Part shown: positions 1 to 64,000 of the stretch, one piece after another
Layout of the letters: the number at the start of each line of letters is the position of its first letter
Position numbering within the stretch: position 1 is the stretch's first letter
NCBI GenBank assembly: GCA_049322215.1
Contig: JBMORU010000001.1
Coordinates: 65,357 to 129,356 of the forward strand
Length of the DNA: 64,000 nt
Reading direction: 5' to 3'
Source: Patescibacteria group bacterium
Lineage (GTDB): Bacteria > Patescibacteriota > WWE3 > UBA101185 > UBA10185
Made by a program: the position numbers and the translations under genes
The notes under the pieces: model-generated
Database searches by the model: none
What the model was told of the DNA's origin: nothing
What the model saw: the letters and a program-made list of their open reading frames with translations, nothing else

Positions 1-36
1 TTAATATAAAGTGTTTTTAATTATATAGCCAGTTTA

Positions 37-2328
37 TTAAGAGTTTATGTTTATTTCTAAAGACTCTTCTTTAGCTTGAGCAGTTAAATTCAAAGGCCGT
101 TTATTAGAGTTTAATATTATTTCTGCAACACTATCTAATAGTTCACTTTCAATTGTCCTGCGTAATGCACGTGCACCATATTCGTCTGAATAACCTTTTT
201 CCAGTAAAAGTTTTTTTGCTTCTGCGGTTACTTTTAGCTTTATACCTTGTTTTCTCAGGTGATCGAGTACATCTTTTAGCAGTACATTTAATATCTTCTT
301 TTGATCTACTTTTTTAAGTTTTTTGAAAACAATTACTTCATCAAAACGATTGATTAGTTCAGGCTTTAGTATTTTCTTTAAATTGTTCCTTAAGTGTTTT
401 TCTATTCTATCGTCAGATATAGGCGCGTTATCAAAACCTATTGTGTTTTCATGAGTTATTTTTGTACCTAAGTTACTCGTTAATACCACTACGGCGTTCG
501 AAAAGTCAAAAGTAGTGCCTTTAGCATCTACTAATTCACCCTCTTCCATAATTTGAAGCAGAATATTTAATACATCATGGTGAGCTTTTTCAATTTCATC
601 AAATAAAACTACTGAGTTAGGGTTTGCATCTATTTTTGTGGTTAATTCACCACCTTCTCCGTATCCTATATATCCCGGAGGAGCCCCCACCAAACGTGCA
701 ATTGTGTGCTTCTCGCCAAAGTCAGACATATCAAGTCGAATTAAAGAATGCGGCCCAAAAGCTTCAGCAGCAAGTAGTTTAGCTAACTCTGTTTTACCAA
801 CCCCTGTAGAACCCAAAAACAAAAAATTACCCAAAGGCCGTTTTTTTGCTCTTAAACCAAGTTTCCCTCTAATTAAAGCTTTAGCTACAGTATCTACAGC
901 ATGATTTTGTCCAATTAATTTCTTTTTTAGTTGCGAAGATAAATTACTCAAACCACTTAAATTTTGCGTGACATTTGACCCTGCATCCTCAGCAACATCA
1001 AACAGCACATAATCTATATCTTTTGTTGATAAAGTAAGTTTTGCTTCATTATCTGAGTTTACAAATAAGTCTTCTTCTAAATGTTTTAAACGGGTTTCTA
1101 GTCTACGAAGTTTAGTGCGTGTCTGTAGTGCAGAGTCATAATCAGAATTATCAAGCAATTTATTAATTTGAGCTCTCAAAAGAAACTCTTTACTTACTAA
1201 TTCCTTATAGCTATCAGGAACACGCTTTTCTTTTACTAACAAATTTGCACAGGCTTGATCTAAAATTTCCAAAGCTTTTTTTGGAAATCTATCTTGTTTT
1301 AATTCCCGCTTAGTAGCCTCATAGGCATGTTTAAAAACTTTACTTGGAATTTTAACATTGTGATGAGCACCTAATATTGCACTTTTTACCGCAAGTATTT
1401 CCATTGTTATCTCCTCGGAAGGTTCATTAACATTTATTAAAGCAAAACCATCGAATATTTGGTCGTTTTCAGAAGAAACCTTATCGTAAAAGGAATTGTT
1501 AATAATTGTTATCATAGGAATGCCTGCAGTTTGTAAGTCAGATTTTAAAATGTTAAATAGCAACGGAACTGTTAAACCTACATTTGTACTTATAAATATA
1601 TTCTGAACGTCTTTTATATACAAAATAACCTTTTTAAAGCTTCTTAGCTCTTCCAGCAATGTTGCTAAACCGTACTCTAACCCTTCTCTATTAGAAATAG
1701 ATGTTATAAAGCCAATTAAATCAAACTCTATAACTTCGTAGTCAACAAGTGCCGGAGGTACTTCCATTAGTTGAATCTGATTAACAAGTAATTCAACCAA
1801 TGTACGCTTGCCTACACCATAATCACCTACAATTAACGGGTTAAAGTCTTCTTTCTGCAGTAAAACTGCAATTATATCTTCGATTTCTTCCCTATATACT
1901 AGGTCTACACGAGCGCTAGATAACTTACGAGAGGTCAAATTTTCACCAAAAGTATCTAATAAAGGCGTTTTCTGAGAATCATGTGAATCGCCACTGTGAG
2001 GAAATGTGCTAAGTTTTACTAATTCACGCTTAATTAGCTCAAAATCAGGAGAATTAGTTAACGAAGCAAGAGCTAATAACAAATGCTCAGTACCAACATA
2101 AACATGACCCAGCTTTAAAGCGTGATAATAGGCTTCTTCCACCATATTATCCATATTTACAGCTCTAGCTCTATTTATGTTTAAACCTGGAATATTCCTT
2201 AGTATCAAAGACGCTAAACCCGAAGTGTTTTGCATTGAATCAAGAACAACTCCAACATCAATGTTAGAAACACCTTCAAGATCACTTAATATGAACTTAG
2301 CTCTTTTTGTTAGCCTGTTTAAACTCAT
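37..2328 (-). CDS. clpC: ClpC/ClpB-like AAA+ chaperone (Clp ATPase subunit); NBD1 Walker A degenerate, NBD2 canonical
   Basis: 763-aa ORF. N-terminal Clp_N-like repeats. NBD2 has Walker A GSTGVGKTELAK and Walker B VVLFDEIEKAH. NBD1 P-loop reads GDYGVGKRTL, which is degenerate. Confidence 0.8.
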   Translation of the reverse strand: MSLNRLTKRAKFILSDLEGVSNIDVGVVLDSMQNTSGLASLILRNIPGLNINRARAVNMDNMVEEAYYHALKLGHVYVGTEHLLLALASLTNSPDFELIKRELVKLSTFPHSGDSHDSQKTPLLDTFGENLTSRKLSSARVDLVYREEIEDIIAVLLQKEDFNPLIVGDYGVGKRTLVELLVNQIQLMEVPPALVDYEVIEFDLIGFITSISNREGLEYGLATLLEELRSFKKVILYIKDVQNIFISTNVGLTVPLLFNILKSDLQTAGIPMITIINNSFYDKVSSENDQIFDGFALINVNEPSEEITMEILAVKSAILGAHHNVKIPSKVFKHAYEATKRELKQDRFPKKALEILDQACANLLVKEKRVPDSYKELVSKEFLLRAQINKLLDNSDYDSALQTRTKLRRLETRLKHLEEDLFVNSDNEAKLTLSTKDIDYVLFDVAEDAGSNVTQNLSGLSNLSSQLKKKLIGQNHAVDTVAKALIRGKLGLRAKKRPLGNFLFLGSTGVGKTELAKLLAAEAFGPHSLIRLDMSDFGEKHTIARLVGAPPGYIGYGEGGELTTKIDANPNSVVLFDEIEKAHHDVLNILLQIMEEGELVDAKGTTFDFSNAVVVLTSNLGTKITHENTIGFDNAPISDDRIEKHLRNNLKKILKPELINRFDEVIVFKKLKKVDQKKILNVLLKDVLDHLRKQGIKLKVTAEAKKLLLEKGYSDEYGARALRRTIESELLDSVAEIILNSNKRPLNLTAQAKEESLEININS

Positions 2329-2412
2329 TTATTTATTTCTGTAGCGGTGATGAAAGCGTAAGCTTTCACCCGCAAAGAAAGAAGATACCACGTACTTTAG
2401 TATGTGGAAGCT

Positions 2413-3525
2413 TCATTCAGAGTCTGCTTGCCTTATACTTAGAGCAAGTTTTTGATTGGTACCGTCTACAAAAGTTACTACCGCAGTAACTTCGTTACCT
2501 TCTTCTAAAGAACCATCCATTTCTGAGATATGAATTAATCCATCTAACCCTTTTTCAAGGTTAACAAAGGCACCAAATGGAACCACTTTACTCACTTTGC
2601 CAGTTACGGTTGTACCTACAGGATATTTTTCTTCAACAGTGTCCCAAGGATTTGGCGTTAAACGTTTTACGCTCAAAGCAAGTTTTTTAGAATCGTCATC
2701 TATTCCTAAAACAACTACACCAATTGGAGACCCTACAGAATAGTAATCACCTGGATGACTTACTTTTTCCCAAGCAATCTCACTAATATGAACTAGACCT
2801 TCTAAGCCTTCCATATCAACAAAAATACCAAAAGGCATTACACCTGTTACAATTCCGTTTAACTTAGCACCTACCTCTACAGAAGCGAGCTTTTCTTCTT
2901 TAACTTCGGGACTATATTCGGTAATCGCATCCTTTTCGGATAAGACTAAACGATTTTTTTCTCGGTCAAATTCAATTACTTTAACTTTTAAAGGTTTTCC
3001 AGCTAAAACTTTTAGTGATTCTTTTAGTTCAGCTTCGCTTCCTGCAGCAAATTTGGCAACATCGTTTGCAAAGTGTACTCTATCTAAGTGAGATAAGGGT
3101 ACAAAACCTCTTAGTCCCATACAGTCAGCTAATAAACCACCTTTGTTGTATTCCAAAATAACAACTTCTAGCACAGAACCATCTTCAAAGGCATCTTCTA
3201 CCACACGCCATTTTCTTTCTTTTTCAGCGCGTTTTAAAGAAAGTACAATATATCCCTGATCGTTTTCTGCTTGTAAAACAGTGGCTAAAACTGTATCACC
3301 AGGGCTTAAATTTTTGTGAGATTTGTCGTTATCACCTAACTCTTCTCCGGTTATAATACCTTCAGATTTAGCACCAACGTCTAACAACAATTCGCCATGG
3401 TCAACACTAACCACAATACCTTCTACTAATTCTCCTGGATAAAATTGCTTAATTTCAAGATTCTTGTCTTTTAAGAGCTTGGTCATTATAGAATCTTCTT
3501 TATGTATTTCACGAGCTTTTGACAT
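2413..3525 (-). CDS. rpsA: 30S ribosomal protein S1 (four S1 domains, short form)
   Basis: 370 aa with repeated S1 OB-fold motifs (GELVEGIVV..., GDTVLATVL..., GFVPLSHL..., GAKLNGIVTGV..., GTTVTGKVSKVVPFGAFV). Confidence 0.8.
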   Translation of the reverse strand: MSKAREIHKEDSIMTKLLKDKNLEIKQFYPGELVEGIVVSVDHGELLLDVGAKSEGIITGEELGDNDKSHKNLSPGDTVLATVLQAENDQGYIVLSLKRAEKERKWRVVEDAFEDGSVLEVVILEYNKGGLLADCMGLRGFVPLSHLDRVHFANDVAKFAAGSEAELKESLKVLAGKPLKVKVIEFDREKNRLVLSEKDAITEYSPEVKEEKLASVEVGAKLNGIVTGVMPFGIFVDMEGLEGLVHISEIAWEKVSHPGDYYSVGSPIGVVVLGIDDDSKKLALSVKRLTPNPWDTVEEKYPVGTTVTGKVSKVVPFGAFVNLEKGLDGLIHISEMDGSLEEGNEVTAVVTFVDGTNQKLALSIRQADSE

Positions 3526-3675
3526 AATATATTTCGTTCACCAAAGATTAAATTATTATAATCCGGTTGGTTTTGTGTTGCTAAATTTAATACTTTAGTG
3601 ATAATGACAACACAAACGAGGTAAATCACTAGTGCGGGGGGATTATAACGTATTTATAAAGATACGTCGAGAATA

Positions 3676-3726
3676 ACAAAAAAAAGACGAGTTTTAACCT
3701 AACTTATTAATAAGCTAAAACTCGTC
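3676..3726 (-). terminator. Rho-independent terminator downstream of the 5S rRNA and the 135-aa gene
   Basis: Inverted repeat gacgagtttta...taaaactcgtc at 3686-3726. On the minus strand it is followed by a run of 8+ T (plus-strand A-tract 3677-3685). Confidence 0.6.
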
Positions 3727-3727
3727 A

Positions 3728-4135
3728 TTAATGCACATAGGCTGCGTGTTTGGCAAAAAATGTTTGAGCAGATGAAAATCCCGGAGGATCAAAAGCTTCA
3801 AACACTTGCCTAAAAGTGAATCCCATGTTTTCACCGTCTTTTAATGCAAGGCGAAAATTACCCAGATATCTAACAAAAAACCTAAAAATCAAGGTGTGTA
3901 TAAATATAACACCAGGACTTTTGAAGTTTCCTTTTACCTGTAGGTTATTAACTAGCTCTTCAAATTCGGGATTGCTTAGTAAACCACGTAGATAAAAGGT
4001 GAGAATTTGGTTGTACCGGCGTGCTGTAACTAAATCAAACACAACCAGTATTGGGTTTCCGTCCAGATCGGGTATAGAAAAAGAATCACCCTCTTTCGCG
4101 AGCCTATAAATGCGTTTAGGATCGTATTTGTGCAT
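3728..4135 (-). CDS. hypothetical protein (135 aa) co-directional with and immediately downstream of 5S rRNA
   Basis: ORF with an AAGGAGAG Shine-Dalgarno 6 nt upstream of the ATG (reverse complement of 4138-4150) and a terminator right after the stop. No recognisable family. Confidence 0.5.
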   Translation of the reverse strand: MHKYDPKRIYRLAKEGDSFSIPDLDGNPILVVFDLVTARRYNQILTFYLRGLLSNPEFEELVNNLQVKGNFKSPGVIFIHTLIFRFFVRYLGNFRLALKDGENMGFTFRQVFEAFDPPGFSSAQTFFAKHAAYVH

Positions 4136-4315
4136 TTGTCACTCTCCTTTTGCATTTGTATATAACGTAATTGCCACAATCTTAGCACAGTTAAAAAAAA
4201 TCGCCCTTGTGTTGGCGATAAAAAACTTATGTATACAATTCCGGTTAGAATATAGTTATCCACTAGGTCATCGAAGAGACTGTGGGCACTTTGCTTACAC
4301 AAAACACGCACAGTC

Positions 4316-4428
<113 letters not shown>

Positions 4429-4614
4429 TTATATACATAAATTTTTAAACTGCTAATTAGATTAGCTCATGCGCCTTTTCTCGTTCCAAGAAAGCAACCA
4501 AAAAAGGCGAAAAAGCCAACCTAATTAAAATTTGCATTACGTAAATAGCAAAAAGTCGAGTGCTTTTTACCAATGGTAAAAAGCCGTAGAAACTTTAACA
4601 CATAAACATTGTTT

Positions 4615-7640
<3,026 letters not shown>

Positions 7641-7912
7641 AGAGAATACGCAATTTATATTCAGAGAACACAAATCACGGTATATATTAAAGTCTCGTTG
7701 ACTTTTTACCTTAGTTTTAAAACATAAAGTAAAAAGCGTTTGAGTGACTTTTTGCTATTTGCCTAATGCAAATAAAGAATAAGTCATTTATTCTATATTA
7801 AGTTTACAAAGTACCTCTTTTTACAGAGTCAAAGTTAAAAACTTAATAAACTATATTAAGTTCTTAAATTTAACTACGTACCCAAATTTACAAGCTAAGC
7901 TATGCGATAACT

Positions 7913-7989
7913 TGGTGGACCCGACGGGAGTCGAACCCGTGACCTCCGCAGTGCAAATGCGGCGCTCTAGCCAACTGAGCTACAGGCCC
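7913..7989 (-). tRNA. tRNA-Ala (anticodon TGC), CCA encoded, G3:U70 identity pair present
   Basis: Reverse complement GGGCCTGTAGCTCAGTTGGCTAGAGCGCCGCATTTGCACTGCGGAGGTCACGGGTTCGACTCCCGTCGGGTCCACCA folds as a cloverleaf. Anticodon loop is TTTGCAC. Confidence 0.9.
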
Positions 7990-8201
7990 TCGCCTGTTTA
8001 GTTAAAATATTAATGTTAAGTTGGAATTAAGAGCTTCCGTCAAAAAGCTTTAAACCCGAAAAATCGAGTAGAAGGTAAATTCCCATTCCGTAGGAGTAAA
8101 TTATCACTTTGAGTAAACAATGTCAATAAAATTAATGGGTCTAAAGTTTATAGCAAAAAACTAAAAACTTTAAACCCAAATGTGTCAGAAATGGTTATTG
8201 A

Positions 8202-8588
8202 CTACGCAAGAACAAGCTTACCGTGCCGAGAACTTTTAACAGTATAAGTTTTGCCGCACAAGTGCACAAGCTCCCCTTTAGAAATGTGTGCCATTCCGTA
8301 AACAGTTTGCGCACCACCGCTACCACCAACTTGAACAGAATACTGGCTGTAACCGTTTGAACTTCGAGTATGCAACTGAACTGGCCCCTTATAGGACTGA
8401 AGCTGCAATGACCGACGATCAGTAAAACGCACCCAAAAAGTATCTCCATCGTAAGTTACTGAGTCACCATAGTTTAAACGTTTTGGTCCAAACAATGCTG
8501 TGGGGAGTTTTACGCCATCAACATAAACGTTATTGTACTTTTTTTGCTGACCATTACCTTGCCCTGTCAAAGTATCTTTCTTAGACAT
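8202..8588 (-). CDS. hypothetical protein (128 aa) embedded in the 16S-23S spacer
   Basis: ORF preceded by a strong SD (TAAGGAGAGACA-ATG, reverse complement of 8589-8603). Gly/Ser/Tyr-rich with no family recognised. Locally GC-richer than the surrounding spacer. Confidence 0.55.
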   Translation of the reverse strand: MSKKDTLTGQGNGQQKKYNNVYVDGVKLPTALFGPKRLNYGDSVTYDGDTFWVRFTDRRSLQLQSYKGPVQLHTRSSNGYSQYSVQVGGSGGAQTVYGMAHISKGELVHLCGKTYTVKSSRHGKLVLA

Positions 8589-8747
8589 TGTCTCTCCTTA
8601 GATAAATATTGGGATTTGTAAATTTCCTATGTTATAGGGTAAGGGCTATGGTAAAACATTGTATTGGCGTTGTCAATTAAGCAAAAACTATTACATACTC
8701 TTTACATATTCATGTTAATATATTAAAACGTATATGCCCTTTAGTAA

Positions 8748-8824
8748 GGGCTCGTAGCTCAGTTGGTTAGAGCGCTCCTCTGATAAGGGAGAGGTCGATG
8801 GTTCGAATCCATCCGAGCCCACCA
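8748..8824 (+). tRNA. tRNA-Ile (anticodon GAT), CCA encoded, on the strand opposite to the rRNA genes
   Basis: GGGCTCGTAGCTCAGTTGGTTAGAGCGCTCCTCTGATAAGGGAGAGGTCGATGGTTCGAATCCATCCGAGCCCACCA gives a clean cloverleaf with anticodon loop CTGATAA. Confidence 0.9.
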
Positions 8825-8861
8825 AGCTGTAAATCCACTAAACAAGTTAATATAAAACTTT

Positions 8862-8886
8862 AAAAAAAAGAGCACCGGAGTGCTAA
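8862..8886. terminator. Bidirectional hairpin terminator between tRNA-Ile (+) and the NUDIX gene (-)
   Basis: aaaaaaaag-AGCACC-gga-GTGCT-aacttttattt. The GC hairpin is flanked by an A-tract on one side and a T-rich tract on the other. On the minus strand it reads hairpin followed by TTTTTTTT. Confidence 0.5.
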
Positions 8887-8889
8887 CTT

Positions 8890-9303
8890 TTATTTGTTGT
8901 TAATAAATTCTAAAACAGGAGAAGCTAGATCGTAATAGACAAAATTAGAAAATAAGTCAGGTTCTACCCATCTAAACTGTTCAACTTCAGAAGTATCAAT
9001 TAACAATGTATATGCTTCAGACACTAGAGTACAAGCAAAGTAATGCAATACTACTTTTTGTGAGGGAATAATAATTTCATGAATTTTGCGAACTACCGAA
9101 ACTTCATGTCCAGTTTCTTCGTATGCTTCACGTACTGCTGCCTCTTCATGAGTTTCATCATCATAAACTTTACCCCCAGGAAATGTCCAGGAGAGTCTAT
9201 TTTCTAACCCATGTAATGAGGGATCATAGCGTTTTACTAACAAAACGCTGCCTGTAGGGTTTTTAACTACAGATAAAGCTACTTGTGTTTGATTATCTTC
9301 CAT
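8890..9303 (-). CDS. NUDIX hydrolase
   Basis: 137 aa with a Nudix box GGKVYDDETHEEAAVREAYEETGHEV (GX5EX7REUXEEXGU). Confidence 0.8.
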   Translation of the reverse strand: MEDNQTQVALSVVKNPTGSVLLVKRYDPSLHGLENRLSWTFPGGKVYDDETHEEAAVREAYEETGHEVSVVRKIHEIIIPSQKVVLHYFACTLVSEAYTLLIDTSEVEQFRWVEPDLFSNFVYYDLASPVLEFINNK

Positions 9304-9570
9304 AAATTATCTTAATTTCTATATCGTTTACACTTAGCGCTTCAAGGAATAATAAGCAAAAAGAATGTCTCATTTAAGGGTTTAGGCTCACCCTTGAACC
9401 TGCTCATCCAACCCCGTGAGGGGGGTGGTGTACAACTACTACCTATGAGCTGCTCGATAGTAGCGTATGTTTTTTCTTTCATCGGTCTTTTTAAGACACA
9501 CTGTCAAACACAAAGGATTGACCATCTTAAAAAGGTTCCGCGATCAAAAACATAATATTCTTTCTCTTTA

Positions 9571-11035
<1,465 letters not shown>

Positions 11036-11116
11036 AAACATTCTTTTTGCTTGCCATTCCTCGAAATAACAAGCATTCTTGAATACTAAGTAATATTAAA
11101 AAATCAAAGAGCAAAT

Positions 11117-11175
11117 CAGATTATACTGAGATTCACGCTTCCCGCAAGATACCAATAAATAAGATAATAGTCAAC
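11117..11175 (-). promoter_or_regulatory. Putative sigma70-type promoter(s) for the 16S rRNA gene
   Basis: On the minus strand, TTGCGG-16nt-TATAAT (plus-strand 11142-11147 and 11120-11125), about 80 nt upstream of the 16S 5' end. A second TTGACT-17nt-TATCTT lies just upstream (11146-11174). Confidence 0.35.
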
Positions 11176-11266
11176 AACTCACTACTTATTAGTTTCAGCG
11201 TAGTATCTACTATAAATAGAATTTAGATAATTGCAAATTTATCTATGTTTAAGGTAACTATTAAGA

Positions 11267-13618
11267 ATGCAAAAAGCGATCGTAGTTTCTATGCTCATTA
11301 TTACATTTTTCTCTATAAATACAAGTAAAGCTTTTGGACAAGAAATAATACCTACTACAGAAAATGGCTTTTACATTACCTCTGTCGAAATTACACCTTG
11401 GGGAATTATGAGTGGAGAATTTGATCAACGCGCGTGGAAAAACCCTTTTAATGGCATAAAAATTTCAAAAGATAAAGGCGTCTCCTGGACAGCGTCAGGA
11501 CTAAAAAATAGAGGTATTACAGATTTACACTACCAAAACGGTATTATATATGCAGCTACATACTATTTTGTAGAACAAGAAGCCGGTCTTTTTGTATCTT
11601 ACGATGCAGGAATAAACTGGACACATTTAGGGAACAACTTTTCAACTACAAAAGTAACTACAAGCAACGACACTATTTACCTAGGAACATATAGCCATGG
11701 GCTATGGAAGCATAGCAACGCAACAGGGTGGAAACAACTCATTGGCGATGGTTACTTTGGCCCTAAAATAACCCTCATAAAAGCAAAAGACAGCTACATA
11801 GTTGCACAAACATCGGTAGGTGTTTATGAATCAAATGATTTTGGAGAAACCTGGACAGTACCAGAAGTTTTTAAACAAACTACTATAAACGACGTTATCT
11901 TTATAGACGAGTTAACTATAGCTGCTACTAAAACTGGAATTTATACATCATCAGATAAGGGTATTACGTGGAATAAACAAAACAGTTTGAATGAAAAAAA
12001 CATAACAACATTATTCGCAACACCCAAACACATGTACGCCAGTGTTGAACAAAAACCTAATGAATTTGAGCTTTTGGTATCTTTAAACTCAGGAACTACT
12101 TGGAATAAATTTGCAACATTACCCATAAACAAGCCAAATGCCATAAAAGACATGACTTATATGTTTTCATTTCCATCAAAAATATATTTTGTGAGCCAAA
12201 CAAACGGAATATTTTACTTTTTAGAAGAATCAAACAACATAAAGGAGCCTTTGCTTAGAATTCCATGGCACTATAAAAAAGAATCTGAACTTGTCTCAAC
12301 TATAACATCTTATTTTGATCACGAATATCCATTCTCCGGGTATAAATACTACACAGAACCACCAGCTGTTAATGCAACAACTGTAAATTATCTTGGACAA
12401 AGAGCCAGAGAACCAATTTTATACTATAGTAAACACGATGGTGTGGATTTTGCACTGCCTTACGGTACTGAAATTGTAGCGGCACATTCTGGGCAGGCAA
12501 CTTATGCGTACGAAGAAAATGGTTTGGGTCATCATATAAATGTAGTCAGCGAAAACGGATTTCAAACTACATATGCACATATGCAAGAAAGTGGTTTAGC
12601 CACTAAAACAACTACTTGGATTGAAGAAGGAAATAAAGTTGGATTAGTAGGACTAACAGGAAAAACTACAGGACCCCACTTACACTTTGCAGTAACATAC
12701 GACAAAAATGAAAATGAAAACTTTACTGATAATGAAACAAATGGAAAAACAGATCCTTTTGGATGGCAAACACCGTTTTATGCTGATCCATGGGCAACAT
12801 ACACCTGGTTGGATAGTTTAGGTACCCATAACGGCATGGAAAGCTATTATATGTGGAAAAACAACCTACCAAAAAGCACTTTTAATATTACTAACAATTT
12901 GCAAAATATCACGCACGAAAACATAAGTATGCAGCTTCCTGAAAACTTTACACAACACGAAATCACTATTTCTATTCAAAACCATTCGATACCTGCAGTA
13001 CCACCTGAAAAAAACAAACTTGTTTATATAACAGGAACATCCTTTTTACTTAATGCCTACAACAACTTAGGGCAAGAACCTCCCGAGTTTTTAAAGCCTG
13101 TTCGAATTGAAATTGACTTTAGTGAAGCTGATTTACAAAACATTTTGCTGAATACACTTAGTATTTACTACCTAAATGACTCAACAAACAGTTGGGAAAA
13201 AGTTAACTCAGTATTAGATTTAGTAAACAAAAAACTTACAGCAGAAACTTCCCACTTTTCAAACTATGCTGTTTTTGCTGAAAAAATAGATTATGACGCC
13301 CCAAATACAATCATTGCAGTAATAGGTGCAAAAACAGGAAACTGGTTTACACAGTATCCAACTATAGAACTTAGTTATAATGATGCAGACGTTAACTATG
13401 TGTTTTATAAATTAAACAACGAAGTTACTTGGCGTGAGTATAGTGAACCATTTGAACTACAAAAAGAAGGAATAAATAAAATAGAATATAAGGCGGTAGA
13501 TGGCAACAACAACTGGGAAAATGCACACGACATTGTTATACCTATAGATACGAAAAATAAATGGAAAGATACTTCCAAGGTCTCAGAAATAGTAGTTGGC
13601 ACTGAAACTCAAAATTAA
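11267..13618 (+). CDS. Secreted BNR/Asp-box repeat protein fused to an M23 (LytM-type) metallopeptidase domain
   Basis: 783 aa with a signal peptide (MQKAIVVSMLIITFFSINTSKAFG). At least five S-x-D-x-G-x-T-W BNR repeats (SKDKGVSWT, SYDAGINWT, SNDFGETWT, SSDKGITWN, SLNSGTTWN). M23 motifs HDGVDFALPYGTEIVAAHSG and GPHLHFAV. Confidence 0.75.
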   Translation: MQKAIVVSMLIITFFSINTSKAFGQEIIPTTENGFYITSVEITPWGIMSGEFDQRAWKNPFNGIKISKDKGVSWTASGLKNRGITDLHYQNGIIYAATYYFVEQEAGLFVSYDAGINWTHLGNNFSTTKVTTSNDTIYLGTYSHGLWKHSNATGWKQLIGDGYFGPKITLIKAKDSYIVAQTSVGVYESNDFGETWTVPEVFKQTTINDVIFIDELTIAATKTGIYTSSDKGITWNKQNSLNEKNITTLFATPKHMYASVEQKPNEFELLVSLNSGTTWNKFATLPINKPNAIKDMTYMFSFPSKIYFVSQTNGIFYFLEESNNIKEPLLRIPWHYKKESELVSTITSYFDHEYPFSGYKYYTEPPAVNATTVNYLGQRAREPILYYSKHDGVDFALPYGTEIVAAHSGQATYAYEENGLGHHINVVSENGFQTTYAHMQESGLATKTTTWIEEGNKVGLVGLTGKTTGPHLHFAVTYDKNENENFTDNETNGKTDPFGWQTPFYADPWATYTWLDSLGTHNGMESYYMWKNNLPKSTFNITNNLQNITHENISMQLPENFTQHEITISIQNHSIPAVPPEKNKLVYITGTSFLLNAYNNLGQEPPEFLKPVRIEIDFSEADLQNILLNTLSIYYLNDSTNSWEKVNSVLDLVNKKLTAETSHFSNYAVFAEKIDYDAPNTIIAVIGAKTGNWFTQYPTIELSYNDADVNYVFYKLNNEVTWREYSEPFELQKEGINKIEYKAVDGNNNWENAHDIVIPIDTKNKWKDTSKVSEIVVGTETQN

Positions 13619-14673
13619 AAGGTAATAACACCACCACCAATTACCAAGTCTTTTTTGTAAACTACAGCACTTTGACCTTCAGCAACACCAAATACAGGTT
13701 TTGCTAGTTTAATTGTCCAAACCCCATTATTTTCTTCAAGAGTACCTTTATGAAACTCACCTAAATGCCTAATTCTTATTAAATATTCACCACCTTCAAT
13801 AGGTCTTTCATTTATCCAATGCGAGTCTTTTATGTTAAATATGTCAAACTTACAATCCTCTTTAGTTCCAACAACAATTTGATTTTTGGGTACAATTTTT
13901 TTGACCACATATAAAGGCGCACCGTGATAAGTTTTTGTGCTAAATCCGTGTCTTTGACCAATTGTGTAAAAAGGTATTCCATCATGCTCTCCAATTACAT
14001 TACCTTCTAAATCAAGTACCTCACCTTTTTTCTCTTTAATGCGCTTTTTTAAAAAGTCAGATATTTTTACTTCGCCAATAAAACAAATACCCACGCTGTC
14101 GGGCTTATCAAAAGTATGGAGTCCTACCTTTTCTGCTGTTTTTCGAACTTCTTCTTTTTTTAACGCGCCAAGAGGAAACAGCGTTTTTTCTAATACATGT
14201 TGCTCAAGCAAATACAAAAAGTAAGACTGATCTTTGCTATCATCAACCCCCTTTAATAAATCACCATTTTGAGAGCGTGCGTAATGCCCTGTTGCCACAT
14301 AATCAAACTCATTTTCTATAGCCCAATCAAAAAACAAACCAAACTTAATTTCTTTATTGCACATTACATCGGGGTTAGGAGTACGACCTAATTCATACTC
14401 TTTGTAAAAGTAATCAATGACTCTATTTTTATAAGCTTCAATAAAATCTAAATATTCAAACTTTATACCAAGTTTAGAAGCAACTTTCACCGCATCAGCC
14501 CTATCTTCGTCGGCTTTACAACCATCTGCTTTGGAATCCCAACATTGCATATAAATTCCGGTTACATCGTAACCTTGCTCTTTTAATAAATATGCAGCAA
14601 CAGAAGAATCAACCCCACCACTGAGGCCAACTGCAACTTTTATTAAAGTATTTGCATTTTGTGCTTTCATCAA
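13615..14673 (-). CDS. mnmA: tRNA-specific 2-thiouridylase MnmA
   Basis: 352 aa. PP-loop VAVGLSGGVDSSVAAYLL, conserved CWD/CNKEIKF motifs. Confidence 0.85.
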   Translation of the reverse strand: MMKAQNANTLIKVAVGLSGGVDSSVAAYLLKEQGYDVTGIYMQCWDSKADGCKADEDRADAVKVASKLGIKFEYLDFIEAYKNRVIDYFYKEYELGRTPNPDVMCNKEIKFGLFFDWAIENEFDYVATGHYARSQNGDLLKGVDDSKDQSYFLYLLEQHVLEKTLFPLGALKKEEVRKTAEKVGLHTFDKPDSVGICFIGEVKISDFLKKRIKEKKGEVLDLEGNVIGEHDGIPFYTIGQRHGFSTKTYHGAPLYVVKKIVPKNQIVVGTKEDCKFDIFNIKDSHWINERPIEGGEYLIRIRHLGEFHKGTLEENNGVWTIKLAKPVFGVAEGQSAVVYKKDLVIGGGVITF

Positions 14674-14701
14674 ATGAAATTATACACGTGTGTAATAATT
14701 A

Positions 14702-15187
14702 TTAAGGTAAAGAAATATCACATTTAGCAGCAGCTACCGTCATAACTTCGATTTCTTCTTTTATTATGCCTAAGGCTTCATCAAAACTTAATTTTCTATA
14801 GTTATGCGGAAAATAGTGAAAAACCTGATTTCTACCCTTTTTCCATACTTGCCAAAGTTTATCGGTAACGTCAGCGCCCCCTTTATCGTGTAAACATAGC
14901 TTTTGATAAATAGAAGTGTGTTCTTTCATAAACATGGGGTTTAAAATGCGCCCTATTCTTATTGAATCACCATAATATTCATCTTCTTTTATTAAATCTA
15001 AATCAAGAAAAAGTTGCTTTAAAAAGCCTTCATAAGCTTTTGAAAAAGGAAATACCAAAAAGGAGTAATCAGAAACACTTTTAAAGTGTACAACGTCGGT
15101 GAGCAATTGTTCCCCATCGAGTATTAGTTCTCTTTGATCTTCAGCCAAGTACTGCCAAAGATGTGATTTTTTATCTACTACTTCCAC
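14702..15187 (-). CDS. hypothetical protein (161 aa) with a C-terminal R-x4-H-Y motif (HEPN-like?)
   Basis: ORF, predicted mostly helical. GRNQVFHYFPH near the C-terminus resembles the Rx4-6H HEPN signature. This is a weak assignment. Confidence 0.45.
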   Translation of the reverse strand: MEVVDKKSHLWQYLAEDQRELILDGEQLLTDVVHFKSVSDYSFLVFPFSKAYEGFLKQLFLDLDLIKEDEYYGDSIRIGRILNPMFMKEHTSIYQKLCLHDKGGADVTDKLWQVWKKGRNQVFHYFPHNYRKLSFDEALGIIKEEIEVMTVAAAKCDISLP

Positions 15188-15273
15188 GAAAGAATCTTAG
15201 CATAAAAAAAATGCCGTAGAAAATATATATAGTTTTTAGCTACATATACCTTTTACGGCATTTGATGTTGAAA

Positions 15274-15969
15274 CTAACCGTGAGCTTCCTGCCGGTTGGC
15301 TTCAAACAGTTGAATCAATTGCCCAGCTTGATGCATACTAAGTCTGCTAATGAACATACGCCACACAATCGGGTTTCCCATTGCGTTTAGAGCATTGAAC
15401 AGCAAATCAGGATCAATTTGTCGCATCATTTTGTCTAGTCTTTTGGCAGCCTGCAGTTGATTTTCAGTAACCACCCCGTAGGCATCCATTTCTTCTTGCA
15501 AACGGATCTCACCATAGGTCAAACCGGCCAACTTTGCAGCAAACCCGTGGTAACCATGCCCTACAATTGTGTAGTACACGTCAAAACGACCCAAGCGCAC
15601 GTCTGGTCTAATCTGCCCCTGTTGGTAGCCAAAATTATCCACCTGGGTCAACTCCTCTACAAGCCCAAACCATGCCGTATGACCATGATTAGCACGCAAC
15701 CCATCCAAGTGTTTTTTCCACCACTCAAACGCGCGTTCCTCAATTGACTTCGGATCGGTTTGCGTAGGGCCAGCATAAGACTCCAGCACCATCAAAACCT
15801 GGTCCAAAACATTACGTTCAGCCGCATTCATCGCAGCGTTGAACAAATTCGGTTTTTTGGGATCTGCGTTCAAAATTTGTAATGCGGCAGCCTGATCTTC
15901 TTCATTTGCCCGGTTAAACAGCTTCCCCAATTTCTTCTTCAACATTGCAGTTTTCATTACGGTTTTCAT
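15274..15969 (-). CDS. hypothetical protein (231 aa) in locally GC-richer DNA
   Basis: Long ORF with conspicuously higher GC than neighbours. No signal peptide and no family recognised. Confidence 0.5.
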   Translation of the reverse strand: MKTVMKTAMLKKKLGKLFNRANEEDQAAALQILNADPKKPNLFNAAMNAAERNVLDQVLMVLESYAGPTQTDPKSIEERAFEWWKKHLDGLRANHGHTAWFGLVEELTQVDNFGYQQGQIRPDVRLGRFDVYYTIVGHGYHGFAAKLAGLTYGEIRLQEEMDAYGVVTENQLQAAKRLDKMMRQIDPDLLFNALNAMGNPIVWRMFISRLSMHQAGQLIQLFEANRQEAHG

Positions 15970-16111
15970 TTTTTAATCTCCTTATGATCTGTATATGAAA
16001 ATGAAACGATATTGCTGTAAATTATACTATAGGTCTGCATAGTTGGCAATAGAAAACACTCTTACAACAAGCTTATAAAGGTTTTCTACAATTAGCTTCA
16101 AATTACTATAA

Positions 16112-18565
16112 CTACTTTTCTTCTGTAAATAAAAAGTGAGTACTTAACTCAATCACAGCAAATAATAAAAAGGCCATACCTAAAGCAACAAACCAATAAG
16201 TACCTATGGGAACAAGCCCGAAAAATTCACGTGTAGCGGCAGTAGAAAAAGGTACAAATTGCAAAAGTGCGCCACCAATTACGGCTAAAACTAACCACTT
16301 GTTGCCGAATAGGCTTTCTTTCCAAAACGGCTGGCTTAATGTTCTAACAGAAAACACGTAAATTAAAGAATTAATACCTAAAGAAACAAAAGTAACCGAT
16401 TGAGCTAAAAGTAAGTCTTGGGATGTTGTGTAAACGTACCAAAATATTAAAAATGCAAATACGCCTCCAACAACAGATACAAGGGCAATAAGCTTAGTCA
16501 TCCATTTAGCCACTAAAAGCTCTTTAGGGGAGCGTGGAGGCTTTTGCATTATGCCTTTTGACTTAGGATCAATAGTTAACGCTAAGCTAGGAAAGCCGTC
16601 GGAAATTAAGTTTACCCAAAGTATTTGAGAGGCTGTAACAGGAAGAACCGGCAAAAATAATAATGCAAGTAAAATAGTTAAAATTGCTTGAAAAGCATCA
16701 CTCATTAAATACAAAATTATTTTACGGATATTATCAAAAATACCTCGTCCTTCTTCAATTGCTGCAATAATTGTTGAAAAGCTGGAATCTAGTAAAACCA
16801 AATCCGCAGACTCTTTAGCTACATCACTTGCCTCACCAACCACTATACCAATATCTGCTTTAGATACAGCAGGGGCATCATTTACACCATCACCTGTCAT
16901 TGCAACCACCTCACCAGTACGTTTTAGTGATTCAATGATTTTTAATTTTTGATCGGGAGTAGTTCTTGCAAAAAGTTTAATTTTGTCGCCGTCAGATACT
17001 TCTGCATCTATTTGTGTATTAGACATGTTACGAAGTTCTGAACCTAAAACTATGTTGTCATCGCTTATGTGCAAACCAAGTTGCTGCATTACTGCCATAG
17101 CTGTTTTAGAGTAATCTCCTGTAATAACAAATATTCTAATTCCTGCATCCATAGCTTTTTGTAGTGCATTAGAAACATCTTCACGAACAGGATCAGAAAA
17201 AGCCAACATACCAATAAAAGTTAAATTTCCACTCGTTATATCGTTAATCTCAAGTCCGGTTTTACTATTGTTCTCGCGTTTTTGTGCAAATCCAATTACA
17301 CGTTTACCTTGAGCAGATAAGCTTTCTACCTTTTGTCGGTAAGAGTCCTTTTCTTCATGAGATAGTGTAGATAAATTTATCAGCTTTTCAGGAGCACCAT
17401 TTACAAAAATTAAGTTACTCTCATTGTCAAAATCGTTTAGAGAAGCAAAAAACATGTTGTCTGAATTAAACGGCAGGCTATCTAAACGCTTATATTTAGA
17501 AGTTATTTCCCCAGTATCAACAAGTTTACTTTTTCCCCATTCGGCAGCTGCTATAACAATTGGATCATCTAAATCATTAGCAACTAAAACTTGTAAAGCT
17601 AATATGTCTTCGTCACCTATAATATCTACAACAGACATAGAGCCTTTTGTTAAAGTGCCCGTTTTATCCACACAAATGCAGGTAACGCCACCTAAGGTTT
17701 CTGCAGATACTAAGTTTCTAACTAAACCTTTACGCTTTAAAATACGCTGCATTCCTATAGCCAAAACTACAGTTAAAGCAACTAATAAGCCCTCGGGAAT
17801 AGCAGAAACAGCTAAAGCAACGGATGTAGTAAAAATTTGTGCAGGTGAGTTTCCAAAAAGTATTCCGGTAATGAAGACTAATACGCTTAAACCAAGCACT
17901 ACATACGTTAACTGCTTACTAAACTTTTCCAGCTGACGTTTTAATGGAGTCGATTCTTTGAGCTCCTGTACGCTAATGGCAATTTTACCCATTTCAGTGT
18001 GTTCTCCAGTTACTGAAACCTTCATTAACCCGCGACCACCCGAAGCCACGGTTCCCATATAAACAATGTCTCCCATTTCTTTTGTAACAGGCACAGATTC
18101 ACCTGTTAAAATTGCTTCAGTCAAATATAAACGGTTTGCTTCAACAAGTTCACCATCTGCAGAAATTTTGTCTCCCTGGTTTATAACAACTAAATCACCA
18201 GGAACAATTTCACCCACAGGAATAGTGACTTGTTCACCATTTCTTATAACGTTAGCCTGAGGATGCAGCATGCGCTTAAGAGCCTCTAAGGCTTCTCCAG
18301 CACGTTTTTCTTGATAAAAACCTAAAACTGTATTTAAAAGCACTGCAATAAGAATAATATAGGTATCTTCATGATCACCTAACCACCATGTAATAACTGC
18401 GGCCACTATTAAAATGTAAACAAGGGGACTTTTAAGCTGTGATAAAAATATTACTAAACCACTAGGTGGCGGATTTTCGGGCAATAAATTAGGACCGTAT
18501 TCTTTTAAACGTTTTTGAGCTTCTTGTGTGCTTAAACCCTTTAAATCTGTTTCTTGCATAGACAT
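16112..18565 (-). CDS. P-type cation-transporting ATPase, Ca2+-ATPase-like (type II)
   Basis: 817 aa. DKTGTLT phosphorylation motif, PEGL motif, TGDGVNDAPA hinge and 8-10 predicted TM helices. Confidence 0.85.
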   Translation of the reverse strand: MSMQETDLKGLSTQEAQKRLKEYGPNLLPENPPPSGLVIFLSQLKSPLVYILIVAAVITWWLGDHEDTYIILIAVLLNTVLGFYQEKRAGEALEALKRMLHPQANVIRNGEQVTIPVGEIVPGDLVVINQGDKISADGELVEANRLYLTEAILTGESVPVTKEMGDIVYMGTVASGGRGLMKVSVTGEHTEMGKIAISVQELKESTPLKRQLEKFSKQLTYVVLGLSVLVFITGILFGNSPAQIFTTSVALAVSAIPEGLLVALTVVLAIGMQRILKRKGLVRNLVSAETLGGVTCICVDKTGTLTKGSMSVVDIIGDEDILALQVLVANDLDDPIVIAAAEWGKSKLVDTGEITSKYKRLDSLPFNSDNMFFASLNDFDNESNLIFVNGAPEKLINLSTLSHEEKDSYRQKVESLSAQGKRVIGFAQKRENNSKTGLEINDITSGNLTFIGMLAFSDPVREDVSNALQKAMDAGIRIFVITGDYSKTAMAVMQQLGLHISDDNIVLGSELRNMSNTQIDAEVSDGDKIKLFARTTPDQKLKIIESLKRTGEVVAMTGDGVNDAPAVSKADIGIVVGEASDVAKESADLVLLDSSFSTIIAAIEEGRGIFDNIRKIILYLMSDAFQAILTILLALLFLPVLPVTASQILWVNLISDGFPSLALTIDPKSKGIMQKPPRSPKELLVAKWMTKLIALVSVVGGVFAFLIFWYVYTTSQDLLLAQSVTFVSLGINSLIYVFSVRTLSQPFWKESLFGNKWLVLAVIGGALLQFVPFSTAATREFFGLVPIGTYWFVALGMAFLLFAVIELSTHFLFTEEK

Positions 18566-18628
18566 GTAATAATGCTAGCACAAAAAAAGACCGGGCAATA
18601 TGTAAGGGTTACACACTGCCCGAGTAAG

Positions 18629-18994
18629 TTAGCGCTTTCCTGCCAAAGTAAAAAAAGTTAGAACGTAAATTGCAATGAACACAAACATGTAAACCACAAT
18701 ACGCTCAAACATTGATATTCCTGGAGGAAAAAGCATACTTAGAAAAAAACATCCAGAGAAGTACATGGTAACCCATAAAAACAACAGCTGACTCACACCC
18801 GGATCTTTATAATCTCCCATCATATCTGTTGCCTGTTTATCTATACTTTTAAACATGTTGAAGTCGTTTTGATCCATGTTGAACCACTTCACAATTAGAT
18901 AATAATAAACTAAGCGAGAAAAATGAAGACCCAAGTACAAACCTATCAGCATTAGCATCCAGTCAAAGGGATAGTTTATTTCAAGCATTCGCAC
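18629..18994 (-). CDS. hypothetical membrane protein (121 aa)
   Basis: ORF with 3-4 hydrophobic segments. No family recognised. Confidence 0.45.
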   Translation of the reverse strand: MRMLEINYPFDWMLMLIGLYLGLHFSRLVYYYLIVKWFNMDQNDFNMFKSIDKQATDMMGDYKDPGVSQLLFLWVTMYFSGCFFLSMLFPPGISMFERIVVYMFVFIAIYVLTFFTLAGKR

Positions 18995-19103
18995 TCTCCT
19001 AACATAACGTTTTTGGTATGTTAGTTGGATTATAACCTTATAGTTGAAATAATAACAAATTGTATATATAATTGTACCCTATAGCAAAATCACGTTAAGG
19101 AGA

Positions 19104-19517
19104 TTGATAATGACTCAAAAAACAAAGCAACAACCAAAGGGTAGTGGCACTTTCTTGCTTTTCCAACTAGGGTTAGCGTCAAGTGTTGCGAGCCTAATTT
19201 TTGCTTTTTTGGTGGGATGGACAATGCCCGGATATGTGCATAAGTTCATTGTGTCAATGATTCTAGTAAATGTTCCTTTGCTAACCATGTGGATGCCCTA
19301 CATGCACCGGGATCAAGACAACCTACTAGCTTCAAAAAATATAAGCACCGTAGGGGTTTTTATCTATGGCATGGGCGTATTGGGAATCGTTGGAATTGGA
19401 CACTGGTTGCGGTTTTTCGAAACATCCAGCAACCTCTCCAATCTTGGACTGGTAACCTGCATTTTATTGTACGCAGTGGGGCTCACTATGTTTACCACCA
19501 AACTCCGCAAAAACTAA
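19104..19517 (+). CDS. hypothetical membrane protein (137 aa)
   Basis: ORF with 4 hydrophobic segments. No family recognised. Confidence 0.45.
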   Translation: MIMTQKTKQQPKGSGTFLLFQLGLASSVASLIFAFLVGWTMPGYVHKFIVSMILVNVPLLTMWMPYMHRDQDNLLASKNISTVGVFIYGMGVLGIVGIGHWLRFFETSSNLSNLGLVTCILLYAVGLTMFTTKLRKN

Positions 19518-19535
19518 TCACCTAAAATCCATGTT

Positions 19536-20555
19536 TTGAGAAACAAAAAAACTCTCAAAACATGGATTACCTTTACACTGCAAAAAAAATCACGCATTAT
19601 TAATATTATGGAACCTGTGCTTTACATATTTTTGATACTTGTTGCGTGTGGTGTTTTAATAAAAGCGGTAAATGCCTTTATTGAATCTTCAACTATTATT
19701 GCTCATCACCTCAATATATCTACATATACAATTAGTTTTTTAATAATATCTATAGCTACATCATTACCCGAACTAGTCGTTGGAATTAATTCTGGATTAA
19801 GCGGCAACCCAATTTTAGCTTATGGTGCTGTAATAGGATCAAATATTGCACTACTAACTTTAGTAATTGCTATACCTGTTTTACTAGGAGAAACGCTTTC
19901 AACTAACACCATTCTTTATAATAAAGATGCTTATTTAGGAGCTTTATTTACTATTATGCCACTTGCAATGTCTATAGATGGTAAATTAACACGAATTGAC
20001 GGCCTACTGTTACTAAGCGGATATGTAATTTACTTTATAGCTGTTTTAAAAAGAGGAAGTTTTTTTGAAAACCTTATAGAAAAATTTGAACATAGAAATA
20101 TGTGGAAACAAGGAACTTTATTTGTTGGATCCTTACTAGTAGTACTTGCTGCAAGCGAAGTTATTGTAGAATCAGCGCTGAATTTAAGTACATTAGTTGC
20201 ATTAGAATTAGGCTTTATAGGACTTTCTATAACGGCTTTAGGAACATCCTTACCTGAAATTGCTTACACTGTTTCAGCTTCGAAGCGTATTCATAAAGAC
20301 AGCGCACTGGGAGATATAATTGGAAGCGTAATTGCTAATTCTACAGCGGTACTAGGTACCGTGGCTGTAATAAAACCTATAATAATAACTAATGCCACCG
20401 TAGGTTTATCTTCGTTAACATTTTTGCTATTCACTATTTTGTTATTTTTGAGATTTGTAAAAACTAAAGAAACACTTGATAAAAAGGAAGCGTTACTTTT
20501 ATTTGTAATTTATATCGCCTTTATAATTTTTGAATATCAAATGCAATTAAAGTAG
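19536..20555 (+). CDS. Na+/Ca2+ exchanger family (CaCA, YrbG-like) membrane transporter
   Basis: 339 aa with two alpha-repeat signatures, GTSLPELVV and GTSLPEIAYTVSA. The true start may be the internal MEPVLYIF. Confidence 0.75.
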   Translation: MRNKKTLKTWITFTLQKKSRIINIMEPVLYIFLILVACGVLIKAVNAFIESSTIIAHHLNISTYTISFLIISIATSLPELVVGINSGLSGNPILAYGAVIGSNIALLTLVIAIPVLLGETLSTNTILYNKDAYLGALFTIMPLAMSIDGKLTRIDGLLLLSGYVIYFIAVLKRGSFFENLIEKFEHRNMWKQGTLFVGSLLVVLAASEVIVESALNLSTLVALELGFIGLSITALGTSLPEIAYTVSASKRIHKDSALGDIIGSVIANSTAVLGTVAVIKPIIITNATVGLSSLTFLLFTILLFLRFVKTKETLDKKEALLLFVIYIAFIIFEYQMQLK

Positions 20556-20556
20556 T

Positions 20557-21831
20557 TTACTCTAAAGCCCCAGTATCAGTATAAATACCGAAATCATAAA
20601 GCGAAGGAAGTCCTGGGAAACGTCTATAAACTGTAACTGACTTAGTTGGCTGATCCCCCGCAACGTCATTTGTTATACTTCCCGTCGAAGTTATTTTATA
20701 CCCTTGAACAGGCAACCCATTGGAATCTTGCGTAGGAAACAAAACCATTTTTGCAGATTCATTAATAGTGCGTAATCTTAAATGGGTTATGTTGTTATCC
20801 ATAGTAATTATATGCCCATCGTAATTTTCGTACCCAACATGGTTGCAAGTACTTGCACTTTCAAAGTTATTTTCATAATCAATTGGAAATCTATTTATGC
20901 GATCGTTACTTGCAACACCATTTTTTTCCATTTCTACAGGCAACTCTGGTAGAGTTATATCTAATTTTCCAACAATATTTACATCATTAATCAATAAGTC
21001 TTCTTGAGTTCCAGAAAAACACTCGGCAGCAGGATACTGGGCTTGTTTTGTAGTATTAAAAGATCCTGATGAAATGTAAAAGGTGACATCCTCGCTGGCA
21101 ATGCTTGATACAGAAGTTGGGAGTTCCCAATATATAGATTCGCCGGGTAAAACCGCTTGCTCTTGCCCATCAATACCTAAAGACTCAACGCTTGCTATTA
21201 CATCAAATTCACAGCTAGCTTGGTTTGAATCAAAGTTCACAAAAGAGGCATATACAATACCATTTCCGTCTGCAGTGCATGCAGAAGAAGCCCAATAGTC
21301 CACAAAACATCCAGAGCGTATTTCTGTACCAACGTCATTTGCTGAATAAGAAGTATAGTACAAATCACTACCGTTGTTTGTATTAACTGACTGCCAACAC
21401 ACCTCTATAGAATTAGAAGCATAAGAGCCCATGCGTACATCATACGTTTGGCCATTTTCAGCAGTAAAATCAAAACCATTTGGGTACTGAGTACTACCAA
21501 AATAATCAACAGTAACTGAAGCATTAGTAAAAATAGGATCTGTAGAACTTTGTCCGGAACTGTAATCAATTACTGTAACATCTCCGGAATCTGCTAACGT
21601 TGCAAGCTCATTAAAAGGGCGAACTAAAAAGTTTTCTATTCCACCTTCGGCTGCGGCCAAAACACGCGCAGAAGTGTCAGTGTTTGTTACTCTAGAAACA
21701 GTGGACAATGTGCGTAACGAAATACCAACACCTAAAGCTAAAGCTATAACCATAACCGCTACAGCAAAGGCAAGAGCCTGTCCTTTTTCATTATTCACTA
21801 ATTTATTATTTTTCATTTTCCGTACTCCCAA
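20557..21831 (-). CDS. Secreted Cys-containing protein with a prepilin-type (class III signal-like) N-terminus; putative minor pilin or adhesin
   Basis: 424 aa. N-terminus is a K/N-rich leader, then G, then a hydrophobic helix (NEKGQALAFAVAVMVIALALGVG). Ser/Thr/Asn-rich extracellular region with paired Cys. Confidence 0.5.
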   Translation of the reverse strand: MGVRKMKNNKLVNNEKGQALAFAVAVMVIALALGVGISLRTLSTVSRVTNTDTSARVLAAAEGGIENFLVRPFNELATLADSGDVTVIDYSSGQSSTDPIFTNASVTVDYFGSTQYPNGFDFTAENGQTYDVRMGSYASNSIEVCWQSVNTNNGSDLYYTSYSANDVGTEIRSGCFVDYWASSACTADGNGIVYASFVNFDSNQASCEFDVIASVESLGIDGQEQAVLPGESIYWELPTSVSSIASEDVTFYISSGSFNTTKQAQYPAAECFSGTQEDLLINDVNIVGKLDITLPELPVEMEKNGVASNDRINRFPIDYENNFESASTCNHVGYENYDGHIITMDNNITHLRLRTINESAKMVLFPTQDSNGLPVQGYKITSTGSITNDVAGDQPTKSVTVYRRFPGLPSLYDFGIYTDTGALE

Positions 21832-23771
21832 GTTAAACCTTCTTGAAATAAACCAGAATAATTTCTGTTTAAATTATCTTCACTTAACTCCTGTTTTACT
21901 AACTGTAGGTAGTAATAAGGATTATACTTCACAACTTCCACAGGTAATTCGTTTCGTGCACGTCCATCACGTGCAAAAATCACAGTACCCTCTTTAGATA
22001 TTAAAGGACTTTCTACAATAATTGGTAAATCAAAAATTATGTCAGCGTCATTAGCCCCTAATTGACTACTAAAAACTATATTTCCATTAACAATAAAAGA
22101 GGCCTCTATATTAGGTCTTGTGGTGGGTAAGGGATAAATAGTGTTTAAAGTAGAATCAAATATAACCGATCTGCTTACTACAAATATAATGCGCTGATAT
22201 GGAGAAACAGAATGTATGTTTTTATTTATATTCAAGTCACCATCTGTAACATAAATTACTACAACACCATTTTTCGATAACGAATAAGTTGCGGTTTCTG
22301 AAGCACCGTTTAGTGCACCTTCTATACAAGAGGAACTAGCTTTATAAGCGCGCATAGGGTTAAGCTTTTCATCTTCCTTGTTTGTGCTAAACATAGTATT
22401 ACAACTAATACCAAGTTCGTTATCTTCAATGCTTATTGCACCAACTGGGGGCTTAAAATTATATGAAGTAGGCCATGTAGCAACTTGAGATCTAATATTT
22501 TTCTGGTATCTATTATTGTCTTCGGAGTAACGGTCTTCGCCGTCGGGATTAACTACACTCAAATCTCTATTGCCAAATACTGTGCCTATCTGCTGTATTA
22601 AATAAGTTTTAAACGTATCGGTACCTAATACAATGTCTGAAGGAATTTCTGCATCTACACTGTGGAAACAATCAGAACAACCCCCATATATATCTCCAAA
22701 TAAAGAGGTAAACCACCCTGTAGATACAAGTTCGTAACCTAAGTTAATATTTTCAGACAAATCGTCTATATCTTTAATAGCACAGGCACTGGTTTGTACA
22801 CCGGAATCACTATTATCCACACATTTTAATCTATAAAAAGCATTTGGAGTGCTAGTTGGCGTTGAAACACTTCCACAAATAACACTATTATCTGCAATTG
22901 GAACATTGTTTATTTCATAACTGTAACCGCTAAAATCATTAGGATCCCAAGTACCATAAATATTTGGATCTCCTGAAACGAAAACTTCTACACCATCTTC
23001 TACATCATTAGGTTGAATTTCTAGAGAATTCTTGTCAGTGTCAGATATATTACAAGAGCTATCAGTGGCATCCCAAATTAGTCCTCTAATACGTGACAAG
23101 GAAGCAGAATCAGCGCAGTATGGAGTGCCTATAACTTTACCTTTAACTAGTCTATAGCTGTCGCTATACCAATTAATACCGGGTTCACCGTCGGGGTATG
23201 AAAACGGATTTACAGAAGGGCCTATGTGAACATCTGCCTGAATTCTACACAAACTGTCCGCGTCATCGGGTAAAAACAGTTCAAACGATGTTGATTCCCC
23301 AGGAGCCAACAATACCAAAGGTGTTTCCTCAACAAAACGCTGTAAGTTTAATCCTTCCATAGGGTCACCTCCTGCAGGTATTTCATAATAGGTTAAGCCA
23401 ACCCAATACCAACAGTTGTAAATAGTGTTGTTTTTGGCAGTACCAAATATAGAACCGCCGGTTTTAAAATCTACTGATAATGTTCCTGTAACTTCTTCTA
23501 CTCTCTTGTTTTCTTTCATATCACATATTTTAAATTGAGAGCTTTGAGTAGATGATAAATCGGGTAAGTAAGTGCGATTCACATCGTTAGTGTAATCATG
23601 GTTATCTATGATGGTATCTAACTTTATGCTTTCTGCTTGTGTGTCTGTAATAAATTCGTAGTCGTTGGTAGTTTGAGCCAAAACAGAAGAAGTGAAAAAA
23701 GAAACATAAACCAAGCCAAGAATTAAGGAATTAGAAATCGTAAAAATTATAGGCCTAGGAACAGAATTCAT
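21813..23771 (-). CDS. Large secreted hypothetical protein (652 aa), Cys-rich
   Basis: Signal peptide MNSVPRPIIFTISNSLILGLVYVSFFTSSVLAQ. No family recognised. Overlaps the downstream gene by 19 nt, implying an operon. Confidence 0.55.
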   Translation of the reverse strand: MNSVPRPIIFTISNSLILGLVYVSFFTSSVLAQTTNDYEFITDTQAESIKLDTIIDNHDYTNDVNRTYLPDLSSTQSSQFKICDMKENKRVEEVTGTLSVDFKTGGSIFGTAKNNTIYNCWYWVGLTYYEIPAGGDPMEGLNLQRFVEETPLVLLAPGESTSFELFLPDDADSLCRIQADVHIGPSVNPFSYPDGEPGINWYSDSYRLVKGKVIGTPYCADSASLSRIRGLIWDATDSSCNISDTDKNSLEIQPNDVEDGVEVFVSGDPNIYGTWDPNDFSGYSYEINNVPIADNSVICGSVSTPTSTPNAFYRLKCVDNSDSGVQTSACAIKDIDDLSENINLGYELVSTGWFTSLFGDIYGGCSDCFHSVDAEIPSDIVLGTDTFKTYLIQQIGTVFGNRDLSVVNPDGEDRYSEDNNRYQKNIRSQVATWPTSYNFKPPVGAISIEDNELGISCNTMFSTNKEDEKLNPMRAYKASSSCIEGALNGASETATYSLSKNGVVVIYVTDGDLNINKNIHSVSPYQRIIFVVSRSVIFDSTLNTIYPLPTTRPNIEASFIVNGNIVFSSQLGANDADIIFDLPIIVESPLISKEGTVIFARDGRARNELPVEVVKYNPYYYLQLVKQELSEDNLNRNYSGLFQEGLTWEYGK

Positions 23772-23811
23772 ACACTAATAATAAACACACGAAGAGAGTT
23801 TTACAATACAG

Positions 23812-24354
23812 CTAATTGCTATTACTAAAAGTAGCAGACTTATAAAAACTTGAAGCAACTTTTTCAATAGGCACTATAACAGCCTCTGCAGAATAAGATC
23901 CCTCAGCTAGTGTATAAACCTCAGACTCGGGAAAACTACCCAAATCTAATACCGCAAGGTGATTATTTGATAAAGGCGTTTTAACGTAAAACTTCATATA
24001 TTTATAACCGTTCCAGGTTGGTGATGTTTCTACTAAAATTTGATGTAAATCAGATTTATCACCACTTACACTTCCCCAACGTTTACCTGACGTTAAACTT
24101 TTAGTGCAGATTTCTTTTTCTTCACATAAATATTCAACTAATTCCCATGGGGAATTTTTGGACATTATAGAAACACTAAACCCGGGTTTTGCGTAAGGAT
24201 CTTTAATGGTGGAGGTTCCTTTTACATCGGTTGAGGACGCTAAATTAACATCGTTATTTGCTATCCAAAATACAACGGGCAGTACTAACACTAATGTAAC
24301 TATTAAAACTACAGGCAGAGCGAATCCTTTTTGCATTGTTACTATTAAACACAT
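23812..24354 (-). CDS. Type IV pilin-like / pseudopilin-like protein (180 aa)
   Basis: N-terminus MQKGFALPVVLIVTLVLVLPVVFW resembles a prepilin leader (KG|F + hydrophobic helix) but lacks Glu at +5. Confidence 0.5.
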   Translation of the reverse strand: MCLIVTMQKGFALPVVLIVTLVLVLPVVFWIANNDVNLASSTDVKGTSTIKDPYAKPGFSVSIMSKNSPWELVEYLCEEKEICTKSLTSGKRWGSVSGDKSDLHQILVETSPTWNGYKYMKFYVKTPLSNNHLAVLDLGSFPESEVYTLAEGSYSAEAVIVPIEKVASSFYKSATFSNSN

Positions 24355-24597
24355 GAAATTAAAAACACGTCAAGAACTAAAACGGTTATTTTATATTATT
24401 ATCACGCACTAAAACAAAAAACCCCAAGATTAACCAAACTTTTACTCAACCATTGATTTGTCCTGCATTTAAAGGAAATCTCTTTTTTCTTAAGAATGTG
24501 AGTACAAAAGTTAGACAAAATTTTTTAACAAATATCCTTCAAAAAGATCCTCGTAGGGTAATTAGCTAAAAATAACATTAAAAGCTATAATAACAGC

Positions 24598-25743
24598 ATG
24601 AAACAACCAAAAGTATGCTTAGTTCATGATTATTTAGTTCAATATGGTGGTGCAGAAAAAACTCTTGAGGCTTTTTTGGAGATTTTTCCACAAGCAGACA
24701 TATTTACAAGTACATACAAAGCCGTGGCTATGTCTTCTATAATAAACAAAAGCAAAGTTGTAACAATAGGAAATACAACTAACAAGTTAAAAACAAAAAT
24801 CCCCATACTCTCAAAATATCTAACTTTTTTAAATCCAATAGGATTTGAGAATTTTGACTTAAGTAACTACGATATTGTAGTTTCAGACAGTAGTTCATAT
24901 GCCAAGGGTGTTATAACAAAACCAGAACAACTGCATATAAGCTACATACACACACCCCCCAGATTTTTATATAAGTATTCTGTTGAAAGTACAAAAAGAG
25001 ACAACTGGTACTATAAACCAATTGTGAAGTATATTGATCACTACTTAAGAATTTGGGACTTTCTTGCCGCACAAAGAGCTGACTATATAGTATGCAATTC
25101 TTATGAGGTTAAAAAAAGAATAGCTAAATTTTATAAACGCGATGCAACTGTAATATATCCTCCTGTAGAAGTAGAAAAGGCAGCCAAAAAACATGAATTT
25201 GATAACCTAGAAGAACCATTTTATTTAACTGTAGGCCGATTATCGGCATATAAAAATGTGGATATGCTTGTAGAAGCATTTAATTTACTTGGGATAAGAC
25301 TAAAGGTTGTGGGTACAGGTTCGGAGGAAAAGAGATTAAAAAAAATGGCTAAACCAAATGTTGCAATTTTAGGAAAAGTATCTGAAAAAGAAAAACACAG
25401 ATTATTGGCACAATGCAAAGGGTTTTTATTTCCTGTAGTAGAAGAAGACTTTGGAATTGGTGTAATAGAAGCTATGGCGCACGGAAAACCAATACTAGCA
25501 CACAAATCTGGAGGTCCCCTAGAAACAATAAGAGATGGTATAGATGGTATGTTTTTTGATTCTATAAAAATAGAGCATTTTATGAATCAGGTGAAAAAGT
25601 TTGACGAAAACATAAGGCAAAATAAGTATGATTCAGAAAAAATAAAAGCGCATGCAATGCATTTCAACAAAAACAGGTTTAAGCAAGAATTTGAAGAGTT
25701 TGTAAAAGAAAAATGGGAAGGAAAAAATAGCCCTGAGAAATAA
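24598..25743 (+). CDS. Glycosyltransferase family 4 (GT-B, retaining)
   Basis: 381 aa. C-terminal EDFGIGVIEAMAHGKPILAHKSGGPLETI matches the GT4 E-x7-E region. Confidence 0.8.
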   Translation: MKQPKVCLVHDYLVQYGGAEKTLEAFLEIFPQADIFTSTYKAVAMSSIINKSKVVTIGNTTNKLKTKIPILSKYLTFLNPIGFENFDLSNYDIVVSDSSSYAKGVITKPEQLHISYIHTPPRFLYKYSVESTKRDNWYYKPIVKYIDHYLRIWDFLAAQRADYIVCNSYEVKKRIAKFYKRDATVIYPPVEVEKAAKKHEFDNLEEPFYLTVGRLSAYKNVDMLVEAFNLLGIRLKVVGTGSEEKRLKKMAKPNVAILGKVSEKEKHRLLAQCKGFLFPVVEEDFGIGVIEAMAHGKPILAHKSGGPLETIRDGIDGMFFDSIKIEHFMNQVKKFDENIRQNKYDSEKIKAHAMHFNKNRFKQEFEEFVKEKWEGKNSPEK

Positions 25744-25794
25744 GTGTAATTTACACGTTACTTCTGCAGAGCCTTATTTGGCTAAATAATTGTG

Positions 25795-26154
25795 CTAAGG
25801 TTTTCCTTCTGGTACCACAAAAATTTGCCACTCTATTAAACGTGTGTAGTAGCTTGCGCTGCCGTCGGGAATTGTTTCCTTTTTGACGAATACTTCGAGC
25901 GTATAGGCTCTAAAGCTTTTTTCAGCACCAAATTCTACAATGTTGTGACGAATTCCCACACCCACCAGCTGTCCAGCAGTCCAAAAAGTGCTGTGATTAG
26001 CGTCTTTTTGAACATTGCCGGTAAAACCAATGGCCATAAGTGCTATTAGTAAAAGCACTAGTATTGTGACCAAAACTTTTTGAGCAGACGAGCTTAGTTT
26101 GTACATTTCTGCTCCTTTAGCTTGAAAACTTGCGACGCCGTTTTGTGTCTGCAA
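25795..26154 (-). CDS. hypothetical membrane-anchored protein
   Basis: ORF with one TM segment. It probably starts at the internal Met (MYKLSS, about 26106) to avoid overlap with the upstream gene. Confidence 0.4.
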   Translation of the reverse strand: MQTQNGVASFQAKGAEMYKLSSSAQKVLVTILVLLLIALMAIGFTGNVQKDANHSTFWTAGQLVGVGIRHNIVEFGAEKSFRAYTLEVFVKKETIPDGSASYYTRLIEWQIFVVPEGKP

Positions 26155-26413
26155 AGTAATTCCAAATTCGCGCCATCAGCAAAATTGGCTGATAATACAA
26201 GGGCAAACGAATTTGATCAGGATAAAATCGCAGGTGGTCACTACTATCTCCGTTTACAGCAACCCAAGCCATTTTGTTACCCAATAAAGGAAACGACTCC
26301 ATTAAACTCCCCTCAAAAGGATAAGATAAATCGTTATAACCATAATCGGGAACTAATATAGACTTGATCACTGTTACGTTAGTACCAACAGGTAATTCCA
26401 ATAAAATTCTCAT
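26117..26413 (-). CDS. hypothetical protein (98 aa)
   Basis: ORF only. No family recognised. Confidence 0.35.
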   Translation of the reverse strand: MRILLELPVGTNVTVIKSILVPDYGYNDLSYPFEGSLMESFPLLGNKMAWVAVNGDSSDHLRFYPDQIRLPLYYQPILLMARIWNYFADTKRRRKFSS

Positions 26414-26490
26414 TTGAACTTAACCTCCATCAAGAATGTGTAGGTTATTATACTATAGGTTTGAACTGGGGTAAATGATAAAATAAAGCG

Positions 26491-27333
26491 ATGCCAGAAC
26501 TACCCGAAGTACACACAATTACTAACGATATTAAACCCTTTGTAAAAGGAGCAACTATTACAAATGTTAAGCTTGTAAATGGGTACATACCCTATCCCGA
26601 TTCTGAAACATTTGTTACTACGCTTAAAGGTAAAAAAATACTTAAGGCAGATAGAATTGCAAAAAACATATTGCTAGAAATTGAAGATGAGTACTTTGTA
26701 ACAATACACTTAGCAATGACTGGGCGCGCTTTATTAAGAAGAAAAAACTTTCTACAAGATAAATGGGAACGCATAATTTTTGAATTAAAAAACAAAGATA
26801 AAAACTTAGAATTACGCTTTTGCGATATGCGTATGTTTGGCAAAGTGAAATTGTTGGATAAACTCGAACTAAATGAGCTGAAAAACAAATACGGACCAGA
26901 ACCAATTGACGAAAATTTGACCCCGGAAGAGTTTTTAGAACAAATAAAAAGTAAGCAAACCAGTATAAAAAATGTACTTTTAGATCAGGCCAAAGTTGCG
27001 GGACTCGGTAATGTGTATGCGACGGAGGCACTTTGGATGTCTAAAATTCACCCAGAAACATCCACCAAAAACATTACATTAAAAGAGGCTACAGCTTTAC
27101 TCAAAGCTTCTCGTGAAATTTTAAACGAAGGTATAAAAAATAGAGGTATATCAATGAGTGACTATGTAGATGCTTTTGGGAAAAAAGGAAATCAACAAAA
27201 CTTTTTTAGAATATATCAAAAAGATATATGCTCCGAATGTAAAACAAATGTAGAATTTAAAAAAATAAACGGACGAGGAACATACTTTTGCCCCACCTGC
27301 CAATCTAAAGATGGTAAAAACAGATTAATTTAA
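26491..27333 (+). CDS. mutM: Formamidopyrimidine-DNA glycosylase (Fpg/MutM)
   Basis: 280 aa. N-terminal MPELPEV (Pro2 and Glu3 catalytic), H2TH region and a C-terminal CxxC...CxxC zinc finger. Confidence 0.85.
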   Translation: MPELPEVHTITNDIKPFVKGATITNVKLVNGYIPYPDSETFVTTLKGKKILKADRIAKNILLEIEDEYFVTIHLAMTGRALLRRKNFLQDKWERIIFELKNKDKNLELRFCDMRMFGKVKLLDKLELNELKNKYGPEPIDENLTPEEFLEQIKSKQTSIKNVLLDQAKVAGLGNVYATEALWMSKIHPETSTKNITLKEATALLKASREILNEGIKNRGISMSDYVDAFGKKGNQQNFFRIYQKDICSECKTNVEFKKINGRGTYFCPTCQSKDGKNRLI

Positions 27334-27335
27334 AT

Positions 27336-28397
27336 ATGCAAATTCACAACCTTAAACTTAAAAATTTCAGAAACCACGAAAACCTTGAACTAAGCTTTAA
27401 TGGAAAATCTCAAATCATAATAGGACAAAACGGAATCGGAAAAAGCAACATACTTGAGGCTATTTACTTAGTGGCCACAACTAAGTCGTTAAGAGCAGAA
27501 TACGATAGAGATATGATTAACCACAACAATGACTTTGCAATAGTTGAGGTAAGCGTAACAAACCATGAAGATAACAAACTAGAGGTGATTTTAACAAAAA
27601 GCGAAAAGTTTCAAAATGCTGCAAGCAAAAAAGTTAAACTAAACGGTGTAAGCAAAAAATTACGAGATTTTGCTGAGCACTTCAACAGTGTGCTGTTTTC
27701 TCCCCCTGATATTGAGCTATTTACGGGAACACCCTCAAACAGGAGAAAATACCTAGACCTGGTTTTGTCTCAAATAGATGTTGAATATAAAAGAGCTTTA
27801 GCCGATTACACAAAAGCAGTAAAACAAAGAAACAAAATTTTAGAGCTAATAAGTGAATTTGGACGCGGCGAGGATCAGTTAGAGTTTTGGACAAAAAAAA
27901 CAGTAACTACGGGCACCTATATTCAAAAAAAACGTACCGAATATTTTAATTTTTTAGCCGTCAAAGTGCAAAACCATGGTAAAGAACTAAACAGTGAAAC
28001 CTCAAATCACGAGGTGATATACGATATTAGCCAAATATCTGAAGAAATCTTAAGCAAATACGCTCAAAAAGAAATTTACGCAAAAAGAACATTAATTGGC
28101 CCGCATAGGGATGACTTTAGAATTATTTTAAACAACTACAATATTGCCAAATTTGGTTCTAGGGGTCAGCAACGTGCTGCCTTACTGGCCTTAAAAATTT
28201 CCGAAATGGATTTTATAAACGAGGCTACAGGCATGCGGCCTGTTTTGCTTTTAGACGACATATTCTCCGAACTTGATTACAAACATAAACAAGCGGTATT
28301 TAAAGTAATTCCTTTACAACAAACCATTATTACAAGTGCAGAACCAATTGACCTGGAAGAATTCTCATCACAAGAAATGAGCGTTATCAACCTTTAG
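27336..28397 (+). CDS. recF: DNA replication/repair protein RecF
   Basis: 353 aa. Walker A GQNGIGKSNILEAI and a C-terminal LLLDDIFSELD signature/Walker B region. Start is 3 nt after the mutM stop. Confidence 0.85.
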   Translation: MQIHNLKLKNFRNHENLELSFNGKSQIIIGQNGIGKSNILEAIYLVATTKSLRAEYDRDMINHNNDFAIVEVSVTNHEDNKLEVILTKSEKFQNAASKKVKLNGVSKKLRDFAEHFNSVLFSPPDIELFTGTPSNRRKYLDLVLSQIDVEYKRALADYTKAVKQRNKILELISEFGRGEDQLEFWTKKTVTTGTYIQKKRTEYFNFLAVKVQNHGKELNSETSNHEVIYDISQISEEILSKYAQKEIYAKRTLIGPHRDDFRIILNNYNIAKFGSRGQQRAALLALKISEMDFINEATGMRPVLLLDDIFSELDYKHKQAVFKVIPLQQTIITSAEPIDLEEFSSQEMSVINL

Positions 28398-28436
28398 CTT
28401 TGTTATACTTGCAAAAAATGAAATAAGGAGACGAAA

Positions 28437-28805
28437 ATGACACTAATATCAAAAGGCTTTGCAGCAGTAGTTAAAAAAGGACAAACGAGTCCCGTAATTA
28501 AGCTGGCATTGATTCTTTTTGCAGTTTGGGTTTCACTAACAAACATAAATGAAAACTATTGGTTTATTGTTTTTGGAAGTTCCAGTGCGGGTTTGCTTAT
28601 TGCAGGCTTATGGAATTTAAAAAAAACTAAAGAACAAAAAACAGAGATTGACTCAGTACTATCCTGGTTAATTGCTCTCTCAATACTAACTCAGGGAGTT
28701 GCTATGTTAGTTACTGGGATGGCTTATAAAAGTACAGAACACGTTTTAGCCGGAATATCCCTTATTATATGGGTAAGCCTAGAAATCTTTAACTTAAAGC
28801 AATAG
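28437..28805 (+). CDS. hypothetical membrane protein (122 aa)
   Basis: ORF with 4 hydrophobic segments. Confidence 0.45.
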   Translation: MTLISKGFAAVVKKGQTSPVIKLALILFAVWVSLTNINENYWFIVFGSSSAGLLIAGLWNLKKTKEQKTEIDSVLSWLIALSILTQGVAMLVTGMAYKSTEHVLAGISLIIWVSLEIFNLKQ

Positions 28806-28906
28806 TAGCAAATACGCCATAAGTGATAAAAACTTTATTACTTATGGTTTTTTTTATTTCAACTTTGCGGGAAATATGCGAGAATTACTTATAAAAGGCT
28901 TTAACC

Positions 28907-29896
28907 ATGCTTATACCTGAATACTCAGTTACAACCGAAATACTTAAAAATATATCTGCTATTGAGTATGGCAGAGGTATTATAGAAAACACAACAATAT
29001 TGCCCAGTTGGGATAGACAGCTTAAAAGAGAAGCACTAATAAAAGACACCTTTAATATACTTTCGTTAGGCGGGCACAGTATTTTAAAAGAAATTATTAA
29101 AAAAGCAGTAGATGAAGTTTCGGAAAGAACACCAAAAGAAATTAGTAATTACCTAAATGCAAAAGAAGAACTTACACAACTGGCAAGCTTTAGAGATTTT
29201 GAAGAACAAGACATAAAAAAACTCCATACTATAGCCTCTACACAAGCACTAAACAAAAAAGGTAGATATAGAGGAATCGAGCTTACATACGGTACCAAAC
29301 CTCAAGAAATTCTTGCTGAAATGGTAGAACTTATGGATTGGTATCATAGTATTGATGCAAAAGACACGCATCCTGTGCTAACCGCCGGAATAATGCACGG
29401 ATACATTGAGCACATAGTACCCTTTGAAAGTTCTAACCGTGTAATAGCTAACTTAACGGCTTTGCTTATATTAAAATCCCATAATTATCATATTAGTGAA
29501 TACTTTTGTTTGTCAGAATTTTATAACCAAGATTTAAAAAGCTACGATTTTGCTATTAACTCAATAGATAAAAACGAGGAAGACTTAACTAAGTGGCTGG
29601 AGTACTTTACAAGAGGCATGGCAAACGAAATAAGTACTTTAACTGACAAAGTACTACTTTTAGCAAAAGATACTAAAATTGCACAAGCCTCAGGAAAAGC
29701 AGAACTCAGCCGCAGACAAGAAAAAATAGTTCTTTACTTACAAGATTATGGAAGAATACAAAACGTTGATTTTGAAAAATTGTTTCCACACTTATCAGAA
29801 GATACCGTACTAAGAGATTTAAAAACACTTATTGATAAAGGAATTGTGGAAAAAAAGGGTAAAACAAAATCTTCAAGGTATGAGCTCAAAAAATAA
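28907..29896 (+). CDS. Fic/DOC family protein with a degenerate Fic motif and a C-terminal winged-helix domain
   Basis: 329 aa. HIVPFESSNRVIANL occupies the place of HPFx[DE]GNGRxxR, with an insertion and G-to-S changes. The C-terminal about 70 aa look like a wHTH. Confidence 0.6.
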   Translation: MLIPEYSVTTEILKNISAIEYGRGIIENTTILPSWDRQLKREALIKDTFNILSLGGHSILKEIIKKAVDEVSERTPKEISNYLNAKEELTQLASFRDFEEQDIKKLHTIASTQALNKKGRYRGIELTYGTKPQEILAEMVELMDWYHSIDAKDTHPVLTAGIMHGYIEHIVPFESSNRVIANLTALLILKSHNYHISEYFCLSEFYNQDLKSYDFAINSIDKNEEDLTKWLEYFTRGMANEISTLTDKVLLLAKDTKIAQASGKAELSRRQEKIVLYLQDYGRIQNVDFEKLFPHLSEDTVLRDLKTLIDKGIVEKKGKTKSSRYELKK

Positions 29897-29987
29897 TCCT
29901 ATAATGTTTATTTTCCTTACTTTTTGTGTTAAAAATTAATTCCTCAAATAAAGATACAAATTAACATGGTTTGAAAAAGGAGAAAAC

Positions 29988-30197
29988 ATGTATAACGTAA
30001 ATGATCAAACACATTGTTTTATGAAAACAAACAGATGGGAGTTTGTAGAAAATGTTCCTGATGATAATGTACATACCGCACGCAGAAAGCTTGAAACAGC
30101 AGAAACCGAAGGCGGGAGTACTGCAGCAGCCTACAACGAAGCAGGCGAACTAATGCCGGGATACACCGCAATTTGGAAGAGAGCAAGAAAAAGGTAA
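29988..30197 (+). CDS. small hypothetical protein (69 aa), GC-richer
   Basis: ORF only, with an atypical composition. Confidence 0.3.
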   Translation: MYNVNDQTHCFMKTNRWEFVENVPDDNVHTARRKLETAETEGGSTAAAYNEAGELMPGYTAIWKRARKR

Positions 30198-30224
30198 AAA
30201 TAACTGCCTAAGTTAACGCACAGT

Positions 30225-30262
30225 GCTCGCATTTTTGAAGCCAAAATTCAAAAAATGCGAGC
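30225..30262 (+). terminator. Near-perfect 15-16 bp hairpin (terminator-like or regulatory) just upstream of the DNA ligase gene
   Basis: GCTCGCATTTTTGAA-gccaaaa-TTCAAAAAATGCGAGC, followed by an AT-rich tract. Confidence 0.35.
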
Positions 30263-30279
30263 ATTACTTTAATTAAACC

Positions 30280-32061
30280 TTGTATAATGCCCCCATGAAG
30301 ATTTCAAAATTCGCAGAATACCTTTTAAAACTAGAAGAAACATCAAAAAGACTTGAAATTACTGAAATATTAAAAAAACTTTTAGAAGAACTTGATCCAA
30401 ACGAAACAAGAAACGCAATAAATTTAACTTTAGGCCAATTAAAAGCTCCCTTCGACTCTGAACGCTTCAACATAGCAGAAAAAATGATGATGAGAATAAT
30501 TGAAAACTCTTACGAAACTAAGTCGGAAAAAATTAAAGAGCTATACAAAAATACAGGAGACTTAGGTAGTGTTGCTTTTGAACTTTCAGAAAATCATAAA
30601 ATAGCAAATATAGAACTAAACGAGGTATATGAAAAATTGCTAGAAATTGCAAAATTCGAAGGAACAGGTTCTCAAGAAAAAAAAGTATCCCATTTATCTG
30701 CCCTGCTAACTAAAGTTGACGGATTATCGGCAAAATTCATTATAAGAATGGTTTTAGGTACAACCAGACTAGGTTTTACAGCTTTAACTATAGTAGATGC
30801 CCTATCTAGCTTAGCTGCAGGAGATAAATCGCTAAAAAAGAAAATTGAAGGCAAATATAATGTACACCCTGATATTGCTTTAATTGCTGAACTAATTAAA
30901 AAAGAGGGGATAAAAGGGATTAATAGCATTGCAATGGAACCAGGAGTACCTTTATTGCCACAAAAACCACAAAGAATTGGTTCTCCAGAAGAAATCATTG
31001 AAAAAATGGGTGGTGAAGTTTGGGCGGAGTTTAAATTTGATGGGACAAGAGTGCAACTTCATTTAGATAGAAGTAAAAAAGTGTCCTCAACAGCACTCGA
31101 CTTATTTAATAGCGTAAGTGATACAACTTTTATAAAAACATTTACAAGAAATTTAGACGAAACCACGCATCAGTTTCCAGATATTATTGAAGCAGCAAAT
31201 AAGTTTATTAAAGCAGACTCAGTAATACTTGATGGGGAAGCAATTGGTTTTGATAAAAACACAGGTGAGTTTTTAAATTTTCAGGAAACCATACAAAGAA
31301 AAAGAAAACACGATATAAAATATATAGCTAAGCAAATACCCCTTAAATATCTTGTTTTCGATATTCTTTACCTTAACGGTAAATCGCTTTTAGACACTCC
31401 TCTAGTACAAAGGAGAGCACGAATTAACGAAATTATAAAAGAAAACGAAATTATAGAAATAGACAAGCACTTAACTACGGATGATCCGAAAAAACTGGGA
31501 AATTTTTTTAATGAAGCAAAAGAAAAAAGTTTAGAGGGCCTTGTAGTTAAAAATCCAAACACTGGCTACCAAGCAGGGGCAAGATCTTTTGCGTGGGTAA
31601 AACTAAAGAGATTAGAAGAAAGCAACCTAGATGACACAATAGATTGTGTTGTACTCGGCTATTACAATGGAAAAGGAGCACGCGCAGATTTTGGTATAGG
31701 CGGATTCTTAGTAGGTGTTTATGACAAAAAAAATGAAATCTTTAAAACAGTTTCAAAAATTGGAACAGGGTTGAAAGACGAAGATTGGGTTTATTTAAAA
31801 AAAGAATGCGACAAAATTAAAATAAGTAATGCCCCAGCTAATGTTGAATTTCCAAAAGAACTTGAGCCTGACGTATGGACCTCACCAAAAATTGTTGTAG
31901 TTATAAGAGCCGATGAAATATCAAAATCATCACAACATACAGCAGAATATGCACTAAGGTTTCCACGGTTAATGGAGTTTCGTAAAGATAAAGCACCTGA
32001 AGATGTGACTACTGTGGAAGAAATAAAAAGTTTATATAAAATCCAAACAGAAAAAAAGTAA
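30280..32061 (+). CDS. lig: ATP-dependent DNA ligase (Lig1/archaeal-eukaryal type)
   Basis: 593 aa. Adenylation motif I AEFKFDGTRVQ (KxDG) and OB/ligase motifs further downstream. It may start at the internal MKISKF. Confidence 0.85.
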   Translation: MYNAPMKISKFAEYLLKLEETSKRLEITEILKKLLEELDPNETRNAINLTLGQLKAPFDSERFNIAEKMMMRIIENSYETKSEKIKELYKNTGDLGSVAFELSENHKIANIELNEVYEKLLEIAKFEGTGSQEKKVSHLSALLTKVDGLSAKFIIRMVLGTTRLGFTALTIVDALSSLAAGDKSLKKKIEGKYNVHPDIALIAELIKKEGIKGINSIAMEPGVPLLPQKPQRIGSPEEIIEKMGGEVWAEFKFDGTRVQLHLDRSKKVSSTALDLFNSVSDTTFIKTFTRNLDETTHQFPDIIEAANKFIKADSVILDGEAIGFDKNTGEFLNFQETIQRKRKHDIKYIAKQIPLKYLVFDILYLNGKSLLDTPLVQRRARINEIIKENEIIEIDKHLTTDDPKKLGNFFNEAKEKSLEGLVVKNPNTGYQAGARSFAWVKLKRLEESNLDDTIDCVVLGYYNGKGARADFGIGGFLVGVYDKKNEIFKTVSKIGTGLKDEDWVYLKKECDKIKISNAPANVEFPKELEPDVWTSPKIVVVIRADEISKSSQHTAEYALRFPRLMEFRKDKAPEDVTTVEEIKSLYKIQTEKK

Positions 32062-32065
32062 AAAA

Positions 32066-32108
32066 AGCCTTTGATTAATGAAGTAAAATATCACTAATCA
32101 AAGGCCTA
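32066..32108. terminator. Bidirectional hairpin between convergent genes (ligase / M15 peptidase)
   Basis: GCCTTTGATTAATGA...TCACTAATCAAAGGC inverted repeat with one mismatch. Confidence 0.35.
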
Positions 32109-32221
32109 ATGCTATGAGGCTTTCACTACAATGTAGACACTGTAACGAAAAGTCAAAGCTATGTAACGCTTGAGTAAAACGTTAGGGTATATTTTGAATG
32201 TACTCAACTTTAGCCTCTCCC

Positions 32222-33217
32222 TTATTGCCCACTAACGCAGAAAGGCGTGTATTGTAGCCCATTTTGCGCGTACAGCCATTCGGTAAAAGACAACTGTGCA
32301 TTTTGCTCTTGTGCTTGTTTAAAGGCTTGAGCGTTTTCAGTGCCAATCCAGCGCCAATGCCAAGTTTCTGCATTTACGCCAGTTTTGCACTCATCACCCA
32401 TAGGATAAGGCATTACAAACCCAAACAAATGAGCATTGCTCTGCAAAAAATTTCCGGCAGGGCTTTGCGCAAAATCATTGGTCCAACCCGCAGCACCATT
32501 AAAATCTTCAATGCAAACGCCACTACTACAGTAGTTTGTAGTGAAATCTAACGCCAAACCAGTATGGTGCTCGGTATGCCCTGGACGCAGCGAGTATTCA
32601 TCTGCCAATGGATCTAGTCCAAGCCAGTACTCGTAAGCTGTTCTCTGACGTTCAACCCCACGGCAAGCTGTGCGCAAAGCCAGGTCAATTCCTTGTTCCT
32701 TGGCAGCGGTTACCAGCGCAGTCAAATCGGGAAGCATATCGCTTACAATATACTGTGCATCCAAAACCTCGCGAATACCTGTAGCAGATGCAGGCTGTAA
32801 ATGCGCTGCAACCGACAGGTCACCGTCAGGACATTGAATTTGCTCAGGAGTTAAACGATAATGTCGATCAACAACAATCAAACGAAAGTCGTTTACATAA
32901 ACCGAGTCCTGCACAGCATCAGGGTAACGCGCCCATTCTGTAAGTGTGGGTGCTGTGATGCTGTCTACCGTAGATGAAGTATCTGCAGGCAACTCATTAG
33001 TGCTATTTTCTGCAGAAATACTGTCACCTTCAACAACAAGGGTTGGTGTAGCAATGGCAAGGGTTTTTTTACTTTCTCCCATAGGTGCAACTAAAGTTTC
33101 CTCTTCACTTCCTGGAAACTCAGGCGCCGATAGAGAAGATAAAACAAAGCGTCCCACTAAAACCACGACTACAATGCCCACTAAAATCGCGACATGTTTT
33201 GCTTTCAAGTATTTCAC
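32222..33217 (-). CDS. Membrane-anchored D-alanyl-D-alanine carboxypeptidase-like zinc peptidase (M15/VanY, LAS superfamily), GC-richer
   Basis: 331 aa. N-terminal TM, S/T/E-rich linker, then PGHTEHHTGLALDF (H-x6-D metal site) and a later H. Confidence 0.6.
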   Translation of the reverse strand: MKYLKAKHVAILVGIVVVVLVGRFVLSSLSAPEFPGSEEETLVAPMGESKKTLAIATPTLVVEGDSISAENSTNELPADTSSTVDSITAPTLTEWARYPDAVQDSVYVNDFRLIVVDRHYRLTPEQIQCPDGDLSVAAHLQPASATGIREVLDAQYIVSDMLPDLTALVTAAKEQGIDLALRTACRGVERQRTAYEYWLGLDPLADEYSLRPGHTEHHTGLALDFTTNYCSSGVCIEDFNGAAGWTNDFAQSPAGNFLQSNAHLFGFVMPYPMGDECKTGVNAETWHWRWIGTENAQAFKQAQEQNAQLSFTEWLYAQNGLQYTPFCVSGQ

Positions 33218-33320
33218 TTGTCACACTCCTTATGTTCAATATTTATTAGAGATTTGAGCAATTATACGGTAACTTAAGCTTAATTTCAACACTATAGGTC
33301 TAGTTGATAGAATCCCCCAC

Positions 33321-33755
33321 TTGCAAACAAATGTAAAAAAAGCGTATTATTTACACATGGATAATGAAACAAACAATACTGCCGAGATAGTAAATACAAA
33401 ATCAACCATAGAAACAAACAAACCATATAAAATGGATCAAAACATGGAGGCCGCTTTTGCATACATACTTACTCCAATAACGGGCTTTGTTGTATACCAT
33501 TTCGAAAAAGAAAATAAGTTCATTAGATTTCACGCAATGCAATCAATTGTATTTGGCATAGCTTCAGTAATAGCATTAACAATTGCAGATGCTTTAGTAG
33601 CTGTATTCATTGGGATAATACTGTCACCAATTGTTACCATGGTAGTTTTCGGCCTTTGGCTCTTTTTAATGTGGAAAGCTTACAATAACGAGGAATTTGA
33701 ATTGCCGTTTTTAGGTCAAATTGTTCGCGACATATTAAAACCAAAAAGCAAGTAA
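33321..33755 (+). CDS. hypothetical membrane protein (144 aa)
   Basis: ORF with 3 hydrophobic segments. Confidence 0.45.
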   Translation: MQTNVKKAYYLHMDNETNNTAEIVNTKSTIETNKPYKMDQNMEAAFAYILTPITGFVVYHFEKENKFIRFHAMQSIVFGIASVIALTIADALVAVFIGIILSPIVTMVVFGLWLFLMWKAYNNEEFELPFLGQIVRDILKPKSK

Positions 33756-33775
33756 TCTTTGCTACTATATAAAAT

Positions 33776-34315
33776 ATGGAACCAATAAATTTCGACGCTA
33801 TAGATTTAATCCAAAAACTCAAAGTAACCGGAGTCACTAACCCTTCTCTGCTAGATGCCATATATGAAGTTCAAAATATGTTTCCTAAGTTAGATGAAAA
33901 GGAAGTTTATGCTGAAGCAAAACTATTACAACTACTTGATCCTGATGTAAATTCCGAAGTTTTAATAATTGGAACACACTCAATTACTTTATATTATATT
34001 CTCGGGAAACTGGTTAAAAAAACGTATATGTATGAATTGAAGGCACAAGACATTTTGGAAAAATCACGGGAAATAAGAAAACATGGATATGGAAACATTG
34101 TAACTGCAAACACTATAGAAGCTAACGCTCCATATGCACATATAATAATAGACACCTGCCAAGAAGAAGAACCCAAAGAGTACATTAAGTTACTAGCAAA
34201 AACAGGCAGCCTGATAATAAAAGCAACAGAAAATAGCAACGATCTAATAAAAATAACAAACACAAATAAGGGATACATAAGAGAAAACTATTCTAAAATT
34301 TTCTTGAAATATTAA
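33776..34315 (+). CDS. hypothetical protein (179 aa)
   Basis: ORF tightly packed with its neighbours. No family recognised. Confidence 0.45.
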   Translation: MEPINFDAIDLIQKLKVTGVTNPSLLDAIYEVQNMFPKLDEKEVYAEAKLLQLLDPDVNSEVLIIGTHSITLYYILGKLVKKTYMYELKAQDILEKSREIRKHGYGNIVTANTIEANAPYAHIIIDTCQEEEPKEYIKLLAKTGSLIIKATENSNDLIKITNTNKGYIRENYSKIFLKY

Positions 34316-34599
34316 TGAAGAGTTTAGGCGAAATACTGAAAAAAAAAGAAATAAAAGGAGACACTAGAAACACATACGAGTTTCAGGCATATGGCAACCG
34401 ATTAGCAGAAGAATTGGGAGATATGAAACACCGGGCTTTATATATAAAACTTGCAAAAGAAGAGGATCGAAGTTTATTAGAGCAAGCTCGAGAACACGTA
34501 CTAAAATCAGAAAGGGCCTCTACAAAAGGCAGGCTGTTTATGTGGAAACTAGGGCAGCTACGCAAAGAGCGTCAGAACGGGCAAGAAAAGGTTGAATGA
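34315..34599 (+). CDS. hypothetical basic/helical protein (94 aa)
   Basis: ORF whose start overlaps the upstream stop (ATGA). Confidence 0.4.
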   Translation: MKSLGEILKKKEIKGDTRNTYEFQAYGNRLAEELGDMKHRALYIKLAKEEDRSLLEQAREHVLKSERASTKGRLFMWKLGQLRKERQNGQEKVE

Positions 34600-34630
34600 C
34601 AAATTTAAATAGCATATTATTAATTTATAA

Positions 34631-35182
34631 ATGAGTAACGAAGCAAGTTTCGCTAAAACAAATAAAGTTCAGTTACTTCTATCAGCCACACTAGTAGTGG
34701 TTTTAATAGCATTAAGAGTAGAAAGAGATGCGCTACAAATAGCTTTAGTGATTTTAGGTAGTTTTTTTGGAACTTACTTGCTTAAACTCGACTATTTAAT
34801 ACACGCTTACTTTGTTGAACCTGATTCTGACTTTTCTAAAACCCTGTTAGCATTTTTAAAGCACTTTGATTTGATAGGGGCTTTAAAGTATGCGTACTAC
34901 AACGGAGATAGCGTAAAAGAAAAAACGTTAAACAGTGTACAGTTTCAAGTAATTCTAATACCGTTAACAGTTTTTGTACTATCTTCAACAACAAGCGTAT
35001 TTTTTAAAGCACTAGTATTATCAACTTTACTTAATTCCTTATACTTGCTTGTGGAACACTTTTTTAATAATGATTTAAACGAATGGTTTTGGGCCTTAAA
35101 AAATAAACCAAACAAAAGAACATTTTATATATACTCAGGAATGCTAGTTTTAGTGTTTCTGTTCTGCCTAAGTATGTTTTAA
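34631..35182 (+). CDS. hypothetical membrane protein (183 aa)
   Basis: ORF with 4-5 hydrophobic segments. Confidence 0.45.
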   Translation: MSNEASFAKTNKVQLLLSATLVVVLIALRVERDALQIALVILGSFFGTYLLKLDYLIHAYFVEPDSDFSKTLLAFLKHFDLIGALKYAYYNGDSVKEKTLNSVQFQVILIPLTVFVLSSTTSVFFKALVLSTLLNSLYLLVEHFFNNDLNEWFWALKNKPNKRTFYIYSGMLVLVFLFCLSMF

Positions 35183-35187
35183 AACAT

Positions 35188-36273
35188 ATGTATGGAGCAA
35201 TAATCTCTTTAGCAATAGCAATAAGTGTTTACGTCGCAGAAAAGTATTTTCTGCGAAAAAAAATGTCCCCTGAAATAATGTGGGAAGGATTGTTTTGGGG
35301 CATATTAACAGGTTTAGTTGGTGCCCGATTATTTCACGTAATAAGTTTATGGTCTTTTTACGAAGTAAACCCTACCTTAATTATTCAGTTTTGGCAGGGT
35401 GGCCTAAATATATTTGGCGGAATTTTAGGATTTTTAGTAGCTATTTCACTTTATTTAAAAAGTAAAAAGCAAAAGGTTTTACCCTGGTTAGATGTAGCAG
35501 CACAAGTAACACCTTTAGGTCAGGCTTTGGGTAGATGGGCAAACTATATTAATAAAGAAATTTATGGCCCCGAAACAAACCTGCCTTGGGGAATAAACAT
35601 TAACGGCTATAAACATCACCCACTTTTTCTATACGAAATGATACTAGATTTATGGCTATTTTCCTTGCTTATTTTAATAAAAACCAAAGTTAAAAAAGTA
35701 AAGAAAGGCACATTTTTGTATGTATATTTGGCAGGATACTCCACAATTAGAATTCTTCTTGAAGATTTCAGACTGCAAAAATGGGAATGGAGAAGCCTAA
35801 ATATTACAAATACAATTGCTCTTGTATTAATTGTATATGCTGGAACAATGTTGTTTAAAATATATAGAAAAAGACTCAATGTAAAGCTTATATTTAAAGC
35901 TCTAGCAACCACAGGAATTATAATTTCTTTATATCTAACTTATACAAAAATAAGTGGCGTTGAACCCTTATGCGGAGTGGGAACTTGCGAAATAGTTCAA
36001 AATAGTAGATACGCAACAATGCTTGGAATTCCAACAGCACTATACGGAGTGTTTTACTACATTGTTTTTTATATTTTGGCAGAAAAAAGCTTAAACAAAC
36101 AATTGTCCCTACTAATTCTTGTGGGACTTATCTTTTCAGCCTACTTAGCTTATTTAGAACTGTTTATTATTAATGCTTTCTGTAAATGGTGTGTAGGCTC
36201 TTTATTAGTAATACTATTAGCTTCGGGAATTCAGTACATAAGAATTAAGTATGATAATATTCATAACAGATGA
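35188..36273 (+). CDS. lgt: Prolipoprotein diacylglyceryl transferase (Lgt) fused to a C-terminal vitamin K epoxide reductase (VKOR) domain
   Basis: 361 aa. Lgt signature GQALGRWANYINKEIYGPETNLPWG. C-terminal VKOR motifs CGVGTC...NSRYATMLGIPTALYG and an active-site CKWC within a TM helix. Confidence 0.75.
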   Translation: MYGAIISLAIAISVYVAEKYFLRKKMSPEIMWEGLFWGILTGLVGARLFHVISLWSFYEVNPTLIIQFWQGGLNIFGGILGFLVAISLYLKSKKQKVLPWLDVAAQVTPLGQALGRWANYINKEIYGPETNLPWGININGYKHHPLFLYEMILDLWLFSLLILIKTKVKKVKKGTFLYVYLAGYSTIRILLEDFRLQKWEWRSLNITNTIALVLIVYAGTMLFKIYRKRLNVKLIFKALATTGIIISLYLTYTKISGVEPLCGVGTCEIVQNSRYATMLGIPTALYGVFYYIVFYILAEKSLNKQLSLLILVGLIFSAYLAYLELFIINAFCKWCVGSLLVILLASGIQYIRIKYDNIHNR

Positions 36274-36719
36274 TAATTTATATTGCCTCTGATCATGGAG
36301 GATTTGATTTAAAAACAGAACTTGTACCCCACTTAAAATCTTCAGGCCATGAAGTTATAGACATGGGACCATTAGAACTCCAACCAGAAGATGATTATCC
36401 TGATTACATTGTTCCAGCAATAAACAAAATAAAAGAAAATCTAAGTAGCGAAGTCAGAGGAATTTTATTGTGTAGAAACGGTGTGGGTGTAAGTATGCTT
36501 GCTAATAAATACATTGGAATTCGATGTGCATTATCGTGGACAGAAGATCACGCAAAAACAACAAGAACAGATGATGATACTAATGTATTAGCACTACCCG
36601 CTGACTATATAAACACTAAACAGGCGCAACAAATAACTGATACCTGGTTAAACACTCCTTTCAGTGGCGAGGAAAGACATATACGAAGATTGAGCAAGTT
36701 CAGCACAATTGGAGAATAA
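36270..36719 (+). CDS. rpiB: Ribose-5-phosphate isomerase B
   Basis: 149 aa. MIIYIASDHGGFDLK N-terminus typical of RpiB/LacAB. Confidence 0.85.
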   Translation: MIIYIASDHGGFDLKTELVPHLKSSGHEVIDMGPLELQPEDDYPDYIVPAINKIKENLSSEVRGILLCRNGVGVSMLANKYIGIRCALSWTEDHAKTTRTDDDTNVLALPADYINTKQAQQITDTWLNTPFSGEERHIRRLSKFSTIGE

Positions 36720-37346
36720 ATGATCATACCAGGAATATTAGAAAGTGAGTTTTCTGAGGTAGTGAAAAAAGTAAACTCACTTCAAAACAAAGCATCTTTA
36801 ATTCATATAGATATAATTGATGGAATTTTACTCCCTACAAAAACTTTTTTAGACTTAGGTGATATAGAAAAAGAGTTGTTTAATCAACAAATAGAGCTAC
36901 ATTTAATGGTTACAGATGCTTATAACTATGCGGCGAAAAAATTGCTAAATGTAGTAAGCATTTGTGCACAGCTCGAAGGGTTAAATATTGATAAATTTAT
37001 CAAAAGTTCTAAAGAAAACGGCTATAAAACCGGACTATCTATTTCACCCAACACGCCAATAGCCGATTTAAAACCATATCTAAATTCAATTGACTTTGTT
37101 CAATTTATGACCGTAGAACCCGGAGCCCAGGGTAAACCCTTTAGAAAAGATGTTATAAATAAAATCGAAAAATTTAAAGCATCGTCAGACATTAGGATTC
37201 AAGTAGATGGGGGCATTGATGAGGAAAAAGTAAAGTTTTTTAAAGCTTTAGGAATTAAAAACATTGTAGTGGGTTCAAAAATATTTAACCAAAATAATCC
37301 AATGACAGCTTACAAAAATTTAGTTAAAGTACTAGAAGATGCCTAA
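36720..37346 (+). CDS. rpe: Ribulose-phosphate 3-epimerase
   Basis: 208 aa TIM-barrel with an IHIDIIDG metal-binding motif, HLMV and DGGI. Confidence 0.85.
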   Translation: MIIPGILESEFSEVVKKVNSLQNKASLIHIDIIDGILLPTKTFLDLGDIEKELFNQQIELHLMVTDAYNYAAKKLLNVVSICAQLEGLNIDKFIKSSKENGYKTGLSISPNTPIADLKPYLNSIDFVQFMTVEPGAQGKPFRKDVINKIEKFKASSDIRIQVDGGIDEEKVKFFKALGIKNIVVGSKIFNQNNPMTAYKNLVKVLEDA

Positions 37347-37360
37347 TTACAGGAGAAAAT

Positions 37361-37939
37361 ATGCAAAATAAATCATACAGCATTGCATTTTTAGGAGGAG
37401 CTGCCTGGCGTGAAGATGACGAACCCTACAAAGATGCGTTTAACGTAGCAAAAGCTGTTGCCGAGGCAGGCTTTCATGTGGTAAATGGGGGCGGTCCCGG
37501 TGTAATGAGAGCTTCTACAAAAGGGGCACATGCCGGAGGTTGCAATGACGTGTTAGCTATAACTTATCATCCAAACAAACCAAAAAGACACTATGAAGGT
37601 GTGGACCCAAAAAACGATTATGATTTTGAAGTAAAAACCCTAGACTACTTTGATAGAACCAAAGTAATGTTACAAACAACTGAAGCACACATTGTATTTA
37701 GAGGAAGTATCGGCACACTAAGTGAGTTTGGAATGACTTGGATAAGCTCATGGATACACGATCCTCACAATAAACCCATTATTTTATATGGGTCCTTTTG
37801 GGATGCATTGCTAGATACAATTGAATCAACTATGAAAATAGACTTAGGAGAAAGAAATATGTTTGAGATATGCACTTCTCCAGAAGAGGTTGTTTCCTAC
37901 TTAAAACAAACGCTAACAAGCACAAGCACACTACTGTGA
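37361..37939 (+). CDS. LOG family protein (TIGR00730; cytokinin riboside 5'-monophosphate phosphoribohydrolase-like)
   Basis: 192 aa. GGGPGVM and GSIGTLSE motifs. Confidence 0.75.
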   Translation: MQNKSYSIAFLGGAAWREDDEPYKDAFNVAKAVAEAGFHVVNGGGPGVMRASTKGAHAGGCNDVLAITYHPNKPKRHYEGVDPKNDYDFEVKTLDYFDRTKVMLQTTEAHIVFRGSIGTLSEFGMTWISSWIHDPHNKPIILYGSFWDALLDTIESTMKIDLGERNMFEICTSPEEVVSYLKQTLTSTSTLL

Positions 37940-37951
37940 AAGCACTAAAAG

Positions 37952-38860
37952 TTGAAGTATAAAGGCATAAATCGTATACTCTTAACAATGCCTAAGACTC
38001 ATATTCACGCGCACTATGAAGATATTCAACGATTAGAAGAAAAAGCACTAGAAGTGCGAAAATCAATAGTTGAAATGCTTGTAAAAGCAAAATCAGGACA
38101 CTCCGCAGGACCCTTAGGCATGGCTGATATTTTCACCACGCTATACTTTCAAGTTTTAAATATTGATCCAAAAAACCCACAAGATCCTGAAAGAGATAGA
38201 GTTATACTTTCTAACGGACATATTTGTCCAGTAATGTATGCCACATTAGCTCATAAAGGATTTTTTCCACTAGAAGAGCTTAATACTTTCAGAAAAATTA
38301 GTAGCAGACTACAAGGGCACCCTCACTATGGCGAACTACCTGGAATAGAAAATTCCAGCGGCCCGCTAGGACAAGGATTATCACAAGCGGTCGGAATAGC
38401 GCTTGCTGCAAGCATAAACGACGCGCATTACGAAGTTTTTTGCTTAGGAAGTGACGGCGAATTAAATGAAGGACAAACTTGGGAAGCAGCAATGTTTGCA
38501 GGCAATAACCATTTACACAATTTAACATGGATAATAGACAGAAATAATATTCAAATCGATGGTTACACTGAGCATGTTATGCCCTTACAACCTCTAAGAG
38601 ATAAACTTGAAGCTTTTAACTGGTACGTTTTAGAAATTGATGGACATAACATTGAAGAAATAATTAACGCTTGTAGAATGGCTAGGTCAGTATTTGAGAG
38701 ACCTGTTGCAATAATTGCACATACCATACCAGGCAAAGATTTAGAAACCATGGAGTATAAATTTGAATGGCACGGCAAGCCTCCAAGTTCTAAAGAAGCC
38801 AAAGAAATGCTGAAAGAACTTAGAACGCTTGGCGGAAAAATTAGGAGTGAACATGACTAA
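37952..38860 (+). CDS. Transketolase, N-terminal (TPP-binding) subunit
   Basis: 302 aa. SGHSAGPLGMADI, GHPxxG and GDGELNEG motifs. Confidence 0.85.
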   Translation: MKYKGINRILLTMPKTHIHAHYEDIQRLEEKALEVRKSIVEMLVKAKSGHSAGPLGMADIFTTLYFQVLNIDPKNPQDPERDRVILSNGHICPVMYATLAHKGFFPLEELNTFRKISSRLQGHPHYGELPGIENSSGPLGQGLSQAVGIALAASINDAHYEVFCLGSDGELNEGQTWEAAMFAGNNHLHNLTWIIDRNNIQIDGYTEHVMPLQPLRDKLEAFNWYVLEIDGHNIEEIINACRMARSVFERPVAIIAHTIPGKDLETMEYKFEWHGKPPSSKEAKEMLKELRTLGGKIRSEHD

Positions 38861-39386
38861 AAACAAAAGTCTAAAACTAAATATAAGCATAATACCTGTG
38901 ATAATAATTTTACTAGTTATAGTGGGAGGCGTTTATTTTTTTAGTAAAGGAGAAATACCCTTTTTAGAAGAAGATGACGGAAAAATAGAAACCTCAAGGC
39001 TAGAAGGGTTTCCATTAATCGTAGATACCCCAAACATAGTAGATAAACAAAGAGCTATAATAACAAGCGAAGAAGAACTAAATGCCTTTTTAGAAACATT
39101 TGATACGTATAACTCAGTAGCAATACAAGAAAACATAGATTTTGAGAAAGACATGCTTATAGGTGTTTCTTCAAAAACTTTAGACACCTCCGGATACAGA
39201 CTTAAAATACAAAAAATCATTGAAGACCCTGAAAACGGAGGGCTACTTGTTTCTGCAGAATTAGAAGAACCAGGAGACACCTGTGAGGTAGAAGAATATC
39301 CAAATGTTGCCGTAGATATAATTAAAATGGAAAAAACCGACAAACCTATTGATTTTGAAAGATTCAAAAAGGAAGTTGAATGCTAA
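38829..39386 (+). CDS. hypothetical membrane-anchored acidic protein inserted between the transketolase halves
   Basis: 185 aa with a single N-terminal TM (IIPVIIILLVIVGGVYFF). It probably starts at MTKNKS (about 38853). Confidence 0.5.
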   Translation: MAEKLGVNMTKNKSLKLNISIIPVIIILLVIVGGVYFFSKGEIPFLEEDDGKIETSRLEGFPLIVDTPNIVDKQRAIITSEEELNAFLETFDTYNSVAIQENIDFEKDMLIGVSSKTLDTSGYRLKIQKIIEDPENGGLLVSAELEEPGDTCEVEEYPNVAVDIIKMEKTDKPIDFERFKKEVEC

Positions 39387-40360
39387 ATACTGAACTTGGT
39401 CTGGTAGAAAACTTTTTAGACGAAAACGCTGAAAGTGCAGCTACCAGAGATGGGTTTGGAGAGGGGTTAGTATTAGCAGGAGATGAAAATGAAAACGTAG
39501 TAGCAGTTTGTGCAGATTTAACAGAATCAGTGCGAATTAATAAATTTGCAGAGAAATATCCAAACAGGTTTTTTCAAGTAGGTGTTGCAGAACAAAACCT
39601 TGCAGGAGTTTCTGCAGGACTCGCCTTAAACGGAAAAATACCTTTTGCGGGATCTTTTGCTGTTTTTAACCCCGGAAGAAACTGGGATCAAGTTAGAGTA
39701 TCTATAGCCTATACAAATGCAAACGTTAAAATTATTGGTAGTCATGCAGGATTTTCTAATGGCCCCGATGGGGCTACACATCAAGCTTTAGAAGATATAG
39801 CTCTAACTAGAGTTTTACCTAACTTTACCGTTTTAAGTCCATGCGATTCAGTAGAAGCAAAAAAAGCAACACAAGCTGCTGCAAAAATAAATGGGCCTGT
39901 GTATATAAGACTGGCCAGAAACAAAACCCCTATAATAACTACTGAAAATACACCATTTGAAATAGGAAAAGCTAATATATTTGTCAAAGGATCTGATTTA
40001 ACACTAATTTCTACCGGACCTATTATATTAGAGGCGTTAAAAGCTGCTAAAGAAGTAAAAAGCAAATACCAACTTTCTGTAGAGGTAATAAACTTACATA
40101 CTATTAAACCATTAGATGAAAAAACAGTTTTGGAATCTGTTAAAAAAACAGGAAAAGTTGTAACTGTAGAGGAACATCAAATTGCTGGCGGAATGGGAAG
40201 CGCAATTGCAGAACTGCTGTCAGAAAAGTTTCCAGTGCCAATAAAGCGTATTGGAGCACATGATACTTTTGGAGAATCTGGACTACCTGACCAGTTGTTA
40301 GAAAAGTACGAAATTAGCGCTCAGCATATTGAAATTGCTGTTAAAAACTTATGCCTTTAG
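39380..40360 (+). CDS. Transketolase, C-terminal (pyrimidine-binding) subunit
   Basis: 326 aa. VGVAEQNLAGVSAGLA, HAGFSNGPDGATHQ. Confidence 0.85.
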   Translation: MLNTELGLVENFLDENAESAATRDGFGEGLVLAGDENENVVAVCADLTESVRINKFAEKYPNRFFQVGVAEQNLAGVSAGLALNGKIPFAGSFAVFNPGRNWDQVRVSIAYTNANVKIIGSHAGFSNGPDGATHQALEDIALTRVLPNFTVLSPCDSVEAKKATQAAAKINGPVYIRLARNKTPIITTENTPFEIGKANIFVKGSDLTLISTGPIILEALKAAKEVKSKYQLSVEVINLHTIKPLDEKTVLESVKKTGKVVTVEEHQIAGGMGSAIAELLSEKFPVPIKRIGAHDTFGESGLPDQLLEKYEISAQHIEIAVKNLCL

Positions 40361-41325
40361 ATATTTTAACCATAGGCGATTGTTCTATAGACGAGTACAT
40401 GAAAGTTGATGAAGCTAGTGTAATTTGTGATATAGACCATAAAAACTGCAAAATCTGCTTTAACTATGCAGATAAAATTCCTGTAGAAGAATTTCATAGC
40501 TTCGTAGCAGGAAATGCCTGTAACACAGCAGTGAGTTTTACAGCCCAGGGTTTAAACGCAGCGGTATATACCGAACTTGGTGATGATCCCAACTCAGAGA
40601 AATTTTTACAAACATTTAAAGATTTAGGTATTTCCACAGAATTCTGCAGAAAAAACAAAGACGAAGAAACAGATGTGCACACCGTAATAATATACAAAGG
40701 TGAAAGAACAATACTTTCATATCATAACGTTAAAAAATATAAATTGCTAAATTGGCCAAAACCTAACTGGATTTACTACACTTCCCTATCTAAGGGATTT
40801 GAAACCTTTCAAGCCGACTTAGTGACATATTTAAAAGAAAACCCCGAAATTTTAGTTGCATTTAATCCTGGAACATTTCAATTTAAAGCTGGTGTAGAAA
40901 GTCTGTTAGATATTATGAAGGTTACAGACGTGCTTTTTGTAAATAAAGAAGAAGCTCAGGAACTGACAAATCTAAATACCAATGAAATCATTAAACTACA
41001 CAAAGCTTTGCAAAAACTAGGTTGTAAAATGACAGTAATAACTGACGGAAAAAACGGAGCCTCTGCGCACGACGGTAATAATGAATTCACAAAAGGTATA
41101 ATTAAAACCAAAGTAATAGATAAAACAGGCGCAGGAGATGCGTTTGCTGCAGGATTTATTTCAGCCATGTATTATGGTAAAAACGTACAAGAAGCACTAA
41201 AGTGGGGAGCTATAAATGCTGCAGGAGTAGTAACACGAGTAGGCGCTGTACGTGGGGTAAAAACACAAAAAGATATAGCAAATGTATTAAAGTCAAACCC
41301 CGAATTTAGTAATTATTCAATGTGA
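40351..41325 (+). CDS. PfkB-family carbohydrate kinase (ribokinase-like)
   Basis: 324 aa. C-terminal DKTGAGDAFAAGFI signature. Confidence 0.8.
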   Translation: MPLDILTIGDCSIDEYMKVDEASVICDIDHKNCKICFNYADKIPVEEFHSFVAGNACNTAVSFTAQGLNAAVYTELGDDPNSEKFLQTFKDLGISTEFCRKNKDEETDVHTVIIYKGERTILSYHNVKKYKLLNWPKPNWIYYTSLSKGFETFQADLVTYLKENPEILVAFNPGTFQFKAGVESLLDIMKVTDVLFVNKEEAQELTNLNTNEIIKLHKALQKLGCKMTVITDGKNGASAHDGNNEFTKGIIKTKVIDKTGAGDAFAAGFISAMYYGKNVQEALKWGAINAAGVVTRVGAVRGVKTQKDIANVLKSNPEFSNYSM

Positions 41326-41350
41326 TAAAATCATTGAAGGAGGAATATTT

Positions 41351-42406
41351 ATGGATTTTTTAAAAAGAAACTTTCCAGTACTGTTTTTACTGTCTATAAC
41401 AATATTAATTTTTGCTGGAATAATTATAGCTTCAAAAGATGAAACAAATACAGATGCACCTTCTTTAGAAGTTGCTAGTACATCAAAGTTGGTGCCTGCA
41501 CACGCCTACACCTTAGGTAACCCAGAGGCAGTAGTAACAATAGTAGAGTTTTCAGATTTTCAATGCCCCGCTTGTAAAACAGCAGCTCCTGTAGTTAAGA
41601 CACTTCTTAGAAAGTACGATGGCGATGTGAGACTAGTTTATCGTAACTTCCCTCTTCCACAACACAGAAACGCTGAAATGGCTGCAATAGCAGCACAAGC
41701 AGCAGGACAACAAGGAAAGTTTTGGGAATATCACGATGTTCTTTTTGCAAATCAGGACAAACTAAGAGAACAGGATCTTGTTAAATATGCAGACGATTTA
41801 GAGCTTGATGTAGCGCAATTTGAGCAAGATCTTAAAAATGAAATATTCGAAAACGTAATAGCTGAAGATATTAGAGATGCACGAGCTATAGGAGTTTCTT
41901 CCACACCTACTTTTTATGTAAACGGTGAAAAAGCAGAATTAAGAGCATTCACAGACCTAGAAACTTTAATAATTCAGGCTATTGAAAAAGCACGTACTGA
42001 TGAAAATTCTGATGAGGAAACAGAAGAATCCACAAGTACTACTTCTTTAGGACAACCATCGGTAGCTTCTGTAACTAAAGAATTAGGCCCCGCAGAAATT
42101 GATGCAGTGTTCGGCTCTGTAAATATATCCTTTTCGGAAAATACCGGATTTGAACCTGTAGAACCCTCGGTAATGCTGGGACAAAAGGTGGTTTGGACTA
42201 ACGCTAGCGACAAAACAATTACCTTAAAGCAAAATAAAGATTTATTTAGCGAGTTTGAGTCAACAATTCAAATTCCTGCAGGAGAAACCTTTGAATTTAG
42301 ACCATATACTAAAGATCTTTGGGTCTATGAAGAAGTTGAATCTGGGTTAAGGGGAAGCATGCTAATAAAAGATGCAATCGAATTCACAGTAGCGCCAAAT
42401 CAGTAA
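41351..42406 (+). CDS. Membrane-anchored DsbA-like thiol:disulfide oxidoreductase with a C-terminal beta-rich extension
   Basis: 351 aa. N-terminal TM and a thioredoxin fold with FSDFQCPACK. About 130 aa of additional C-terminal domain. Confidence 0.7.
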   Translation: MDFLKRNFPVLFLLSITILIFAGIIIASKDETNTDAPSLEVASTSKLVPAHAYTLGNPEAVVTIVEFSDFQCPACKTAAPVVKTLLRKYDGDVRLVYRNFPLPQHRNAEMAAIAAQAAGQQGKFWEYHDVLFANQDKLREQDLVKYADDLELDVAQFEQDLKNEIFENVIAEDIRDARAIGVSSTPTFYVNGEKAELRAFTDLETLIIQAIEKARTDENSDEETEESTSTTSLGQPSVASVTKELGPAEIDAVFGSVNISFSENTGFEPVEPSVMLGQKVVWTNASDKTITLKQNKDLFSEFESTIQIPAGETFEFRPYTKDLWVYEEVESGLRGSMLIKDAIEFTVAPNQ

Positions 42407-42409
42407 TAA

Positions 42410-43063
42410 TCAGGCATCAAAACTAAACGCCGATGGGCAAATTTCATTTAACATACACTTAGCACACTCAGGTTTTCGTGCTTTACATACATAGCGCCCA
42501 TGTAATACCAGAGACCCAGAAAAGTTTCTCCAATACTCTTTAGGCAACAATTTTATTAGTTCATTTTCTATTTTTACGGCATTGGTCTCAGTAGTTAAAC
42601 CTAACCTATTAGACACACGCGTTACATGTGTATCAACAACTATTCCCTCTGCAATATCCCAAATTTCCTGCAAAATAACATTTGCAGTTTTTCTTGCTAC
42701 CCCAGGCAGTTTTATAAGCTCTTTAATAGTTCTTGGTAATTTGCCATTAAAGTCAGTTACCATCATTTGACCCATTTTAATTAATCTTTCTGCTTTCCCT
42801 TTATGAAAATTTACACCTTTTATATCGTTGGTAATTTCCTGTAAATCGGCGTTAGCAAAATCTTCCCATGTTTTGTATTTTTTAAATAAGGTAGAAGTTA
42901 TTTCGTTTACTTTTTTATCGGTTGTTTGAGCAGATAATGCAACAGCAACTGCAAGTTGCAATTCGTTTTCATGGTTTAACTCTGTAACAGGGTTAGGATG
43001 TTCTTTTTTTAATAATTGTGCAGCTTTTAAAGCTCTTTCGTTTTTTGATAAGTTTTCAGTCAT
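42410..43063 (-). CDS. nth: Endonuclease III (Nth), HhH-GPD with 4Fe-4S loop
   Basis: 217 aa. HhH motif LPGVARKTANVIL. C-terminal C-x6-C-x2-C-x5-C. Confidence 0.85.
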   Translation of the reverse strand: MTENLSKNERALKAAQLLKKEHPNPVTELNHENELQLAVAVALSAQTTDKKVNEITSTLFKKYKTWEDFANADLQEITNDIKGVNFHKGKAERLIKMGQMMVTDFNGKLPRTIKELIKLPGVARKTANVILQEIWDIAEGIVVDTHVTRVSNRLGLTTETNAVKIENELIKLLPKEYWRNFSGSLVLHGRYVCKARKPECAKCMLNEICPSAFSFDA

Positions 43064-43144
43064 GTTTGGATTATACAGAAAAAAAGAGCCAATATACTTG
43101 TGTGTTTAAAACAAGCATATCAGCTCTGTAAGGTAGATTAAGCG

Positions 43145-44176
43145 TTATTCATTGGTTTCGTAAGGAACAACCTTAACCCAAATACGCGAATCCGGATTGG
43201 CAAAGTTTGTGAAAGGCACGGCGTTAACGTAGGTGGAACCGAGTTGCAATACATCTACAACGTTGCCCACATTCCCTGCATCGTCTGTATGAAAGCCGTA
43301 CACCGTAACCGCTAGTGCGTAACAACCGCCTTGAGGTTCAATGGCCTGCACGTTAATTTTGATGTTATCACTAGCTTCAGTTCCCCAGCGAATAGGGTTT
43401 GCAACAATTGGGTCAGAACTGAGCAAAGTAACACCAAAACCTAAACCACCCCAACTTGGCGAAATTGGCGAATGCGGATTATGCCAAGCCACCTTACCAT
43501 TAGGTACAATGCATGTTTCAGACATTGGAACCTCGGCAGGAGCCTCCGCATAGGAACATAAAGCGCTCGAACCAACAAAAAGCTCTTCTACGGTAGCTAC
43601 ATCTTCAAGAGACCAATCGTGGTATGTACGTGCTTCGGCAATCCAACCTGTAAGGGCAATACCGACGGCACCGGTGCCATTGATTTGGGTTTCTTCCGCG
43701 GTAATGTGTAGCATGCCGTCTACTGAGCGAGTCCACACGCGTACTTCTGCACCTTCGGGCACATAGTACTTAGTAGCATCATCGGTAGAAGCACCACACA
43801 CCGAACCATTGCGGCTGTGCGAAAGATAAACAACAGCATTTTCAGTAATTGTTGCAGTGTGCGTGGAAGTTATCACACTAGCAATAGAAACCCCATCAAG
43901 TTCGGTTAAATCCGTATCTTCTTCAGCGGTGGTTTCAGGCTCCGGAGTAACTTCAACAATACGCGTTACTTCTACTTCCTCATAAATTAGCGTAACGGGA
44001 ATTTCACCTTCTTCCGGGGCATCAATGACCACTCGCGTTACCTCAACTTGACGCACCACAACTGGCGCATTGGTTTTGGAAATTAAGGATAAACCTAAAA
44101 CCAAGTTCCCCAATAGCGAAACCATTAGCAACACCGCAAAAACCAGCGCAGCTGTTTTCCAATATTTAGTTTGCAT
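43145..44176 (-). CDS. Secreted/membrane-anchored hypothetical protein (343 aa), GC-richer
   Basis: Signal anchor, then an E/T/V-rich linker. No family recognised. Distinct composition. Confidence 0.5.
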   Translation of the reverse strand: MQTKYWKTAALVFAVLLMVSLLGNLVLGLSLISKTNAPVVVRQVEVTRVVIDAPEEGEIPVTLIYEEVEVTRIVEVTPEPETTAEEDTDLTELDGVSIASVITSTHTATITENAVVYLSHSRNGSVCGASTDDATKYYVPEGAEVRVWTRSVDGMLHITAEETQINGTGAVGIALTGWIAEARTYHDWSLEDVATVEELFVGSSALCSYAEAPAEVPMSETCIVPNGKVAWHNPHSPISPSWGGLGFGVTLLSSDPIVANPIRWGTEASDNIKINVQAIEPQGGCYALAVTVYGFHTDDAGNVGNVVDVLQLGSTYVNAVPFTNFANPDSRIWVKVVPYETNE

Positions 44177-44247
44177 TAGAAAATCTCTCCTTATGTGCTT
44201 ATTTGTTAATGGAAGGATTATAACACACTATAGGGTCATTTGGATGC

Positions 44248-45168
44248 TTAAAGAAGCGAAAGCTGACTATCAGGAGGAGTTTCTATTTTTTTATTAGGCA
44301 AGTCAAAACCCATACGTTTTATAAGAGATTTAAAATTGTACTTAAGTAGGGCATCTTTTACATTACCCTTGTTAAACTCCTGGTATAAACAGTCGCTTAA
44401 TTCAACATCTAAATCCAGGTCAGTAACAATCGTAGCTAACATTTTGCTTATAAACGCATCTTCTTTGTACACTTCAAGTTTCTCTTTAAGGGAATTAGGA
44501 TTAATTTTACTTAAGTTTTCATAAACTGCATCTAAAGAATCAAATTCGTCTAGTAATGCCTTTGCAGTTTTGTCACCAATGCCTTTAACTCCTGGTATGT
44601 TGTCACTAGGATCCCCTCGAAGCGCCTTATAATCAATCATTTTGTCAGGTTTAAATCCCATTCTTTTTTCTACTTCTTTAGCTCCAACCCACTCTACTTG
44701 CCCCCCATTTACAGGCATCATAACTAACACATTATCATTTATTAACTGCCACAAATCTCTATCATTAGAAACTATAATTACTTCTATATCATCTTTACCA
44801 AATCGTGTAGCTAATGTTCCTATAATATCGTCAGCTTCATAACCTGGAATAGTTAATTGCCTTAAGCCAAACGCACTTATAATGTCATAAACTTTTGGAA
44901 TTTGCATTTTTAGGTCTTCATCCATTGGTTTACGATGCGCTTTATAGTTTTCATAAGCTTCAACACGCTTTATTTTTTCTTTACTCTCATTAGCTACTAC
45001 CGCATAATCTGGATGTAAAGAATCAAAAACACTTAAAAGCATAGAAGTAACACCATATACTGCGTTTGTTGGATTGCCTTCTTTATCGGTTAAAGACTTT
45101 GGCAATGCATGATAAGCACGGTGCAAAAAGTTAAATGTGTCTATAAGTACTAAACGTTTTTTTTTCAT
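44248..45168 (-). CDS. Stand-alone 5'-3' exonuclease (Pol I N-terminal/FEN-like domain)
   Basis: 306 aa. LVLIDTFNFLHRAYHA and YKAHRK motifs, H3TH region GIPGVKGIGDKTA. Confidence 0.8.
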   Translation of the reverse strand: MKKKRLVLIDTFNFLHRAYHALPKSLTDKEGNPTNAVYGVTSMLLSVFDSLHPDYAVVANESKEKIKRVEAYENYKAHRKPMDEDLKMQIPKVYDIISAFGLRQLTIPGYEADDIIGTLATRFGKDDIEVIIVSNDRDLWQLINDNVLVMMPVNGGQVEWVGAKEVEKRMGFKPDKMIDYKALRGDPSDNIPGVKGIGDKTAKALLDEFDSLDAVYENLSKINPNSLKEKLEVYKEDAFISKMLATIVTDLDLDVELSDCLYQEFNKGNVKDALLKYNFKSLIKRMGFDLPNKKIETPPDSQLSLL

Positions 45169-45182
45169 AACGAGAATTTAAA

Positions 45183-47045
45183 TTATCCTTCAAGTAATTC
45201 TCTGTATTCGTCTTCTAAAATAGTTTCTTTTTCTAATAAGGCACCGGAAATTCTATCAAGAGTGTTTCGGTGTTTATTTAATATTTCCTTAGCTTTTTCA
45301 TAGGAATTCTCTATTATTTTGCTTACTTCTTTATCTATTTCTGCTGCAACCTGTTGGCTGTAGTGTAATGCTTCACCCATTTCTCTAGCTAACCACACTC
45401 TTTGGTTTTCTCCATCAAATGAAATAGGCCCTAAAGAACTCATACCAAATTCTCTAACCATTTTACGGGCAATTTCAGTTGCACGTTCAATGTCGTTTGC
45501 AGCACCAACAGTCATTTCATTAAATACTAATTCTTCTGCAGCACGCCCACCTAAAGCAGTGGAAATTAATGATAGTAAGCGGGTTTTTGTTTCGTTATAA
45601 CGATCTCTTTCGGGTGGAAAACTTGTATGCCCTAAAGAACCACCTCGTGCTACTATAGAAACTCTATGAACTGTGTCCATTTCAGGTAAATTAGATGCTA
45701 CAAGAGCATGCCCGGCCTCGTGATATGCAACCATTTTCTTTTCCGTATCAGATTGAAGTGTTTTACGCTCAGACCCCATGGTTACTTTAAGTGCAGCTTC
45801 TTCTAAATCTGCAGGAGAAATTGCGTCTTTTCTGTCACGTGCTGCTAATATTGCTGCTTCATTTAGCATGTTTTCAATGTCAGCACCACTAAAGCCTACT
45901 GTTCTTTTTGCTATTCTTTCAACATTTACTTCTGGTGTAAAAGGTTTACCACGCATATGAATTTGAATAATCCCTTTACGAGAATCAAGATCTGGCATTG
46001 GAATAGTTATGCGTCTATCAAAACGGCCTGCACGCACTAAAGCAGGATCAAGCATATCAGGTCGGTTTGTTGCCGCTAAAACTATTACATCAGTTCTTGG
46101 ATCAAAACCATCCATTTCTATTAATATTTGATTAAGTGTTTGCTCACGCTCATCATGACCACCACCAATACCCATACCACGTTGCCTTCCTATTGCGTCT
46201 ATTTCATCAATAAATATCAAACTAGGCTGATTTTCTTTAGCCATTCTAAACAAGTCACGGGCTCTTGCAGAACCAACACCTACAAGCATTTCCATAAATT
46301 CACTACCTGCTACAGAAAAAAACGGAACATTTGCTTCGCCGGCAATTGCTTTAGCCAACAAAGTTTTACCGACTCCAGCAGGACCTACCAGTAAAACACC
46401 CTTTGGAATACGAGCACCTAGCTTACGATAGCGCTGAGGATACTTTAAGAAATCAACTATTTCCTTTAATTCCGTTTTGGCCTCATCTACTCCGGCCACA
46501 TCGTTAAACGTAGTGGTAGGAGAATCTTTACTAAACATTTTTGCTCTTGATTTTCCAAATGACAAAATATCGCCACTTGCACCTCGCATTTGTCTAAAAA
46601 TGAAAAATATTAAAAGAATAGGAAGTCCAAAAGTTATTAAAGGGGTAATTACCTGTTCAAATGTAGGACTTTGATCAACTGTTAACTCACCCGCTATTTT
46701 ACTTCTGTCTATATCGTTATTGGCTAGTATTTCATCAAAACTAATTGTAGATTCTTTTTTAGAAGTAAAAGACTCACCATCTCTTAGTAAAACTTCAATT
46801 GTGTCTTGCGCTACCGTTATGTCTTGAACTTGATCTTCTTTAATTGAAGTAATCACATCACTAATAGGACGCTCGTCACTTAAAGTTTGCTGCTGTAAAA
46901 AATAGCCTAAAACTACATAGCCTATTAAAATTACAAAAATATAAAAGAAAATGTTATTAAAAATACTTGGATTTTTTGGAGCTTTTATAGGAGTTTTTAT
47001 TTTATTTTTTATGTTTTTTTGTTGATTTTCTTGGTTATTTTGCAT
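45183..47045 (-). CDS. ftsH: ATP-dependent zinc metalloprotease FtsH
   Basis: 620 aa. Two N-terminal TM segments, AAA Walker A GPAGVGKT, SRH region and zinc site HEAGHAL. Confidence 0.9.
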   Translation of the reverse strand: MQNNQENQQKNIKNKIKTPIKAPKNPSIFNNIFFYIFVILIGYVVLGYFLQQQTLSDERPISDVITSIKEDQVQDITVAQDTIEVLLRDGESFTSKKESTISFDEILANNDIDRSKIAGELTVDQSPTFEQVITPLITFGLPILLIFFIFRQMRGASGDILSFGKSRAKMFSKDSPTTTFNDVAGVDEAKTELKEIVDFLKYPQRYRKLGARIPKGVLLVGPAGVGKTLLAKAIAGEANVPFFSVAGSEFMEMLVGVGSARARDLFRMAKENQPSLIFIDEIDAIGRQRGMGIGGGHDEREQTLNQILIEMDGFDPRTDVIVLAATNRPDMLDPALVRAGRFDRRITIPMPDLDSRKGIIQIHMRGKPFTPEVNVERIAKRTVGFSGADIENMLNEAAILAARDRKDAISPADLEEAALKVTMGSERKTLQSDTEKKMVAYHEAGHALVASNLPEMDTVHRVSIVARGGSLGHTSFPPERDRYNETKTRLLSLISTALGGRAAEELVFNEMTVGAANDIERATEIARKMVREFGMSSLGPISFDGENQRVWLAREMGEALHYSQQVAAEIDKEVSKIIENSYEKAKEILNKHRNTLDRISGALLEKETILEDEYRELLEG

Positions 47046-47066
47046 AGCGAACGAAGGGATTATACA

Positions 47067-48122
47067 TTAAAAGAGGGGTAGTTGCATCCCATCACGAACT
47101 TGATTTAAAACGCCTTGAACTTCTCTTCTAGTTCTTGCGGTTCCATCTTGCAGTATGTCTTTAACCTCATCTAAATTACTTTCGTAATGAAAATACCTCT
47201 CGCGTATTGGTTCAATAAATTCTTTTATTGCAAAAAACAACTTTTCCTTAACCTCAACATCACCTACGGTACCTTTTTCATAACGATCTTTTAAGTCAGC
47301 TACTTCCTCGATGTTGGAGTTAAATGCATCGTGATATATAAACACAGGATTTCCCTCTACGGTACCCTTGTCAGTAGCACGCAGTCTGTTTGGATCTGTA
47401 TACATACTCATTATTTTTTTCTTTAAAGAAGCATCTTCTTCATTTAAGTAAATAGTGTTGTCTAAAGATTTGCTCATTTTGGCATTTCCATCTAAACCAA
47501 CTAAACGGGCAATTCTACCAATTTTGGCTTCAGGTTCTTTAAAAACAGGTTTATATGTATGATTAAATCTTCTTGCTATTTCACGAGTTAATTCAATATG
47601 TGGCAATTGATCTTCTCCCACGGGAACTAAATCAGCGTTAACACCTAAAATATCCGCAGCCATTAAAACAGGAAAATTTAGAAATCCCAATGAAAAATTA
47701 TCACCTAGTTGTTTTTCACGAATTTCGTCTTTTATAGTGGGGTTACGCAACGCTCTGTTATGAGAAACCAACATAGTAAAAATTAAAGCGAGTTCAAATA
47801 CCTCAGGAATTAATGATTCTACGTACATCGTAACTTTTTTTGGATCCAACCCTACTGCCAAATTACCAATAGCTACCTCTAAAATTGATTGAGAAACTAC
47901 TTTAGGGTTTTCTACGTATTTTGGGTAAGCATAAGCATGCATGTCGGCAAGAATTATGAAAGTTTCATATTCGTCCTGAAGCTTAACACGATTTTCTAGC
48001 GATCCAACATAGTGCCCTATATGAAGCTTTCCAGTTGTGTTATCTCCGGTAAGGATTCGTTTTTTTGCTGACATTAAAATGATTTTAACATTAAATAAGA
48101 TCTTTGGTGCAGCTTGGTGCAC
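47067..48122 (-). CDS. trpS: Tryptophan--tRNA ligase
   Basis: 351 aa class I aaRS. HIGH-like TGKLHIGHYVG and KMSKS. Confidence 0.85.
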   Translation of the reverse strand: MHQAAPKILFNVKIILMSAKKRILTGDNTTGKLHIGHYVGSLENRVKLQDEYETFIILADMHAYAYPKYVENPKVVSQSILEVAIGNLAVGLDPKKVTMYVESLIPEVFELALIFTMLVSHNRALRNPTIKDEIREKQLGDNFSLGFLNFPVLMAADILGVNADLVPVGEDQLPHIELTREIARRFNHTYKPVFKEPEAKIGRIARLVGLDGNAKMSKSLDNTIYLNEEDASLKKKIMSMYTDPNRLRATDKGTVEGNPVFIYHDAFNSNIEEVADLKDRYEKGTVGDVEVKEKLFFAIKEFIEPIRERYFHYESNLDEVKDILQDGTARTRREVQGVLNQVRDGMQLPLF

Positions 48123-48169
48123 CTAAACAGGTACCCCAATCTGTAAGCTTTGCATGCAAAGCAACAGCT

Positions 48170-48246
48170 TGGTGCCAACGGGTGGAATCGAACCACCGAC
48201 CTGACGCGTATGAAACGTCCGCTCTAACCGACTGAGCTACGTTGGC
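48170..48246 (-). tRNA. tRNA-Met (anticodon CAT), elongator-type acceptor; could alternatively be a lysidine-modified Ile2
   Basis: Reverse complement GCCAACGTAGCTCAGTCGGTTAGAGCGGACGTTTCATACGCGTCAGGTCGGTGGTTCGATTCCACCCGTTGGCACCA. Anticodon loop TTCATAC. Pairing 1G:72C. Confidence 0.8.
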
Positions 48247-48318
48247 AAATAAAGCATAACGATTATAGCAAATAATTAACGGCAAAATTTTATAAAAATT
48301 AAATGCCCTTAACAAGTG

Positions 48319-49569
48319 TTAAAACTTAGGAAAATTATCACGCAAACTATTTAGCAAAAAGGTATTAAACTCGGCACTAGCTAAAATTAAAACTTTTGAT
48401 AACGCTGGTAACCTTTTTTTGTCGAAGGCATCTAAAAGTAACAAATAGGCAAAAGGCAAAAAATCTAAAGTGTATCGAGGGCCAAGTTGAACCCAACCCG
48501 GCCAATAATAAGTAAGTAAAAAAGCTAAAACAAACAAAACAGATAATAAGGACTTAAGATTTTCCTTTTTTTTATAGTTAACTTTAAGCAAATATAAAAA
48601 TATAGGCGATACTACAAAAAAACTTGTTCCAGGATAATTAACTTTGAAGTACGGATATTTCAAAATGAAGGTATTACCAAATAAAGTTTCTTTCTCTAAT
48701 AAAATTGGATCTATGCTTTTCAAAAAATAATAGTAAAAATTTGTTGGAATATTGCGTAGTTGAAATAAACCATAGTTAATTTGCTCAAAACGGGCATCAT
48801 CATTCATAGTCACTTCATTACTGGTGTAGTAGCCATTGTCAAATGGGTTTTGAAATCTCGCGTAGTTGTAGCTTAAAAGCAACAATCCAGATAAAACTAC
48901 AGGTAGAATTAACATGACTATATCCTTGAATTTTTTGTCAAAAGAGTATTTGCTTAAAAAAATCGAAAGAACAAAGAAAATTACTGTAAAACCAGCAGTA
49001 AATCTAGACATAAATATAAACCCGTAAAATAAACCAATTAACCAATATCTCTTTTTACTTTTATATTCATAAATTGCTAAAAATTGAAATAAAACGGCAA
49101 TCGCTTGCACAAAATTCCAGCTCCATGGAATATAAGCCACAACAACATAAACGCTAGAGAAAATAAAAGCAAAAGCCAAATATATTGAATCATATAATTT
49201 GTAACCAAACTTCATAGCTAAAGATAAGCAAAGCAAAAAAATACCAAAAGTCAAAAATACCTGTAGATAACCTTGCAGAAATAAGGAATCAGCAAAAGCA
49301 TCCCAAAGGCCAACAAAGGGCATTAAAAGCAATGCAGGAAAAGGAGCTAAATGCCAAAACAGTTTACCGTCAAAAAAAACAATATCTTGTAGCCCACCTG
49401 GAATTTCTAAAAAACTTAATGATCCGGCCAAAAAGGCACGGGCTAAATAAGAGTACTGATTATTTTCTACATAGGTAAAATTAGTAATAATCACTTGAAC
49501 AAATTTACCTAATGAAAGTATCAAAATTAATACACCCCAAACACTGGTGGGTAGTTTTATCTTGTACAT
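48319..49569 (-). CDS. Polytopic membrane protein, putative GT-C-fold glycosyltransferase (ArnT/PMT-like)
   Basis: 416 aa with 10+ TM helices and an aromatic-rich composition. The family assignment is tentative. Confidence 0.4.
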   Translation of the reverse strand: MYKIKLPTSVWGVLILILSLGKFVQVIITNFTYVENNQYSYLARAFLAGSLSFLEIPGGLQDIVFFDGKLFWHLAPFPALLLMPFVGLWDAFADSLFLQGYLQVFLTFGIFLLCLSLAMKFGYKLYDSIYLAFAFIFSSVYVVVAYIPWSWNFVQAIAVLFQFLAIYEYKSKKRYWLIGLFYGFIFMSRFTAGFTVIFFVLSIFLSKYSFDKKFKDIVMLILPVVLSGLLLLSYNYARFQNPFDNGYYTSNEVTMNDDARFEQINYGLFQLRNIPTNFYYYFLKSIDPILLEKETLFGNTFILKYPYFKVNYPGTSFFVVSPIFLYLLKVNYKKKENLKSLLSVLFVLAFLLTYYWPGWVQLGPRYTLDFLPFAYLLLLDAFDKKRLPALSKVLILASAEFNTFLLNSLRDNFPKF

Positions 49570-49653
49570 AAATACTATATTAACCTAATATAATTGGATT
49601 TAAAAAACTTCTTTGGTTGCGGGGCCCGGATTTGCACCGGGACCTTCAGATTA

Positions 49654-49727
49654 TGAGCCTGACGAGGTACTATTCCTCCACCCCGCGTCGTTAAGTAAAG
49701 AATGCATATTACAATGCGTGGGTAGTG
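49654..49727 (-). tRNA. Initiator tRNA-fMet (anticodon CAT), C1:A72 mismatch, CCA encoded
   Basis: Reverse complement CGCGGGGTGGAGGAATAGTACCTCGTCAGGCTCATAATCTGAAGGTCCCGGTGCAAATCCGGGCCCCGCAACCA. It closely parallels the E. coli tRNA-fMet ends (CGCGGGGTGGAG...CCCCGCAACCA). Confidence 0.85.
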
Positions 49728-49734
49728 TACCAAA

Positions 49735-50115
49735 TCAGAATAGCAGATTCAACCATAACTCAATATTCGAACTCATTTCTCTTGCTTCTGAAGACTTCTC
49801 AGATGACTCTAACTCTGAAATAGCACGGACATCGCTACCTGATAAAACAGTAGGTCGTATAAAAACTTTATCTCCAGGTTTTATCATATTTAAACGATCC
49901 CTGGCTTGTTCCTCTAAATATGAACTGGTTTCTCTATAGGACAACTCATCTTCTAGTGTGTTTTTTTCTTCTTCTAATACAGAAACTTCACTACGCAATT
50001 CCTCTAATCTTTTACTGCTATGCATTATTTCTAGAGTTGTGCGCGTAAAGTTTACTCCTGCCAAAATAAACAATAGGGACATTACTATATACTTGACATG
50101 AGATGGTATGGACAT
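49735..50115 (-). CDS. ftsB: Septum formation initiator FtsB/DivIC-like
   Basis: 126 aa. N-terminal TM, coiled coil, then LEEQARDRLNMIKPGDKVFI matching the FtsB C-terminal consensus. Confidence 0.6.
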   Translation of the reverse strand: MSIPSHVKYIVMSLLFILAGVNFTRTTLEIMHSSKRLEELRSEVSVLEEEKNTLEDELSYRETSSYLEEQARDRLNMIKPGDKVFIRPTVLSGSDVRAISELESSEKSSEAREMSSNIELWLNLLF

Positions 50116-50268
50116 TATCTTGATTATATAGTAAAAATATTCTTTGTTAAATTAATCACCTGCGCAGCTTGACAGTGGTTACTGCTAGTGATAGTATATG
50201 TCCCATAGAAAAATTCACCAAGTTACGTATTTATTTAAGTAATTAAGTCTATAGAAGGAGTTTAGTTT

Positions 50269-51132
50269 ATGATTAAGTTAGAAAAAGCCCACAAGAGCTT
50301 TGTAGACCACTTACAAGATCTCAAAAGATCAGAGTCTACAATAATAGCTTATAGTAAAGACGTGGAGCAATTAATTGAACACCTCCTGGAAAAAGGTGTG
50401 AATCTTGTTCACGAAATAGAAACACATCACTTAGAAGACTTTATGGGTAAATTAGCCAACGAAAGCTATACGCCTAAGTCAATTTCCAGAAAAACCAACT
50501 CTACTAAAACCTTTTTTAGGTTTTTAATAGCAGAAGGTTATATTGAGGTAAATGCTGCAGACCAACTAAAACATCCTAAGGTTGAAGTGAAAGCACCAAG
50601 AATTCTATCTAGACTAGAATACGGAGCTTTACGCGATGTAGCTAAGGAAGATAATAGAACGTTTGCAATAATCGAAGTCTTGCTTCAAACAGGAATTAGA
50701 ATTTCGGAACTTGCCCAAATTAAACTAGAAGATGTGGACCTTAAAAACGGAACATTAACTATACCTGAAAGGGGTAACAACATGAGTAGAAGAATACCTC
50801 TTAATAAGGCTGTAGTTTCGGCTATCTCTTCTTACTTAGAAGAAAGACCAGAGATTGAAAGTGAATACTTATTCATAACAAAAACTGGACGTCCCCTTTT
50901 AGTAAGAAACATCAGAGCTACAATCGACAGGTACTTTAAAACTGCCGGTATTTCTGATGCTAAGGTAAATGACCTAAGACACACTTTTGTAGCCTTTCAC
51001 TTGGCTCAAGGTACAAATCTTTTGACAGTATCTAAAATTGCTGGTCACAAAAGAATTTCTACAACAGAAAGATACCTTGAATATATTGAAAAGGTTACAG
51101 AAGAAGAAAAAACGGAATTAGGAGTTCTTTAA
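50269..51132 (+). CDS. Tyrosine site-specific recombinase (XerC/XerD-like, phage integrase family)
   Basis: 287 aa. N-terminal SAM-like domain. Catalytic residues R (GIRISEL), LRHTF (HxxR), GHKRIS, and a Tyr in ERYLEY. Confidence 0.8.
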   Translation: MIKLEKAHKSFVDHLQDLKRSESTIIAYSKDVEQLIEHLLEKGVNLVHEIETHHLEDFMGKLANESYTPKSISRKTNSTKTFFRFLIAEGYIEVNAADQLKHPKVEVKAPRILSRLEYGALRDVAKEDNRTFAIIEVLLQTGIRISELAQIKLEDVDLKNGTLTIPERGNNMSRRIPLNKAVVSAISSYLEERPEIESEYLFITKTGRPLLVRNIRATIDRYFKTAGISDAKVNDLRHTFVAFHLAQGTNLLTVSKIAGHKRISTTERYLEYIEKVTEEEKTELGVL

Positions 51133-51175
51133 AGAATTTTTAATTTAGATTTTTAGTTTAATTAAGCTTGAAATG

Positions 51176-51204
51176 TCAAAAAGCCCCTACTAGGGGCTTT
51201 TTTG
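51176..51204 (+). terminator. Rho-independent terminator after the recombinase gene
   Basis: GCCCCTACTAGGGGC hairpin at 51183-51197, followed by TTTTTT. Confidence 0.55.
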
Positions 51205-51205
51205 G

Positions 51206-51252
51206 TGCAAAAAAAAGCTGATTTTGTATAAAGTTTAAACTTATACAAAACC
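51206..51252 (-). terminator. Second hairpin serving the convergent minus-strand gene
   Basis: GCTGATTTTGTATAA-agtttaaac-TTATACAAAACCAGC (one mismatch), preceded on the plus strand by AAAAAAAA, which is a T-tract on the minus strand. Confidence 0.45.
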
Positions 51253-51268
51253 AGCCGAATGTAATAGA

Positions 51269-51643
51269 TTACCGCACAGGCATAGCATGATGTAAAAAGC
51301 GCACCCCCGTGCGATCACTGTAGAGTAGCTTTTTCAATTCAGCAATTGCATGGGCATCTGATAGAGTTGCATCGCGATCACCCACAAAAATACCAATATC
51401 ATCTTCAGTGATGCCAAAAAAGAAAATAACCTTTTCGGCATTTTGGGACACTTGATGAACATGGGAAAATTTGGTGCGATACATTCTATCAGGATTTTTT
51501 TCTTCGGCCATTTGAAACATTAGGTTTAATACCAAAAACAAACCAGCTATAAACCTAAATGGTGCTTTAACTGTAGCGTAATAAAAACGGAGTTGCCTTG
51601 TAGCTACATCCTCAACATACGCGGTCATCGCAAAATTGGGCAT
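51269..51643 (-). CDS. hypothetical membrane protein (124 aa), GC-richer
   Basis: ORF with one or two TM segments and a distinct composition. Confidence 0.45.
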   Translation of the reverse strand: MPNFAMTAYVEDVATRQLRFYYATVKAPFRFIAGLFLVLNLMFQMAEEKNPDRMYRTKFSHVHQVSQNAEKVIFFFGITEDDIGIFVGDRDATLSDAHAIAELKKLLYSDRTGVRFLHHAMPVR

Positions 51644-51739
51644 TTCTTTCTCCTTTTATCTAACAGGGATTTGATAGCGCTATTATATTATAAGTTTTAG
51701 GTAAAGGCTATAGGGCACTGATGATAAAATAAAGTAAGC

Positions 51740-51815
51740 TGGTGGGTGATCCTGGGCTCGAACCAGGGACCGCTCGTGTATAAGACGAGTGCTCTACCAA
51801 CTGAGCTAATCACCC
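51740..51815 (-). tRNA. tRNA with anticodon TAT (UAU), formally tRNA-Ile reading AUA
   Basis: Reverse complement GGGTGATTAGCTCAGTTGGTAGAGCACTCGTCTTATACACGAGCGGTCCCTGGTTCGAGCCCAGGATCACCCACCA. Perfect acceptor, D and T arms, 5-bp anticodon stem CTCGT/ACGAG and loop CTTATAC. Confidence 0.75.
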
Positions 51816-51872
51816 TAATATTAAAACAAAGGGCAAAAGGATTTTATCACAATACTAGTATTTAGCTAAAGA

Positions 51873-52277
51873 TTATAACTCTTCTGTTTCTACTTCCTCT
51901 ACTTCTACTTCTACTTCACCATCCTCATCTATTGGATACCTTTTCATTTCGCGGGCTTCTTCCCAACCCTCGCTGTCACGCTTCGATTTTTCTTTAACAT
52001 ACTGACGCTCTACCTCCTCTACGGCACTTATTAAAGCAGTTTCTAAACTGTAGCCAGTGGAATCCCCAATAAACTGCATCTTGCCTAAATTCATTTCTAT
52101 TTTTGCATTAAAACTATCTTCTTCCTCCCCTTTATTCATTACTACTCTAAATGATACAAGTTCCTTATTCGTGTCAGCAAAGTGGCTTTTTAATTTTTCC
52201 AATTTACTATGTGCTAATTCTTGCATACTGGGGGAAATATCTATATTGTCAGAAGTTATTTGTACGTTCATAACCAC
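51873..52277 (-). CDS. hpf: Ribosome hibernation promoting factor (HPF/RaiA family) with an acidic C-terminal tail
   Basis: 134 aa. MNVQITSDNIDISPSMQELAHSKLEKL N-terminus typical of YfiA/HPF. Tail EVEVEVEEVETEEL. Confidence 0.8.
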   Translation of the reverse strand: MVMNVQITSDNIDISPSMQELAHSKLEKLKSHFADTNKELVSFRVVMNKGEEEDSFNAKIEMNLGKMQFIGDSTGYSLETALISAVEEVERQYVKEKSKRDSEGWEEAREMKRYPIDEDGEVEVEVEEVETEEL

Positions 52278-52294
52278 CTTTCCAAAATATATAA

Positions 52295-52558
52295 CTACAA
52301 GGAGAGTTCTTCTCCATTTTCATCAAAAAGATGAATTGCCTGTGTAGGGCATGATTGCGCTGCCATAAAAAGCTGGTTATCGTCAAGTTCTGTTGCTCCG
52401 GGTTTTACTACAGCAATATTTTCTTCATTTAATTCAAAGGCTTTTGGAGAAATTACTACACACGTACCTGCGCCAATACATGCATCTTTATCGACTTTTA
52501 TAGAGTAAACTTTCTTTCTATTATTCTTCATACTGAATTGCTTCATTAATGCGATCAA
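52295..52558 (-). CDS. Small single-cluster ferredoxin
   Basis: 87 aa. CIGAGTC...SCP arrangement. It probably starts at the internal MKNNRK. Confidence 0.55.
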   Translation of the reverse strand: MIALMKQFSMKNNRKKVYSIKVDKDACIGAGTCVVISPKAFELNEENIAVVKPGATELDDNQLFMAAQSCPTQAIHLFDENGEELSL

Positions 52559-52754
52559 TCATTTCTTCTAGTTCTTCTTCGTCCATGCCATGTATTTCAG
52601 CACCTCCGCCTATTGTATCAAACGCATTTGCAAAACAACCGGCACAATGAAGACCATAATCTAACATAACCTCTTCAACTTGAGGGTACATAAACACAAT
52701 ATTAGCTATATTTGTATTTCTATCAACTTTAATTTGTTTTTTATTTTTGTTCAT
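52521..52754 (-). CDS. DUF1858-like small redox protein (HCxGC motif)
   Basis: 77 aa. MYPQVEEVMLDYGLHCAGCFANAFDTIGGGAEIHG resembles the hybrid-cluster-associated DUF1858 family. Confidence 0.55.
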   Translation of the reverse strand: MNKNKKQIKVDRNTNIANIVFMYPQVEEVMLDYGLHCAGCFANAFDTIGGGAEIHGMDEEELEEMIDRINEAIQYEE

Positions 52755-53121
52755 AAATTTTTATTGAATTTTTTAAAGCTTCTAAAGGTAACATAGCACA
52801 CTTTATTCTGCTAGTGGTTAACTCAATGCCTATTAAATCAAGTAGATCCTGCTTTGAAAACCCCTTGGCTATGTTTATATCAAATTTTTCGTGCAAAACT
52901 TTATCAGTCAAAATAGAGGCAGCAGCAATACAAACACCGCAAGCCTCCCCATCATAGCCAATTTCAGCAACTTTTCCCTCAGCTACTTTTATCTGCATTT
53001 TTATTATATCGCCACACATTGGGTTTTTCTCAATTACCTCTGCATCCGGACTACTTAGTAGCCCCTTATTTAAAGGGTTTTTTATATGTTCTAACAATTC
53101 CTCCCTATACAATGACTCCAT
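52741..53121 (-). CDS. sufU: SufU/IscU-like Fe-S cluster scaffold (NifU N-terminal domain)
   Basis: 126 aa. NPMCGD, GEACGVC and a C-terminal Cys (IKCAML). Confidence 0.75.
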   Translation of the reverse strand: MESLYREELLEHIKNPLNKGLLSSPDAEVIEKNPMCGDIIKMQIKVAEGKVAEIGYDGEACGVCIAAASILTDKVLHEKFDINIAKGFSKQDLLDLIGIELTTSRIKCAMLPLEALKNSIKIYEQK

Positions 53122-53123
53122 AA

Positions 53124-54356
53124 CTAGCCTAAAACCTCCTTTGCTTTCAAAATACCGCTTACTAGTTTGTCTATATCACCTTTATCGTTATACAAATAAT
53201 AACTTGCTCTTGTAGAGGCAACTATTTGCAATGTAGTGTGCAAAGGCATGGTACAGTGATGCCCCGACCTAACTGCTACACCCTGCTCATTTAACACCGC
53301 AGCAACATCATGCGCATGAATTCCCTTTAAGGTAAATGCTACTAAACCAGTACGTTTAAGAGCATCCGTGGGACCCAATATTTCTAAACCTTCTATTCCT
53401 TGTAATTTTTCTAAAGCATATTTAGTTAGTAGTACTTCATGCTCTCTTATATTATCTATACCTACACTATTCAAATATTTTATTGCAGCAGAAAGTCCTA
53501 CTGCGCCAGCAATATTTGGGGTACCACCCTCAAATTTTTCAGGAACCTTGGCCCAAGTAGAGTTTGTAAATGCCACTTCATGAATCATACCGCCACCAAA
53601 CTTTATTGGAGACATATCTTCTAACAATTGTTGCTTACCCCATAAAACACCAATTCCTGTAGGGCCAAGCATTTTATGCCCGGAAAATGCATAAAAGTCA
53701 CATCCAAGGTTTTGGACGTTTACAGGCATATGCGGAATTGCTTGTGCGCCATCAACAATAACTTTAGTATTGTAATTCGACACTAACTTTTTTATATCTT
53801 TAATGGGTGTAATAGTACCTAAAACATTTGAGGCATGGCTGATTACAATAGCTTTAACTTTATTTTCGTACAAATCCAAAAAGTTTTTTATATCTTCTAA
53901 TAACAGTGTTCCCGTTATGTCAAAAGGGATTACTTCTAATTTAGCCTTAGCTGCCTTAGCAACTTGCTGCCAGGGCACTAAATTACTATGGTGTTCTATT
54001 CCAGAAATCAATATAACATCGTCTTCAAACACATTAAGCATACCCCAACCATAAGCTACTAAGTTTAAGCCTTCTGTAGTACCACTAGTAAACACTACTT
54101 CGCTGTCTTTATTAGCATTAATAAATTGTGCAACTGTGGTACGGGAGTATTCATACATATCTGTAGCCTCTTCGCTAAGCATGTGAATACCCCTATGAAC
54201 ATTAGCATTATGATTTAAATAGTAGTCGGATATTGCTTCAACAACCTGAACAGGCTTTTGCGAGGTAGCTGCGTTATCAAGATAAACTAGGGAATAATCG
54301 CCTACCTTCCTACTTAAAATAGGAAAGTCCTTTTTTATTTCATCCACATTAATCAT
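53124..54356 (-). CDS. sufS: Cysteine desulfurase, SufS type (class II aminotransferase class V)
   Basis: 410 aa. PLP Lys in FSGHKMLGPTG. Active-site Cys in RSGHHC. Confidence 0.9.
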   Translation of the reverse strand: MINVDEIKKDFPILSRKVGDYSLVYLDNAATSQKPVQVVEAISDYYLNHNANVHRGIHMLSEEATDMYEYSRTTVAQFINANKDSEVVFTSGTTEGLNLVAYGWGMLNVFEDDVILISGIEHHSNLVPWQQVAKAAKAKLEVIPFDITGTLLLEDIKNFLDLYENKVKAIVISHASNVLGTITPIKDIKKLVSNYNTKVIVDGAQAIPHMPVNVQNLGCDFYAFSGHKMLGPTGIGVLWGKQQLLEDMSPIKFGGGMIHEVAFTNSTWAKVPEKFEGGTPNIAGAVGLSAAIKYLNSVGIDNIREHEVLLTKYALEKLQGIEGLEILGPTDALKRTGLVAFTLKGIHAHDVAAVLNEQGVAVRSGHHCTMPLHTTLQIVASTRASYYLYNDKGDIDKLVSGILKAKEVLG

Positions 54357-54939
54357 TGAGAGATAAAGTATCCTTTAACTTTTGACGAATTTCGTCTGAC
54401 TTAATTGTAGCAAGAACACTTTCAAAAAAACCATCCACTATTAAATCTTGAGCTTCGACTCTAGTTAATCCACGACTTGTTAAGTAGTAAATTTGATTTT
54501 CATCTATTCTCCCTGTAGTTGCGCCATGGGAAGCTTTAACGTCGTCTGCTTCAATTTCTAAAATTGGTTGAGAATTGTTGTGAGTATTTTCACCTAGAAT
54601 CAAAACAGAATCATCAAGATAAGAACTTGTTTGCTGAGCTTTTTTATTTATCAAAATTTTCCCAATATAATCCGACTTAGAACCATTGGTTAAAACTCCT
54701 TTTACGTTAGTAACACATGTGGTATGCGGAGCTAGGTGATTGGCAATTGTCGTTAAGTGCAAATTATCACCCATGCCTAATTTGTACAAGCCAATAATTT
54801 CAGCTGCAACACCTTCTTTTTCAAATTTAAGTTCAACAACATATTTGCCACTTTTAAAGGGAATGTCTAAAACAAATTGAGTGTCTTCTGTTACAGAAAT
54901 TGAGTTATTTTCTTTTAATTTTAAAAATTCTACTTTCAC
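54349..54939 (-). CDS. sufD: SufD-like Fe-S assembly protein (short form, C-terminal core only)
   Basis: 196 aa. HGATTGRIDENQIYYLTSRGLTRVEAQDLIVDGFF is the SufB/SufD C-terminal signature. Confidence 0.65.
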   Translation of the reverse strand: MKVEFLKLKENNSISVTEDTQFVLDIPFKSGKYVVELKFEKEGVAAEIIGLYKLGMGDNLHLTTIANHLAPHTTCVTNVKGVLTNGSKSDYIGKILINKKAQQTSSYLDDSVLILGENTHNNSQPILEIEADDVKASHGATTGRIDENQIYYLTSRGLTRVEAQDLIVDGFFESVLATIKSDEIRQKLKDTLSLND

Positions 54940-55030
54940 TTAGTGTATTATTTGCTAAATAAAGTACATGTTATATGGAGCGATTCCGCAGCGAAGCGAA
55001 GACTTAGTGACATGTAACTTGTAGTTTTAT

Positions 55031-56470
55031 CTAACCAACAGAGCCCTCCATTTCCAACTCAATTAACCTATTTAGTTCTACAGAATATTCCATGGGCAAT
55101 TCTTTAACAATAGGCTCTATAAACCCAGACACTATTAAGCTCATTGCTTCTGCTTCACTTAAACCACGACTCATTAAGTAAAACATTTTTTCTTCACCTA
55201 TTTTACTCACTGTTGCTTCATGCTCTATTTGGGCACTACTATTGTCAATTTTCATTACGGGAAATGTGTCTGTTGCAGACTCAGCGTCTAAAATTAACGC
55301 ATCGCATTCAACCCTACTTTTGGCGTTTTTTGCAGATGGAGTAACAGCCACCATTCCTCTATAACTAGTCCTGCCACCATTAGCACTTATAGACTTGGAA
55401 ATTATTGTTGAAGATGTATTTGGAGCAATATGTATCATTTTAGCTCCTGCATCTTGGTGTTGATTTTCGTTAGCATACGCAATAGATAAAACCTCGCCAT
55501 GCGCACCCTCACCCACTAAGTAACAACTTGGATACTTCATTGTTAAACGAGATCCCAAATTACCGTCTATCCATTCCATTATTCCGTTTTTTTCTACACG
55601 AGCACGTTTTGTTACTAAGTTATAAACATCATTTGACCAATTTTGAATAGTCGTATACCTGCAACGGGCACCAGGCTTAACAATTATTTCTACAACAGCA
55701 GAATGTAAAGAATCTGTTGAGTAAACAGGAGCTGTACAACCCTCAACATAATGAAATTCGCTACCTTCATCGGCTATTATTAAAGTTCTCTCAAACTGAC
55801 CCATATTTTCTGCATTTATTCTAAAGTAAGCTTGTAACGGTCTTTTTAACTTTACTCCTTTTGGAACATAAACAAACGAACCTCCAGACCATACAGCACT
55901 ATTTAGTGCAGCAAATTTATTATCGTTAGGGGGAATAACTGTTCCAAAATACTCTTCGAAAAATTCTGGATGTTTTTGTAACGCTTCGTCTGTTCCCATA
56001 AATAAAACACCGTCTTCTTCAAGTTCTGACATTAAAGAGCCATAAATTACTTCAGAATCAAATTGTGCTTTAACTCCCGCTAAATGTTTTCTTTCGGCTT
56101 CGGGAATACCTAAGCGCTCGAATGTTTGTTTCATTTCTGCCGGAACATCATCCCAACTACGCTTTTCATCGTCAGTGGGTTTTAAGTAGTAGTAAATATT
56201 ATCGTAATTGATTTTGCTTAAGTCGCCACCCCAAGTTGGAGTAGGTTTTTCCTTAAAAATTCGGTAAGCCTTGAGTCTAAAATCAAGCATCCATGCAGGT
56301 TCATTTTTCATGGCTGAAATTTTTACAATTACATCTTCGTTTAAGCCCTTTTCGGCTTTAAAAACATAGTTTTCAGGAACATTAAAACCATACTTTGTTT
56401 TATAATCGGCATTAACGTTTACAGACGCCTCAGACTTTTTTTGATTTTCTGCCATTTGTTTTTTACCCAT
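55031..56470 (-). CDS. sufB: Fe-S cluster assembly protein SufB
   Basis: 479 aa. Conserved SufB core ([34 protein letters not shown]) and N-terminal region. Confidence 0.9.
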
Positions 56471-57202
56471 TTATTCACCAAAAGGCGCATAGCCCTTTTC
56501 TTCTAGTTCGTGCGCCAATTCAGAACCTCCTGTTTTTACAATTTTTCCATCCTGCATTATATGTACAAAATCAGGCTCAATATGCTTTAAAACACGTGTA
56601 TAGTGTGTGATTAAAAGTACTGTCATATCTTTCTTATCTTTTAAGTGATTAACAGCTTTTCCTACTACTTTTAAAGCATCTACATCTAAACCACTATCGG
56701 TTTCATCTAAAATGGCCAGTTTTGGTTCCATAATAAGCATTTGCAACATTTCCATACGCTTTTTTTCACCACCAGAAAAACCCTCGTTTAAATAGCGCGT
56801 CATAAAACTTTCATCCATATTCAACAGGTCCATTTTCTCTTTTAAAATTTTTCTGAAACGTGCCGGGGGTAGTTTTTCACCGTGCATTTTGTTATGAATC
56901 ATTCTCAAAAAATTAGATATTGTAACTCCTGTTACTTCGCTTGGGTATTGAAACGATAAAAAAACACCGGCAAGAGCACGCTCGTCGGGCTCCATTGCCA
57001 GTAAATCTTCGCCATTAAGTAAAACTGTACCTTTATTTATTTCATACATTGGATGTCCCATTAAAGATTGTGCTAAAGTGCTTTTACCAGAACCGTTTGG
57101 TCCCATAAGTACATGAACTTTACCTTTTGTAACTTCTAAATCTACACCCTTTAAAATAAGTTTTTCTTCAATTGATACCTTTAAATCTGTGATTTTTAAC
57201 AT
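56471..57202 (-). CDS. sufC: Fe-S cluster assembly ATPase SufC
   Basis: 243 aa ABC ATPase. GPNGSGKSTL, FSGGEKKR and DETDSGLD. Confidence 0.9.
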   Translation of the reverse strand: MLKITDLKVSIEEKLILKGVDLEVTKGKVHVLMGPNGSGKSTLAQSLMGHPMYEINKGTVLLNGEDLLAMEPDERALAGVFLSFQYPSEVTGVTISNFLRMIHNKMHGEKLPPARFRKILKEKMDLLNMDESFMTRYLNEGFSGGEKKRMEMLQMLIMEPKLAILDETDSGLDVDALKVVGKAVNHLKDKKDMTVLLITHYTRVLKHIEPDFVHIMQDGKIVKTGGSELAHELEEKGYAPFGE

Positions 57203-57507
57203 TAATTTTTCTCCGGGAATTTAATATCATGCACTACACAGTTTGCACTATAATGAGGGCATACTTCGTTTGCACTATAAATAACTTCTTTTCCATCTTT
57301 TCTAGAATCAAGAAGTCCGTTTTCACGCATTTCTTTTAAATGATATGAAACTGTAGGCTGCTTTAGATTTAAAAGTGAAACCAACTCAGACACAGAGGCT
57401 TCACCCTCATGTACTAAGTATTGGTAAATATTCATACGTGAAGAAACCCCTAAAGATTTAAAACATTGCGTACATTTTACTTTTTCGTTTGCTTTTAAAA
57501 TTTGCAC
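57202..57507 (-). CDS. ArsR/SmtB-family transcriptional regulator (putative suf operon regulator, Cys-containing)
   Basis: 101 aa with a wHTH (VSELVSLLNLKQPTVSYHLKEM) and Cys pairs near both termini. Its stop overlaps the sufC start. Confidence 0.7.
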   Translation of the reverse strand: MQILKANEKVKCTQCFKSLGVSSRMNIYQYLVHEGEASVSELVSLLNLKQPTVSYHLKEMRENGLLDSRKDGKEVIYSANEVCPHYSANCVVHDIKFPEKN

Positions 57508-57558
57508 AAATTGATACTAATCTATATGTACCATTGTGTCAAAAGAATGTGAATATTA

Positions 57559-60500
57559 TTAAAGATTATTCATTGGAGGTTCGGGAAAGTCATTTATACA
57601 TTCCTCAGGATCATCTGACTCACAGTGAACCGGATCTTGTACTGCATTTCTTAGCATGCTTCCCCAAACATGAATTTGCTCGGGACCGGCAGCACCAGAA
57701 TCAGCGCCACGACCTTGACCTTGTGGAGGGTCTTTTTCGTTAGATGCAATTTGATCTAGGGTCATAATAGAACCAATATCTGTCAAAGGCTCTAATTCTT
57801 GCGGAGGTGCAAACGGAAGCACAACCTCTAACGAGCACTTACCAACAGCAATTCCTCGACGTGCTTCAACAAAGGTATAGGCATCTAAGTCAGTTTCAAT
57901 ATCACCTAAACAAGCCGTGTCCCCATCCTCACCGTAACCTTGGGGTTCATCTTGGCTTCTATGCGTGCACGAAGTTACAATAAAGCCATCTGGTACAGAA
58001 GAGTAGTCACCATCTTCACACACGGCGCTTGCGCTAACACCATAGTCACTACATGAACATGTCCCAGCAGTACATGGAGGCCCGTCTAAAGTACAACTAT
58101 TTTCACAAGGAAACTCACTGTCTGCAGGACAACCCCCACCGCTCCAACTACCCCATGTATAAGGGTTACAGGTAGAGTTAGCAGGAATATCGTTACCCCA
58201 GACTCCAAATACCGATAGCAAGTTTGCAAAAAACTGTAAAACAGCACCAAAAATAGATTCGTTAAAGAATAGCCCTTGTGCTATTGGAGGTACTTCCTCG
58301 GTTAAGTATTTATACCCCTCAGATCCTCTATGAGTTTCATCACGAATAAACCATTCTTCATTAGTTGGATCTGTGGAACCAGTAGAGTGGTTGTAGGTAC
58401 AAAGTGATTGCTGCAAACCAATACGATACCAACCTCTGTTGCCTCCTTGGGGCAACTCAGTGTCAGGATTAAAGGCGTTGCCTTCGGTAGAATCTATACA
58501 CTGCACTTGAAATGGACTATGCCAAATCATAGAAGGAGGACCTCCCCATTGTGTATGAGAAACAGCCTGGTTTGAATACAAAATATTAGCCCAAGGCAGC
58601 GAATAAATACCTTGAGGTCCTGCAGGGTGTACAACATAGTTTAGTCCAAAAAATGGGCGGTCAGCTTTTGTACCATCTTCAAACGGAGCAATTCTCCATA
58701 CAGGATCTGCATTATTAATAAAAGAGTCATTAGTTGCCTCATTAAATTCTTTTGTTTGATAAGTTTTCTCTAAAGCACCACCTTCGTTGTATAGCAAAGC
58801 CACAGGAAAGTAGCGGCAATCCAAACTGTAACCACTTAATCCTGGAATATTAGGATCATTTTCGTCATAGGCTAAACGATCATCACAAGCATCATCCCAG
58901 GGAGGTTGAATTTGATCTAACATTACAACACCGCCACTATCGGTTTCGCAAGCGGGAACTGCGCTTGGGTCACTCATTAAGCCATAGCGTTCTTCCCACT
59001 CAAATGGACCTGCCCCACCAACGGCAGGACCCCCACATGTTTGACCGTTACGACCTTCATTTTCTTCTAAAGCAATTGGGTATGTGCATGCTGCGTTTCT
59101 TCTACATAAGGGTAATTCCTCTTCATCTATAGTTTCGTTCCTTGGGGGCGTAATATCATCTCGATAATTGTACCCGTAACCTGTTAATAAATAATTGGCT
59201 CCGTAGTACGAGGTTGCGTCTGTAGAATTATAAACACCATTTCTACCTTCTAACGGGTCTTTAGAAGTAACTTCATTATTTTGAGGAGGACATAATTGAG
59301 TAGCGGGGTCACAATCTGGGTCATCGGTAGGGGCGCCAATATACGAATCATCTACATCTTCTTTTAATAATTCAACGTTATAAACTACTGACGGAGTATT
59401 AGTAAAGCCATCTAAATCAAAGTTTTGCTCATTACATGTTAAATACTCAACCCTATCTACATACGATAAATCTCCCGGACAGGGCACTTGAGGTAAACCT
59501 CCGGGCAATGGCTCAACGTCTAAATTAATTGGCTGATAAATTTGAATATCGTGATCTAAGCTTACTTTTAAAATTTCCTTAGGTTCTCCGAAAGCGCAAA
59601 AAGCTATGTAGTTAGAGTTGTCAAAACTATCTGGAGTTCTATAGGTAGTTAATTCAAAATTACCGTTTTCATCTGTAAAAACAGTAGCTTCAGAATTTAC
59701 TATATGTCCTGCGTTTCTTTTACCAGTACCATAGTCCCAACTACCCTGATATGCAGTTACCGATACACCCGTTAACTTTTTATTAAGAGTTTCTGTTCCA
59801 TCACTTTCTACAAATTTTCTGGTAGAGCGCACACGACCTTTTATAACCACAGGCCATTCACAACTGGTATCGCTGTAATTACCTGTAGGCAAAGCACCTG
59901 ATGCTCTAACACCGAATTCTCCAATATAAAATAACTTTCCTAAAGCCGCTGCTTGTTGAGAAGCAAGCGCCATATTATTTTTTTCTGTAATCGTATAATA
60001 GTGACCCGATGCAATATCTATATTTGGATTGTCGTTACTTACAGTAAAATCAGCGGGGCTTTCAGCAGAAAGAGCACTATCCCCTAAGGTACAAGGCTGA
60101 CCCGACATTTGCCCAATTCCAACCAATTTAGACGAATCTACAGATTTTAATGCCGCTGCCATATCAGCAGCCCACTCAGCATAAAATGGTAAACAACCAC
60201 CTAAACCACCGCAGTGAGGCTCATTTAAAAGTTCGTAAGCATAAACACCGTTGCTACCAATAAAGTTGGCAGCAAGGTCTTGTGCATACGAATAATACGA
60301 CCCAACATAGTTGGGGCCTGTAATTTGAGATCTATAACCACCTGCGTACCAATTGGTTGGGTTAGATCTTACATTTCCATCAATACCTAATTCACAAGTG
60401 TTAGCAAAGTCACAAATTACAACAATCAAACGAATACCATAAGTGTTATATGCTAAATCAGCAATTTGCCTTGCAATTGGGTCGTTACCGTTTCTGTCAG

Positions 60501-60894
60501 GACTACCAAAAACACGCACCATATTCACACCACAACTTTGCAAATAGGCTAAAGCTTGGTCTGCAGCACCTGAGTTAAACAAATTAGGAACATTAACGCC
60601 TACCCAGTCAAAAGCCCCTGCATTGTTAGCTAAAGCCTGACAAGTATCGTCGCCTAAATAAAATGAAAACTCATCCTGACCAAAAACACCTGGACCACCT
60701 AATTCATGAGAATACTGCCAATATAAAAAGCCACGGGCTCCAATAGCTGCCATAGCCTGCATTTCGGCTTCCACGGTTGAAGAGCGCGCATCAGCGTACA
60801 CAGGTTTTACGTCAACGAATAGTGAAAAAACACTAAAAATAAAGGCGTTGACCAATATTATTAAAAAATATCGCGCGAATATTTTCATATTCAA
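57559..60894 (-). CDS. Giant secreted glycoside hydrolase family 5 (GH5) protein with an about 780-aa Cys/Gly/Asp/Pro-rich C-terminal extension
   Basis: 1111 aa. Signal peptide, GH5 catalytic motifs VRVFGSP (Arg), ELLNEPH (acid/base in NEP), GHYY and IGEFG (nucleophile). Then a long low-complexity Cys-rich region. GC-richer than flanking DNA. Confidence 0.75.
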   Translation of the reverse strand: MNMKIFARYFLIILVNAFIFSVFSLFVDVKPVYADARSSTVEAEMQAMAAIGARGFLYWQYSHELGGPGVFGQDEFSFYLGDDTCQALANNAGAFDWVGVNVPNLFNSGAADQALAYLQSCGVNMVRVFGSPDRNGNDPIARQIADLAYNTYGIRLIVVICDFANTCELGIDGNVRSNPTNWYAGGYRSQITGPNYVGSYYSYAQDLAANFIGSNGVYAYELLNEPHCGGLGGCLPFYAEWAADMAAALKSVDSSKLVGIGQMSGQPCTLGDSALSAESPADFTVSNDNPNIDIASGHYYTITEKNNMALASQQAAALGKLFYIGEFGVRASGALPTGNYSDTSCEWPVVIKGRVRSTRKFVESDGTETLNKKLTGVSVTAYQGSWDYGTGKRNAGHIVNSEATVFTDENGNFELTTYRTPDSFDNSNYIAFCAFGEPKEILKVSLDHDIQIYQPINLDVEPLPGGLPQVPCPGDLSYVDRVEYLTCNEQNFDLDGFTNTPSVVYNVELLKEDVDDSYIGAPTDDPDCDPATQLCPPQNNEVTSKDPLEGRNGVYNSTDATSYYGANYLLTGYGYNYRDDITPPRNETIDEEELPLCRRNAACTYPIALEENEGRNGQTCGGPAVGGAGPFEWEERYGLMSDPSAVPACETDSGGVVMLDQIQPPWDDACDDRLAYDENDPNIPGLSGYSLDCRYFPVALLYNEGGALEKTYQTKEFNEATNDSFINNADPVWRIAPFEDGTKADRPFFGLNYVVHPAGPQGIYSLPWANILYSNQAVSHTQWGGPPSMIWHSPFQVQCIDSTEGNAFNPDTELPQGGNRGWYRIGLQQSLCTYNHSTGSTDPTNEEWFIRDETHRGSEGYKYLTEEVPPIAQGLFFNESIFGAVLQFFANLLSVFGVWGNDIPANSTCNPYTWGSWSGGGCPADSEFPCENSCTLDGPPCTAGTCSCSDYGVSASAVCEDGDYSSVPDGFIVTSCTHRSQDEPQGYGEDGDTACLGDIETDLDAYTFVEARRGIAVGKCSLEVVLPFAPPQELEPLTDIGSIMTLDQIASNEKDPPQGQGRGADSGAAGPEQIHVWGSMLRNAVQDPVHCESDDPEECINDFPEPPMNNL

Positions 60895-61963
60895 AAAAAT
60901 TATACCAAAATTTGCTAAACTAATAAGTATGAAAAAGATTAAAGCGTTTTTTTACGTATATATAAAAAGTATAACTTCAATTGATTATTACAAAGATCTT
61001 ACCAAAGTAGGATTTGGATTTTCTTTTAAATACTTTGTTATTTTAGCAGCCCTTGCGGCTATAGTGGCAAGTGTAGGAATTTCGTTACCTGCATCTAAAA
61101 GTATAAACGAAGCAGTAAACAAAGGTTTAGATAGCTTGGTAAACCACTATCCTGAAGATTTGGAAATTACAATTAAAGAAGGCTTACTATCAATTAATAA
61201 ACCAGAACCTTACATAGTTAAGTTTCCAGAAGAGCTAACACAAGATTCTGAAGAATTTAAAGATCAAAATTTAATAGTTTTTGATTCAGAAGGAACAATA
61301 GACGATTTAGAAAACTACAACACTGTAATTTTAGTCAACAGAAAAAACATATTAGTAAACAACCCGGAGGCAACGGGAACAGATCAAATTAGAGTTTTAC
61401 CTTTAAGAGACTTTGAAGAAGGTACCTTAAACAAAGAAACCGTAATGTATTTAATAAATGAGTTTCGACCTTTAGCTAAATTTATTCCATACATAGTATT
61501 TACTGCAATTGCAGGTGCTATGATATTTTATTTCTTTGCTTACCGTCTTACCTATTTACTTGTGGTTACTGCAATTTTAATGCTTGTAGGAAACATAGTT
61601 AAAGTTAAACTACAGTTTTCTAAGTACTATCAAATAGGTTTACATGCTATGACTTTACCCCTAACTATAGACGTAATAACATTAGTAGCTAAGCAACAAG
61701 TACCGATACCTTTGTGGTTTTTGTTAATTAATACTGCAATTGGTGTTTTTGCTTTGTTGCGAATGAAGGAAGCAAGTGGCGAAATGAATAAAGTAAGTGA
61801 GGAAAATGCTAATGGTGAAGATGTAACGCATTGGCCCCAACCTCCAGTAGAAGTTGAGAAAACAGAAGAGAAGCCCATGGAAGTTGAGCAACCTGAAACA
61901 GTGGAAAACTCTGAAAGCGCAGATAATAGTGCTGATCAAGAAGAAACTAATTTAGGTAATTGA
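60848..61963 (+). CDS. hypothetical polytopic membrane protein with an acidic C-terminal tail
   Basis: 371 aa with 5-6 TM segments. The annotated start overlaps the divergent GH5 gene start, so the true start is probably the internal MKKIKAFF (about 60929). Confidence 0.5.
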   Translation: MTNIIKKYRANIFIFKKIIPKFAKLISMKKIKAFFYVYIKSITSIDYYKDLTKVGFGFSFKYFVILAALAAIVASVGISLPASKSINEAVNKGLDSLVNHYPEDLEITIKEGLLSINKPEPYIVKFPEELTQDSEEFKDQNLIVFDSEGTIDDLENYNTVILVNRKNILVNNPEATGTDQIRVLPLRDFEEGTLNKETVMYLINEFRPLAKFIPYIVFTAIAGAMIFYFFAYRLTYLLVVTAILMLVGNIVKVKLQFSKYYQIGLHAMTLPLTIDVITLVAKQQVPIPLWFLLINTAIGVFALLRMKEASGEMNKVSEENANGEDVTHWPQPPVEVEKTEEKPMEVEQPETVENSESADNSADQEETNLGN

Positions 61964-62020
61964 TCGCAGTTAAACGCTGTGATAGCATAGCGATGCACTT
62001 TTAAAGAGTGTTTTTAATGA

Positions 62021-62095
62021 TCCTCGGTAGCTCAGTGGTAGAGCAGGAAGCTGTTAACTTCAAGGTCGTAGGTTCGAATCCTACCCGAGGAGCCA
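62021..62095 (+). tRNA. tRNA-Asn (anticodon GTT), CCA encoded
   Basis: TCCTCGGTAGCTCAGTGGTAGAGCAGGAAGCTGTTAACTTCAAGGTCGTAGGTTCGAATCCTACCCGAGGAGCCA. Acceptor ends mirror the E. coli tRNA-Asn (TCCTC...GAGGAGCCA). Confidence 0.9.
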
Positions 62096-62098
62096 AAA

Positions 62099-62905
62099 TC
62101 ACTTACAATAGTCACTCATTTTCCCACTTTGGGAATCCGAAGAAGGCAGTGATAATACTTTCTCTCTATCTGCAGGAGATATCCAATCGAACCAACAAAC
62201 AGCATATTGATAAGTGTCGGAAAGATGGCTGGCAGCCCAAACCGAATCTTTTGAAGATTCGTTTTTTTCTCTGTAGTCGTATACTCCCCAGTCCAAAAAG
62301 GTATTTGTTCCGTCTTTACTCGAGCCGTTTTTTGTTGTTCCTACCGCAGTGGCGATAACTTCTCCTTGTTTAACTTCGATTGGCGGATAGACTTGAGTGG
62401 TTCTTGAATCCATTTCTTTTGGCATCGGAAATTTTTCAGCAATTTCTTGAAATTTAGGAGAAAGCGTCAATAGATGTCCAACTCGATAGCGAATTCCGCA
62501 AGGGTGCTCAAAGTCGAATGTGTACTGGATATCACCTGTAATAACGGGGTACCTTGCGCCAGCAATCACCTTGGCATCGATGGGTGCTGTTACCAAAATG
62601 TCAGTTGGGAGAGAGTTATCAAATCTGAAACCTCCGTGGGCTTTGAATTCACCTCCGCGGATCTGTCCAGGGTAAAGTATTGAGGTTGCTTTGCTAATTT
62701 CAATAGGCAAAGGAAAGATAAACGGGTCTGGGCAAGTTGTTTTCTCACTTTCTCTTTCTATAGATACTGGATACGCATTACTATTACTAACAATGGCAGG
62801 CGCACGATTCTTAAACGACTTTAGAGTAACTAAACCAACAATAAGAATTACTACAACGGTAATTAAAACGGGAATAACTGCCAATCCCTTTTGTTTCTTC
62901 ATCAC
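62099..62905 (-). CDS. Membrane-anchored secreted hypothetical protein (268 aa), GC-richer
   Basis: N-terminal TM (LAVIPVLITVVVILIVGLVTL). No family recognised. The stop lies 4 nt from the tRNA-Asn 3' end. Confidence 0.45.
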   Translation of the reverse strand: MMKKQKGLAVIPVLITVVVILIVGLVTLKSFKNRAPAIVSNSNAYPVSIERESEKTTCPDPFIFPLPIEISKATSILYPGQIRGGEFKAHGGFRFDNSLPTDILVTAPIDAKVIAGARYPVITGDIQYTFDFEHPCGIRYRVGHLLTLSPKFQEIAEKFPMPKEMDSRTTQVYPPIEVKQGEVIATAVGTTKNGSSKDGTNTFLDWGVYDYREKNESSKDSVWAASHLSDTYQYAVCWFDWISPADREKVLSLPSSDSQSGKMSDYCK

Positions 62906-63132
62906 AGTTTTATCTTATCACAAGACTTTTATAATTCGGAGTAATTGAACTTGTCTGAGAAATTCAAACTGTTCATAAAACACTTTAATCTCGTGGAAAT
63001 GGGTATTTAACTCAATTTCTCTGTTGAGAAACATGTCAATCAAGAGGAGCTAGTACCCCATAGTGTTTACAGGCGGCAATTTCCACGATATAATAAGCAA
63101 AACTTAATCTCAAACAAAAAAAGGAGTAAACA

Positions 63133-63453
63133 ATGCCTGAATTTTTGAAAAAACTGTACTATCGTTGCTTTGTTTACAAGTCTGTTGCTCGACCCGATAA
63201 TTTCAGTTATGTCCGAAAAGGCGATGTTTTAGTCCGCGTAACGCCTGGATTCAAAAAAGATACACTTTGGTATACAGAAGCTGAGGTTATCGAAGTAACA
63301 AGCACCCAAATCGTTTGCAAGGTTTATGTAGATGTTCCACGCACAATGAAATTTGATCGCGTAACAGGACAAATGCAAAACCTTCCTGAAGATTGGGATC
63401 CCCAATGGCTTGAATTCCCACTGACCGAAGAAGCAAAATTGGCGATTAAGTAG
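63133..63453 (+). CDS. hypothetical protein (106 aa)
   Basis: ORF preceded by AAAGGAG 6 nt upstream of the ATG. Confidence 0.45.
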   Translation: MPEFLKKLYYRCFVYKSVARPDNFSYVRKGDVLVRVTPGFKKDTLWYTEAEVIEVTSTQIVCKVYVDVPRTMKFDRVTGQMQNLPEDWDPQWLEFPLTEEAKLAIK

Positions 63454-63480
63454 CATAACTCAACTATTGACGAGGTAAAA

Positions 63481-63774
63481 ATGAGAACAATAAACGATCT
63501 GCTAGTTGTAACGCTTTTGGTTAATGACCTTTTGGGTTTAATAGAACCAAGCCTAGAAGAAAAATTAGGACAGCTCTCTGAAGAAGAATTCCGGTTTTTC
63601 CTGCAAGAGCTTGGCAAATTGGAAATTCCCAAAGCATTTTACCAGGTATTTCGCCGTAAAGGTGACAAATATTACCACATCGGCAGCTACTTAAGCTTTC
63701 TTCCCATAAAAAAGTCGGATGAAATTCTTATGGGAATCGCTGATCAAGTGTTACTGATGCGCCAAAAAGCGTAA
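63481..63774 (+). CDS. hypothetical protein (97 aa)
   Basis: ORF preceded by GAGG 8 nt upstream of the ATG. Confidence 0.4.
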   Translation: MRTINDLLVVTLLVNDLLGLIEPSLEEKLGQLSEEEFRFFLQELGKLEIPKAFYQVFRRKGDKYYHIGSYLSFLPIKKSDEILMGIADQVLLMRQKA

Positions 63775-64000
63775 ACATTAAATAGGCTGTATATATTTAT
63801 TGGAAATTAAATTCCTTAAAAGTATATACAGTCTCTTTTTTTGCTTGAATTCCAAATCCAAAGAATGAGAGTTAAATCATCTAGTTATTGGAGTTCCACT
63901 TTCATCAATACATTCAGGAATAAGGTAAGTAGAATACCCAGGATAATCTTGCAACATAGTGCACATAATTGCACCATTACCATCAGCAATTATTTTAACA

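Follow-up and report, generated by a model that had tools for sequence, protein, structure and literature searches.

ORF128, a probable orphan gene in the gap of a split rRNA locus of a Patescibacteria bacterium

[quoted passage not shown] The rRNA locus of this lineage appears to have been broken into separate transcription units, and ORF128 would occupy a permissive gap made by this break-up of the rrn operon, with a function unrelated to that of its neighbors. An earlier sequence-only reading of the 64-kb stretch of DNA analyzed here (the window) had called attention to this ORF; its coordinates, its length, and its strong Shine-Dalgarno (SD) sequence, an AAGGAG at 5 nt from the start codon, were all as that reading had given them.

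A split rRNA locus and its conservation in a relative

The 16S and 23S genes are 1941 bp apart (7631-9571), and the gap holds two protein genes, one encoding a Nudix hydrolase and the other being ORF128 (Table 1). In the canonical rrn spacer, as outlined for E. coli in PMC5179076, the order is 16S-tRNA-Ile-tRNA-Ala-23S. The locus studied here shares with this arrangement both tRNA species as well as boxA-like elements in the 16S leader and ahead of the 23S gene, but differs from it by an inverted tRNA-Ile, two protein genes, two terminator-like hairpins, and an internal promoter, and does not appear to yield a single precursor. Brewer et al. (bioRxiv 10.1101/705046) call rRNA genes unlinked when the nearest ends of 16S and 23S are over 1500 bp from each other; they report such genes to be common and phylogenetically coherent in Patescibacteria, with most of the unlinked pairs surveyed spaced by over 6 kb. 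With its protein genes between the rRNAs and a distance above 1500 bp, the ORF128 locus falls under this definition, although its rRNA genes stay adjacent and co-oriented, separated by the inverted tRNA-Ile, the terminator candidates, and a second promoter. The fine structure of the split locus and its conservation in the relative described below were worked out here and do not come from Brewer et al.

Table 1. Features of the split rRNA locus and of ORF128, with positions in the window
Feature	Position	Strand	Remarks
16S rRNA gene	9572-11036	(-)	
Nudix hydrolase gene, 137 aa	8890-9303	(-)	PF00293, 2e-20; directly downstream of 16S
Two-way terminator candidate	8871-8884		GC-rich palindrome AGCACCGGAGTGCT with flanking A- and T-runs; z = -3.5; between Nudix gene and tRNA-Ile
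tRNA-Ile(GAU)	8748-8824	(+)	Inverted with respect to 16S, 23S, and tRNA-Ala; divergent from ORF128
Candidate ORF128 promoter	8648-8676	(-)	TTGACA-17 nt-TACCAT; 10/12 consensus positions, a pattern match only
Shine-Dalgarno AAGGAG	8594-8599	(-)	5 nt 5' of the ORF128 ATG
ORF128, 128-aa orphan CDS	8202-8588	(-)	ATG start; GenBank MFZ5424225.1, 'hypothetical protein ACOZAO_00310 [Patescibacteria group bacterium]'
Terminator-like 18-bp hairpin, then UUAAUUUUAUU	8136-8178	(-)	Starts 24 nt past the ORF128 stop
Candidate tRNA-Ala-23S-5S promoter	8098-8126	(-)	-35 TTGACA (8126-8121), 17-nt spacer, -10 TAATTT (8103-8098); downstream of ORF128
Conserved start-of-transcript (+1) block ACGGAATGGGAATTTACCTTCT	8070-8091	(-)	21 identical positions in a 23-column local alignment with L004
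Weaker hairpin	8023-8060	(-)	Second motif copy 8043-8060 paired with 8023-8041; -11.5 kcal/mol, z = -1.9; 3' arm conserved in L004
tRNA-Ala(UGC)	7913-7989	(-)	Strand shared with 23S
23S rRNA gene	4615-7630	(-)	
5S rRNA gene	4314-4427	(-)	

The boundaries of the transcription units were derived from sequence alone. In a co-transcribed spacer, the tRNA genes lie on the rRNA strand and neither terminators nor promoters interrupt the transcript. Here, as in the relative, tRNA-Ile lies on the opposite strand, and candidate interruptions were found at the sequence level at 8871-8884, 8178-8136, and 8126-8098. Because a two-way terminator candidate follows the Nudix gene, tRNA-Ile is inverted, and a hairpin follows ORF128, the gap is read as three or four putative units and not as a co-transcribed spacer. 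The first would comprise the 16S gene, preceded by its own candidate promoter TTGACT-17-TATCTT (11174-11146) and a canonical boxA TGCTCTTTGA (11113-11104), together with the Nudix gene, and would be closed by the two-way terminator. The second would be tRNA-Ile alone, on the opposite strand, and the third tRNA-Ala-23S-5S, with its own conserved promoter and boxA-like leader. Between the second and the third, ORF128 would form a self-contained monocistronic cassette made of a promoter-like site, the AAGGAG, the ORF, and a hairpin with a U-tail. The description of the ORF as lying between tRNA-Ala and tRNA-Ile holds insofar as both genes flank it, but tRNA-Ile is on the other strand and the rRNA gap also holds the Nudix gene. 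Its supposed expression from within an rRNA unit is not supported, given the inverted tRNA-Ile, the two-way terminator candidate, and the conserved tRNA-Ala-23S promoter downstream of ORF128.

The two copies of a repeated motif, correctly described before as lying outside the ORF and past its stop, occupy positions 8043-8060 and 8163-8180, where they form the 5' arms of two hairpins on the minus strand; no copies beyond chance occur elsewhere in the window. One of them provides the 5' arm of the hairpin at 8136-8178, which has a predicted stability of -23.1 kcal/mol (z = -7.2) equaled in none of 200 shuffles. This hairpin, which is AU-rich, may alternatively be a stem involved in RNA processing and not a terminator. 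Inside the second hairpin, at 8035-8028 and ahead of tRNA-Ala-23S, lies the boxA-like element GCTCTTAA.

The relative is an 1841-bp Logan contig (L004), reached via the Nudix neighbor (P0007). Its Nudix gene (249-677) is 47% identical and occupies the same position directly downstream of 16S, and it is followed, in the same order as in the window, by an inverted tRNA-Ile(GAU) (684-759, minus strand), a gap of ~500 bp, tRNA-Ala(UGC), and 23S. Since the inversion of tRNA-Ile is conserved in L004 despite a Nudix identity of only 47%, it is an old feature of the lineage. A promoter and leader region is conserved as well (window 8126-8023, minus strand; L004 ~1117-1215), in which the distance from TTGACA to the conserved block is exactly 29 nt in both sequences and the -10 box, 17 nt after TTGACA, reads TAATTT in the window and TATCTT in L004. 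The conserved block shared by the two sequences reads ACGGAATGG(G)AAT.TTACCTTCT (8091-8070 in the window), and a second conserved block, 3' of this +1 block, contains the boxA-like element. Three other Nudix homologs (P0008, P0009, and P0010) were found in unrelated contexts, only P0007 on L004 sharing the locus, and a scan of GTDB genomes with the Nudix neighbor retrieved only an unrelated Omnitrophota match.

Several other observations concern the surroundings of the 16S and 5S genes. The Nudix gene (8890-9303) matches the PADLOC candidate-defence model PDC-S07 (1.5e-17), which may reflect general Nudix similarity only. Upstream of it, the 3' flank of the 16S gene contains a conserved block (~9345-9407, minus strand; L004 82-147) that includes a small hairpin AGGGTGAGCCTAAACCCT and may serve in processing or termination at the 3' end of 16S. 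Another Logan contig, SRR32167788_444531 (L001 1-407), joins the 3' part of an archaeal-type SSU gene to the 16S end and spacer of the ORF128 bacterium and is a chimera that arose by assembly across the conserved 3' end of 16S. Directly downstream of 5S lies a 135-aa ORF without family (3728-4135, minus strand).

ORF128 as a probable protein-coding gene

ORF128 is preceded by TAAGGAGAGACA-ATG, and because the TAA within cTAAGGAG is an in-frame stop on its 5' side, no start further upstream is possible. The 3' end of the 16S rRNA carries the canonical anti-SD sequence CACCTCCTT, and 15 of the 31 AAGGAG sites found on both strands of the window are followed, at a distance of 3-10 nt, by the start codon of an ORF of at least 60 aa. 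The candidate promoter is located ~60 nt 5' of the ATG, and its -35 box overlaps an opposite-strand TTGTCA that faces tRNA-Ile.

ORF128 is unlikely to be a chance ORF. Were it one, non-coding spacer or leader DNA would have stayed open for 128 codons by chance and been annotated automatically, an explanation that we consider improbable given that an ORF of at least 128 aa arose in only 7 of 5000 composition-preserving shuffles (0.14%) of the interval 7990-8747, that its AAGGAG is perfect, optimally spaced, and a specific start signal in this genome, and that a hairpin terminator candidate stands right behind its stop codon. The locally raised GC content reported earlier was verified, with 0.434 for ORF128 compared with 0.25-0.35 for the flanking spacer, a difference of 10-15 points, and a median of 0.35 for the window genes; moreover, GC declines from codon position 1 to 2 to 3. 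Among the six frames, only the annotated one has a positive coding score, the codon log-likelihood reaches z = +3.1 and +3.7 against random stop-free sequence of matched base composition, and ORF128 fits a class of genes with long, clearly real members (see below). By contrast, its absolute codon score (-4.02 to -4.08) is lower than that of every long typical gene and falls inside the range of spurious ORFs overlapping real genes, which average -4.01. Codon statistics were consequently discarded as a decisive test, atypical real genes not being separable in this way from spurious overlapping ORFs.

The chance explanation is also favored by the lack of homologs among ~15 billion predicted proteins and by the low confidence of an AF2 single-sequence model (pLDDT 44). 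The DNA of the locus was assembled in three independent data sets, namely the NCBI MAG (a 1.11-Mb contig) and two Logan assemblies, which speaks for a real gene, as does the one SNP within ORF128, a synonymous change of a His codon. Being the sole population evidence, this SNP can also be counted on the side of a spurious ORF. The lack of homologs also deprives the frame of any evolutionary sign of selection. The sequence-only reading had taken the lack of homologs anywhere as a sign of a spurious ORF; homologs are indeed lacking, but this does not tell an orphan gene from a spurious one.

The predicted product of this probable gene has a mass of 14 kDa and a pI of 9.8. The Gly/Ser/Tyr-rich composition ascribed to it was borne out (G 17, S 12, and Y 9, in addition to V 12 and K 11), whereas the supposed Cys pair HLCGK turned out to be a single cysteine, C111. 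The N-terminus is hydrophilic and no hydrophobic segment was found (maximum 19-residue Kyte-Doolittle mean of 0.4). An AlphaFold-type model, recommended as a check of the structure, was made with AF2 and contains strands only, with a confidence too low to be of use for a fold search. These features point to a small, basic, soluble, beta-rich cytoplasmic protein. Our best guess on its activity, inferred only from size, charge, and beta-meander content, is that macromolecule binding is likelier than catalysis.

Homolog searches and the question of a ribosomal role

Comparison of ORF128 with Pfam, NCBIfam, PHROGs, and PADLOC yielded no match above noise, a word-indexed search of 5.8 billion clusters retrieved only ORF128 itself (MFZ5424225.1), and tblastn against 50,697 phage and 72,556 plasmid records gave no match. 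Two weak similarities stayed below threshold, one to a head-tail attachment family of phages in Pfam (E = 0.02) and one to a head protein in PHROGs (E = 0.13), and the only match of a PDB sequence search was the eukaryotic ribosomal protein eS4 (E = 0.18). The sole match of metagenome and IMG/VR scans (L007) was due to chance, an unrelated ORF having provided the seed 8-mer TYDGDTFW. A permissive Rfam search of 7600-9600 detected no RNA family in the ORF128 region, and a literature search on ORFs in CPR rRNA spacers found nothing specific.

When 1.84 billion representatives were scanned in full with HMMER, four weak matches resulted. Three of them were to repeat proteins, one SHIPPO-like and two with Ig repeats, and were spurious, their scores being summed over repeats. 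The fourth was P0003, a lipoprotein-like protein of 163 aa that contains a beta-meander module twice; ORF128 has a borderline 31-residue similarity with it (42% identity over 38 aa by BLASTP). Residues 37-67 of ORF128 (RLNYGDSVTYDGDTFWVRFTDRRSLQLQSYK) align to this module (..IRYGDxEGYxGDxLxIxFTDGxxLxIYAYKY..), with an hhalign probability of 66% and a module HMM score of 22 bits compared with at most 9 bits in 3000 shuffles, both in post hoc comparisons. The C-terminal half does not match a second module of this type, and an internal duplication was rejected (-0.4 bits with the module HMM). The P0003 family is metagenomic, two-module, and lipoprotein-like, without Pfam or other annotation, and ORF128 differs from it by the absence of a signal peptide and of a lipobox Cys, its only cysteine being at position 111. 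ORF128 is thus an orphan to which no family can be assigned, in agreement with the sequence-only reading, which could not place it either.

The slot taken by ORF128 in the window contains, in L004, a 62-aa gene of the DUF378 family (PF04070, 5.7e-17). Both genes are small, are preceded by an SD sequence (GGAGG in L004), and lie on the same strand relative to 23S, but the DUF378 product is a hydrophobic membrane protein without sequence relation to ORF128, which is predicted to be soluble and basic. By tblastn, we detected no trace of ORF128 in L004 and no trace of DUF378 in the spacer of the window. As far as this one relative can tell, the gap between tRNA-Ile and the tRNA-Ala unit seems to behave as a permissive, variable slot.

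This comparison bears directly on the proposal, also made in the sequence-only reading, that ORF128 is a ribosome or rRNA-processing factor. In that case co-transcription would run from the ORF128 promoter, acting as an upstream P1 of the 23S unit, into pre-23S, the hairpin behind the gene would be a processing site, and the basic, beta-rich protein would bind rRNA. Its closeness to tRNA-Ala-23S-5S on the same strand, its high pI, the AU-rich hairpin, which could permit read-through, and the eS4 match, the weakest of the leads, are compatible with such a role, which is nevertheless very improbable. An rRNA-maturation factor would be expected to be conserved with the locus, and the absence of ORF128 from L004, which has the same layout and the unrelated DUF378 membrane protein in the slot, therefore argues against it. 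Matches to ribosomal or RNA-processing families are absent in Pfam and NCBIfam, and the 23S has a conserved promoter downstream of ORF128. The boxA-like element also stands against co-transcription: since it lies downstream of the hairpin, it cannot suppress termination there. We judge it equally far-fetched that ORF128 is a lineage-specific basic beta-protein that newly evolved, without homologs, into a ribosome-associated factor, partly co-transcribed with pre-23S and acting on ribosome assembly or rRNA handling in this CPR bacterium of reduced genome. Overall, a ribosome-related role for ORF128 is unsupported.

Two gene classes, the origin of ORF128, and implications

The 57 genes of the window can be divided according to their start signals. 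The 14 genes led by an SD sequence (AAGGAG or GGAGG) have a median GC3 of 0.35, against 0.254 for the 43 SD-less genes (Mann-Whitney p = 3e-5). A -10-like hexamer occurs 3-13 nt before the start codon in 15 of the 43 SD-less genes and in none of the SD-led ones, suggesting that the SD-less genes endowed with this hexamer are transcribed as leaderless mRNAs. ORF128, with a GC3 of 0.364, belongs to the top four of the genes ranked by GC3, and the other three (231, 331, and 343 aa) also possess the ATAAGGAG SD. Of two codon tables, the typical one and one derived from these long atypical genes, the latter suits ORF128 better, as it does the atypical genes themselves but not the typical genes. A Pfam scan of nine other SD-led genes left seven without family, the two others having weak or strong matches; one exception among the nine is a VanY-domain protein. 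ORF128 seems to belong to a group of real accessory genes of foreign composition and, because it combines a strong SD with a raised GC3, unlike the SD-less and AT-rich majority, it was probably acquired horizontally.

Some of these genes have further features in common. Five of the 14 SD-led genes, but none of the 43 others, have the motif CCTATAG in the 120 nt before them (motif positions 16027-16033, 19078-19084, 33292-33298, 44228-44234, and 51708-51714; Fisher p = 5e-4). This motif could be the site of a regulator; ORF128 has it only in versions with one mismatch. The start regions of the ORF at 3728-4135 (AAGGAGAGTGACAAATG), of ORF128 (AAGGAGAGACAATG), and of the gene at 32222-33217 (AAGGAGTGTGACAAGTG) are closely alike. 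The window also contains a tRNA-Ile with the anticodon UAU (51740-51815, minus strand), which is unusual in bacteria, and two tRNAs with the anticodon CAU (48170-48246 and 49614-49687).

Foreign composition also enters the argument for a mobile origin, according to which ORF128 would be cargo or a remnant of a mobile element or phage inserted beside the tRNA genes. This reading concerns the origin of the gene and overlaps with the main explanation, and we hold it to be quite unlikely. tRNA genes are frequent integration targets, ORF128 stands out from the native majority by its GC3 and its SD, the content of the slot is not alike in the window and in L004, and the sub-threshold matches to phage head-tail and head proteins point in the same direction. 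However, searches of Pfam, NCBIfam, and PHROGs showed the interval to be free of integrase, transposase, and homing-endonuclease domains, the phage and plasmid records and IMG/VR yielded no genuine match, and the 18-nt direct repeats both lie within hairpins on one side of ORF128, the downstream one. We found no flanking repeats bounding an ORF128 insert, the inverted matches between the two tRNAs corresponding to general tRNA similarity. In CPR bacteria, Brown et al. reportedly described in 2015, for example, homing-endonuclease ORFs in insertions of rRNA genes. Like those, ORF128 is a protein ORF physically tied to rRNA genes, but it is placed between genes and not inside an rRNA gene or intron, and it has no LAGLIDADG, HNH, or GIY-YIG domain. 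Of the selfish insertion envisaged in the sequence-only reading, there remain the composition, which suggests an acquired gene, and the varying slot content; the recombinase, endonuclease, or transposase, the flanking repeats, and the phage or plasmid match that would have accompanied it were not found.

Regarded as a probable accessory gene, ORF128 is one more orphan hypothetical gene, situated within an unlinked rRNA locus. Its proximity to the rRNA genes is no evidence of a ribosomal role because the locus seems to be split into insulated units and the content of the slot differs in one relative. More reusable than ORF128 itself are the layout of the split locus, which is conserved, and the division of the genes into two classes. 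The locus offers a compact, testable example of rrn operon break-up in Patescibacteria, with an inverted tRNA-Ile, a Nudix gene apparently captured after 16S, and a second candidate promoter with a boxA-like leader for 23S. The distinction between SD-led, GC3-rich genes and SD-less, possibly leaderless ones could aid gene calling and the detection of horizontal transfer in CPR genomes.

Follow-up and report, generated by a model that had tools for sequence, protein, structure and literature searches.

A conserved segment of M23 peptidase and MAIN-type domain behind interchangeable N-terminal modules in Patescibacteria, with a predicted self-cleaving site that may let the enzyme leave the cell surface

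In Patescibacteria, an M23 peptidase followed by a MAIN-type domain forms a conserved segment that sits behind interchangeable propeller or lectin modules, and a predicted self-cleaving domain, akin to that of animal adhesion receptors, may let the enzyme leave the cell surface. We describe one such protein from WWE3, encoded within a 64-kb window (the whole stretch of DNA that we analyzed), in which the ORF at 11267..13618 on the + strand was confirmed and encodes 783 aa. Our favored reading, to which we give roughly an even chance, is that this is a secreted multidomain peptidoglycan endopeptidase that is displayed at the surface, self-nicked, and releasable, with a swappable module for targeting.

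Little is known of how the ultra-small Patescibacteria (CPR) attach to their hosts and exploit them, and we know of no cultured member of WWE3. The locus provides a concrete protein in which an enzyme that cuts cell walls is joined to a domain predicted to be self-cleaving and force-separable; adhesion GPCRs use force-separable self-cleaving domains for mechanosensing. Our literature search found no publication joining WWE3, peptidoglycan, and M23, and the published work on M23 in Patescibacteria gives only copy numbers in a Gracilibacteria bin.

Results

Domain layout

The protein divides into the following features, with coordinates given in the window.

11267..11335, + strand: Sec-type signal peptide (aa 1-23), with cleavage predicted, by inspection, between SKA and FG
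11345..12274, + strand: 7-bladed Asp-box (BNR) beta-propeller (aa 27-336), from the AF2 model, Foldseek, and Pfam BNR
12248..12421, + strand: N-terminal extension of M23 and start of the conserved segment from M23 to the C-terminus (aa 328-385)
12422..12712, + strand: peptidase M23 (LytM-type) catalytic core (aa 386-482; Pfam PF01551)
12713..12856, + strand: C-terminal extension of the M23 module (aa 483-530), with invariant columns
12857..13294, + strand: GAIN-B/ZU5-like (MAIN-type) beta-sandwich (aa 531-676)
13253..13261, + strand: H663-F664-S665, the site predicted for autoproteolysis, where the bond between F664 and S665 would be cut
13295..13546, + strand: Ig/FN3-like beta-sandwich of the CHB_HEX_C / OmpL47 type (aa 677-760), a candidate retention or anchoring module
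13547..13615, + strand: conserved C-terminal tail (aa 761-783), with the pattern IDT-x-x-K-W/F-K ... alternating hydrophobic ... F

In what follows, we show which domains are present and which residues are conserved, and we show the synteny and the swapping of modules.

A secreted Asp-box propeller

The N-terminus consists of MQK, then AIVVSMLIITFFS, then NTSKA, with the predicted cleavage before FG. It holds the sole hydrophobic segment of the 783-aa protein, the only one whose mean Kyte-Doolittle hydropathy exceeds 1.6. An earlier note on this DNA had claimed that the protein is secreted, which is borne out by the signal-peptide features that we read here by inspection: an n-region that reads MQK, then a hydrophobic h-region, with small residues in positions -3/-1. 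Homologs have equivalent N-termini that end in sites of the type VYA followed by Q or E.

The same note had described five or more Asp-box repeats. We found five (S/x-x-D/N-x-G-x-x-W, at aa 67-74, 111-118, 189-196, 228-235, and 272-279), and none of 5000 shuffles of the protein reached that number (≥5 in 0/5000; mean, 0.23 motifs). The commonest count across the family is six; blade 3 of our protein has a degenerate Asp-box, and blade 7 has none. That these repeats form a propeller is supported by the AF2 model of the full protein (pLDDT 87.4, pTM 0.80; pLDDT >90 across most of aa 40-280), which places 28 strands in aa 37-330, or seven blades of four, in a predicted closed fold. The best Foldseek matches in the PDB were the BT4673/BT4663 sensor propellers, sortilin Vps10, and GH74 (E = 1e-13 to 1e-8), and in Pfam, BNR matched at 29.6 bits against a cut-off of 27, with sub-threshold matches to Sortilin-Vps10 and BNR_2.

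The propeller might have catalytic activity of its own, similar to that of a glycoside hydrolase or sialidase, which would make the protein a bifunctional hydrolase of both the glycan and the peptide of the wall. GH74 enzymes do occur among the Foldseek matches, E51, N62, Y95, and Q157 are near-invariant outside the Asp-boxes, and three stretches partially match the NCBIfam entry “F510_1955 family glycosylhydrolase” at 63 bits. However, that score is far under the cut-off of 175, BNR_2 reaches 17.6 bits against a cut-off of 31.4, and there are seven blades rather than the six of sialidases, and we consider an enzymatic propeller very improbable. Assignment to Sialidase/GH33 fails on the same blade count, on the sub-threshold BNR_2 match, and on an N-terminus without FRIP. 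The only “RIP” (aa 331-333), which we tried as a sialidase FRIP, is on the far side of the propeller, and homologs do not conserve its Arg.

Carbohydrate binding by the propeller was an assumption on the part of the earlier reader. Asp-box propellers bind peptides and proteins too, as in sortilin and Ycf48, and what speaks more strongly for a targeting role is the swapping of the propeller as a module.

An intact M23 endopeptidase module

The M23 core is the best-conserved region of the protein, with a mean identity of 53%. Pfam PF01551 matches aa 389-480 (E = 4.4e-21; 75.3 bits against a cut-off of 28.7), and this family and BNR, the two for which a Pfam scan had been suggested, thus both score above their cut-offs. 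The motifs are HxxxD at 390-394, HxH at 471-473, and an extra catalytic His at 438. By alignment, H390, D394, and H473 are assigned as Zn ligands and H438 and H471 as catalytic His residues; all five are intact, are present in 120/120 homologs, and align with those of NMB0315 and TagE. PDB matches to the core comprise NMB0315/NGO1686, TagE, ShyA, Csd3, zoocin A, and lysostaphin, the best being 3slu and 6muk (E = 1e-12). At aa 428, the window protein has Ser, and 118/120 homologs have His.

The flanks of the core are conserved as well. The N-terminal extension contains an invariant F350-D351-H352-x-x-P355, with D351 and H352 in 120/120 homologs, and its motif ITSFFDHEYPF also occurs in an M23 protein of Herpetosiphon giganteus and in a protein designated L014. 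The C-terminal extension, with the invariant pattern D496-P-x-x-W500 ... D507-P-W509 ... W530, is common to the Herpetosiphon protein, L014, and a Kelch-type protein designated P0182. Scores against NCBIfam equivalogs fall far under every cut-off (MepM, 56 bits versus 341; ShyA, 47 versus 700; DipM, 36 versus 900; Pgp3, 44 versus 300), and our protein is therefore not an ortholog of any named M23 enzyme. The central suggestion of the earlier note, that a secreted propeller joined to an active-looking M23 domain makes a targeted lytic enzyme, agrees with all that we found; three of its points call for correction. Neither of the outcomes that the note had named as refuting it, M23 metal ligands out of alignment and repeats that form no propeller in models, was observed.

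These residues also bear on the idea that the protein is a lysin derived from a phage or prophage, or a dead LytM-type amidase activator like EnvC, NlpD, and ActS. There are weak matches to phage tape-measure M23 domains (E = 5e-6), and ActS, EnvC, and SpoIIQ stand at the foot of the match lists. Nonetheless, the catalytic residues are intact in 120/120 homologs, unlike those of EnvC, NlpD, and SpoIIQ, and the neighboring genes are housekeeping genes that are syntenic across genomes; this idea is essentially refuted. A tblastn search for a phage origin against 50,697 phage records returned tape-measure M23 domains only (E ~5e-6), covering ≤18% of the protein.

A MAIN-type domain with a predicted autoproteolytic site

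Microbial Autoproteolysis INducing (MAIN) domains, whose prototype is B. subtilis YfkN, come from the work of Brogan and Rudner (May 2026; bioRxiv 10.64898/2026.05.12.724683). Edman sequencing of YfkN shows cleavage between the F and S of HFS, the fragments of MAIN domains remain associated after cleavage, and the usual order in MAIN proteins is a signal peptide, adhesion or enzyme domains, MAIN, and an anchor (bioRxiv 10.64898/2026.05.12.724683). Tables in that study include Peptidase_M23, BNR_2, and CHB_HEX_C_1 among MAIN-associated domains and list Aureitalea marina WP_104812208 as M23-Ig-ZU5 (bioRxiv 10.64898/2026.05.12.724683). Our protein follows this order as far as the MAIN-type domain, with propeller, M23, and MAIN-type domain after a signal peptide.

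Propeller matches dominated a Foldseek search with the full-length model, which was uninformative for the C-terminus, and we therefore modeled aa 483-783 separately. In that region, aa 531-676 are predicted to adopt the GAIN-B/ZU5-type beta-sandwich fold, with H663-F-S665 in the turn between strands 656-661 and 666-673 (13235-13294 translates to LTAETSHFSNYAVFAEKIDY). In an hmmalign alignment of 120 homologs, from which our counts out of 120 are taken, the His is present in 103/120, Ser/Thr in 118/120, and the upstream W643 in 120/120, with H-[FL]-[ST] in ~100/120. The family profile matches an adhesion GPCR of fish with five GPS repeats (E = 2.3e-29); His, Thr, and Trp fall in register, and “nHlSeFavf” lies over GPS sites “NHMTLFAVF”; it also matches a bacterial protein whose aligned region is Pfam ZU5 (E = 3.3e-9). 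Single GPS repeats of the matched receptor are each marginal alone. At E ≤ 1, Pfam gave no GPS, ZU5, or GAIN match for the protein or 23 C-terminal homolog segments, and a HMMER profile of the C-terminal 300 aa gave one chance match and nothing more among PDB sequences. The region differs from an adhesion GPCR GAIN domain proper: aa 483-783 contain no helices, Cys pairs are absent around the motif, and the protein lacks a transmembrane segment. About 300 aa do follow M23, as the earlier note had stated, but they are not the “unknown” sequence that it took them for: we found a MAIN-type domain with HFS and an Ig-like domain, and the mechanism that we propose therefore becomes that of a self-nicked, releasable surface enzyme.

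Alternatively, the ZU5/GAIN-like sandwich could be a mere spacer or binding domain that stays uncleaved, in a lytic enzyme secreted as a single chain. Cleavage is absent from many ZU5 domains (ankyrin) and from several GAIN domains, Pfam GPS and ZU5 give no direct match, and release would lack meaning without an anchor. His is absent in 17/120 homologs, and cleavage may not be universal since ~14% lack this residue. Yet no feature of the domain is better conserved than H-x-S/T followed by x-F-A-V, this motif occupies the exact turn of GPS/MAIN sites, and nearly all assayed MAIN domains are autoproteolytic (bioRxiv 10.64898/2026.05.12.724683). We judge an uncleaved sandwich quite improbable.

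C-terminal Ig-like domain and tail

CHB_HEX_C_1 (Pfam) matches 4/23 C-terminal homolog segments. The tail has a low pLDDT (44-72 in AF2), and at aa 777, Phe is found in 106/120 homologs and Val in the window protein. The 783-aa protein contains no LPXTG and no transmembrane or C-terminal hydrophobic segment, and a Pfam scan gave no match to SLH, LysM, or CW_binding after the MAIN-type domain. Some unrecognized anchor in the C-terminus is possible.

Interchangeable N-terminal modules

BLASTP aligned aa 328-780 with P0182 at 33% identity (E = 3e-58), and the homology opens at precisely aa 328 (PLLRIPW), where the propeller ends. When we sampled 16 out-of-family profile matches, M23 lay directly upstream of the MAIN-like region in 14/16, and those bearing M23 had Kelch, RCC1, or unassigned N-terminal regions in front. 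The homolog list adds LVIVD, DUF1080, and BNR_2 modules, and its proteins are named Levybacteria, Patescibacteria, or Limnocylindrales. Because non-homologous Kelch/RCC1 propellers replace the propeller in relatives, a binding role fits it better than a catalytic one.

The MAIN survey drew on RefSeq Select, with Patescibacteria outside its coverage, and found Peptidase_M23 and MAIN together in 31/~15,000 proteins (bioRxiv 10.64898/2026.05.12.724683). Our results extend MAIN domains to this lineage and indicate that the M23-MAIN pairing is no rarity, despite that count. Current annotation of the proteins with sister architectures is “peptidoglycan DD-metalloendopeptidase family protein” or hypothetical, which leaves out the propeller logic as well as the autoproteolytic domain.

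Gene context

The neighbors of the M23 gene are housekeeping genes (16S rRNA, mnmA, and a P-type ATPase), syntenic across genomes. In three other WWE3-type contigs, the gene is again convergent with mnmA and adjoins an RnlA-like ORF, and its inheritance is therefore vertical. The gene has one copy within the 64-kb window, where six-frame ORFs yielded no second M23 or MAIN-type domain, and no immunity gene is evident adjoining the locus, which counts against our favored reading. A promoter and terminator scan of 10900-13900 found sites no commoner than in shuffled sequence and no terminator, and an Rfam scan found no regulatory RNA in the 230-bp upstream spacer.

This setting raises the potential that the protein is a housekeeping autolysin, whose M23 domain would cut the cell’s own cross-links for growth or daughter-cell separation while the other domains only position or regulate it and any nick serves as maturation. 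Its chromosomal position is the same in WWE3-type genomes, with one copy in the window, and its best NCBIfam and PDB matches are DD-endopeptidases of wall growth and shape (MepM, ShyA, Pgp3, DipM, and NMB0315); synteny, single copy in the window, and housekeeping matches fit an autolysin equally well. Reduced genomes also tend to retain only essential hydrolases. Sources disagree on whether WWE3 has peptidoglycan of its own (Kantor et al. 2013 versus Vavourakis 2018). Sortases have been reported in WWE3, and together with a VanY DD-carboxypeptidase encoded within the 64-kb window they suggest some own peptidoglycan and, for an autolysin, would imply an own wall to act on. Pfam-scanned ORFs of ≥120 aa in the 64-kb window (contig, 1.11 Mb) include no mur or PBP genes. 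Against an autolysin, the complete WWE3 genome was reported to be without a complete, identifiable peptidoglycan synthesis pathway (Kantor et al. 2013). Relatives differ in their N-terminal module but retain the segment from M23 to the C-terminus, a pattern typical of targeting diversification. Moreover, a large adhesion propeller and a GAIN-like release domain are foreign to known housekeeping M23 enzymes, and we know of none that carries them. We regard an autolysin as possible, if doubtful.

Discussion

For the cleavage, anchoring, release, and target of the 783-aa protein, we infer the following order of events. Export would proceed by Sec, judging from the N-terminal sequence. The MAIN-type domain would then nick itself between F664 and S665 through an N-to-O acyl shift with H663 as the base, by homology to GAIN domains and YfkN, and we propose that the last beta-strand (S665-K673), still embedded in the sandwich, keeps the two fragments joined. 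The small C-terminal fragment (~119 aa, the Ig-like domain plus the tail) would retain the complex at the cell surface, which is the weakest step because a known anchor motif is absent. The propeller would bind a surface ligand, and force or contact would separate the fragments, with the propeller-M23 ectodomain released or handed over. The released M23 domain would finally cut the peptide cross-links of peptidoglycan.

The most likely target of such a releasable enzyme is, in our judgment, the wall of a neighboring or host bacterium, although we leave the choice between own and foreign wall open. We base this on the exchange of N-terminal modules, on the device for release, and on the dependence of Patescibacteria on hosts. 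If the release model holds, these proteins could indicate host specificity in uncultivated episymbionts and could be a source of targeted lytic enzymes.

A more specific scenario, which is speculative and in our view unlikely, is that [propeller/lectin]-M23-MAIN-Ig proteins are what WWE3, Levybacteria, and related Patescibacteria use to breach walls. They would be displayed pre-nicked on the episymbiont, recognize a particular host envelope through the N-terminal module, and pass an active M23 endopeptidase to the host wall when a pull at the site of contact parts the MAIN fragments. The N-terminal module would in that case encode host range, the enzyme of a WWE3 cell without a full peptidoglycan pathway would act on foreign walls only, and it could also yield wall-derived nutrients.

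Comparison with known systems

Like the M23 endopeptidases NMB0315/NGO1686, ShyA, MepM, Csd3, TagE, zoocin A, lysostaphin, and LytM, the 783-aa protein has H-x3-D, a catalytic His, and H-x-H. It differs in the absence of LysM, OapA, SH3b, and coiled-coil domains, and its likeness to MepM, ShyA, DipM, and Pgp3 is confined to the catalytic core. The FDHxYP and DPxGW...DPW flanks were found only in this clade, the Herpetosiphon protein, and L014.

A repeated Asp-box per blade is likewise seen in the propellers of sortilin/Vps10, GH74 xyloglucanases, BT4663/BT4673, and Ycf48. Our protein has one 7-bladed propeller, with 9-12% identity to the matched propeller structures, and it scores too low to pass for Sortilin-Vps10, BNR_2, or NF045728 (the glycosylhydrolase family named above).

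With MAIN proteins of the YfkN type, it has in common a signal peptide, ectodomains before the sandwich, and a C-terminal module, as well as a GAIN-B/ZU5-like sandwich with H-x-S/T in the turn preceding the last strand, HFS being the very motif that is cleaved in YfkN. This likeness is one of motif, fold, and architecture. At 87 kDa, our protein is much smaller than the mean MAIN protein (158 kDa), and MAIN proteins typically carry a C-terminal anchor, whereas ours has no recognized one. Compared with GAIN/GPS (adhesion GPCRs, polycystin-1), ZU5 (ankyrin, UNC5, PIDD), and FIIND (NLRP1/CARD8) proteins, it has no GAIN-A helical subdomain, GPS disulfides, 7TM region, or death domain.

The sister architectures are Kelch-, RCC1-, LVIVD-, or DUF1080-M23-MAIN-Big_13 proteins of Levybacteria, other Patescibacteria, and a Limnocylindrales (Chloroflexota) MAG. 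Their N-terminal modules are non-homologous to ours, and their C-terminal Ig-like extensions are often longer. From the PxLxxPW junction to the Ig-like domain, however, they are homologous to our protein, including FDHxYP, the M23 residues, DPxGW...DPW, and HFSxFA.

An intact M23 module follows a predicted seven-bladed Asp-box propeller

The open reading frame at 11267-13618 (plus strand), which the earlier note had read as a secreted BNR propeller fused to an M23 endopeptidase, was borne out and encodes 783 amino acids. Its N-terminus (MQK followed by a hydrophobic stretch and NTSKA|FG) contains the sole hydrophobic segment of the protein. As claimed, there are at least five Asp-boxes: we located five (aa 67, 111, 189, 228, and 272), while 5000 shuffles of the protein gave a mean of 0.23 motifs, with 0 of the 5000 reaching five. 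A Pfam scan matched BNR with a score slightly over threshold, and Sortilin-Vps10, BNR_6, and BNR_2 all fell under threshold. In an AlphaFold2 model (32 homologs as input; pLDDT 87.4, pTM 0.80), the repeats do form a propeller, with 28 strands over aa 37-330 making up seven four-stranded blades. Blades 1, 2, 4, 5, and 6 each carry an Asp-box and that of blade 3 is degenerate; the commonest Asp-box count in the family is six. Foldseek searches against the PDB matched Asp-box and other propellers, including the BT4673/BT4663 sensor domains, sortilin, and GH74. We rejected a sialidase identity on the basis of the seven blades, the subthreshold BNR_2 score, and the lack of a FRIP motif, and we likewise set aside the NCBIfam family "F510_1955 glycosylhydrolase," a partial match only (63 bits, far under the cut-off of 175).

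Peptidase_M23 was matched at aa 389-480 (E = 4.4e-21; 75.3 bits versus a cut-off of 28.7). Misaligned metal ligands had been named as the result that would count against an active enzyme, and we found the full signature (H390-x3-D394, H438, H471-x-H473) to align with NMB0315/NGO1686 and TagE, with all five residues kept in 120 of 120 retrieved homologs. The M23 core is the best-conserved part of the protein (mean identity 53%, versus 32% for the propeller), and beyond the Pfam model it has invariant flanks both upstream (F350-D351-H352-x-x-P355) and downstream (D496-P-x-x-W500, D507-P-W509, W530). This extended module, flank motifs included, is shared with a protein of Herpetosiphon giganteus and a related one on contig L014. 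The flanks might form a portion of the substrate groove or a latency element as in LytM (Asn117) and Csd3 (Glu74). At aa 428 (window 12548-12550), outside the five checked catalytic and metal-binding residues, the protein carries a Ser in place of the His found in 118 of 120 homologs; around this position the family's IDHxNGYQT reads NVVSENGFQT, a lineage-specific departure.

The gene occupies a stable genomic location

G+C content in the window ranges from 33 to 47%. The following features surround the gene:

4615-7630: 23S rRNA gene, 3016 nt versus a 2925-position model
7913-7989: tRNA-Ala
8202-8588: unassigned ORF
8748-8824, opposite strand: tRNA-Ile(GAU)
8890-9303: NUDIX ORF
9572-11036, minus strand: 16S rRNA gene, 1465 nt versus a 1533-position model; divergent from the M23 ORF, 230 bp upstream
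13615-13618: 4-nt overlap of the M23 gene's stop codon with convergent, downstream mnmA
14702-15187, minus strand: small ORF beside mnmA with weak similarity to the RnlA-toxin DBD and HEPN RNase LS

The rRNA operon (4314-11036) is split and interrupted, with two tRNA genes and two ORFs between 16S and 23S, and the 23S gene may contain an insertion, since it exceeds its model in length. An 82-aa ORF (10821-11069, plus strand) inside the 16S gene was dismissed as spurious.

We found no intrinsic terminator between the M23 gene and mnmA. Beyond mnmA come the RnlA/HEPN-like small ORF, a P-type ATPase, a Na/Ca exchanger, a GT1 glycosyltransferase, fpg, a recF-like gene, and an ATP-dependent DNA ligase. 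In three other WWE3-type contigs, that place next to mnmA is taken by an ORF of a size similar to the small one.

Full-length homologs, about 770-820 aa long and 32-42% identical, number more than 120; those bearing names come from WWE3 (Katanobacteria), Patescibacteria, or MAGs carrying the label Saccharimonadales or Saccharibacteria. An identical protein, from a 1.11-Mb contig, is already annotated as [quoted passage not shown] On each of three long contigs, the homolog is convergent with mnmA and has the small RnlA-like ORF, GT1, fpg, recF, and ligase nearby. Because the location is the same in all three, we conclude that the gene is vertically inherited in this lineage. A mobile or phage origin was rejected; a phage collection gave only weak tape-measure M23 matches over 18% of the protein.

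The C-terminal region contains a predicted autoproteolytic domain

The earlier note had placed about 300 aa of unknown sequence after the M23 domain. The length was right, but the region is recognizable as a GAIN/ZU5-like sandwich and an Ig-like domain. Pfam and PDB sequence searches with it yielded almost nothing; NCBIfam identified the OmpL47-type Ig-like domain at aa 706-757 (42.6 bits versus a cut-off of 40), and CHB_HEX_C_1 was matched in 4 of 23 homologs. Conservation within the sandwich is highest at T-x-H663-F/L-S665-x-F-A-V-F-G, in which the His is present in 103 of 120 homologs and Ser or Thr at position 665 in 118 of 120; an upstream Trp, W643, is found in 120 of 120. In the model, the HFS motif falls in the turn that leads from the penultimate strand (656-661) into the last one (666-673), and this modelled arrangement is the topology of a GPS site.

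Several GAIN/ZU5-related domain families are autoproteolytic, cleaving at H-L|T within the GPS motif (GAIN), H-F|S (PIDD), or S-F|S (NLRP1). Ankyrin-type ZU5 is not, and the sandwich could by the same token be a non-cleaving spacer; with the His and the Ser or Thr so widely kept, and in the turn where GPS sites lie, we regard this as quite improbable and favor a cleaving domain of the MAIN (Microbial Autoproteolysis INducing) type.

We compared a HMMER profile of aa 531-680 (alignment A3, 23 homologs) with 1.84 billion representative proteins, matching 8586 at E <= 1e-3, 875 at E <= 1e-10, and 48 at E <= 1e-30. Very large surface proteins with the domain close to the C-terminus were among the matches. 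A fish adhesion GPCR from Tachysurus vachellii (XP_060742127.1; five Pfam GPS motifs and 7tm_2) was matched at E = 2.3e-29, a strong value that sums over repeats scoring 20-31 bits each. The profile's "nHlSeFavf" aligns with every "NHMTLFAVF" site of this receptor, and the conserved Trp falls on the GPS Trp. On these alignments we count the domain as a homolog of GPS and ZU5 domains, a relationship independently backed by the ZU5 overlap and by fold matches. The ZU5 overlap comes from a bacterial beta-helix protein in which the profile-matched region is Pfam ZU5, followed by a T9SS sorting domain. This protein (P0178, 1653 aa, from a Logan contig) consists of a NosD beta-helix, two MAIN/ZU5-like domains in tandem, each with HFS, and a T9SS Por_Secre_tail; judged by its domains, it would be a MAIN-type architecture with a type IX sorting domain in the usual place of the surface anchor.

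After the Ig-like domain, the tail at aa 761-783 (window 13547-13615) is conserved family-wide as IDT-x-x-K-W/F-K, alternating hydrophobics, and then Phe (106 of 120 homologs). It is modelled with low confidence, and it may act as a sorting or anchoring signal of an unrecognised kind or pair as a strand with a partner.

The M23-MAIN-Ig segment is paired with different N-terminal modules

We sampled 16 profile hits outside the WWE3 family, leaving out the adhesion GPCR and the beta-helix/ZU5 protein, both of which were examined separately. Peptidase_M23 lies directly upstream of the MAIN-like region in 14 of the 16, and the remaining 2 are CarboxypepD_reg proteins. Among the fourteen, the N-terminal part is a Kelch propeller in P0182, an RCC1 propeller in P0193 and P0201, and unassigned in the rest. 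BLASTP aligned aa 328-780 of our protein with residues 382-835 of P0182 (33% identity, E = 3e-58). The alignment starts exactly where the propeller ends (PLLRIPW / PFLDLPF) and spans FDHxYP, the M23 core, DPxGW...DPW, HFSxFA, and the Ig-like domain; the two propellers gave no BLASTP alignment. With P0182 as the query, a homology search brought up many further such proteins, with N-terminal Kelch, RCC1, LVIVD (PF08309), DUF1080 lectin-like (PF06439), or BNR_2 domains, and the organisms named were Candidatus Levybacteria, "Patescibacteria group," and one Limnocylindrales (Chloroflexota) MAG. The P0182 gene adjoins a prepilin-type gene, and one P0182 contig is from a groundwater metagenome.

L014 carries the same segment behind a different, lectin-like N-terminal domain, with the motif NHLTHFALM. 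Its 847-aa protein (L014 378-4253) runs lectin-like domain, M23, MAIN, Ig-like, and a neighboring gene encodes a secreted protein that has a TrbC/VirB2-like double-transmembrane segment at its C-terminus. The contig's label, "uncultured Gammaproteobacteria" MAG, may be wrong, because its gene content resembles that of Patescibacteria/CPR. Mainly because one catalytic-plus-release segment is paired with interchangeable binding modules, we interpret the propeller as a probable targeting module.

Other features of the window

35188-36273, plus strand: one ORF fusing prolipoprotein diacylglyceryl transferase (Lgt) and a VKOR (vitamin K epoxide reductase-like) domain
41351-42406: DsbA-like thioredoxin protein
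51740-51815, 48170-48246, and 49614-49687, all minus strand: tRNA-Ile with anticodon UAU, plus two tRNA(CAU) genes nearby (ARAGORN)
20557-23771, 43145-44176, and 48319-49569, all minus strand: sizeable ORFs of 424, 652, 343, and 416 aa with zero Pfam matches
57559-60894, minus strand: protein of 1111 aa that looks secreted and is rich in Cys, with a weak match to a GH5 cellulase domain (E = 6.5e-8) followed by a long C-terminal stretch of no assigned family

The UAU anticodon is unusual in bacteria, most of which read AUA with a lysidine-modified CAU tRNA. The 1111-aa protein has no H-x-S/T MAIN-type motif.

Proposed mechanism and comparison with MAIN proteins

We propose that the protein would be exported via Sec and would cleave itself at F664|S665, with the C-terminal fragment retaining the complex; the propeller-M23 ectodomain could then be set free, and its M23 domain would hydrolyse peptidoglycan cross-links. 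The least certain step is the target wall. We see about an even chance that this is a releasable enzyme directed at a foreign wall, that of a host or neighbor. Module swapping and the release device count for it, as do the host-dependent biology of the phylum and a complete WWE3 genome reported without a complete identifiable peptidoglycan pathway (Kantor et al. 2013). An autolysin of the organism's own wall is possible though rather unlikely, and on its side are the stable synteny of the gene, its closest similarity to housekeeping DD-endopeptidases, sortases reported in WWE3 (Kantor et al. 2013), and a published statement that peptidoglycan synthesis is present in all soda-lake CPR (Vavourakis 2018). 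The window also encodes a second peptidoglycan-acting enzyme that speaks for an own wall, a VanY-family D-Ala-D-Ala carboxypeptidase (32222-33217, minus strand; 331 aa; Pfam E = 3.9e-24), and its presence bears on whether the organism owns or scavenges peptidoglycan.

The component families are known, and the MAIN domain was described only months earlier. Our literature search for MAIN-type domains or M23-MAIN-Ig proteins in Patescibacteria found nothing. Relative to the literature found, what appears to be new is a MAIN-type domain within Patescibacteria, its placement inside a class-wide, syntenic BNR-propeller-M23 protein, and an M23-MAIN-Ig segment with swapped N-terminal modules that is widespread in Patescibacteria. 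With all functional steps predicted, the protein is a good candidate for an enzyme of CPR-host interaction and one that can be tested directly.

Brogan and Rudner (bioRxiv 10.64898/2026.05.12.724683, 13 May 2026) reported GAIN-like MAIN domains to be widespread in bacteria and archaea. By Edman sequencing, they found B. subtilis YfkN to be cut between F and S of HFS; S1346A abolished cleavage and an S-to-T change restored it, and the fragments remain associated while the ectodomain is releasable, with force-triggered release being the authors' proposal. Their survey drew on RefSeq Select, so Patescibacteria MAGs lay outside its coverage, and the main text mentions neither M23 nor Patescibacteria. 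Among its approximately 15,000 proteins, MAIN co-occurred with Peptidase_M23 in 31, CHB_HEX_C_1 in 418, and BNR_2 in 23, and Aureitalea marina WP_104812208 is tabulated as Peptidase_M23, Ig, ZU5, and Glucodextran_B. MAIN proteins typically start with a signal peptide, continue with adhesion or enzyme domains and the MAIN domain, and end in a surface anchor; our protein resembles them in architecture with the exception of the anchor. After its MAIN-type domain we found neither a sortase signal nor an SLH, LysM, or cell-wall-binding repeat, only the Ig-like domain and the conserved tail.

Follow-up and report, generated by a model that had tools for sequence, protein, structure and literature searches.

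Do three adjacent genes for hypothetical exported proteins in a Patescibacteria genome encode a surface pilus or adhesion apparatus of their own, as a sequence-only reading of this DNA had proposed, or parts of something larger? How ultrasmall Patescibacteria recognise and hold their hosts is little understood. The chief candidates for the task are type IV pili, whose pilins in these bacteria are too divergent for annotation from sequence. We call the genes A, B and C, and "the window" the whole stretch of 64 kb that was analysed. Our answer is that B and C are probably an orphan copy of a two-gene type IV pilus tip cassette of Patescibacteria, whose machinery would be encoded elsewhere.

Gene structure, N-termini and composition

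The three minus-strand genes of the sequence-only reading are there, as open reading frames at 23812-24354 (A, 180 aa), 21813-23771 (B, 652 aa) and 20557-21831 (C, 424 aa), and each has homologues (E 6e-44, 3e-60 and 2e-47, respectively). Two starts were revised, and the lengths in Table 1 are those best supported afterwards. The start of A is most likely ATG 24336 (MQKGF), since homologues start there. That of C is most likely ATG 21816 rather than TTG 21831, given a GGAG 8 nt upstream, an ATGA formed with the TGA of B, and the same start at NCBI (MFZ5424235.1, 419 aa, a hypothetical protein from a Patescibacteria MAG, on a contig of 1,112,869 bp that carries locus tag ACOZAO_00370). The overlap of B and C, first given as 19 nt, is therefore 4 nt, and this shared start and stop suggests translational coupling of the two genes. 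That the three form an "operon", as first stated, is not established. All point the same way and lie close together (A/B gap 40 nt, B/C gap -4 nt), but scans for promoters and terminators gave counts at or below the shuffled expectation, which speaks neither for nor against one transcript, and A has an evolutionary history different from that of B-C. The stop codons of C and of the Na/Ca exchanger gene are 1 nt apart.

Table 1. Features of the A-B-C locus (positions in the window)
Feature	Position	Strand	Basis or remark
GT4 glycosyltransferase gene, divergent from A, conserved left-hand neighbour	24598..25743	+	
Gene A, 174 aa, small protein, exported or anchored in the membrane	23812..24336	-	N-terminus MQKG[FY]xxP conserved, two Cys; homologues, synteny
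Gene B, 652 aa, modular, Sec-exported; conserved partner directly upstream of C	21813..23771	-	sequence, homologues
B residues 1-33, Sec/SPase-I-type signal peptide (..SSVLA/QTT; VLA/Q)	23673..23771	-	sequence pattern only
B residues 34-225, variable N-terminal region, proposed binding part	23097..23672	-	column conservation 0.08-0.31, gap-rich
B residues 226-652, family-defining C-terminal domain	21816..23096	-	tblastn matches, residues ~225-650, directly upstream of C homologues
B residues 639-652 (SGLFQEGLTWEYGK), strand-like conserved terminal peptide, candidate docking strand for C	21816..21857	-	alignment
ATGA overlap, B stop/C start	21813..21816	-	GGAG at 21825-21828
Gene C, 419 aa, resembles a cap-type minor pilin (no Glu5); Patescibacteria-specific family resembling PilX_N	20557..21816	-	
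C leader MKNNKLVNNEKG, ends in invariant Gly; putative prepilin-peptidase site G/Q	21781..21816	-	alignment
C residues 11-64, continuous alpha-helix predicted at the N-terminus, like alpha1 of pilins	21625..21786	-	model, alignment
C residues ~161-290, lineage-specific insertion	20947..21336	-	alignment, model
Na/Ca exchanger gene, right-hand boundary of the B-C indel	19536..20555	+	orthologues adjoin A in L019-L021

Each of the three proteins has one N-terminal hydrophobic segment. The prepilin-style leaders announced for two of them are those of A (MQKG/FALPVV, that is MQKG/FALPVVLIVTLVLVLPVV; longer form MQKG/FALPVVLIVTLVLVLPVVFWI) and C (NEKG/QALAFAV, that is MKNNKLVNNEKG/QALAFAVAVMVIALALGVG; longer form MKNNKLVNNEKG/QALAFAVAVMVIALALGVGI), in which a short charged leader ends in Gly and is followed by about 20 hydrophobic residues. 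The canonical Glu5 is indeed missing, position +5 being Val in A and Phe in C. B is of plain Sec type, and the idea that it might be a prepilin was dropped on that account. Neither A nor C matches N_methyl (PF07963); genuine pilins from the related clusters, which read GFTLIELL, do match it.

The extracellular parts had been described as rich in Cys, Asn and Thr. This is moderately true of B and C (Cys 1.4-1.8% against 0.8% in the other window proteins, Asn 7.7-7.9% against 5.4%, Thr 6.9-8.4% against 5.9%), which also have more Ser (10.4-10.5% against 6.2%) and less Lys (2-3.5% against 7.2%). It is not true of A, which is enriched for Ser only (13.2%) and near background for the others (Asn 5.2%, Thr 6.3%, Cys 1.1%, Lys 8.0%). 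The Cys totals are even (2 in A, 12 in B, 6 in C). As had been anticipated, none of the three proteins matches a Pfam or NCBIfam family, and PDB sequence searches with the family profiles of A, B and C gave no meaningful matches.

The B-C pair in the pilus clusters of relatives

Both WWE3-like and other Patescibacteria have the B-C unit in their pilus clusters, and it can be duplicated or relocated. The gene order in about 13 related loci is pilB-pilT-pilC-pilA-pilD, then B-C, then minor pilins and pilM-N-O. The pair comes directly after pilD and before five to seven GFTLIELL pilins and pilMNO in L001/L002, L003, L007, L008, L010, L011, L012, L015, L016 and L018, and the context is partial in L005, L006, L009 and L017. 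The sole homologue of B in a word search (P0040) lies just downstream of pilB-pilT-pilC-pilA-pilD, from which a single small gene separates it, and a C homologue comes next. The junction is conserved too: the ATG of C overlaps the stop of B or follows it by at most 27 nt in 16 of 17 pairs from other genomes. Locus L001 has two copies that share a tract of 1.4 kb (the last ~580 nt of B and the whole of C) at 99.2% identity, with different N-terminal parts of B, which indicates that the end of B and C are kept together. Besides the window copy, orphan copies are found in L013 and on the P0024 contig. In the relatives, B-C is accompanied by GspI/J-like core minor pilins; the window copy has no pilins nearby, and the 64 kb lack an assembly ATPase and a platform protein as well as a prepilin peptidase, PilMNO and any canonical Glu5 pilin. 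A Tad/Flp system was also considered and rejected, there being no TadE/Flp-like features and the cluster relatives being of PilB/PilT/PilC/PilM type.

The surface pilus or adhesion apparatus of the sequence-only reading thus keeps, for B and C, its link to type IV pili (homologues in pilus clusters, a pilin-like model of C), and loses its self-standing character: the window lacks the machinery, A falls outside the module and B is not prepilin-like. That reading had also recommended a look at conservation and variability in related genomes, where the pairing of B and C proved conserved and the N-terminal region of B variable.

Most of 16 B homologues begin, like B, with a hydrophobic stretch and an Ala-type end site. 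The C-terminal domain of B, for which no Pfam, PDB-sequence or other known-family match was found, stands at the C-terminus in 171 clusters (50% identity). In relatives of B it is preceded by CBM60, Big_7, TSP1, fn3 and Ig modules, none of which was detected in the window protein. Trp648 is near-invariant, most of 56 aligned homologues ending in ..GLFvxDvxW, a few residues and the stop. We consider this terminal peptide a candidate for docking on C as a strand, by analogy with the C-terminal strand of PilY1/PilC, which is proposed to complement PilK-type pilins, and with the non-homologous MshQ, for which the same is predicted (PMC12918778). The PilY1/Neisseria_PilC beta-propeller profile (PF05567) matched neither B nor any of the 56 family members scanned (E <=0.01). 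The predicted structure of B, made from an alignment of two sequences only, has a pLDDT of 35.6, too low for use.

The pilus-cluster context would also fit a pilus for DNA uptake, with C as its ComGG/GspK-like cap and with B, in place of a host adhesin, as a ComZ-like DNA receptor at the tip. Natural transformation is known in Patescibacteria, and the large ComZ protein of Thermus binds DNA and is associated with the tip. Of the pilus systems of TM7x, one was essential and could not be assayed for competence (PMC11623550). We nevertheless think this hypothesis unlikely. The modules carried by B relatives bind carbohydrate or protein (CBM60, Ig, fn3, TSP1), not nucleic acid; B is acidic and Lys-poor (3.5% versus 7.2%), which is unfavourable for DNA; and duplicated B-C copies with divergent B N-termini suit varied ligands better than they suit DNA.

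Gene A and the pilin-like protein C

In the syntenic relatives L019, L020 and L021, A is immediately flanked by the divergent GT4 gene and the convergent Na/Ca exchanger gene, with B-C and pilus genes absent. A also occurs without B-C in L004, L022 and L023; in these other genomes A is not linked to B-C. A is therefore a resident backbone gene, separate from the B-C module, and the comparison shows that A on one side and B-C on the other have evolved as distinct units and do not make up a single apparatus encoded by one operon. B-C was inserted, or uniquely retained, between A and the exchanger gene. A search for mobile-element traces gave, as flanking repeats, chance-level short matches only, and the GC content of B-C (0.36-0.38) is the same as that of its neighbours.

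It is thus improbable, in our opinion, that the three genes are a surface pilus or adhesion operon complete in itself, in which A and C would supply pilins and B the adhesin. Such an operon would account for three closely spaced genes bounded by divergent and convergent ones, for the Gly-plus-hydrophobic N-termini common to A and C, and for the fact that the B-C pairs of L010 are each preceded by a small KGFIGFR protein, as most B genes are by a small N-terminally anchored one. These small proteins, however, show no similarity to A (BLASTP; hhalign probability 1.6%), the A homologues just mentioned sit in a backbone free of B-C and pilus genes, and the assembly genes and the major pilin are missing from the window. 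Moreover, there are two prolines in the hydrophobic segment of A, and what comes after that segment is a Pro/Gly-rich linker instead of an amphipathic helix. The QKG[FY] N-terminus of A may or may not be a peptidase site.

For C, G12, the last residue of the leader, and Q13, the residue after it, are invariant in the family alignment (37 sequences), and this pattern suggests cleavage by a prepilin peptidase after Gly12; against this, Gln at +1 is unusual in bacterial prepilins. By predicted structure C models as a pilin-like protein, with an N-terminal helix (residues 11-64; hydrophobic to about residue 31, then a conserved motif TDTSxRxxAAAEGG) and a beta-sandwich domain, the beta part having a pLDDT above 90. 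This is the layout of a type IV pilin, in which a helix of about 50 residues packs on a beta-sheet head. The insertion (~columns 355-490 of the alignment) has residues in the window protein alone, most family members being 270-330 aa long without it, and its pLDDT is below 50. With 419 aa, C is much larger than the pilins of related clusters (about 160-190 aa). It has the traits of a cap pilin: no Glu5, a size exceeding that of the major pilin, and a beta-sandwich domain with an insertion. Lack of Glu5 is what characterises cap-type minor pilins (GspK and PilX are examples), so that it is no argument against a role in a pilus.

In Pfam, neither the window C nor the family consensus of C and of a second PilX-like paralogue matches PilX_N (PF14341), whose gathering threshold C does not reach; this profile is the commonest Pfam match among C relatives (9 of 37, weak, best E 0.017), and one relative is named PilX by JGI. 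The G-x-A-L...A-A-E-G-G motif of C looks like PilX_N, by eye only. Foldseek of the C model against the PDB returned nothing significant, the structural matches being weak. The tail of C (..P-L-P-x-x-F-D-F-G-I-Y) is conserved, which counts against the need for a strand from B: the tail of C itself could fill the strand position, as in GspK.

That these are ordinary Sec-dependent surface or secreted proteins with plain signal anchors, their relatives lying in pilus clusters by accident, is very improbable: it can invoke the missing match to any curated pilin family, the weak structural matches and the PilD sites reportedly missed by SignalP-type tools in comparable TM7x PilX proteins (PMC11623550), but must face a position between pilD and the pilin array conserved at ~13 loci of divergent lineages, a Gly-Gln found without exception where the hydrophobic helix begins (37 sequences), a 54-residue helix in C that far exceeds a signal anchor, and an [QE]KG motif limited to A, C and one other among ~20 N-terminally hydrophobic window proteins.

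A probable orphan tip cassette and the known systems

We therefore prefer the orphan tip cassette, which might work as follows. C would be a minor pilin of the GspK/PilK/PilX class, one without Glu5. Its N-terminal helix would anchor it in the membrane, and prepilin peptidase would probably cut it at the site given above; its place would be the top of the priming complex, where a Glu5 salt bridge is not required. B would be exported by Sec, cut by signal peptidase I and probably disulfide-bonded by a DsbA/VKOR system encoded in the window, which contains DsbA-like and LGT-VKOR genes. It would then dock on C by its conserved C-terminal domain, possibly with the terminal strand entering the sheet of C, as in the PilY1/PilC and MshQ proposals. 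The core minor pilins, the major pilin and PilB/C/D/M/N/O would come from elsewhere in the 1.1 Mb genome, and B-C would prime the pilus and end at its tip. There the variable N-terminal part of B would bind a surface, most likely the envelope of a host cell (the bacterium being presumably epibiotic).

A bolder version, which we put forward tentatively and would not bet on, is that B represents a Patescibacteria-specific family of tip proteins, unrelated in sequence to PilY1, whose conserved C-terminal domain and terminal strand would lock onto a dedicated Gly-Gln cap pilin, C, and whose N-terminal modules would be swapped to alter the target of the pilus, so that extra or orphan B-C cassettes may serve as alternative tips setting or widening the host range of these obligate epibionts.

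For the window alone the result is modest: three hypothetical proteins are reclassified. What is newly defined is a conserved two-gene unit without a Pfam or NCBIfam family, made of a Gly-Gln cap pilin and a modular Sec-exported partner (~170 clusters). If this partner is a tip adhesin, determinants of host specificity should be sought first of all in its variable N-terminal modules. The pair would then also be a further independent case of the design proposed for PilY1/PilC and MshQ, in which a large tip protein docks on a cap pilin.

A close parallel is PilX/PilK with PilY1/PilC in the type IVa pili of Pseudomonas, Neisseria and Myxococcus, where, as in B-C, a Glu5-less cap pilin is found beside a large, non-pilin, Sec-exported protein. 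The resemblance of B to PilY1/PilC is functional (non-pilin, Sec-type, beside a cap pilin gene, with a conserved tail) and is not proof of homology; B has no beta-propeller signature. The gene order also differs (partner, then pilin, in B-C), as do the Gln at +1 and the beta-sandwich accessory domain of C, and Patescibacteria have no outer membrane. PilY1/PilC further resembles B in its variable N-terminal binding region and in a conserved C-terminal part, the last residues of which form a short conserved peptide (PMC12918778), and some genomes carry several alternative sets of PilX/PilY1 type (PMC7541494), as some carry several B-C pairs.

The MshP-MshQ pair of Vibrio cholerae MSHA offers a precedent: its large tip protein has no relation to PilY1, is encoded beside the PilK homologue and is predicted to dock by its extreme C-terminal strand (PMC12918778); there the large gene is downstream of the pilin, in B-C upstream, and lineage and envelope differ too. 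The similarity of C to GspK, of the type II secretion GspI-J-K tip (PDB 3ci0), is weak and without a sequence match. In GspK the terminal strand comes from the protein itself and a separate partner is lacking, whereas C has B, and the relatives of B-C, unlike the system of GspK, lie in a pilus cluster with a PilT retraction ATPase.

In TM7x (Saccharibacteria), large minor pilins with non-canonical signals are the candidate for the host-binding tip, and PilX2 of Nanosynbacter lyticus TM7x is needed for efficient host binding (PMC11623550). PilX1 and PilX2 are, as C is predicted to be, minor pilins of Patescibacteria with non-canonical signals and large accessory domains, and TM7x too has satellite pilin loci at a distance from its machinery (PMC11623550). 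In TM7x, pilin and accessory domain are fused in one protein, whereas B is a separate, large and variable protein exported by Sec.

Gene models and products of A, B and C

To judge from sequence comparison, A, B and C are genuine genes, as each of them has homologues (in public data, four for A, down to an E-value of 7e-30, and 37 for C, down to 3e-14; for B a single one, P0040, in the word search, at 3e-60). The three minus-strand frames of the sequence-only reading stand as maximal ORFs of 180, 652 and 424 aa at 20557-24354. The 19-nt overlap that it gave for B and C is actually one of 4 nt: C almost certainly starts at ATG 21816 and has 419 aa, because this codon lies 8 nt behind a GGAG, forms an ATGA with the TGA of B, is the start used by NCBI and has like junctions in relatives. 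An exact look-up identifies C as MFZ5424235.1 ("hypothetical protein ACOZAO_00370"), from a contig of 1,112,869 bp in a "Patescibacteria group bacterium" MAG. The start of A is most likely ATG 24336 (MQKGF...), since three of the first four homologues share it; the ATG upstream falls within a promoter-like element, TTGACG-18-TTTAAT, read by eye.

Each protein has a single N-terminal hydrophobic segment. The prepilin-style leaders without Glu5 (a Glu at +5 after the cleavage site, here marked by a slash) noticed in two of them are indeed present in A (MQKG/FALPVV...) and C (...NEKG/QALAFAV...), as leader, Gly and hydrophobic stretch; B has a plain Sec/signal-peptidase-I type of N-terminus (...SSVLA/QTT), as have the 16 B homologues read. 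The supposed richness in Cys, Asn and Thr holds to a moderate degree for B and C (with Ser enriched most, followed at a distance by Asn, Thr, Asp and Cys, and a deficit of Lys) and fails for A, which is enriched in Ser only. Cysteines number 2 in A, 12 in B and 6 in C. As anticipated, none of the three has a recognisable family, Pfam and NCBIfam searches giving zero matches.

The rest of the window (GC about 35%, an ATP-dependent DNA ligase, a tRNA-Ile(UAU) and an rRNA operon whose 16S-23S spacer is long and contains genes) fits a Patescibacteria MAG. This tRNA is uncommon in bacteria, where AUA is usually read by a modified CAU tRNA. The spacer, of about 1.9 kb, contains ORFs at 8202-8588 and 8890-9303, a tRNA-Ala and, on the opposite strand, a tRNA-Ile(GAU), and the 23S match (3016 nt for a model of 2925 positions) suggests an insertion. 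The LGT-VKOR and DsbA-like proteins together resemble a system for forming disulfide bonds outside the cytoplasm, in keeping with the even numbers of Cys in A, B and C; the 1111-aa and 783-aa proteins are possible envelope- or host-wall-active enzymes.

Coordinates of features in the window and of the second Gly-Gln protein in loci of relatives
Feature	Sequence	Position	Strand	Description
A	window	23812-24354	-	maximal ORF 180 aa
B	window	21813-23771	-	maximal ORF 652 aa
C	window	20557-21831	-	maximal ORF 424 aa
rRNA operon	window	4314-11036	-	16S 9572-11036, 23S 4615-7630
783-aa protein	window	11267-13618	+	signal peptide, BNR repeats and M23 peptidase domain
LGT-VKOR	window	35188-36273	+	prolipoprotein diacylglyceryl transferase fused to VKOR domain
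DsbA-like	window	41351-42406	+	thioredoxin protein with N-terminal anchor
tRNA-Met(CAT)	window	48170-48246		
tRNA-Met(CAT)	window	49614-49687		
tRNA-Ile	window	51740-51815	-	anticodon UAU
1111-aa protein	window	57559-60894	-	signal peptide, weak GH5 cellulase match
Second Gly-Gln protein	L007	15056-15907		
Second Gly-Gln protein	L018	14655-15461		
Second Gly-Gln protein	L010	14800-15651		
Second Gly-Gln protein	L015	9706-10521		
Second Gly-Gln protein	L002	15129-15890		

B and C in the pilus clusters of relatives

We think that the decisive evidence for what B and C are, so far as comparison of sequences can tell, is their genomic context in relatives. The C homologue P0006 lies on a JGI contig with a pilus cluster that begins with T2SSE, T2SSF, an N_methyl pilin, an ABC transporter and an A24 prepilin peptidase, in that order, followed by several unannotated genes that include two B-C pairs, then by N_methyl pilins in a row and lastly by PilM, PilN and PilO. 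Similarly, the B homologue P0040 (842 aa) comes soon after pilB-pilT-pilC-pilA-(transposase)-pilD, from which a single small gene separates it. A C homologue, with a product that starts ...NNGQVLVFVVATMAIALAVG...AAAEGG, follows P0040, and the two overlap by 4 nt. By tblastn, pilus proteins used as references were then mapped, together with A, B and C, onto 14 further loci; these come from species-representative genomes of Patescibacteria, each labelled WWE3 or Saccharibacteria. Eight loci (L007, L008, L010, L011, L012, L015, L016 and L018) share the order pilD, a small anchored protein, B, C, five to seven pilins, a second PilX-like protein and pilM-N-O, and the shorter L005, L006, L009 and L017 have pilins after B-C. 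In 16 of 17 pairs the start of C overlaps the stop of B or lies within 27 nt of it. The pilins of these clusters have canonical [KNS]GFTLIELL N-termini, so the ordinary pilins of the lineage are conventional, and the G-Q...AAEGG signature, invariant in the C family, marks a distinct class.

Locus L001 carries two copies of B-C, with a tract of 1.4 kb (9423-10830 and 14916-16323) that is 99.2% identical and comprises the last ~580 nt of B and all of C, the C copies being identical in DNA; upstream of it the two B proteins differ, one being longer by ~310 residues at its N-terminus. Behind the first copy (10857-11013) there is also a duplicate of 157 nt from the 3' end of pilD (5248-5404). This pattern indicates segmental duplication or gene conversion within the pilus cluster, which keeps the B C-terminus together with C as the B N-terminus varies. 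The comparison across related genomes that the sequence-only reading called for shows a conserved unit, the end of B plus C, preceded by a variable region.

Two other kinds of protein occur in these clusters. Just before pilM, each encodes a second Gly-Gln protein, of ~270 aa, whose N-terminus resembles that of C, giving two Gly-Gln pilin-like paralogue families per cluster; in the five loci of the table it lacks a B-like partner upstream. In front of most B genes lies a gene for an N-terminally anchored protein of 190-240 aa. In L010 two such proteins of ~200 aa (2238-2846 and 6628-7233), each before one B-C pair, start with ..KGFIGFRI(V/I)ILFVF, a Gly-Phe N-terminus without Glu5, as in A. 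No homology to A is detectable in the small anchored proteins upstream of B.

The structural check proposed earlier gave a usable model for C. In this model (mean pLDDT 70, from a 37-sequence alignment) residues 11-64 form one continuous helix, as long as a pilin alpha1, and there is a beta-rich domain with pLDDT above 90; Foldseek gave no significant match in the PDB. Residues ~161-290 (window 20947-21336, minus strand) form a low-confidence insertion of ~130 residues with four Cys, missing in most relatives; another subgroup (P0010, P0014, P0019 and P0022, ~400 aa) has a Cys-rich insertion elsewhere, so that the cap pilin itself is also modular. The commonest Pfam match among C relatives is PilX_N (9 of 37, all below threshold, best E 0.017), and JGI labels one relative "Tfp pilus assembly protein PilX". 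The B model, from two sequences, is unusable (pLDDT 35.6). An exhaustive profile search gave 171 B clusters (50% identity) at E <=1e-3, with complete members of ~460 to >1300 aa; nearly all stronger matches cover the C-terminal ~200-430 residues. In a Pfam scan of 56 members the N-terminal modules were CBM60 (six), Big_7 (five), spondin-type TSP1 (four) and, in further members, fn3 and Ig domains; the conserved C-terminal domain had no match, and none of the 56 matched the PilY1/Neisseria_PilC family. Most of them share an extreme C-terminus of alternating, strand-like pattern, ...SGLFvxDvxW plus a few residues.

Gene A and the location of the window pair

In the A family the N-terminus, MQKG[FY]xxP (M1, Q2, K3, G4 and P8 invariant), is strongly conserved; the body looks beta-rich and has two Cys, and near the C-terminus there is a conserved SATFS motif. 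In five more homologues taken from metagenome contigs (L019-L023) the gene order is that of the window: DNA ligase, Fic, RecF-like, Fpg and a divergent GT4 glycosyltransferase, then A, then a convergent Na/Ca exchanger and a P-type ATPase. The flanking proteins are 34-61% identical to those of the window and A itself (window 23812-24336) 39-45%. On this sequence evidence, A is a fast-evolving yet syntenically fixed small exported protein between the glycosyltransferase and the exchanger.

QKG[FY] may or may not be a prepilin-peptidase site. The motif is conserved in the family and, among some 20 N-terminally hydrophobic proteins of the window, occurs only in A, C and 62099-62905, but the hydrophobic stretch of A contains two prolines, a Pro/Gly-rich linker takes the place of an amphipathic helix, and A has no pilus linkage. 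The ORF at 62099-62905 (minus strand, 268 aa, no Pfam match) starts MKKQKG/LAVIPVLITVVVILIVG (MKKQKG/LAVIP), Glu5-less and Pro-containing, with [QE]KG plus a hydrophobic stretch like A. Given this restricted occurrence, processing or anchoring may follow one common route in a larger group of proteins.

In L019, L020 and L021, the loci that extend far enough, the exchanger gene directly follows A, with neither B-C nor pilus genes beside it, and B-C is also absent at the A locus L004. The 3.2 kb B-C pair of the window is therefore an indel, with A on one side and the exchanger on the other. As B-C normally resides in the pilus cluster, it is simpler to suppose that a duplicated or relocated copy was inserted here than that the pair was uniquely retained; around the window pair there are no flanking repeats or compositional marks of a mobile element. 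Other orphan pairs exist: in L013 a small anchored protein precedes B (906 aa) and C (386 aa), and the genes that follow are ordinary-looking, without a pilin or pilM match; on the P0024 contig a 1619-aa protein precedes C between the gyrB and gyrA regions. What the window contains is probably a relocated accessory module, which would need machinery encoded outside the window, beside an unrelated neighbour, A.

Proposed role and comparison with known systems

The analysis shows a conserved, coupled B-C pair in pilus clusters, made of a pilin-like C without Glu5 and a Sec-type B in which the binding modules vary and the C-terminal domain and the tail are conserved. Glu5 is dispensable in minor pilins of type II secretion systems and type IV pili that have the GspK/PilK/PilX role. 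We infer that C would be cut after Gly12 by PilD and become such a cap subunit of the priming complex. B would be exported by Sec and probably oxidised by the DsbA-like and LGT-VKOR proteins; it would then dock on C, and the complex would prime assembly by machinery encoded elsewhere and end at the pilus tip, where the N-terminal region of B may bind its target.

PilY1/PilC proteins dock by a strand at their extreme C-terminus, with which they complete the sheet of PilK-type pilins, and the non-homologous MshQ is predicted to dock likewise on MshP (PMC12918778). The conserved terminal peptide of B makes such strand completion on C plausible; the conserved C-terminal tail of C itself could instead fill this place in the sheet. 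A role of B in DNA uptake is less likely: its relatives have modules that bind carbohydrate and protein, and B itself is acidic and poor in Lys. Nor do the conserved place in the cluster, the invariance of Gly-Gln and the 54-residue helix of C sit easily with A, B and C being ordinary Sec surface proteins. Finally, the idea that the three genes form a self-contained pilus operon, a surface pilus or adhesion apparatus as initially suggested, is contradicted by the independent synteny of A and by the absence of machinery and major pilin from the window.

Patescibacteria were already known to have type IV pili, minor pilins of modular build and pilin loci that are dispersed. In TM7x, a cultivated Saccharibacterium, PilX1 and PilX2 are large minor pilins with non-canonical signals, proposed as tip proteins, PilX2 is required for efficient host binding, and the pilin loci are dispersed (PMC11623550); these data support an adhesion role and make satellite pilin loci normal in the group. 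In open-access papers we found nothing on a separate Sec-exported partner family or on its fixed pairing with a Gly-Gln cap pilin. By family membership, C belongs to neither Pfam PilX_N nor N_methyl, and B is not a PilY1/PilC protein, but in function the B-C pair would be alike to PilX-PilY1 and MshP-MshQ.

Follow-up and report, generated by a model that had tools for sequence, protein, structure and literature searches.

GC-rich genes with a shared Shine-Dalgarno context and an upstream CCTATA(G) box between conserved core genes of a Patescibacteria chromosome

Introduction

In the framework of Lawrence and Ochman, compositionally atypical genes of bacterial chromosomes, including those of "genomic islets", are reportedly regarded as acquired genes that undergo amelioration. 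Most of the recent acquisitions and orphans reported in bacteria are AT-richer than their host. Phages carry "morons", genes of deviant composition that form autonomous units together with a promoter and a terminator. Patescibacteria have tiny genomes, depend on host cells, and contain a large share of orphans, while the route by which they gain new envelope or host-interaction functions is poorly understood.

In this study, we analyzed a 64-kb stretch of a Patescibacteria chromosome (hereafter, the window), with a focus on a gene for a 343-aa orphan protein; this one window, with about 55 ORFs, is the base of all statistics on its genes. The ORFs are annotated by NCBI; the contig, of 1,112,869 bp, includes the proteins MFZ5424230.1 and MFZ5424262.1 (locus tags ACOZAO_00345 and ACOZAO_00505).

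GC content and codon usage

The GC content of the whole window was 36.9%, and the background ORFs (n = 49) had a mean GC of.352 (sd.029) and a mean GC3 of.263. The original prediction had singled out five ORFs as GC-richer than a mid-30s % background, and this was borne out: all five coordinate pairs corresponded to exact ORFs on the minus strand, with GC contents of 41.5-46.8% versus 35.2% (sd 2.9). The individual values (z vs background) were.466 for 15274-15969 (3.9),.461 for 32222-33217 (3.7),.468 for 43145-44176 (4.0),.416 for 57559-60894 (2.2), and.415 for 62099-62905 (2.1). The step in GC fell at the ORF ends for 43145/44176 and 15274/15969 (100-nt resolution). The largest GC-rich block of the window (4.3-11 kb) was the rRNA operon.

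The per-gene GC3 and codon usage calculation proposed along with that prediction was performed conditional on the amino acid sequence and native codon usage, and revealed a GC3 excess in four ORFs: z 7.6, 4.3, 5.6, and 3.6 for 15274, 32222, 43145, and 62099, respectively. No excess was found in 57559 (GH5; z 0.2). The GC excess is real and has two causes: amino acid composition alone (the GH5 gene) and an added GC3 excess (the four others). In the VanY (32222-33217) and 343-aa (43145-44176) genes, codon usage and amino acid usage were both non-native, GC3 was nearer to the host value than GC1 and GC2, and the implied donor GC was about 50, 65, and 41-42% from GC1, GC2, and GC3, respectively. 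High expression was rejected as the cause of GC3, the genes for S1-like protein, FtsH, and transketolase (assumed to be highly expressed) having the lowest values (.20-.21).

The products had also been described as mostly signal- or anchor-bearing. An N-terminal hydrophobic anchor was present in four of the five named ORFs (all but the 231-aa protein) versus 15 of 49 background ORFs; however, this bias was marginal (Fisher p=.047) and faded when all atypical ORFs were considered (secreted or anchored in about 6/13 vs 13/41 others).

The 343-aa orphan gene

The 343-aa protein (43145-44176, minus strand) consists of an N-terminal TM anchor (residues 7-33), an acidic linker of VEVTR repeats, and a beta-rich, Cys-containing C-terminal domain. 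This and the 268-aa protein (see below), both originally listed as unknown, belong to no family in Pfam or NCBIfam; PHROG and PADLOC also gave no match for the 343-aa protein, and its sole match in searches of 5.8e9 and 1.84e9 proteins was itself. Sequence searches of the PDB at E up to 10 returned nothing for the 343-, 231-, and 268-aa proteins, and AlphaFold2 models built without an alignment were unusable (pLDDT 38.7 for the 343-aa and 45.4 for the 231-aa protein). The independent assembly L097 contained a 99.7% identical copy of the gene.

Upstream of the gene (minus strand), the Shine-Dalgarno (SD) context CATAAGGAG was located at 44187-44195, 8 nt before the ATG, followed by a putative extended -10 promoter, TGTTATAAT (44217-44225), read from the sequence, and by a CCTATAG box (44228-44234), which precedes the start by 58 nt and lies 13 nt beyond the 5'-3' exonuclease stop codon. 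No significant repeat was found in the flanks: the ATCCAAA/TATAATCC repeats were no better than chance (P=.22), and a target duplication was rejected accordingly.

The VanY gene

The gene at 32222-33217 (minus strand) had been assigned to an M15 peptidase, and the assignment holds: the product, a membrane-anchored M15B (VanY/LdcB-type) peptidoglycan carboxypeptidase of 331 aa, contains a Pfam VanY domain (3.9e-24; 85.4 bits against a gathering cut-off of 25). The NCBIfam subfamilies (LdcB, VanY-A/B, and VanXY) all scored 26-60 bits against cut-offs of 250-500, indicating no membership in them. When aligned with 4ox3 and 4mph, the protein retained PGHTEHHTGLALD and ETWHWRWIG, and the segments PGxxEHxTGLAxD (SEHxTGLAxD-like) and ExWHxR(Y/W)(I/V)G were conserved in the alignment to the LdcB/YodJ structures; we take the H and D in SxHxxGxAxD and the H in ExxH to be the zinc-ligand/catalytic residues of M15B. 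The enzyme is apparently an active LdcB/VanY-type cell-wall carboxypeptidase. The gene is under purifying selection, with 21 synonymous and 5 non-synonymous differences from the sister strain (L094).

The protein resembles the M15B enzymes from Bacillus subtilis (YodJ/LdcB; 4ox3), B. anthracis (4mph), and Streptococcus pneumoniae (LdcB; 4ox5) in the VanY domain, motifs, and N-terminal anchor, but shares about 30% identity with them, and differs from known LdcB/VanY in a Thr/Glu/Ser-rich linker of about 110 residues, an insertion of about 25 residues that contains Cys, and a C-terminal extension of 35 residues. The nearest relatives were 33-36% identical, and none exceeded 36%.

On the minus strand, CATAAGGAG was again found as SD (33226-33234), together with a sigma-70-like promoter, TTGAAA-17-TATAAT (33261-33289; 11/12 consensus match), and a CCTATAG box (33292-33298) immediately upstream of the -35, which is kept in the sister strain. 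A 26-nt imperfect direct repeat (21/26; plus strand) flanked the VanY insert, its left copy (32051-32076) overlapping the DNA-ligase stop codon and its right copy (33326-33351) lying immediately upstream of the DUF4870 gene start; the empirical P was about 3e-4 to 7e-4 compared with random/gene-boundary pairs.

The 231-aa gene and further atypical ORFs

The most atypical ORF (15274-15969, minus strand; GC3.49) encodes a helical 231-aa orphan protein with no signal peptide, which matched itself alone in protein searches. CATAAGGAG served as the putative SD (15978-15986, minus strand), a CCTATAG box (16027-16033, minus strand) abutted the TATAAT, and a terminator hairpin with 24-nt arms followed by a T-run was found 3' of the gene (15209-15263, minus strand). 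According to these consensus matches, the unit carries a promoter, an SD, and an intrinsic terminator of its own; in composition, it is unlike either neighbor.

Seven atypical ORFs were found beyond the five named. A four-TM protein of about 135 aa (19110-19517, plus strand; GC3.485) is SD-led, its CCTATAG box lying at 19078-19084. Two small SD-led ORFs (25795-26413, minus strand; GC3.36-.375), encoding 98 aa (26117-26413) and 103 aa with a TM anchor (25795-26106), are preceded by CCTATAG-TATAAT at 26453-26459. A 124-aa ORF (51269-51643, minus strand; GC.403) is likewise led by an SD and has its CCTATAG box at 51708-51714. Variant boxes accompany two other SD-led ORFs: CCCTATAA at a 128-aa ORF in the 16S-23S spacer (8202-8588, minus strand; GC.434), and CCCCATAGT at a 106-aa ORF (63133-63453, plus strand; GC.408). 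The remaining one (3728-4135) was absent from the earlier list.

The GH5 and 268-aa genes

The giant GH5 protein of the original prediction (57559-60894, minus strand), a secreted, Cys-rich, mannanase-like protein of 1111 aa, contains a GH5 domain above the gathering score (residues 110-347; Pfam 6.5e-8, 32.8 bits vs 23.5). As in GH5 endo-beta-1,4-mannanases (1qno, 3ziz), a Cellulase/GH5 domain with an aligned NEP motif is present, LLNEPHC aligning with ELGNEPRC of 1qno (NEP acid/base motif); the putative nucleophile Glu (IGEFG) was assigned by eye. In contrast to these enzymes, the GH5 domain makes up a quarter of the protein, and the similarity is weak (E about 1e-7). The gene is GC-rich via amino acid usage alone: codon usage was native in every 150-codon segment, and it therefore gives no sign of recent transfer. 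With a native-type, SD-less, promoter-proximal start, it is outside the atypical class.

The gene at 62099-62905 (minus strand), encoding a TM-anchored 268-aa protein, has neither an SD nor a box, and the GC3 excess is all that it has in common with the atypical class. It adjoins tRNA-Asn, which was rejected as an integration site because neither a copy of the tRNA 3' end nor an att-like repeat was found beyond 62099.

Shared Shine-Dalgarno sequence and CCTATA(G) box

Native genes of the window mostly look SD-less or leaderless, often appearing to start directly behind a -10 box. The 16S rRNA 3' end retains CCUCCU, an intact anti-SD. A consensus SD, (A/T)AAGGAG(A) at 5-9 nt before the start, was found in 8/11 atypical versus 3/43 typical ORFs (p=2.2e-5), some start codons being uncertain, and the threshold for atypical ORFs and the idea of the SD and box tests being derived from the same genes as tested. 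The 9-mer CATAAGGAG occurred three times in the window (expected 0.29), in every case at one of the three most GC-rich genes. CCTATA was present upstream of seven of the 12 atypical and none of the 43 typical ORFs, an association matched by 0/300 label permutations, and the complete 7-mer box was found at six genes, none of them typical (0/43). The combination of box, SD, and start occurred five times in the window (0.13 for permuted motifs).

The CCTATA(G) box sits 32-81 nt upstream of the atypical genes that carry it; since its distance to the -10 varies, a fixed core-promoter element was ruled out. The association of SD with accessory genes was repeated in the relatives (5/15 vs 7/152, p=.0016). 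The box is not a general Patescibacteria feature: across 1.4 Mb of DNA from other Patescibacteria, it showed no link to SD genes. In the library searched, no paper dealt with the use of SD-led or leaderless starts in Patescibacteria.

Synteny and searches for mobility and donors

A conserved backbone of about 27 kb was found in 10 related contigs; these relatives are labelled Saccharimonadales. The comparison covered the VanY, 343-aa, and 124-aa genes and 28437, with no loci for the 231-aa, 137-aa, 268-aa, and GH5 genes. The VanY site was empty in both relatives available (L003 and L081). The 343-aa gene was missing from all 10 contigs spanning the slot between the exonuclease and nth genes (exo|nth), which was empty in four relatives (L081, L082, L084, and L093) and filled by unrelated ORFs in L003, L085, L086/87, and L089/90. 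Because they are missing at the corresponding sites of relatives, the VanY and 343-aa genes are lineage-specific insertions. The 124-aa ORF had no homolog in the syntenic relatives.

The neighbors of the units include genes for MnmA, P-type ATPase, DNA ligase, Nth, 5'-3' exonuclease, and FtsH. No integrase, transposase, or recombinase was located beside any unit, and no att site was found; the sole tyrosine recombinase (50269), which is Xer-like, belongs to the core genes and is kept in all relatives. There were no long repeats, DGR-like pairs, shared flanking or 3' repeats, or inverted-repeat family in the window, and no paralogy among the GC-rich genes. Integron gene cassettes were rejected (no shared attC-like 3' repeat, own promoters, and a recombinase that is core Xer-like), as were targets of a diversity-generating retroelement (no direct repeat of at least 20 nt involving the ORFs).

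When eight atypical proteins were searched by tblastn against phage and plasmid collections, family-level VanY matches were obtained and nothing else. IMG/VR scans gave nothing for the 268-aa, GH5, and 137-aa proteins, INPHARED contained no relatives of the atypical proteins, and PHROGs and PADLOC gave no matches. No donor was identifiable, the closest homologs being self or family level at ≤36% identity. The best-hit taxonomy by which the original prediction was to be checked was not obtainable because the proteins are orphans.

Discussion

These results suggest that the 343-aa gene is probably one of a set of lineage-specific, compositionally foreign, self-contained units inserted between conserved core genes of a small, AT-rich Patescibacteria chromosome. 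Each unit would comprise its own sigma-70-type promoter region holding or adjoining the CCTATA(G) box, a leader of 30-80 nt bearing a consensus SD, a GC-richer ORF whose codon and amino acid usage would suit a genome with a GC content of roughly 45-50%, and, for one unit or more, an intrinsic terminator. Against this reading stand the lack of any donor, integrase, transposase, att site, or phage/plasmid relative and of a significant repeat flanking the 343-aa gene, as well as the AT-rich flanks with native-looking promoters right at the ORF ends, which would leave an imported segment hardly larger than the ORF. Since native SD-less starts presumably rely on AT-rich, unstructured start regions, imported GC-richer genes may be translated via classical SD/anti-SD pairing. 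The products, mostly orphans and about half of them membrane-anchored, may plausibly act in the cell envelope or in contacts between the epibiont and its host. The horizontal acquisition originally proposed is thus supported for VanY and the 343-aa gene (absence in relatives, non-native usage) and not for the GH5 gene (native synonymous usage, SD-less start); the notion of piecemeal uptake from diverse donors fits poorly because the atypical genes share the SD context and the box, which point to a common source or common regulation.

One-by-one acquisition from several unrelated GC-richer donors, with the SD and box arising later, either because insertions without a functional promoter and ribosome-binding site were lost or via a recruited host regulator, is in our view improbable. 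The encoded proteins are indeed unrelated to one another, the wide range of GC3 across the atypical genes (.34-.49) is expected for differing ages or donors, the position of the box relative to the promoter varies, and the same slot holds different cargo across relatives; however, an identical 9-mer at the three top genes and a 7-mer box at six genes would be hard to reach by independent convergence, and no donor is visible for any gene.

We also doubt that the genes are native and that their GC-richness is a by-product of extracellular-protein composition (rich in Gly, Ala, Pro, Asp, Thr, and Val; poor in Lys and Ile). This wholly explains the GH5 gene (GC.419 expected from its amino acids vs.416 observed) and roughly 40-60% of the excess in the VanY, 343-aa, and 268-aa genes, and four of the five named genes encode anchored or secreted proteins. 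As a general explanation, it is refuted by the GC3 excess persisting after amino acid conditioning (z 3.6-7.6). Furthermore, an ordinary AT-driven composition is found in six native proteins of the window that are anchored or secreted (FYMINK.305, GARP.188, GC.33-.38), the FYMINK/GARP values of the atypical genes being.18/.25 versus.31/.19 for native secreted proteins, so that secretion does not account for the GC content; the most atypical gene encodes no signal peptide, and the VanY and 343-aa genes are missing at relatives' sites. An artefact (a chimeric MAG, mis-binned reads, or spurious ORFs in non-coding GC-rich DNA) would suit the metagenome-assembled source and two proteins lacking any homolog, but is highly improbable given the independent Logan contigs of run ERR15087771 reproducing the junctions (ligase-VanY-DUF4870 98.2% and nth-343aa 99.7% identical), the predominantly synonymous substitutions in VanY, the 231-343-codon ORFs in 47% GC DNA with correct SD spacing, GC1>GC2, and TM anchors, and the NCBI annotation of the ORFs.

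Returning to the self-contained units, a more far-reaching reading, which we regard as unlikely, is that the box and uniform SD mark an undescribed species-specific gene-delivery or gene-control system. A single unsampled GC-richer mobile element or virus could possibly seed orphans into many intergenic junctions and leave no recombinase; alternatively, a dedicated regulator could read the box and govern a "foreign-gene regulon". Such a system would imply two translation-initiation regimes, an SD-less/leaderless core and SD-led acquired genes, and would make exo|nth a junction at which genes land repeatedly throughout the family.

The results further suggest that orphans are separable from the inherited core by three independent computable signals (GC3 excess, SD, and upstream box), and that some occupy junctions turning over repeatedly among relatives. 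If this applies genome-wide, it would provide a practical means of listing acquired genes, of improving start-codon and gene calling, and of searching for the vector or regulator.

In comparison with known systems, the units resemble genomic islets in their deviating GC at all codon positions, non-native codon usage, and absence from syntenic relatives, whereas they differ in being single genes with a shared cis-motif, no integrase or transposase, no att at the flanking tRNA, and no detectable donor. In contrast to most reported acquisitions and orphans, they are GC-richer than the host. The 231-aa unit is similar to phage morons in its deviant composition and in having (by consensus matches) a promoter, SD, and intrinsic terminator of its own, and the orphan status of the products is a further similarity; on the other hand, the units are not inside a prophage, are flanked by housekeeping genes, and have no PHROG, IMG/VR, or INPHARED relatives. 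The LdcB-like carboxypeptidase and the GH5 giant are ordinary in kind. New here are the SD and CCTATA(G) signature of the atypical genes, including those beyond the five named, and the SD-less or leaderless look of native genes.

Composition of the GC-rich ORFs

The original prediction that several ORFs are GC-richer than the background was borne out: the five coordinate pairs were exact ORFs (all on the minus strand), and the GC contents of 15274-15969 (231 aa), 32222-33217 (VanY), 43145-44176 (343 aa), 57559-60894 (GH5), and 62099-62905 (268 aa) were.466,.461,.468,.416, and.415, corresponding to z values of 3.9, 3.7, 4.0, 2.2, and 2.1, respectively, against the remaining 49 ORFs (mean.352, sd.029). 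At 100-nt resolution, GC stepped between ~.31 and ~.47 exactly at 43145 and 44176, and similarly around 15274-15969. This excess had two different causes. When the GC and GC3 expected of each gene were conditioned on its own amino-acid sequence and the native synonymous usage of the window, the amino acids of the GH5 giant predicted its GC in full (.419 expected vs.416 observed), and its GC3 was native (z 0.2) in every 150-codon segment. In contrast, a GC3 excess, proposed as the check on each gene, was retained in the other four: z 7.6 (231 aa), 4.3 (VanY), 5.6 (343 aa), and 3.6 (268 aa).

Secretion did not account for the shifted amino-acid composition of VanY and the 343-aa protein (FYMINK class.18, GARP class.24-.26), since six native anchored or secreted proteins (FYMINK.305, GARP.188) had the same AT-driven composition as cytoplasmic ones. 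High expression was rejected as the cause of the GC3 excess because FtsH, transketolase, and an S1-like protein, assumed to be highly expressed, showed the lowest GC3. rRNA accounts for the large GC-rich block at 4-11 kb, which has no connection with the five ORFs.

The window (GC 36.9%) contains one rRNA operon, six tRNAs, and ~55 ORFs. The 5S (4314-4427), 23S (4615-7630), and 16S (9572-11036) rRNA genes lie on the minus strand, and the ~1.9-kb spacer between 16S and 23S (7631-9571) contains tRNA-Ala (-), the oppositely oriented tRNA-Ile-GAT (+), and the ORFs 8202-8588 (a GC-rich orphan led by a Shine-Dalgarno (SD) sequence) and 8890-9303.

Encoded proteins

ORF 32222-33217 encodes a membrane-anchored VanY/M15B peptidase (Pfam 3.9e-24), and the GH5 domain of ORF 57559-60894, in which the NEP motif is present, is most similar to those of beta-mannanases. 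In the 343-aa protein, a TM helix at the N-terminus is followed by an acidic linker containing VEVTR(V/I)V repeats, which may resemble anchors of secreted proteins in Chloroflexota, and by a beta-rich domain. The 268-aa protein is TM-anchored, and the 231-aa protein is helical without a signal. The predicted secretion was confirmed only in part. NCBI entries for proteins of the window read 'MAG: hypothetical protein ACOZAO_00505 / _00345 [Patescibacteria group bacterium]' and place them on a 1,112,869-bp contig.

The 343-, 268-, and 231-aa proteins had no match in Pfam, NCBIfam, PHROGs, PADLOC, or PDB. In a word search of 5.8 billion proteins, the 343- and 231-aa proteins matched only themselves; for the 343-aa protein, exhaustive scanning of 1.84 billion representatives with phmmer gave the same result. 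VanY matched one 98% strain variant and otherwise only family members (33-36% identical), and phage, plasmid, and IMG/VR searches yielded nothing beyond such family-level matches; therefore, the taxonomy of best hits, also suggested as a check, gave no answer, and no donor was visible.

Both ligase-VanY-DUF4870 and nth-343aa were reproduced by independent Logan contigs (run ERR15087771), with identities of 98.2% and 99.7%, respectively. The 1.8% difference around VanY (L094; window 31395-33751) and the 0.3% around the 343-aa gene (L097; 42952-44220; one substitution and one in-frame Gly codon) reflect either several strains or uneven divergence along the genome. The 21 synonymous and 5 non-synonymous changes between VanY and its strain variant indicate that the gene is under purifying selection. 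A sigma-70 promoter was predicted for VanY (11/12 match), TGTTATAAT and AAGGAG were found upstream of the 343-aa gene, and the 231-aa gene has a predicted promoter, SD, and a strong terminator hairpin. Directly downstream of the latter, an AT-rich 161-aa ORF (14702-15187, -) resembled the RnlA/RNase LS HEPN toxin at scores under the Pfam gathering thresholds (E 6e-5 and 5e-4), and is possibly a toxin-like gene.

Variable junctions in a conserved gene order

Scanning genomes with transketolase and metagenomes with an Nth alignment yielded ~ten contigs sharing the gene order of the window from ~30 to 57 kb. The transketolase of the nearest genome in the species collection was only 62% identical, and the best syntenic relative carries the label Candidatus Saccharimonadales.

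The junction between DNA ligase and DUF4870, occupied by VanY in the window, measured 20-35 nt in two relatives (L003 and L081), and that between the 5'-3' exonuclease and Nth, the site of the 343-aa gene, was empty in four (L081, L082, L084, and L093); thus, both genes are lineage-specific occupants of variable junctions. The exonuclease-Nth junction has been filled repeatedly: three small unrelated ORFs in L003, three others in L085, and CheY-like genes in L086/87 and L089/90. An imperfect direct repeat of 26 nt (21/26; empirical P ~5e-4) brackets the VanY insert, with no comparable significant repeat in the flanks of the 343-aa gene.

GC-richness is not shared by all junction cargo. Between two tRNA-Met genes (48170-48246 and 49614-49687) that are adjacent in relatives (75-225 bp apart in L081, L084, L086, and L089) lies an AT-rich 416-aa gene (48319-49569, -; GC.305; seven-TM) with a native-style, SD-less start, a lineage-specific insertion with the opposite compositional bias. 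The junction between homologs of 37361-37939 and 37952-38860 (transketolase N-terminal subunit) is only 13 bp in the window (37940-37951), while every relative has 370-1100 bp of GC-rich (.44-.52) DNA in which no ORF was convincing (L003 7705-8575; L084 15964-17073; L085 16577-17116; L087 8666-9039; L081 15587-16177). These inserts were not alignable among relatives and had no Rfam match even at E<=1; that of L087 gave a more stable fold than its shuffled versions (z -4.4 and -3.4 for the two strands). They could be a structured RNA of a new type or decaying cargo.

Translation signals

Exactly three copies of the 9-mer CATAAGGAG were present in the window (0.29 expected), each 8-9 nt before the start of one of the three most GC-rich genes. 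A 6-mer SD preceded 8/11 ORFs with GC3 z>=2 (referred to as atypical) and 3/43 typical ORFs (Fisher p=2.2e-5), the threshold and the idea of the test being derived from these same genes. In related contigs, SD was found in 5/15 atypical vs 7/152 typical ORFs (p=.0016), mainly in junction cargo. The GH5 and 268-aa genes both lack SD, and TATAAT directly before the GH5 start is of the native style.

Typical genes mostly lack SD despite the intact canonical anti-SD of the 16S rRNA. In 15/43 typical genes and 0/11 SD genes, the start was preceded at 3-10 nt (peak 6-7 nt) by a -10-like hexamer, as in leaderless transcripts. In about a third of the mostly SD-less core genes, a TATAAT-like hexamer precedes the start codon by 4-7 nt (e.g. 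42410-43063, 24598-25743, 13615-14673, and 57559-60894), which suggests that leaderless mRNAs may be widespread in this lineage; a literature search found no paper on SD-less or leaderless starts in Patescibacteria. Atypical genes may need SD since initiation without it would rely on start regions that are AT-rich and free of structure.

CCTATA(G) box

In an unbiased comparison of k-mers in the 100 nt upstream of 12 atypical and 43 typical ORFs, CCTATA ranked first (7 vs 0, p=3.9e-6; equaled in 0/300 label permutations) and, together with CCTATAG (6 vs 0), stood above the SD k-mers. At a distance of 32-81 nt from the start, the box precedes the 231-aa, 137-aa (19110-19517, +), VanY, 343-aa, and 124-aa (51269-51643, -) genes and a two-gene small-ORF unit (25795-26413), with variants at 8202 and 63133. 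A core promoter element was excluded because its position relative to -10 varies (in the spacer, at -35, upstream of -35, or after -10); it may be an operator or the remnant of a common source. Box, SD, and start were combined five times in the window vs 0.13 for permuted motifs, and only at the control level in 1.42 Mb of other Patescibacteria DNA, except that the exonuclease-Nth cargo of L083 and L085 also opens with TATACTgCCTATAG plus SD.

A tRNA-Ile with anticodon TAT (UAU), rare in bacteria, lies directly upstream of the 124-aa unit (51740-51815, -), 26 nt before its CCTATAG box. The palindromic CCTATAGG, with the same core as the box, and after it a conserved ...TAACA...TGTCAAC stretch occupy the same place in four relatives, between the Xer-like recombinase gene and the tRNA-Met pair (L081 5427-5434; L085 2403-2410; L086 1326-1333; L089 4127-4134). 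This element is a candidate for a conserved promoter, operator, or small RNA.

Origin of the atypical genes

The best reading would be the insertion of foreign-looking, self-contained gene units into a conserved backbone. The original prediction of horizontal acquisition is supported in the case of VanY and the 343-aa gene, absent at the corresponding sites of relatives; plausible for the 231- and 268-aa genes; and not supported for the GH5 gene, given its native synonymous usage. Partial amelioration would fit VanY and the 343-aa gene (implied donor GC ~50% from GC1 and ~41-42% from GC3), and a more recent arrival would fit the 231- and 137-aa genes (GC3 implying ~48%), using Muto-Osawa and Lawrence-Ochman regression constants. 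A common source or common control of the atypical units, rather than wholly independent events, is favored by the SD context and box that they share. Three successive native-composition genes at 20557-24354 (-) with prepilin-like N-termini (a short basic leader, then a hydrophobic helix) are probably type IV pilus or competence pseudopilin genes, and might represent a DNA-uptake route for the acquired genes.

VanY retained the PGxxEHxTGLAxD and ExWHxR segments in alignment with LdcB/YodJ structures. Its scores fell far under the cut-offs of every named subfamily. In kind, the finding is ordinary horizontal acquisition, raised above the routine by truly orphan proteins, a recurrent junction, and a shared cis-signature.
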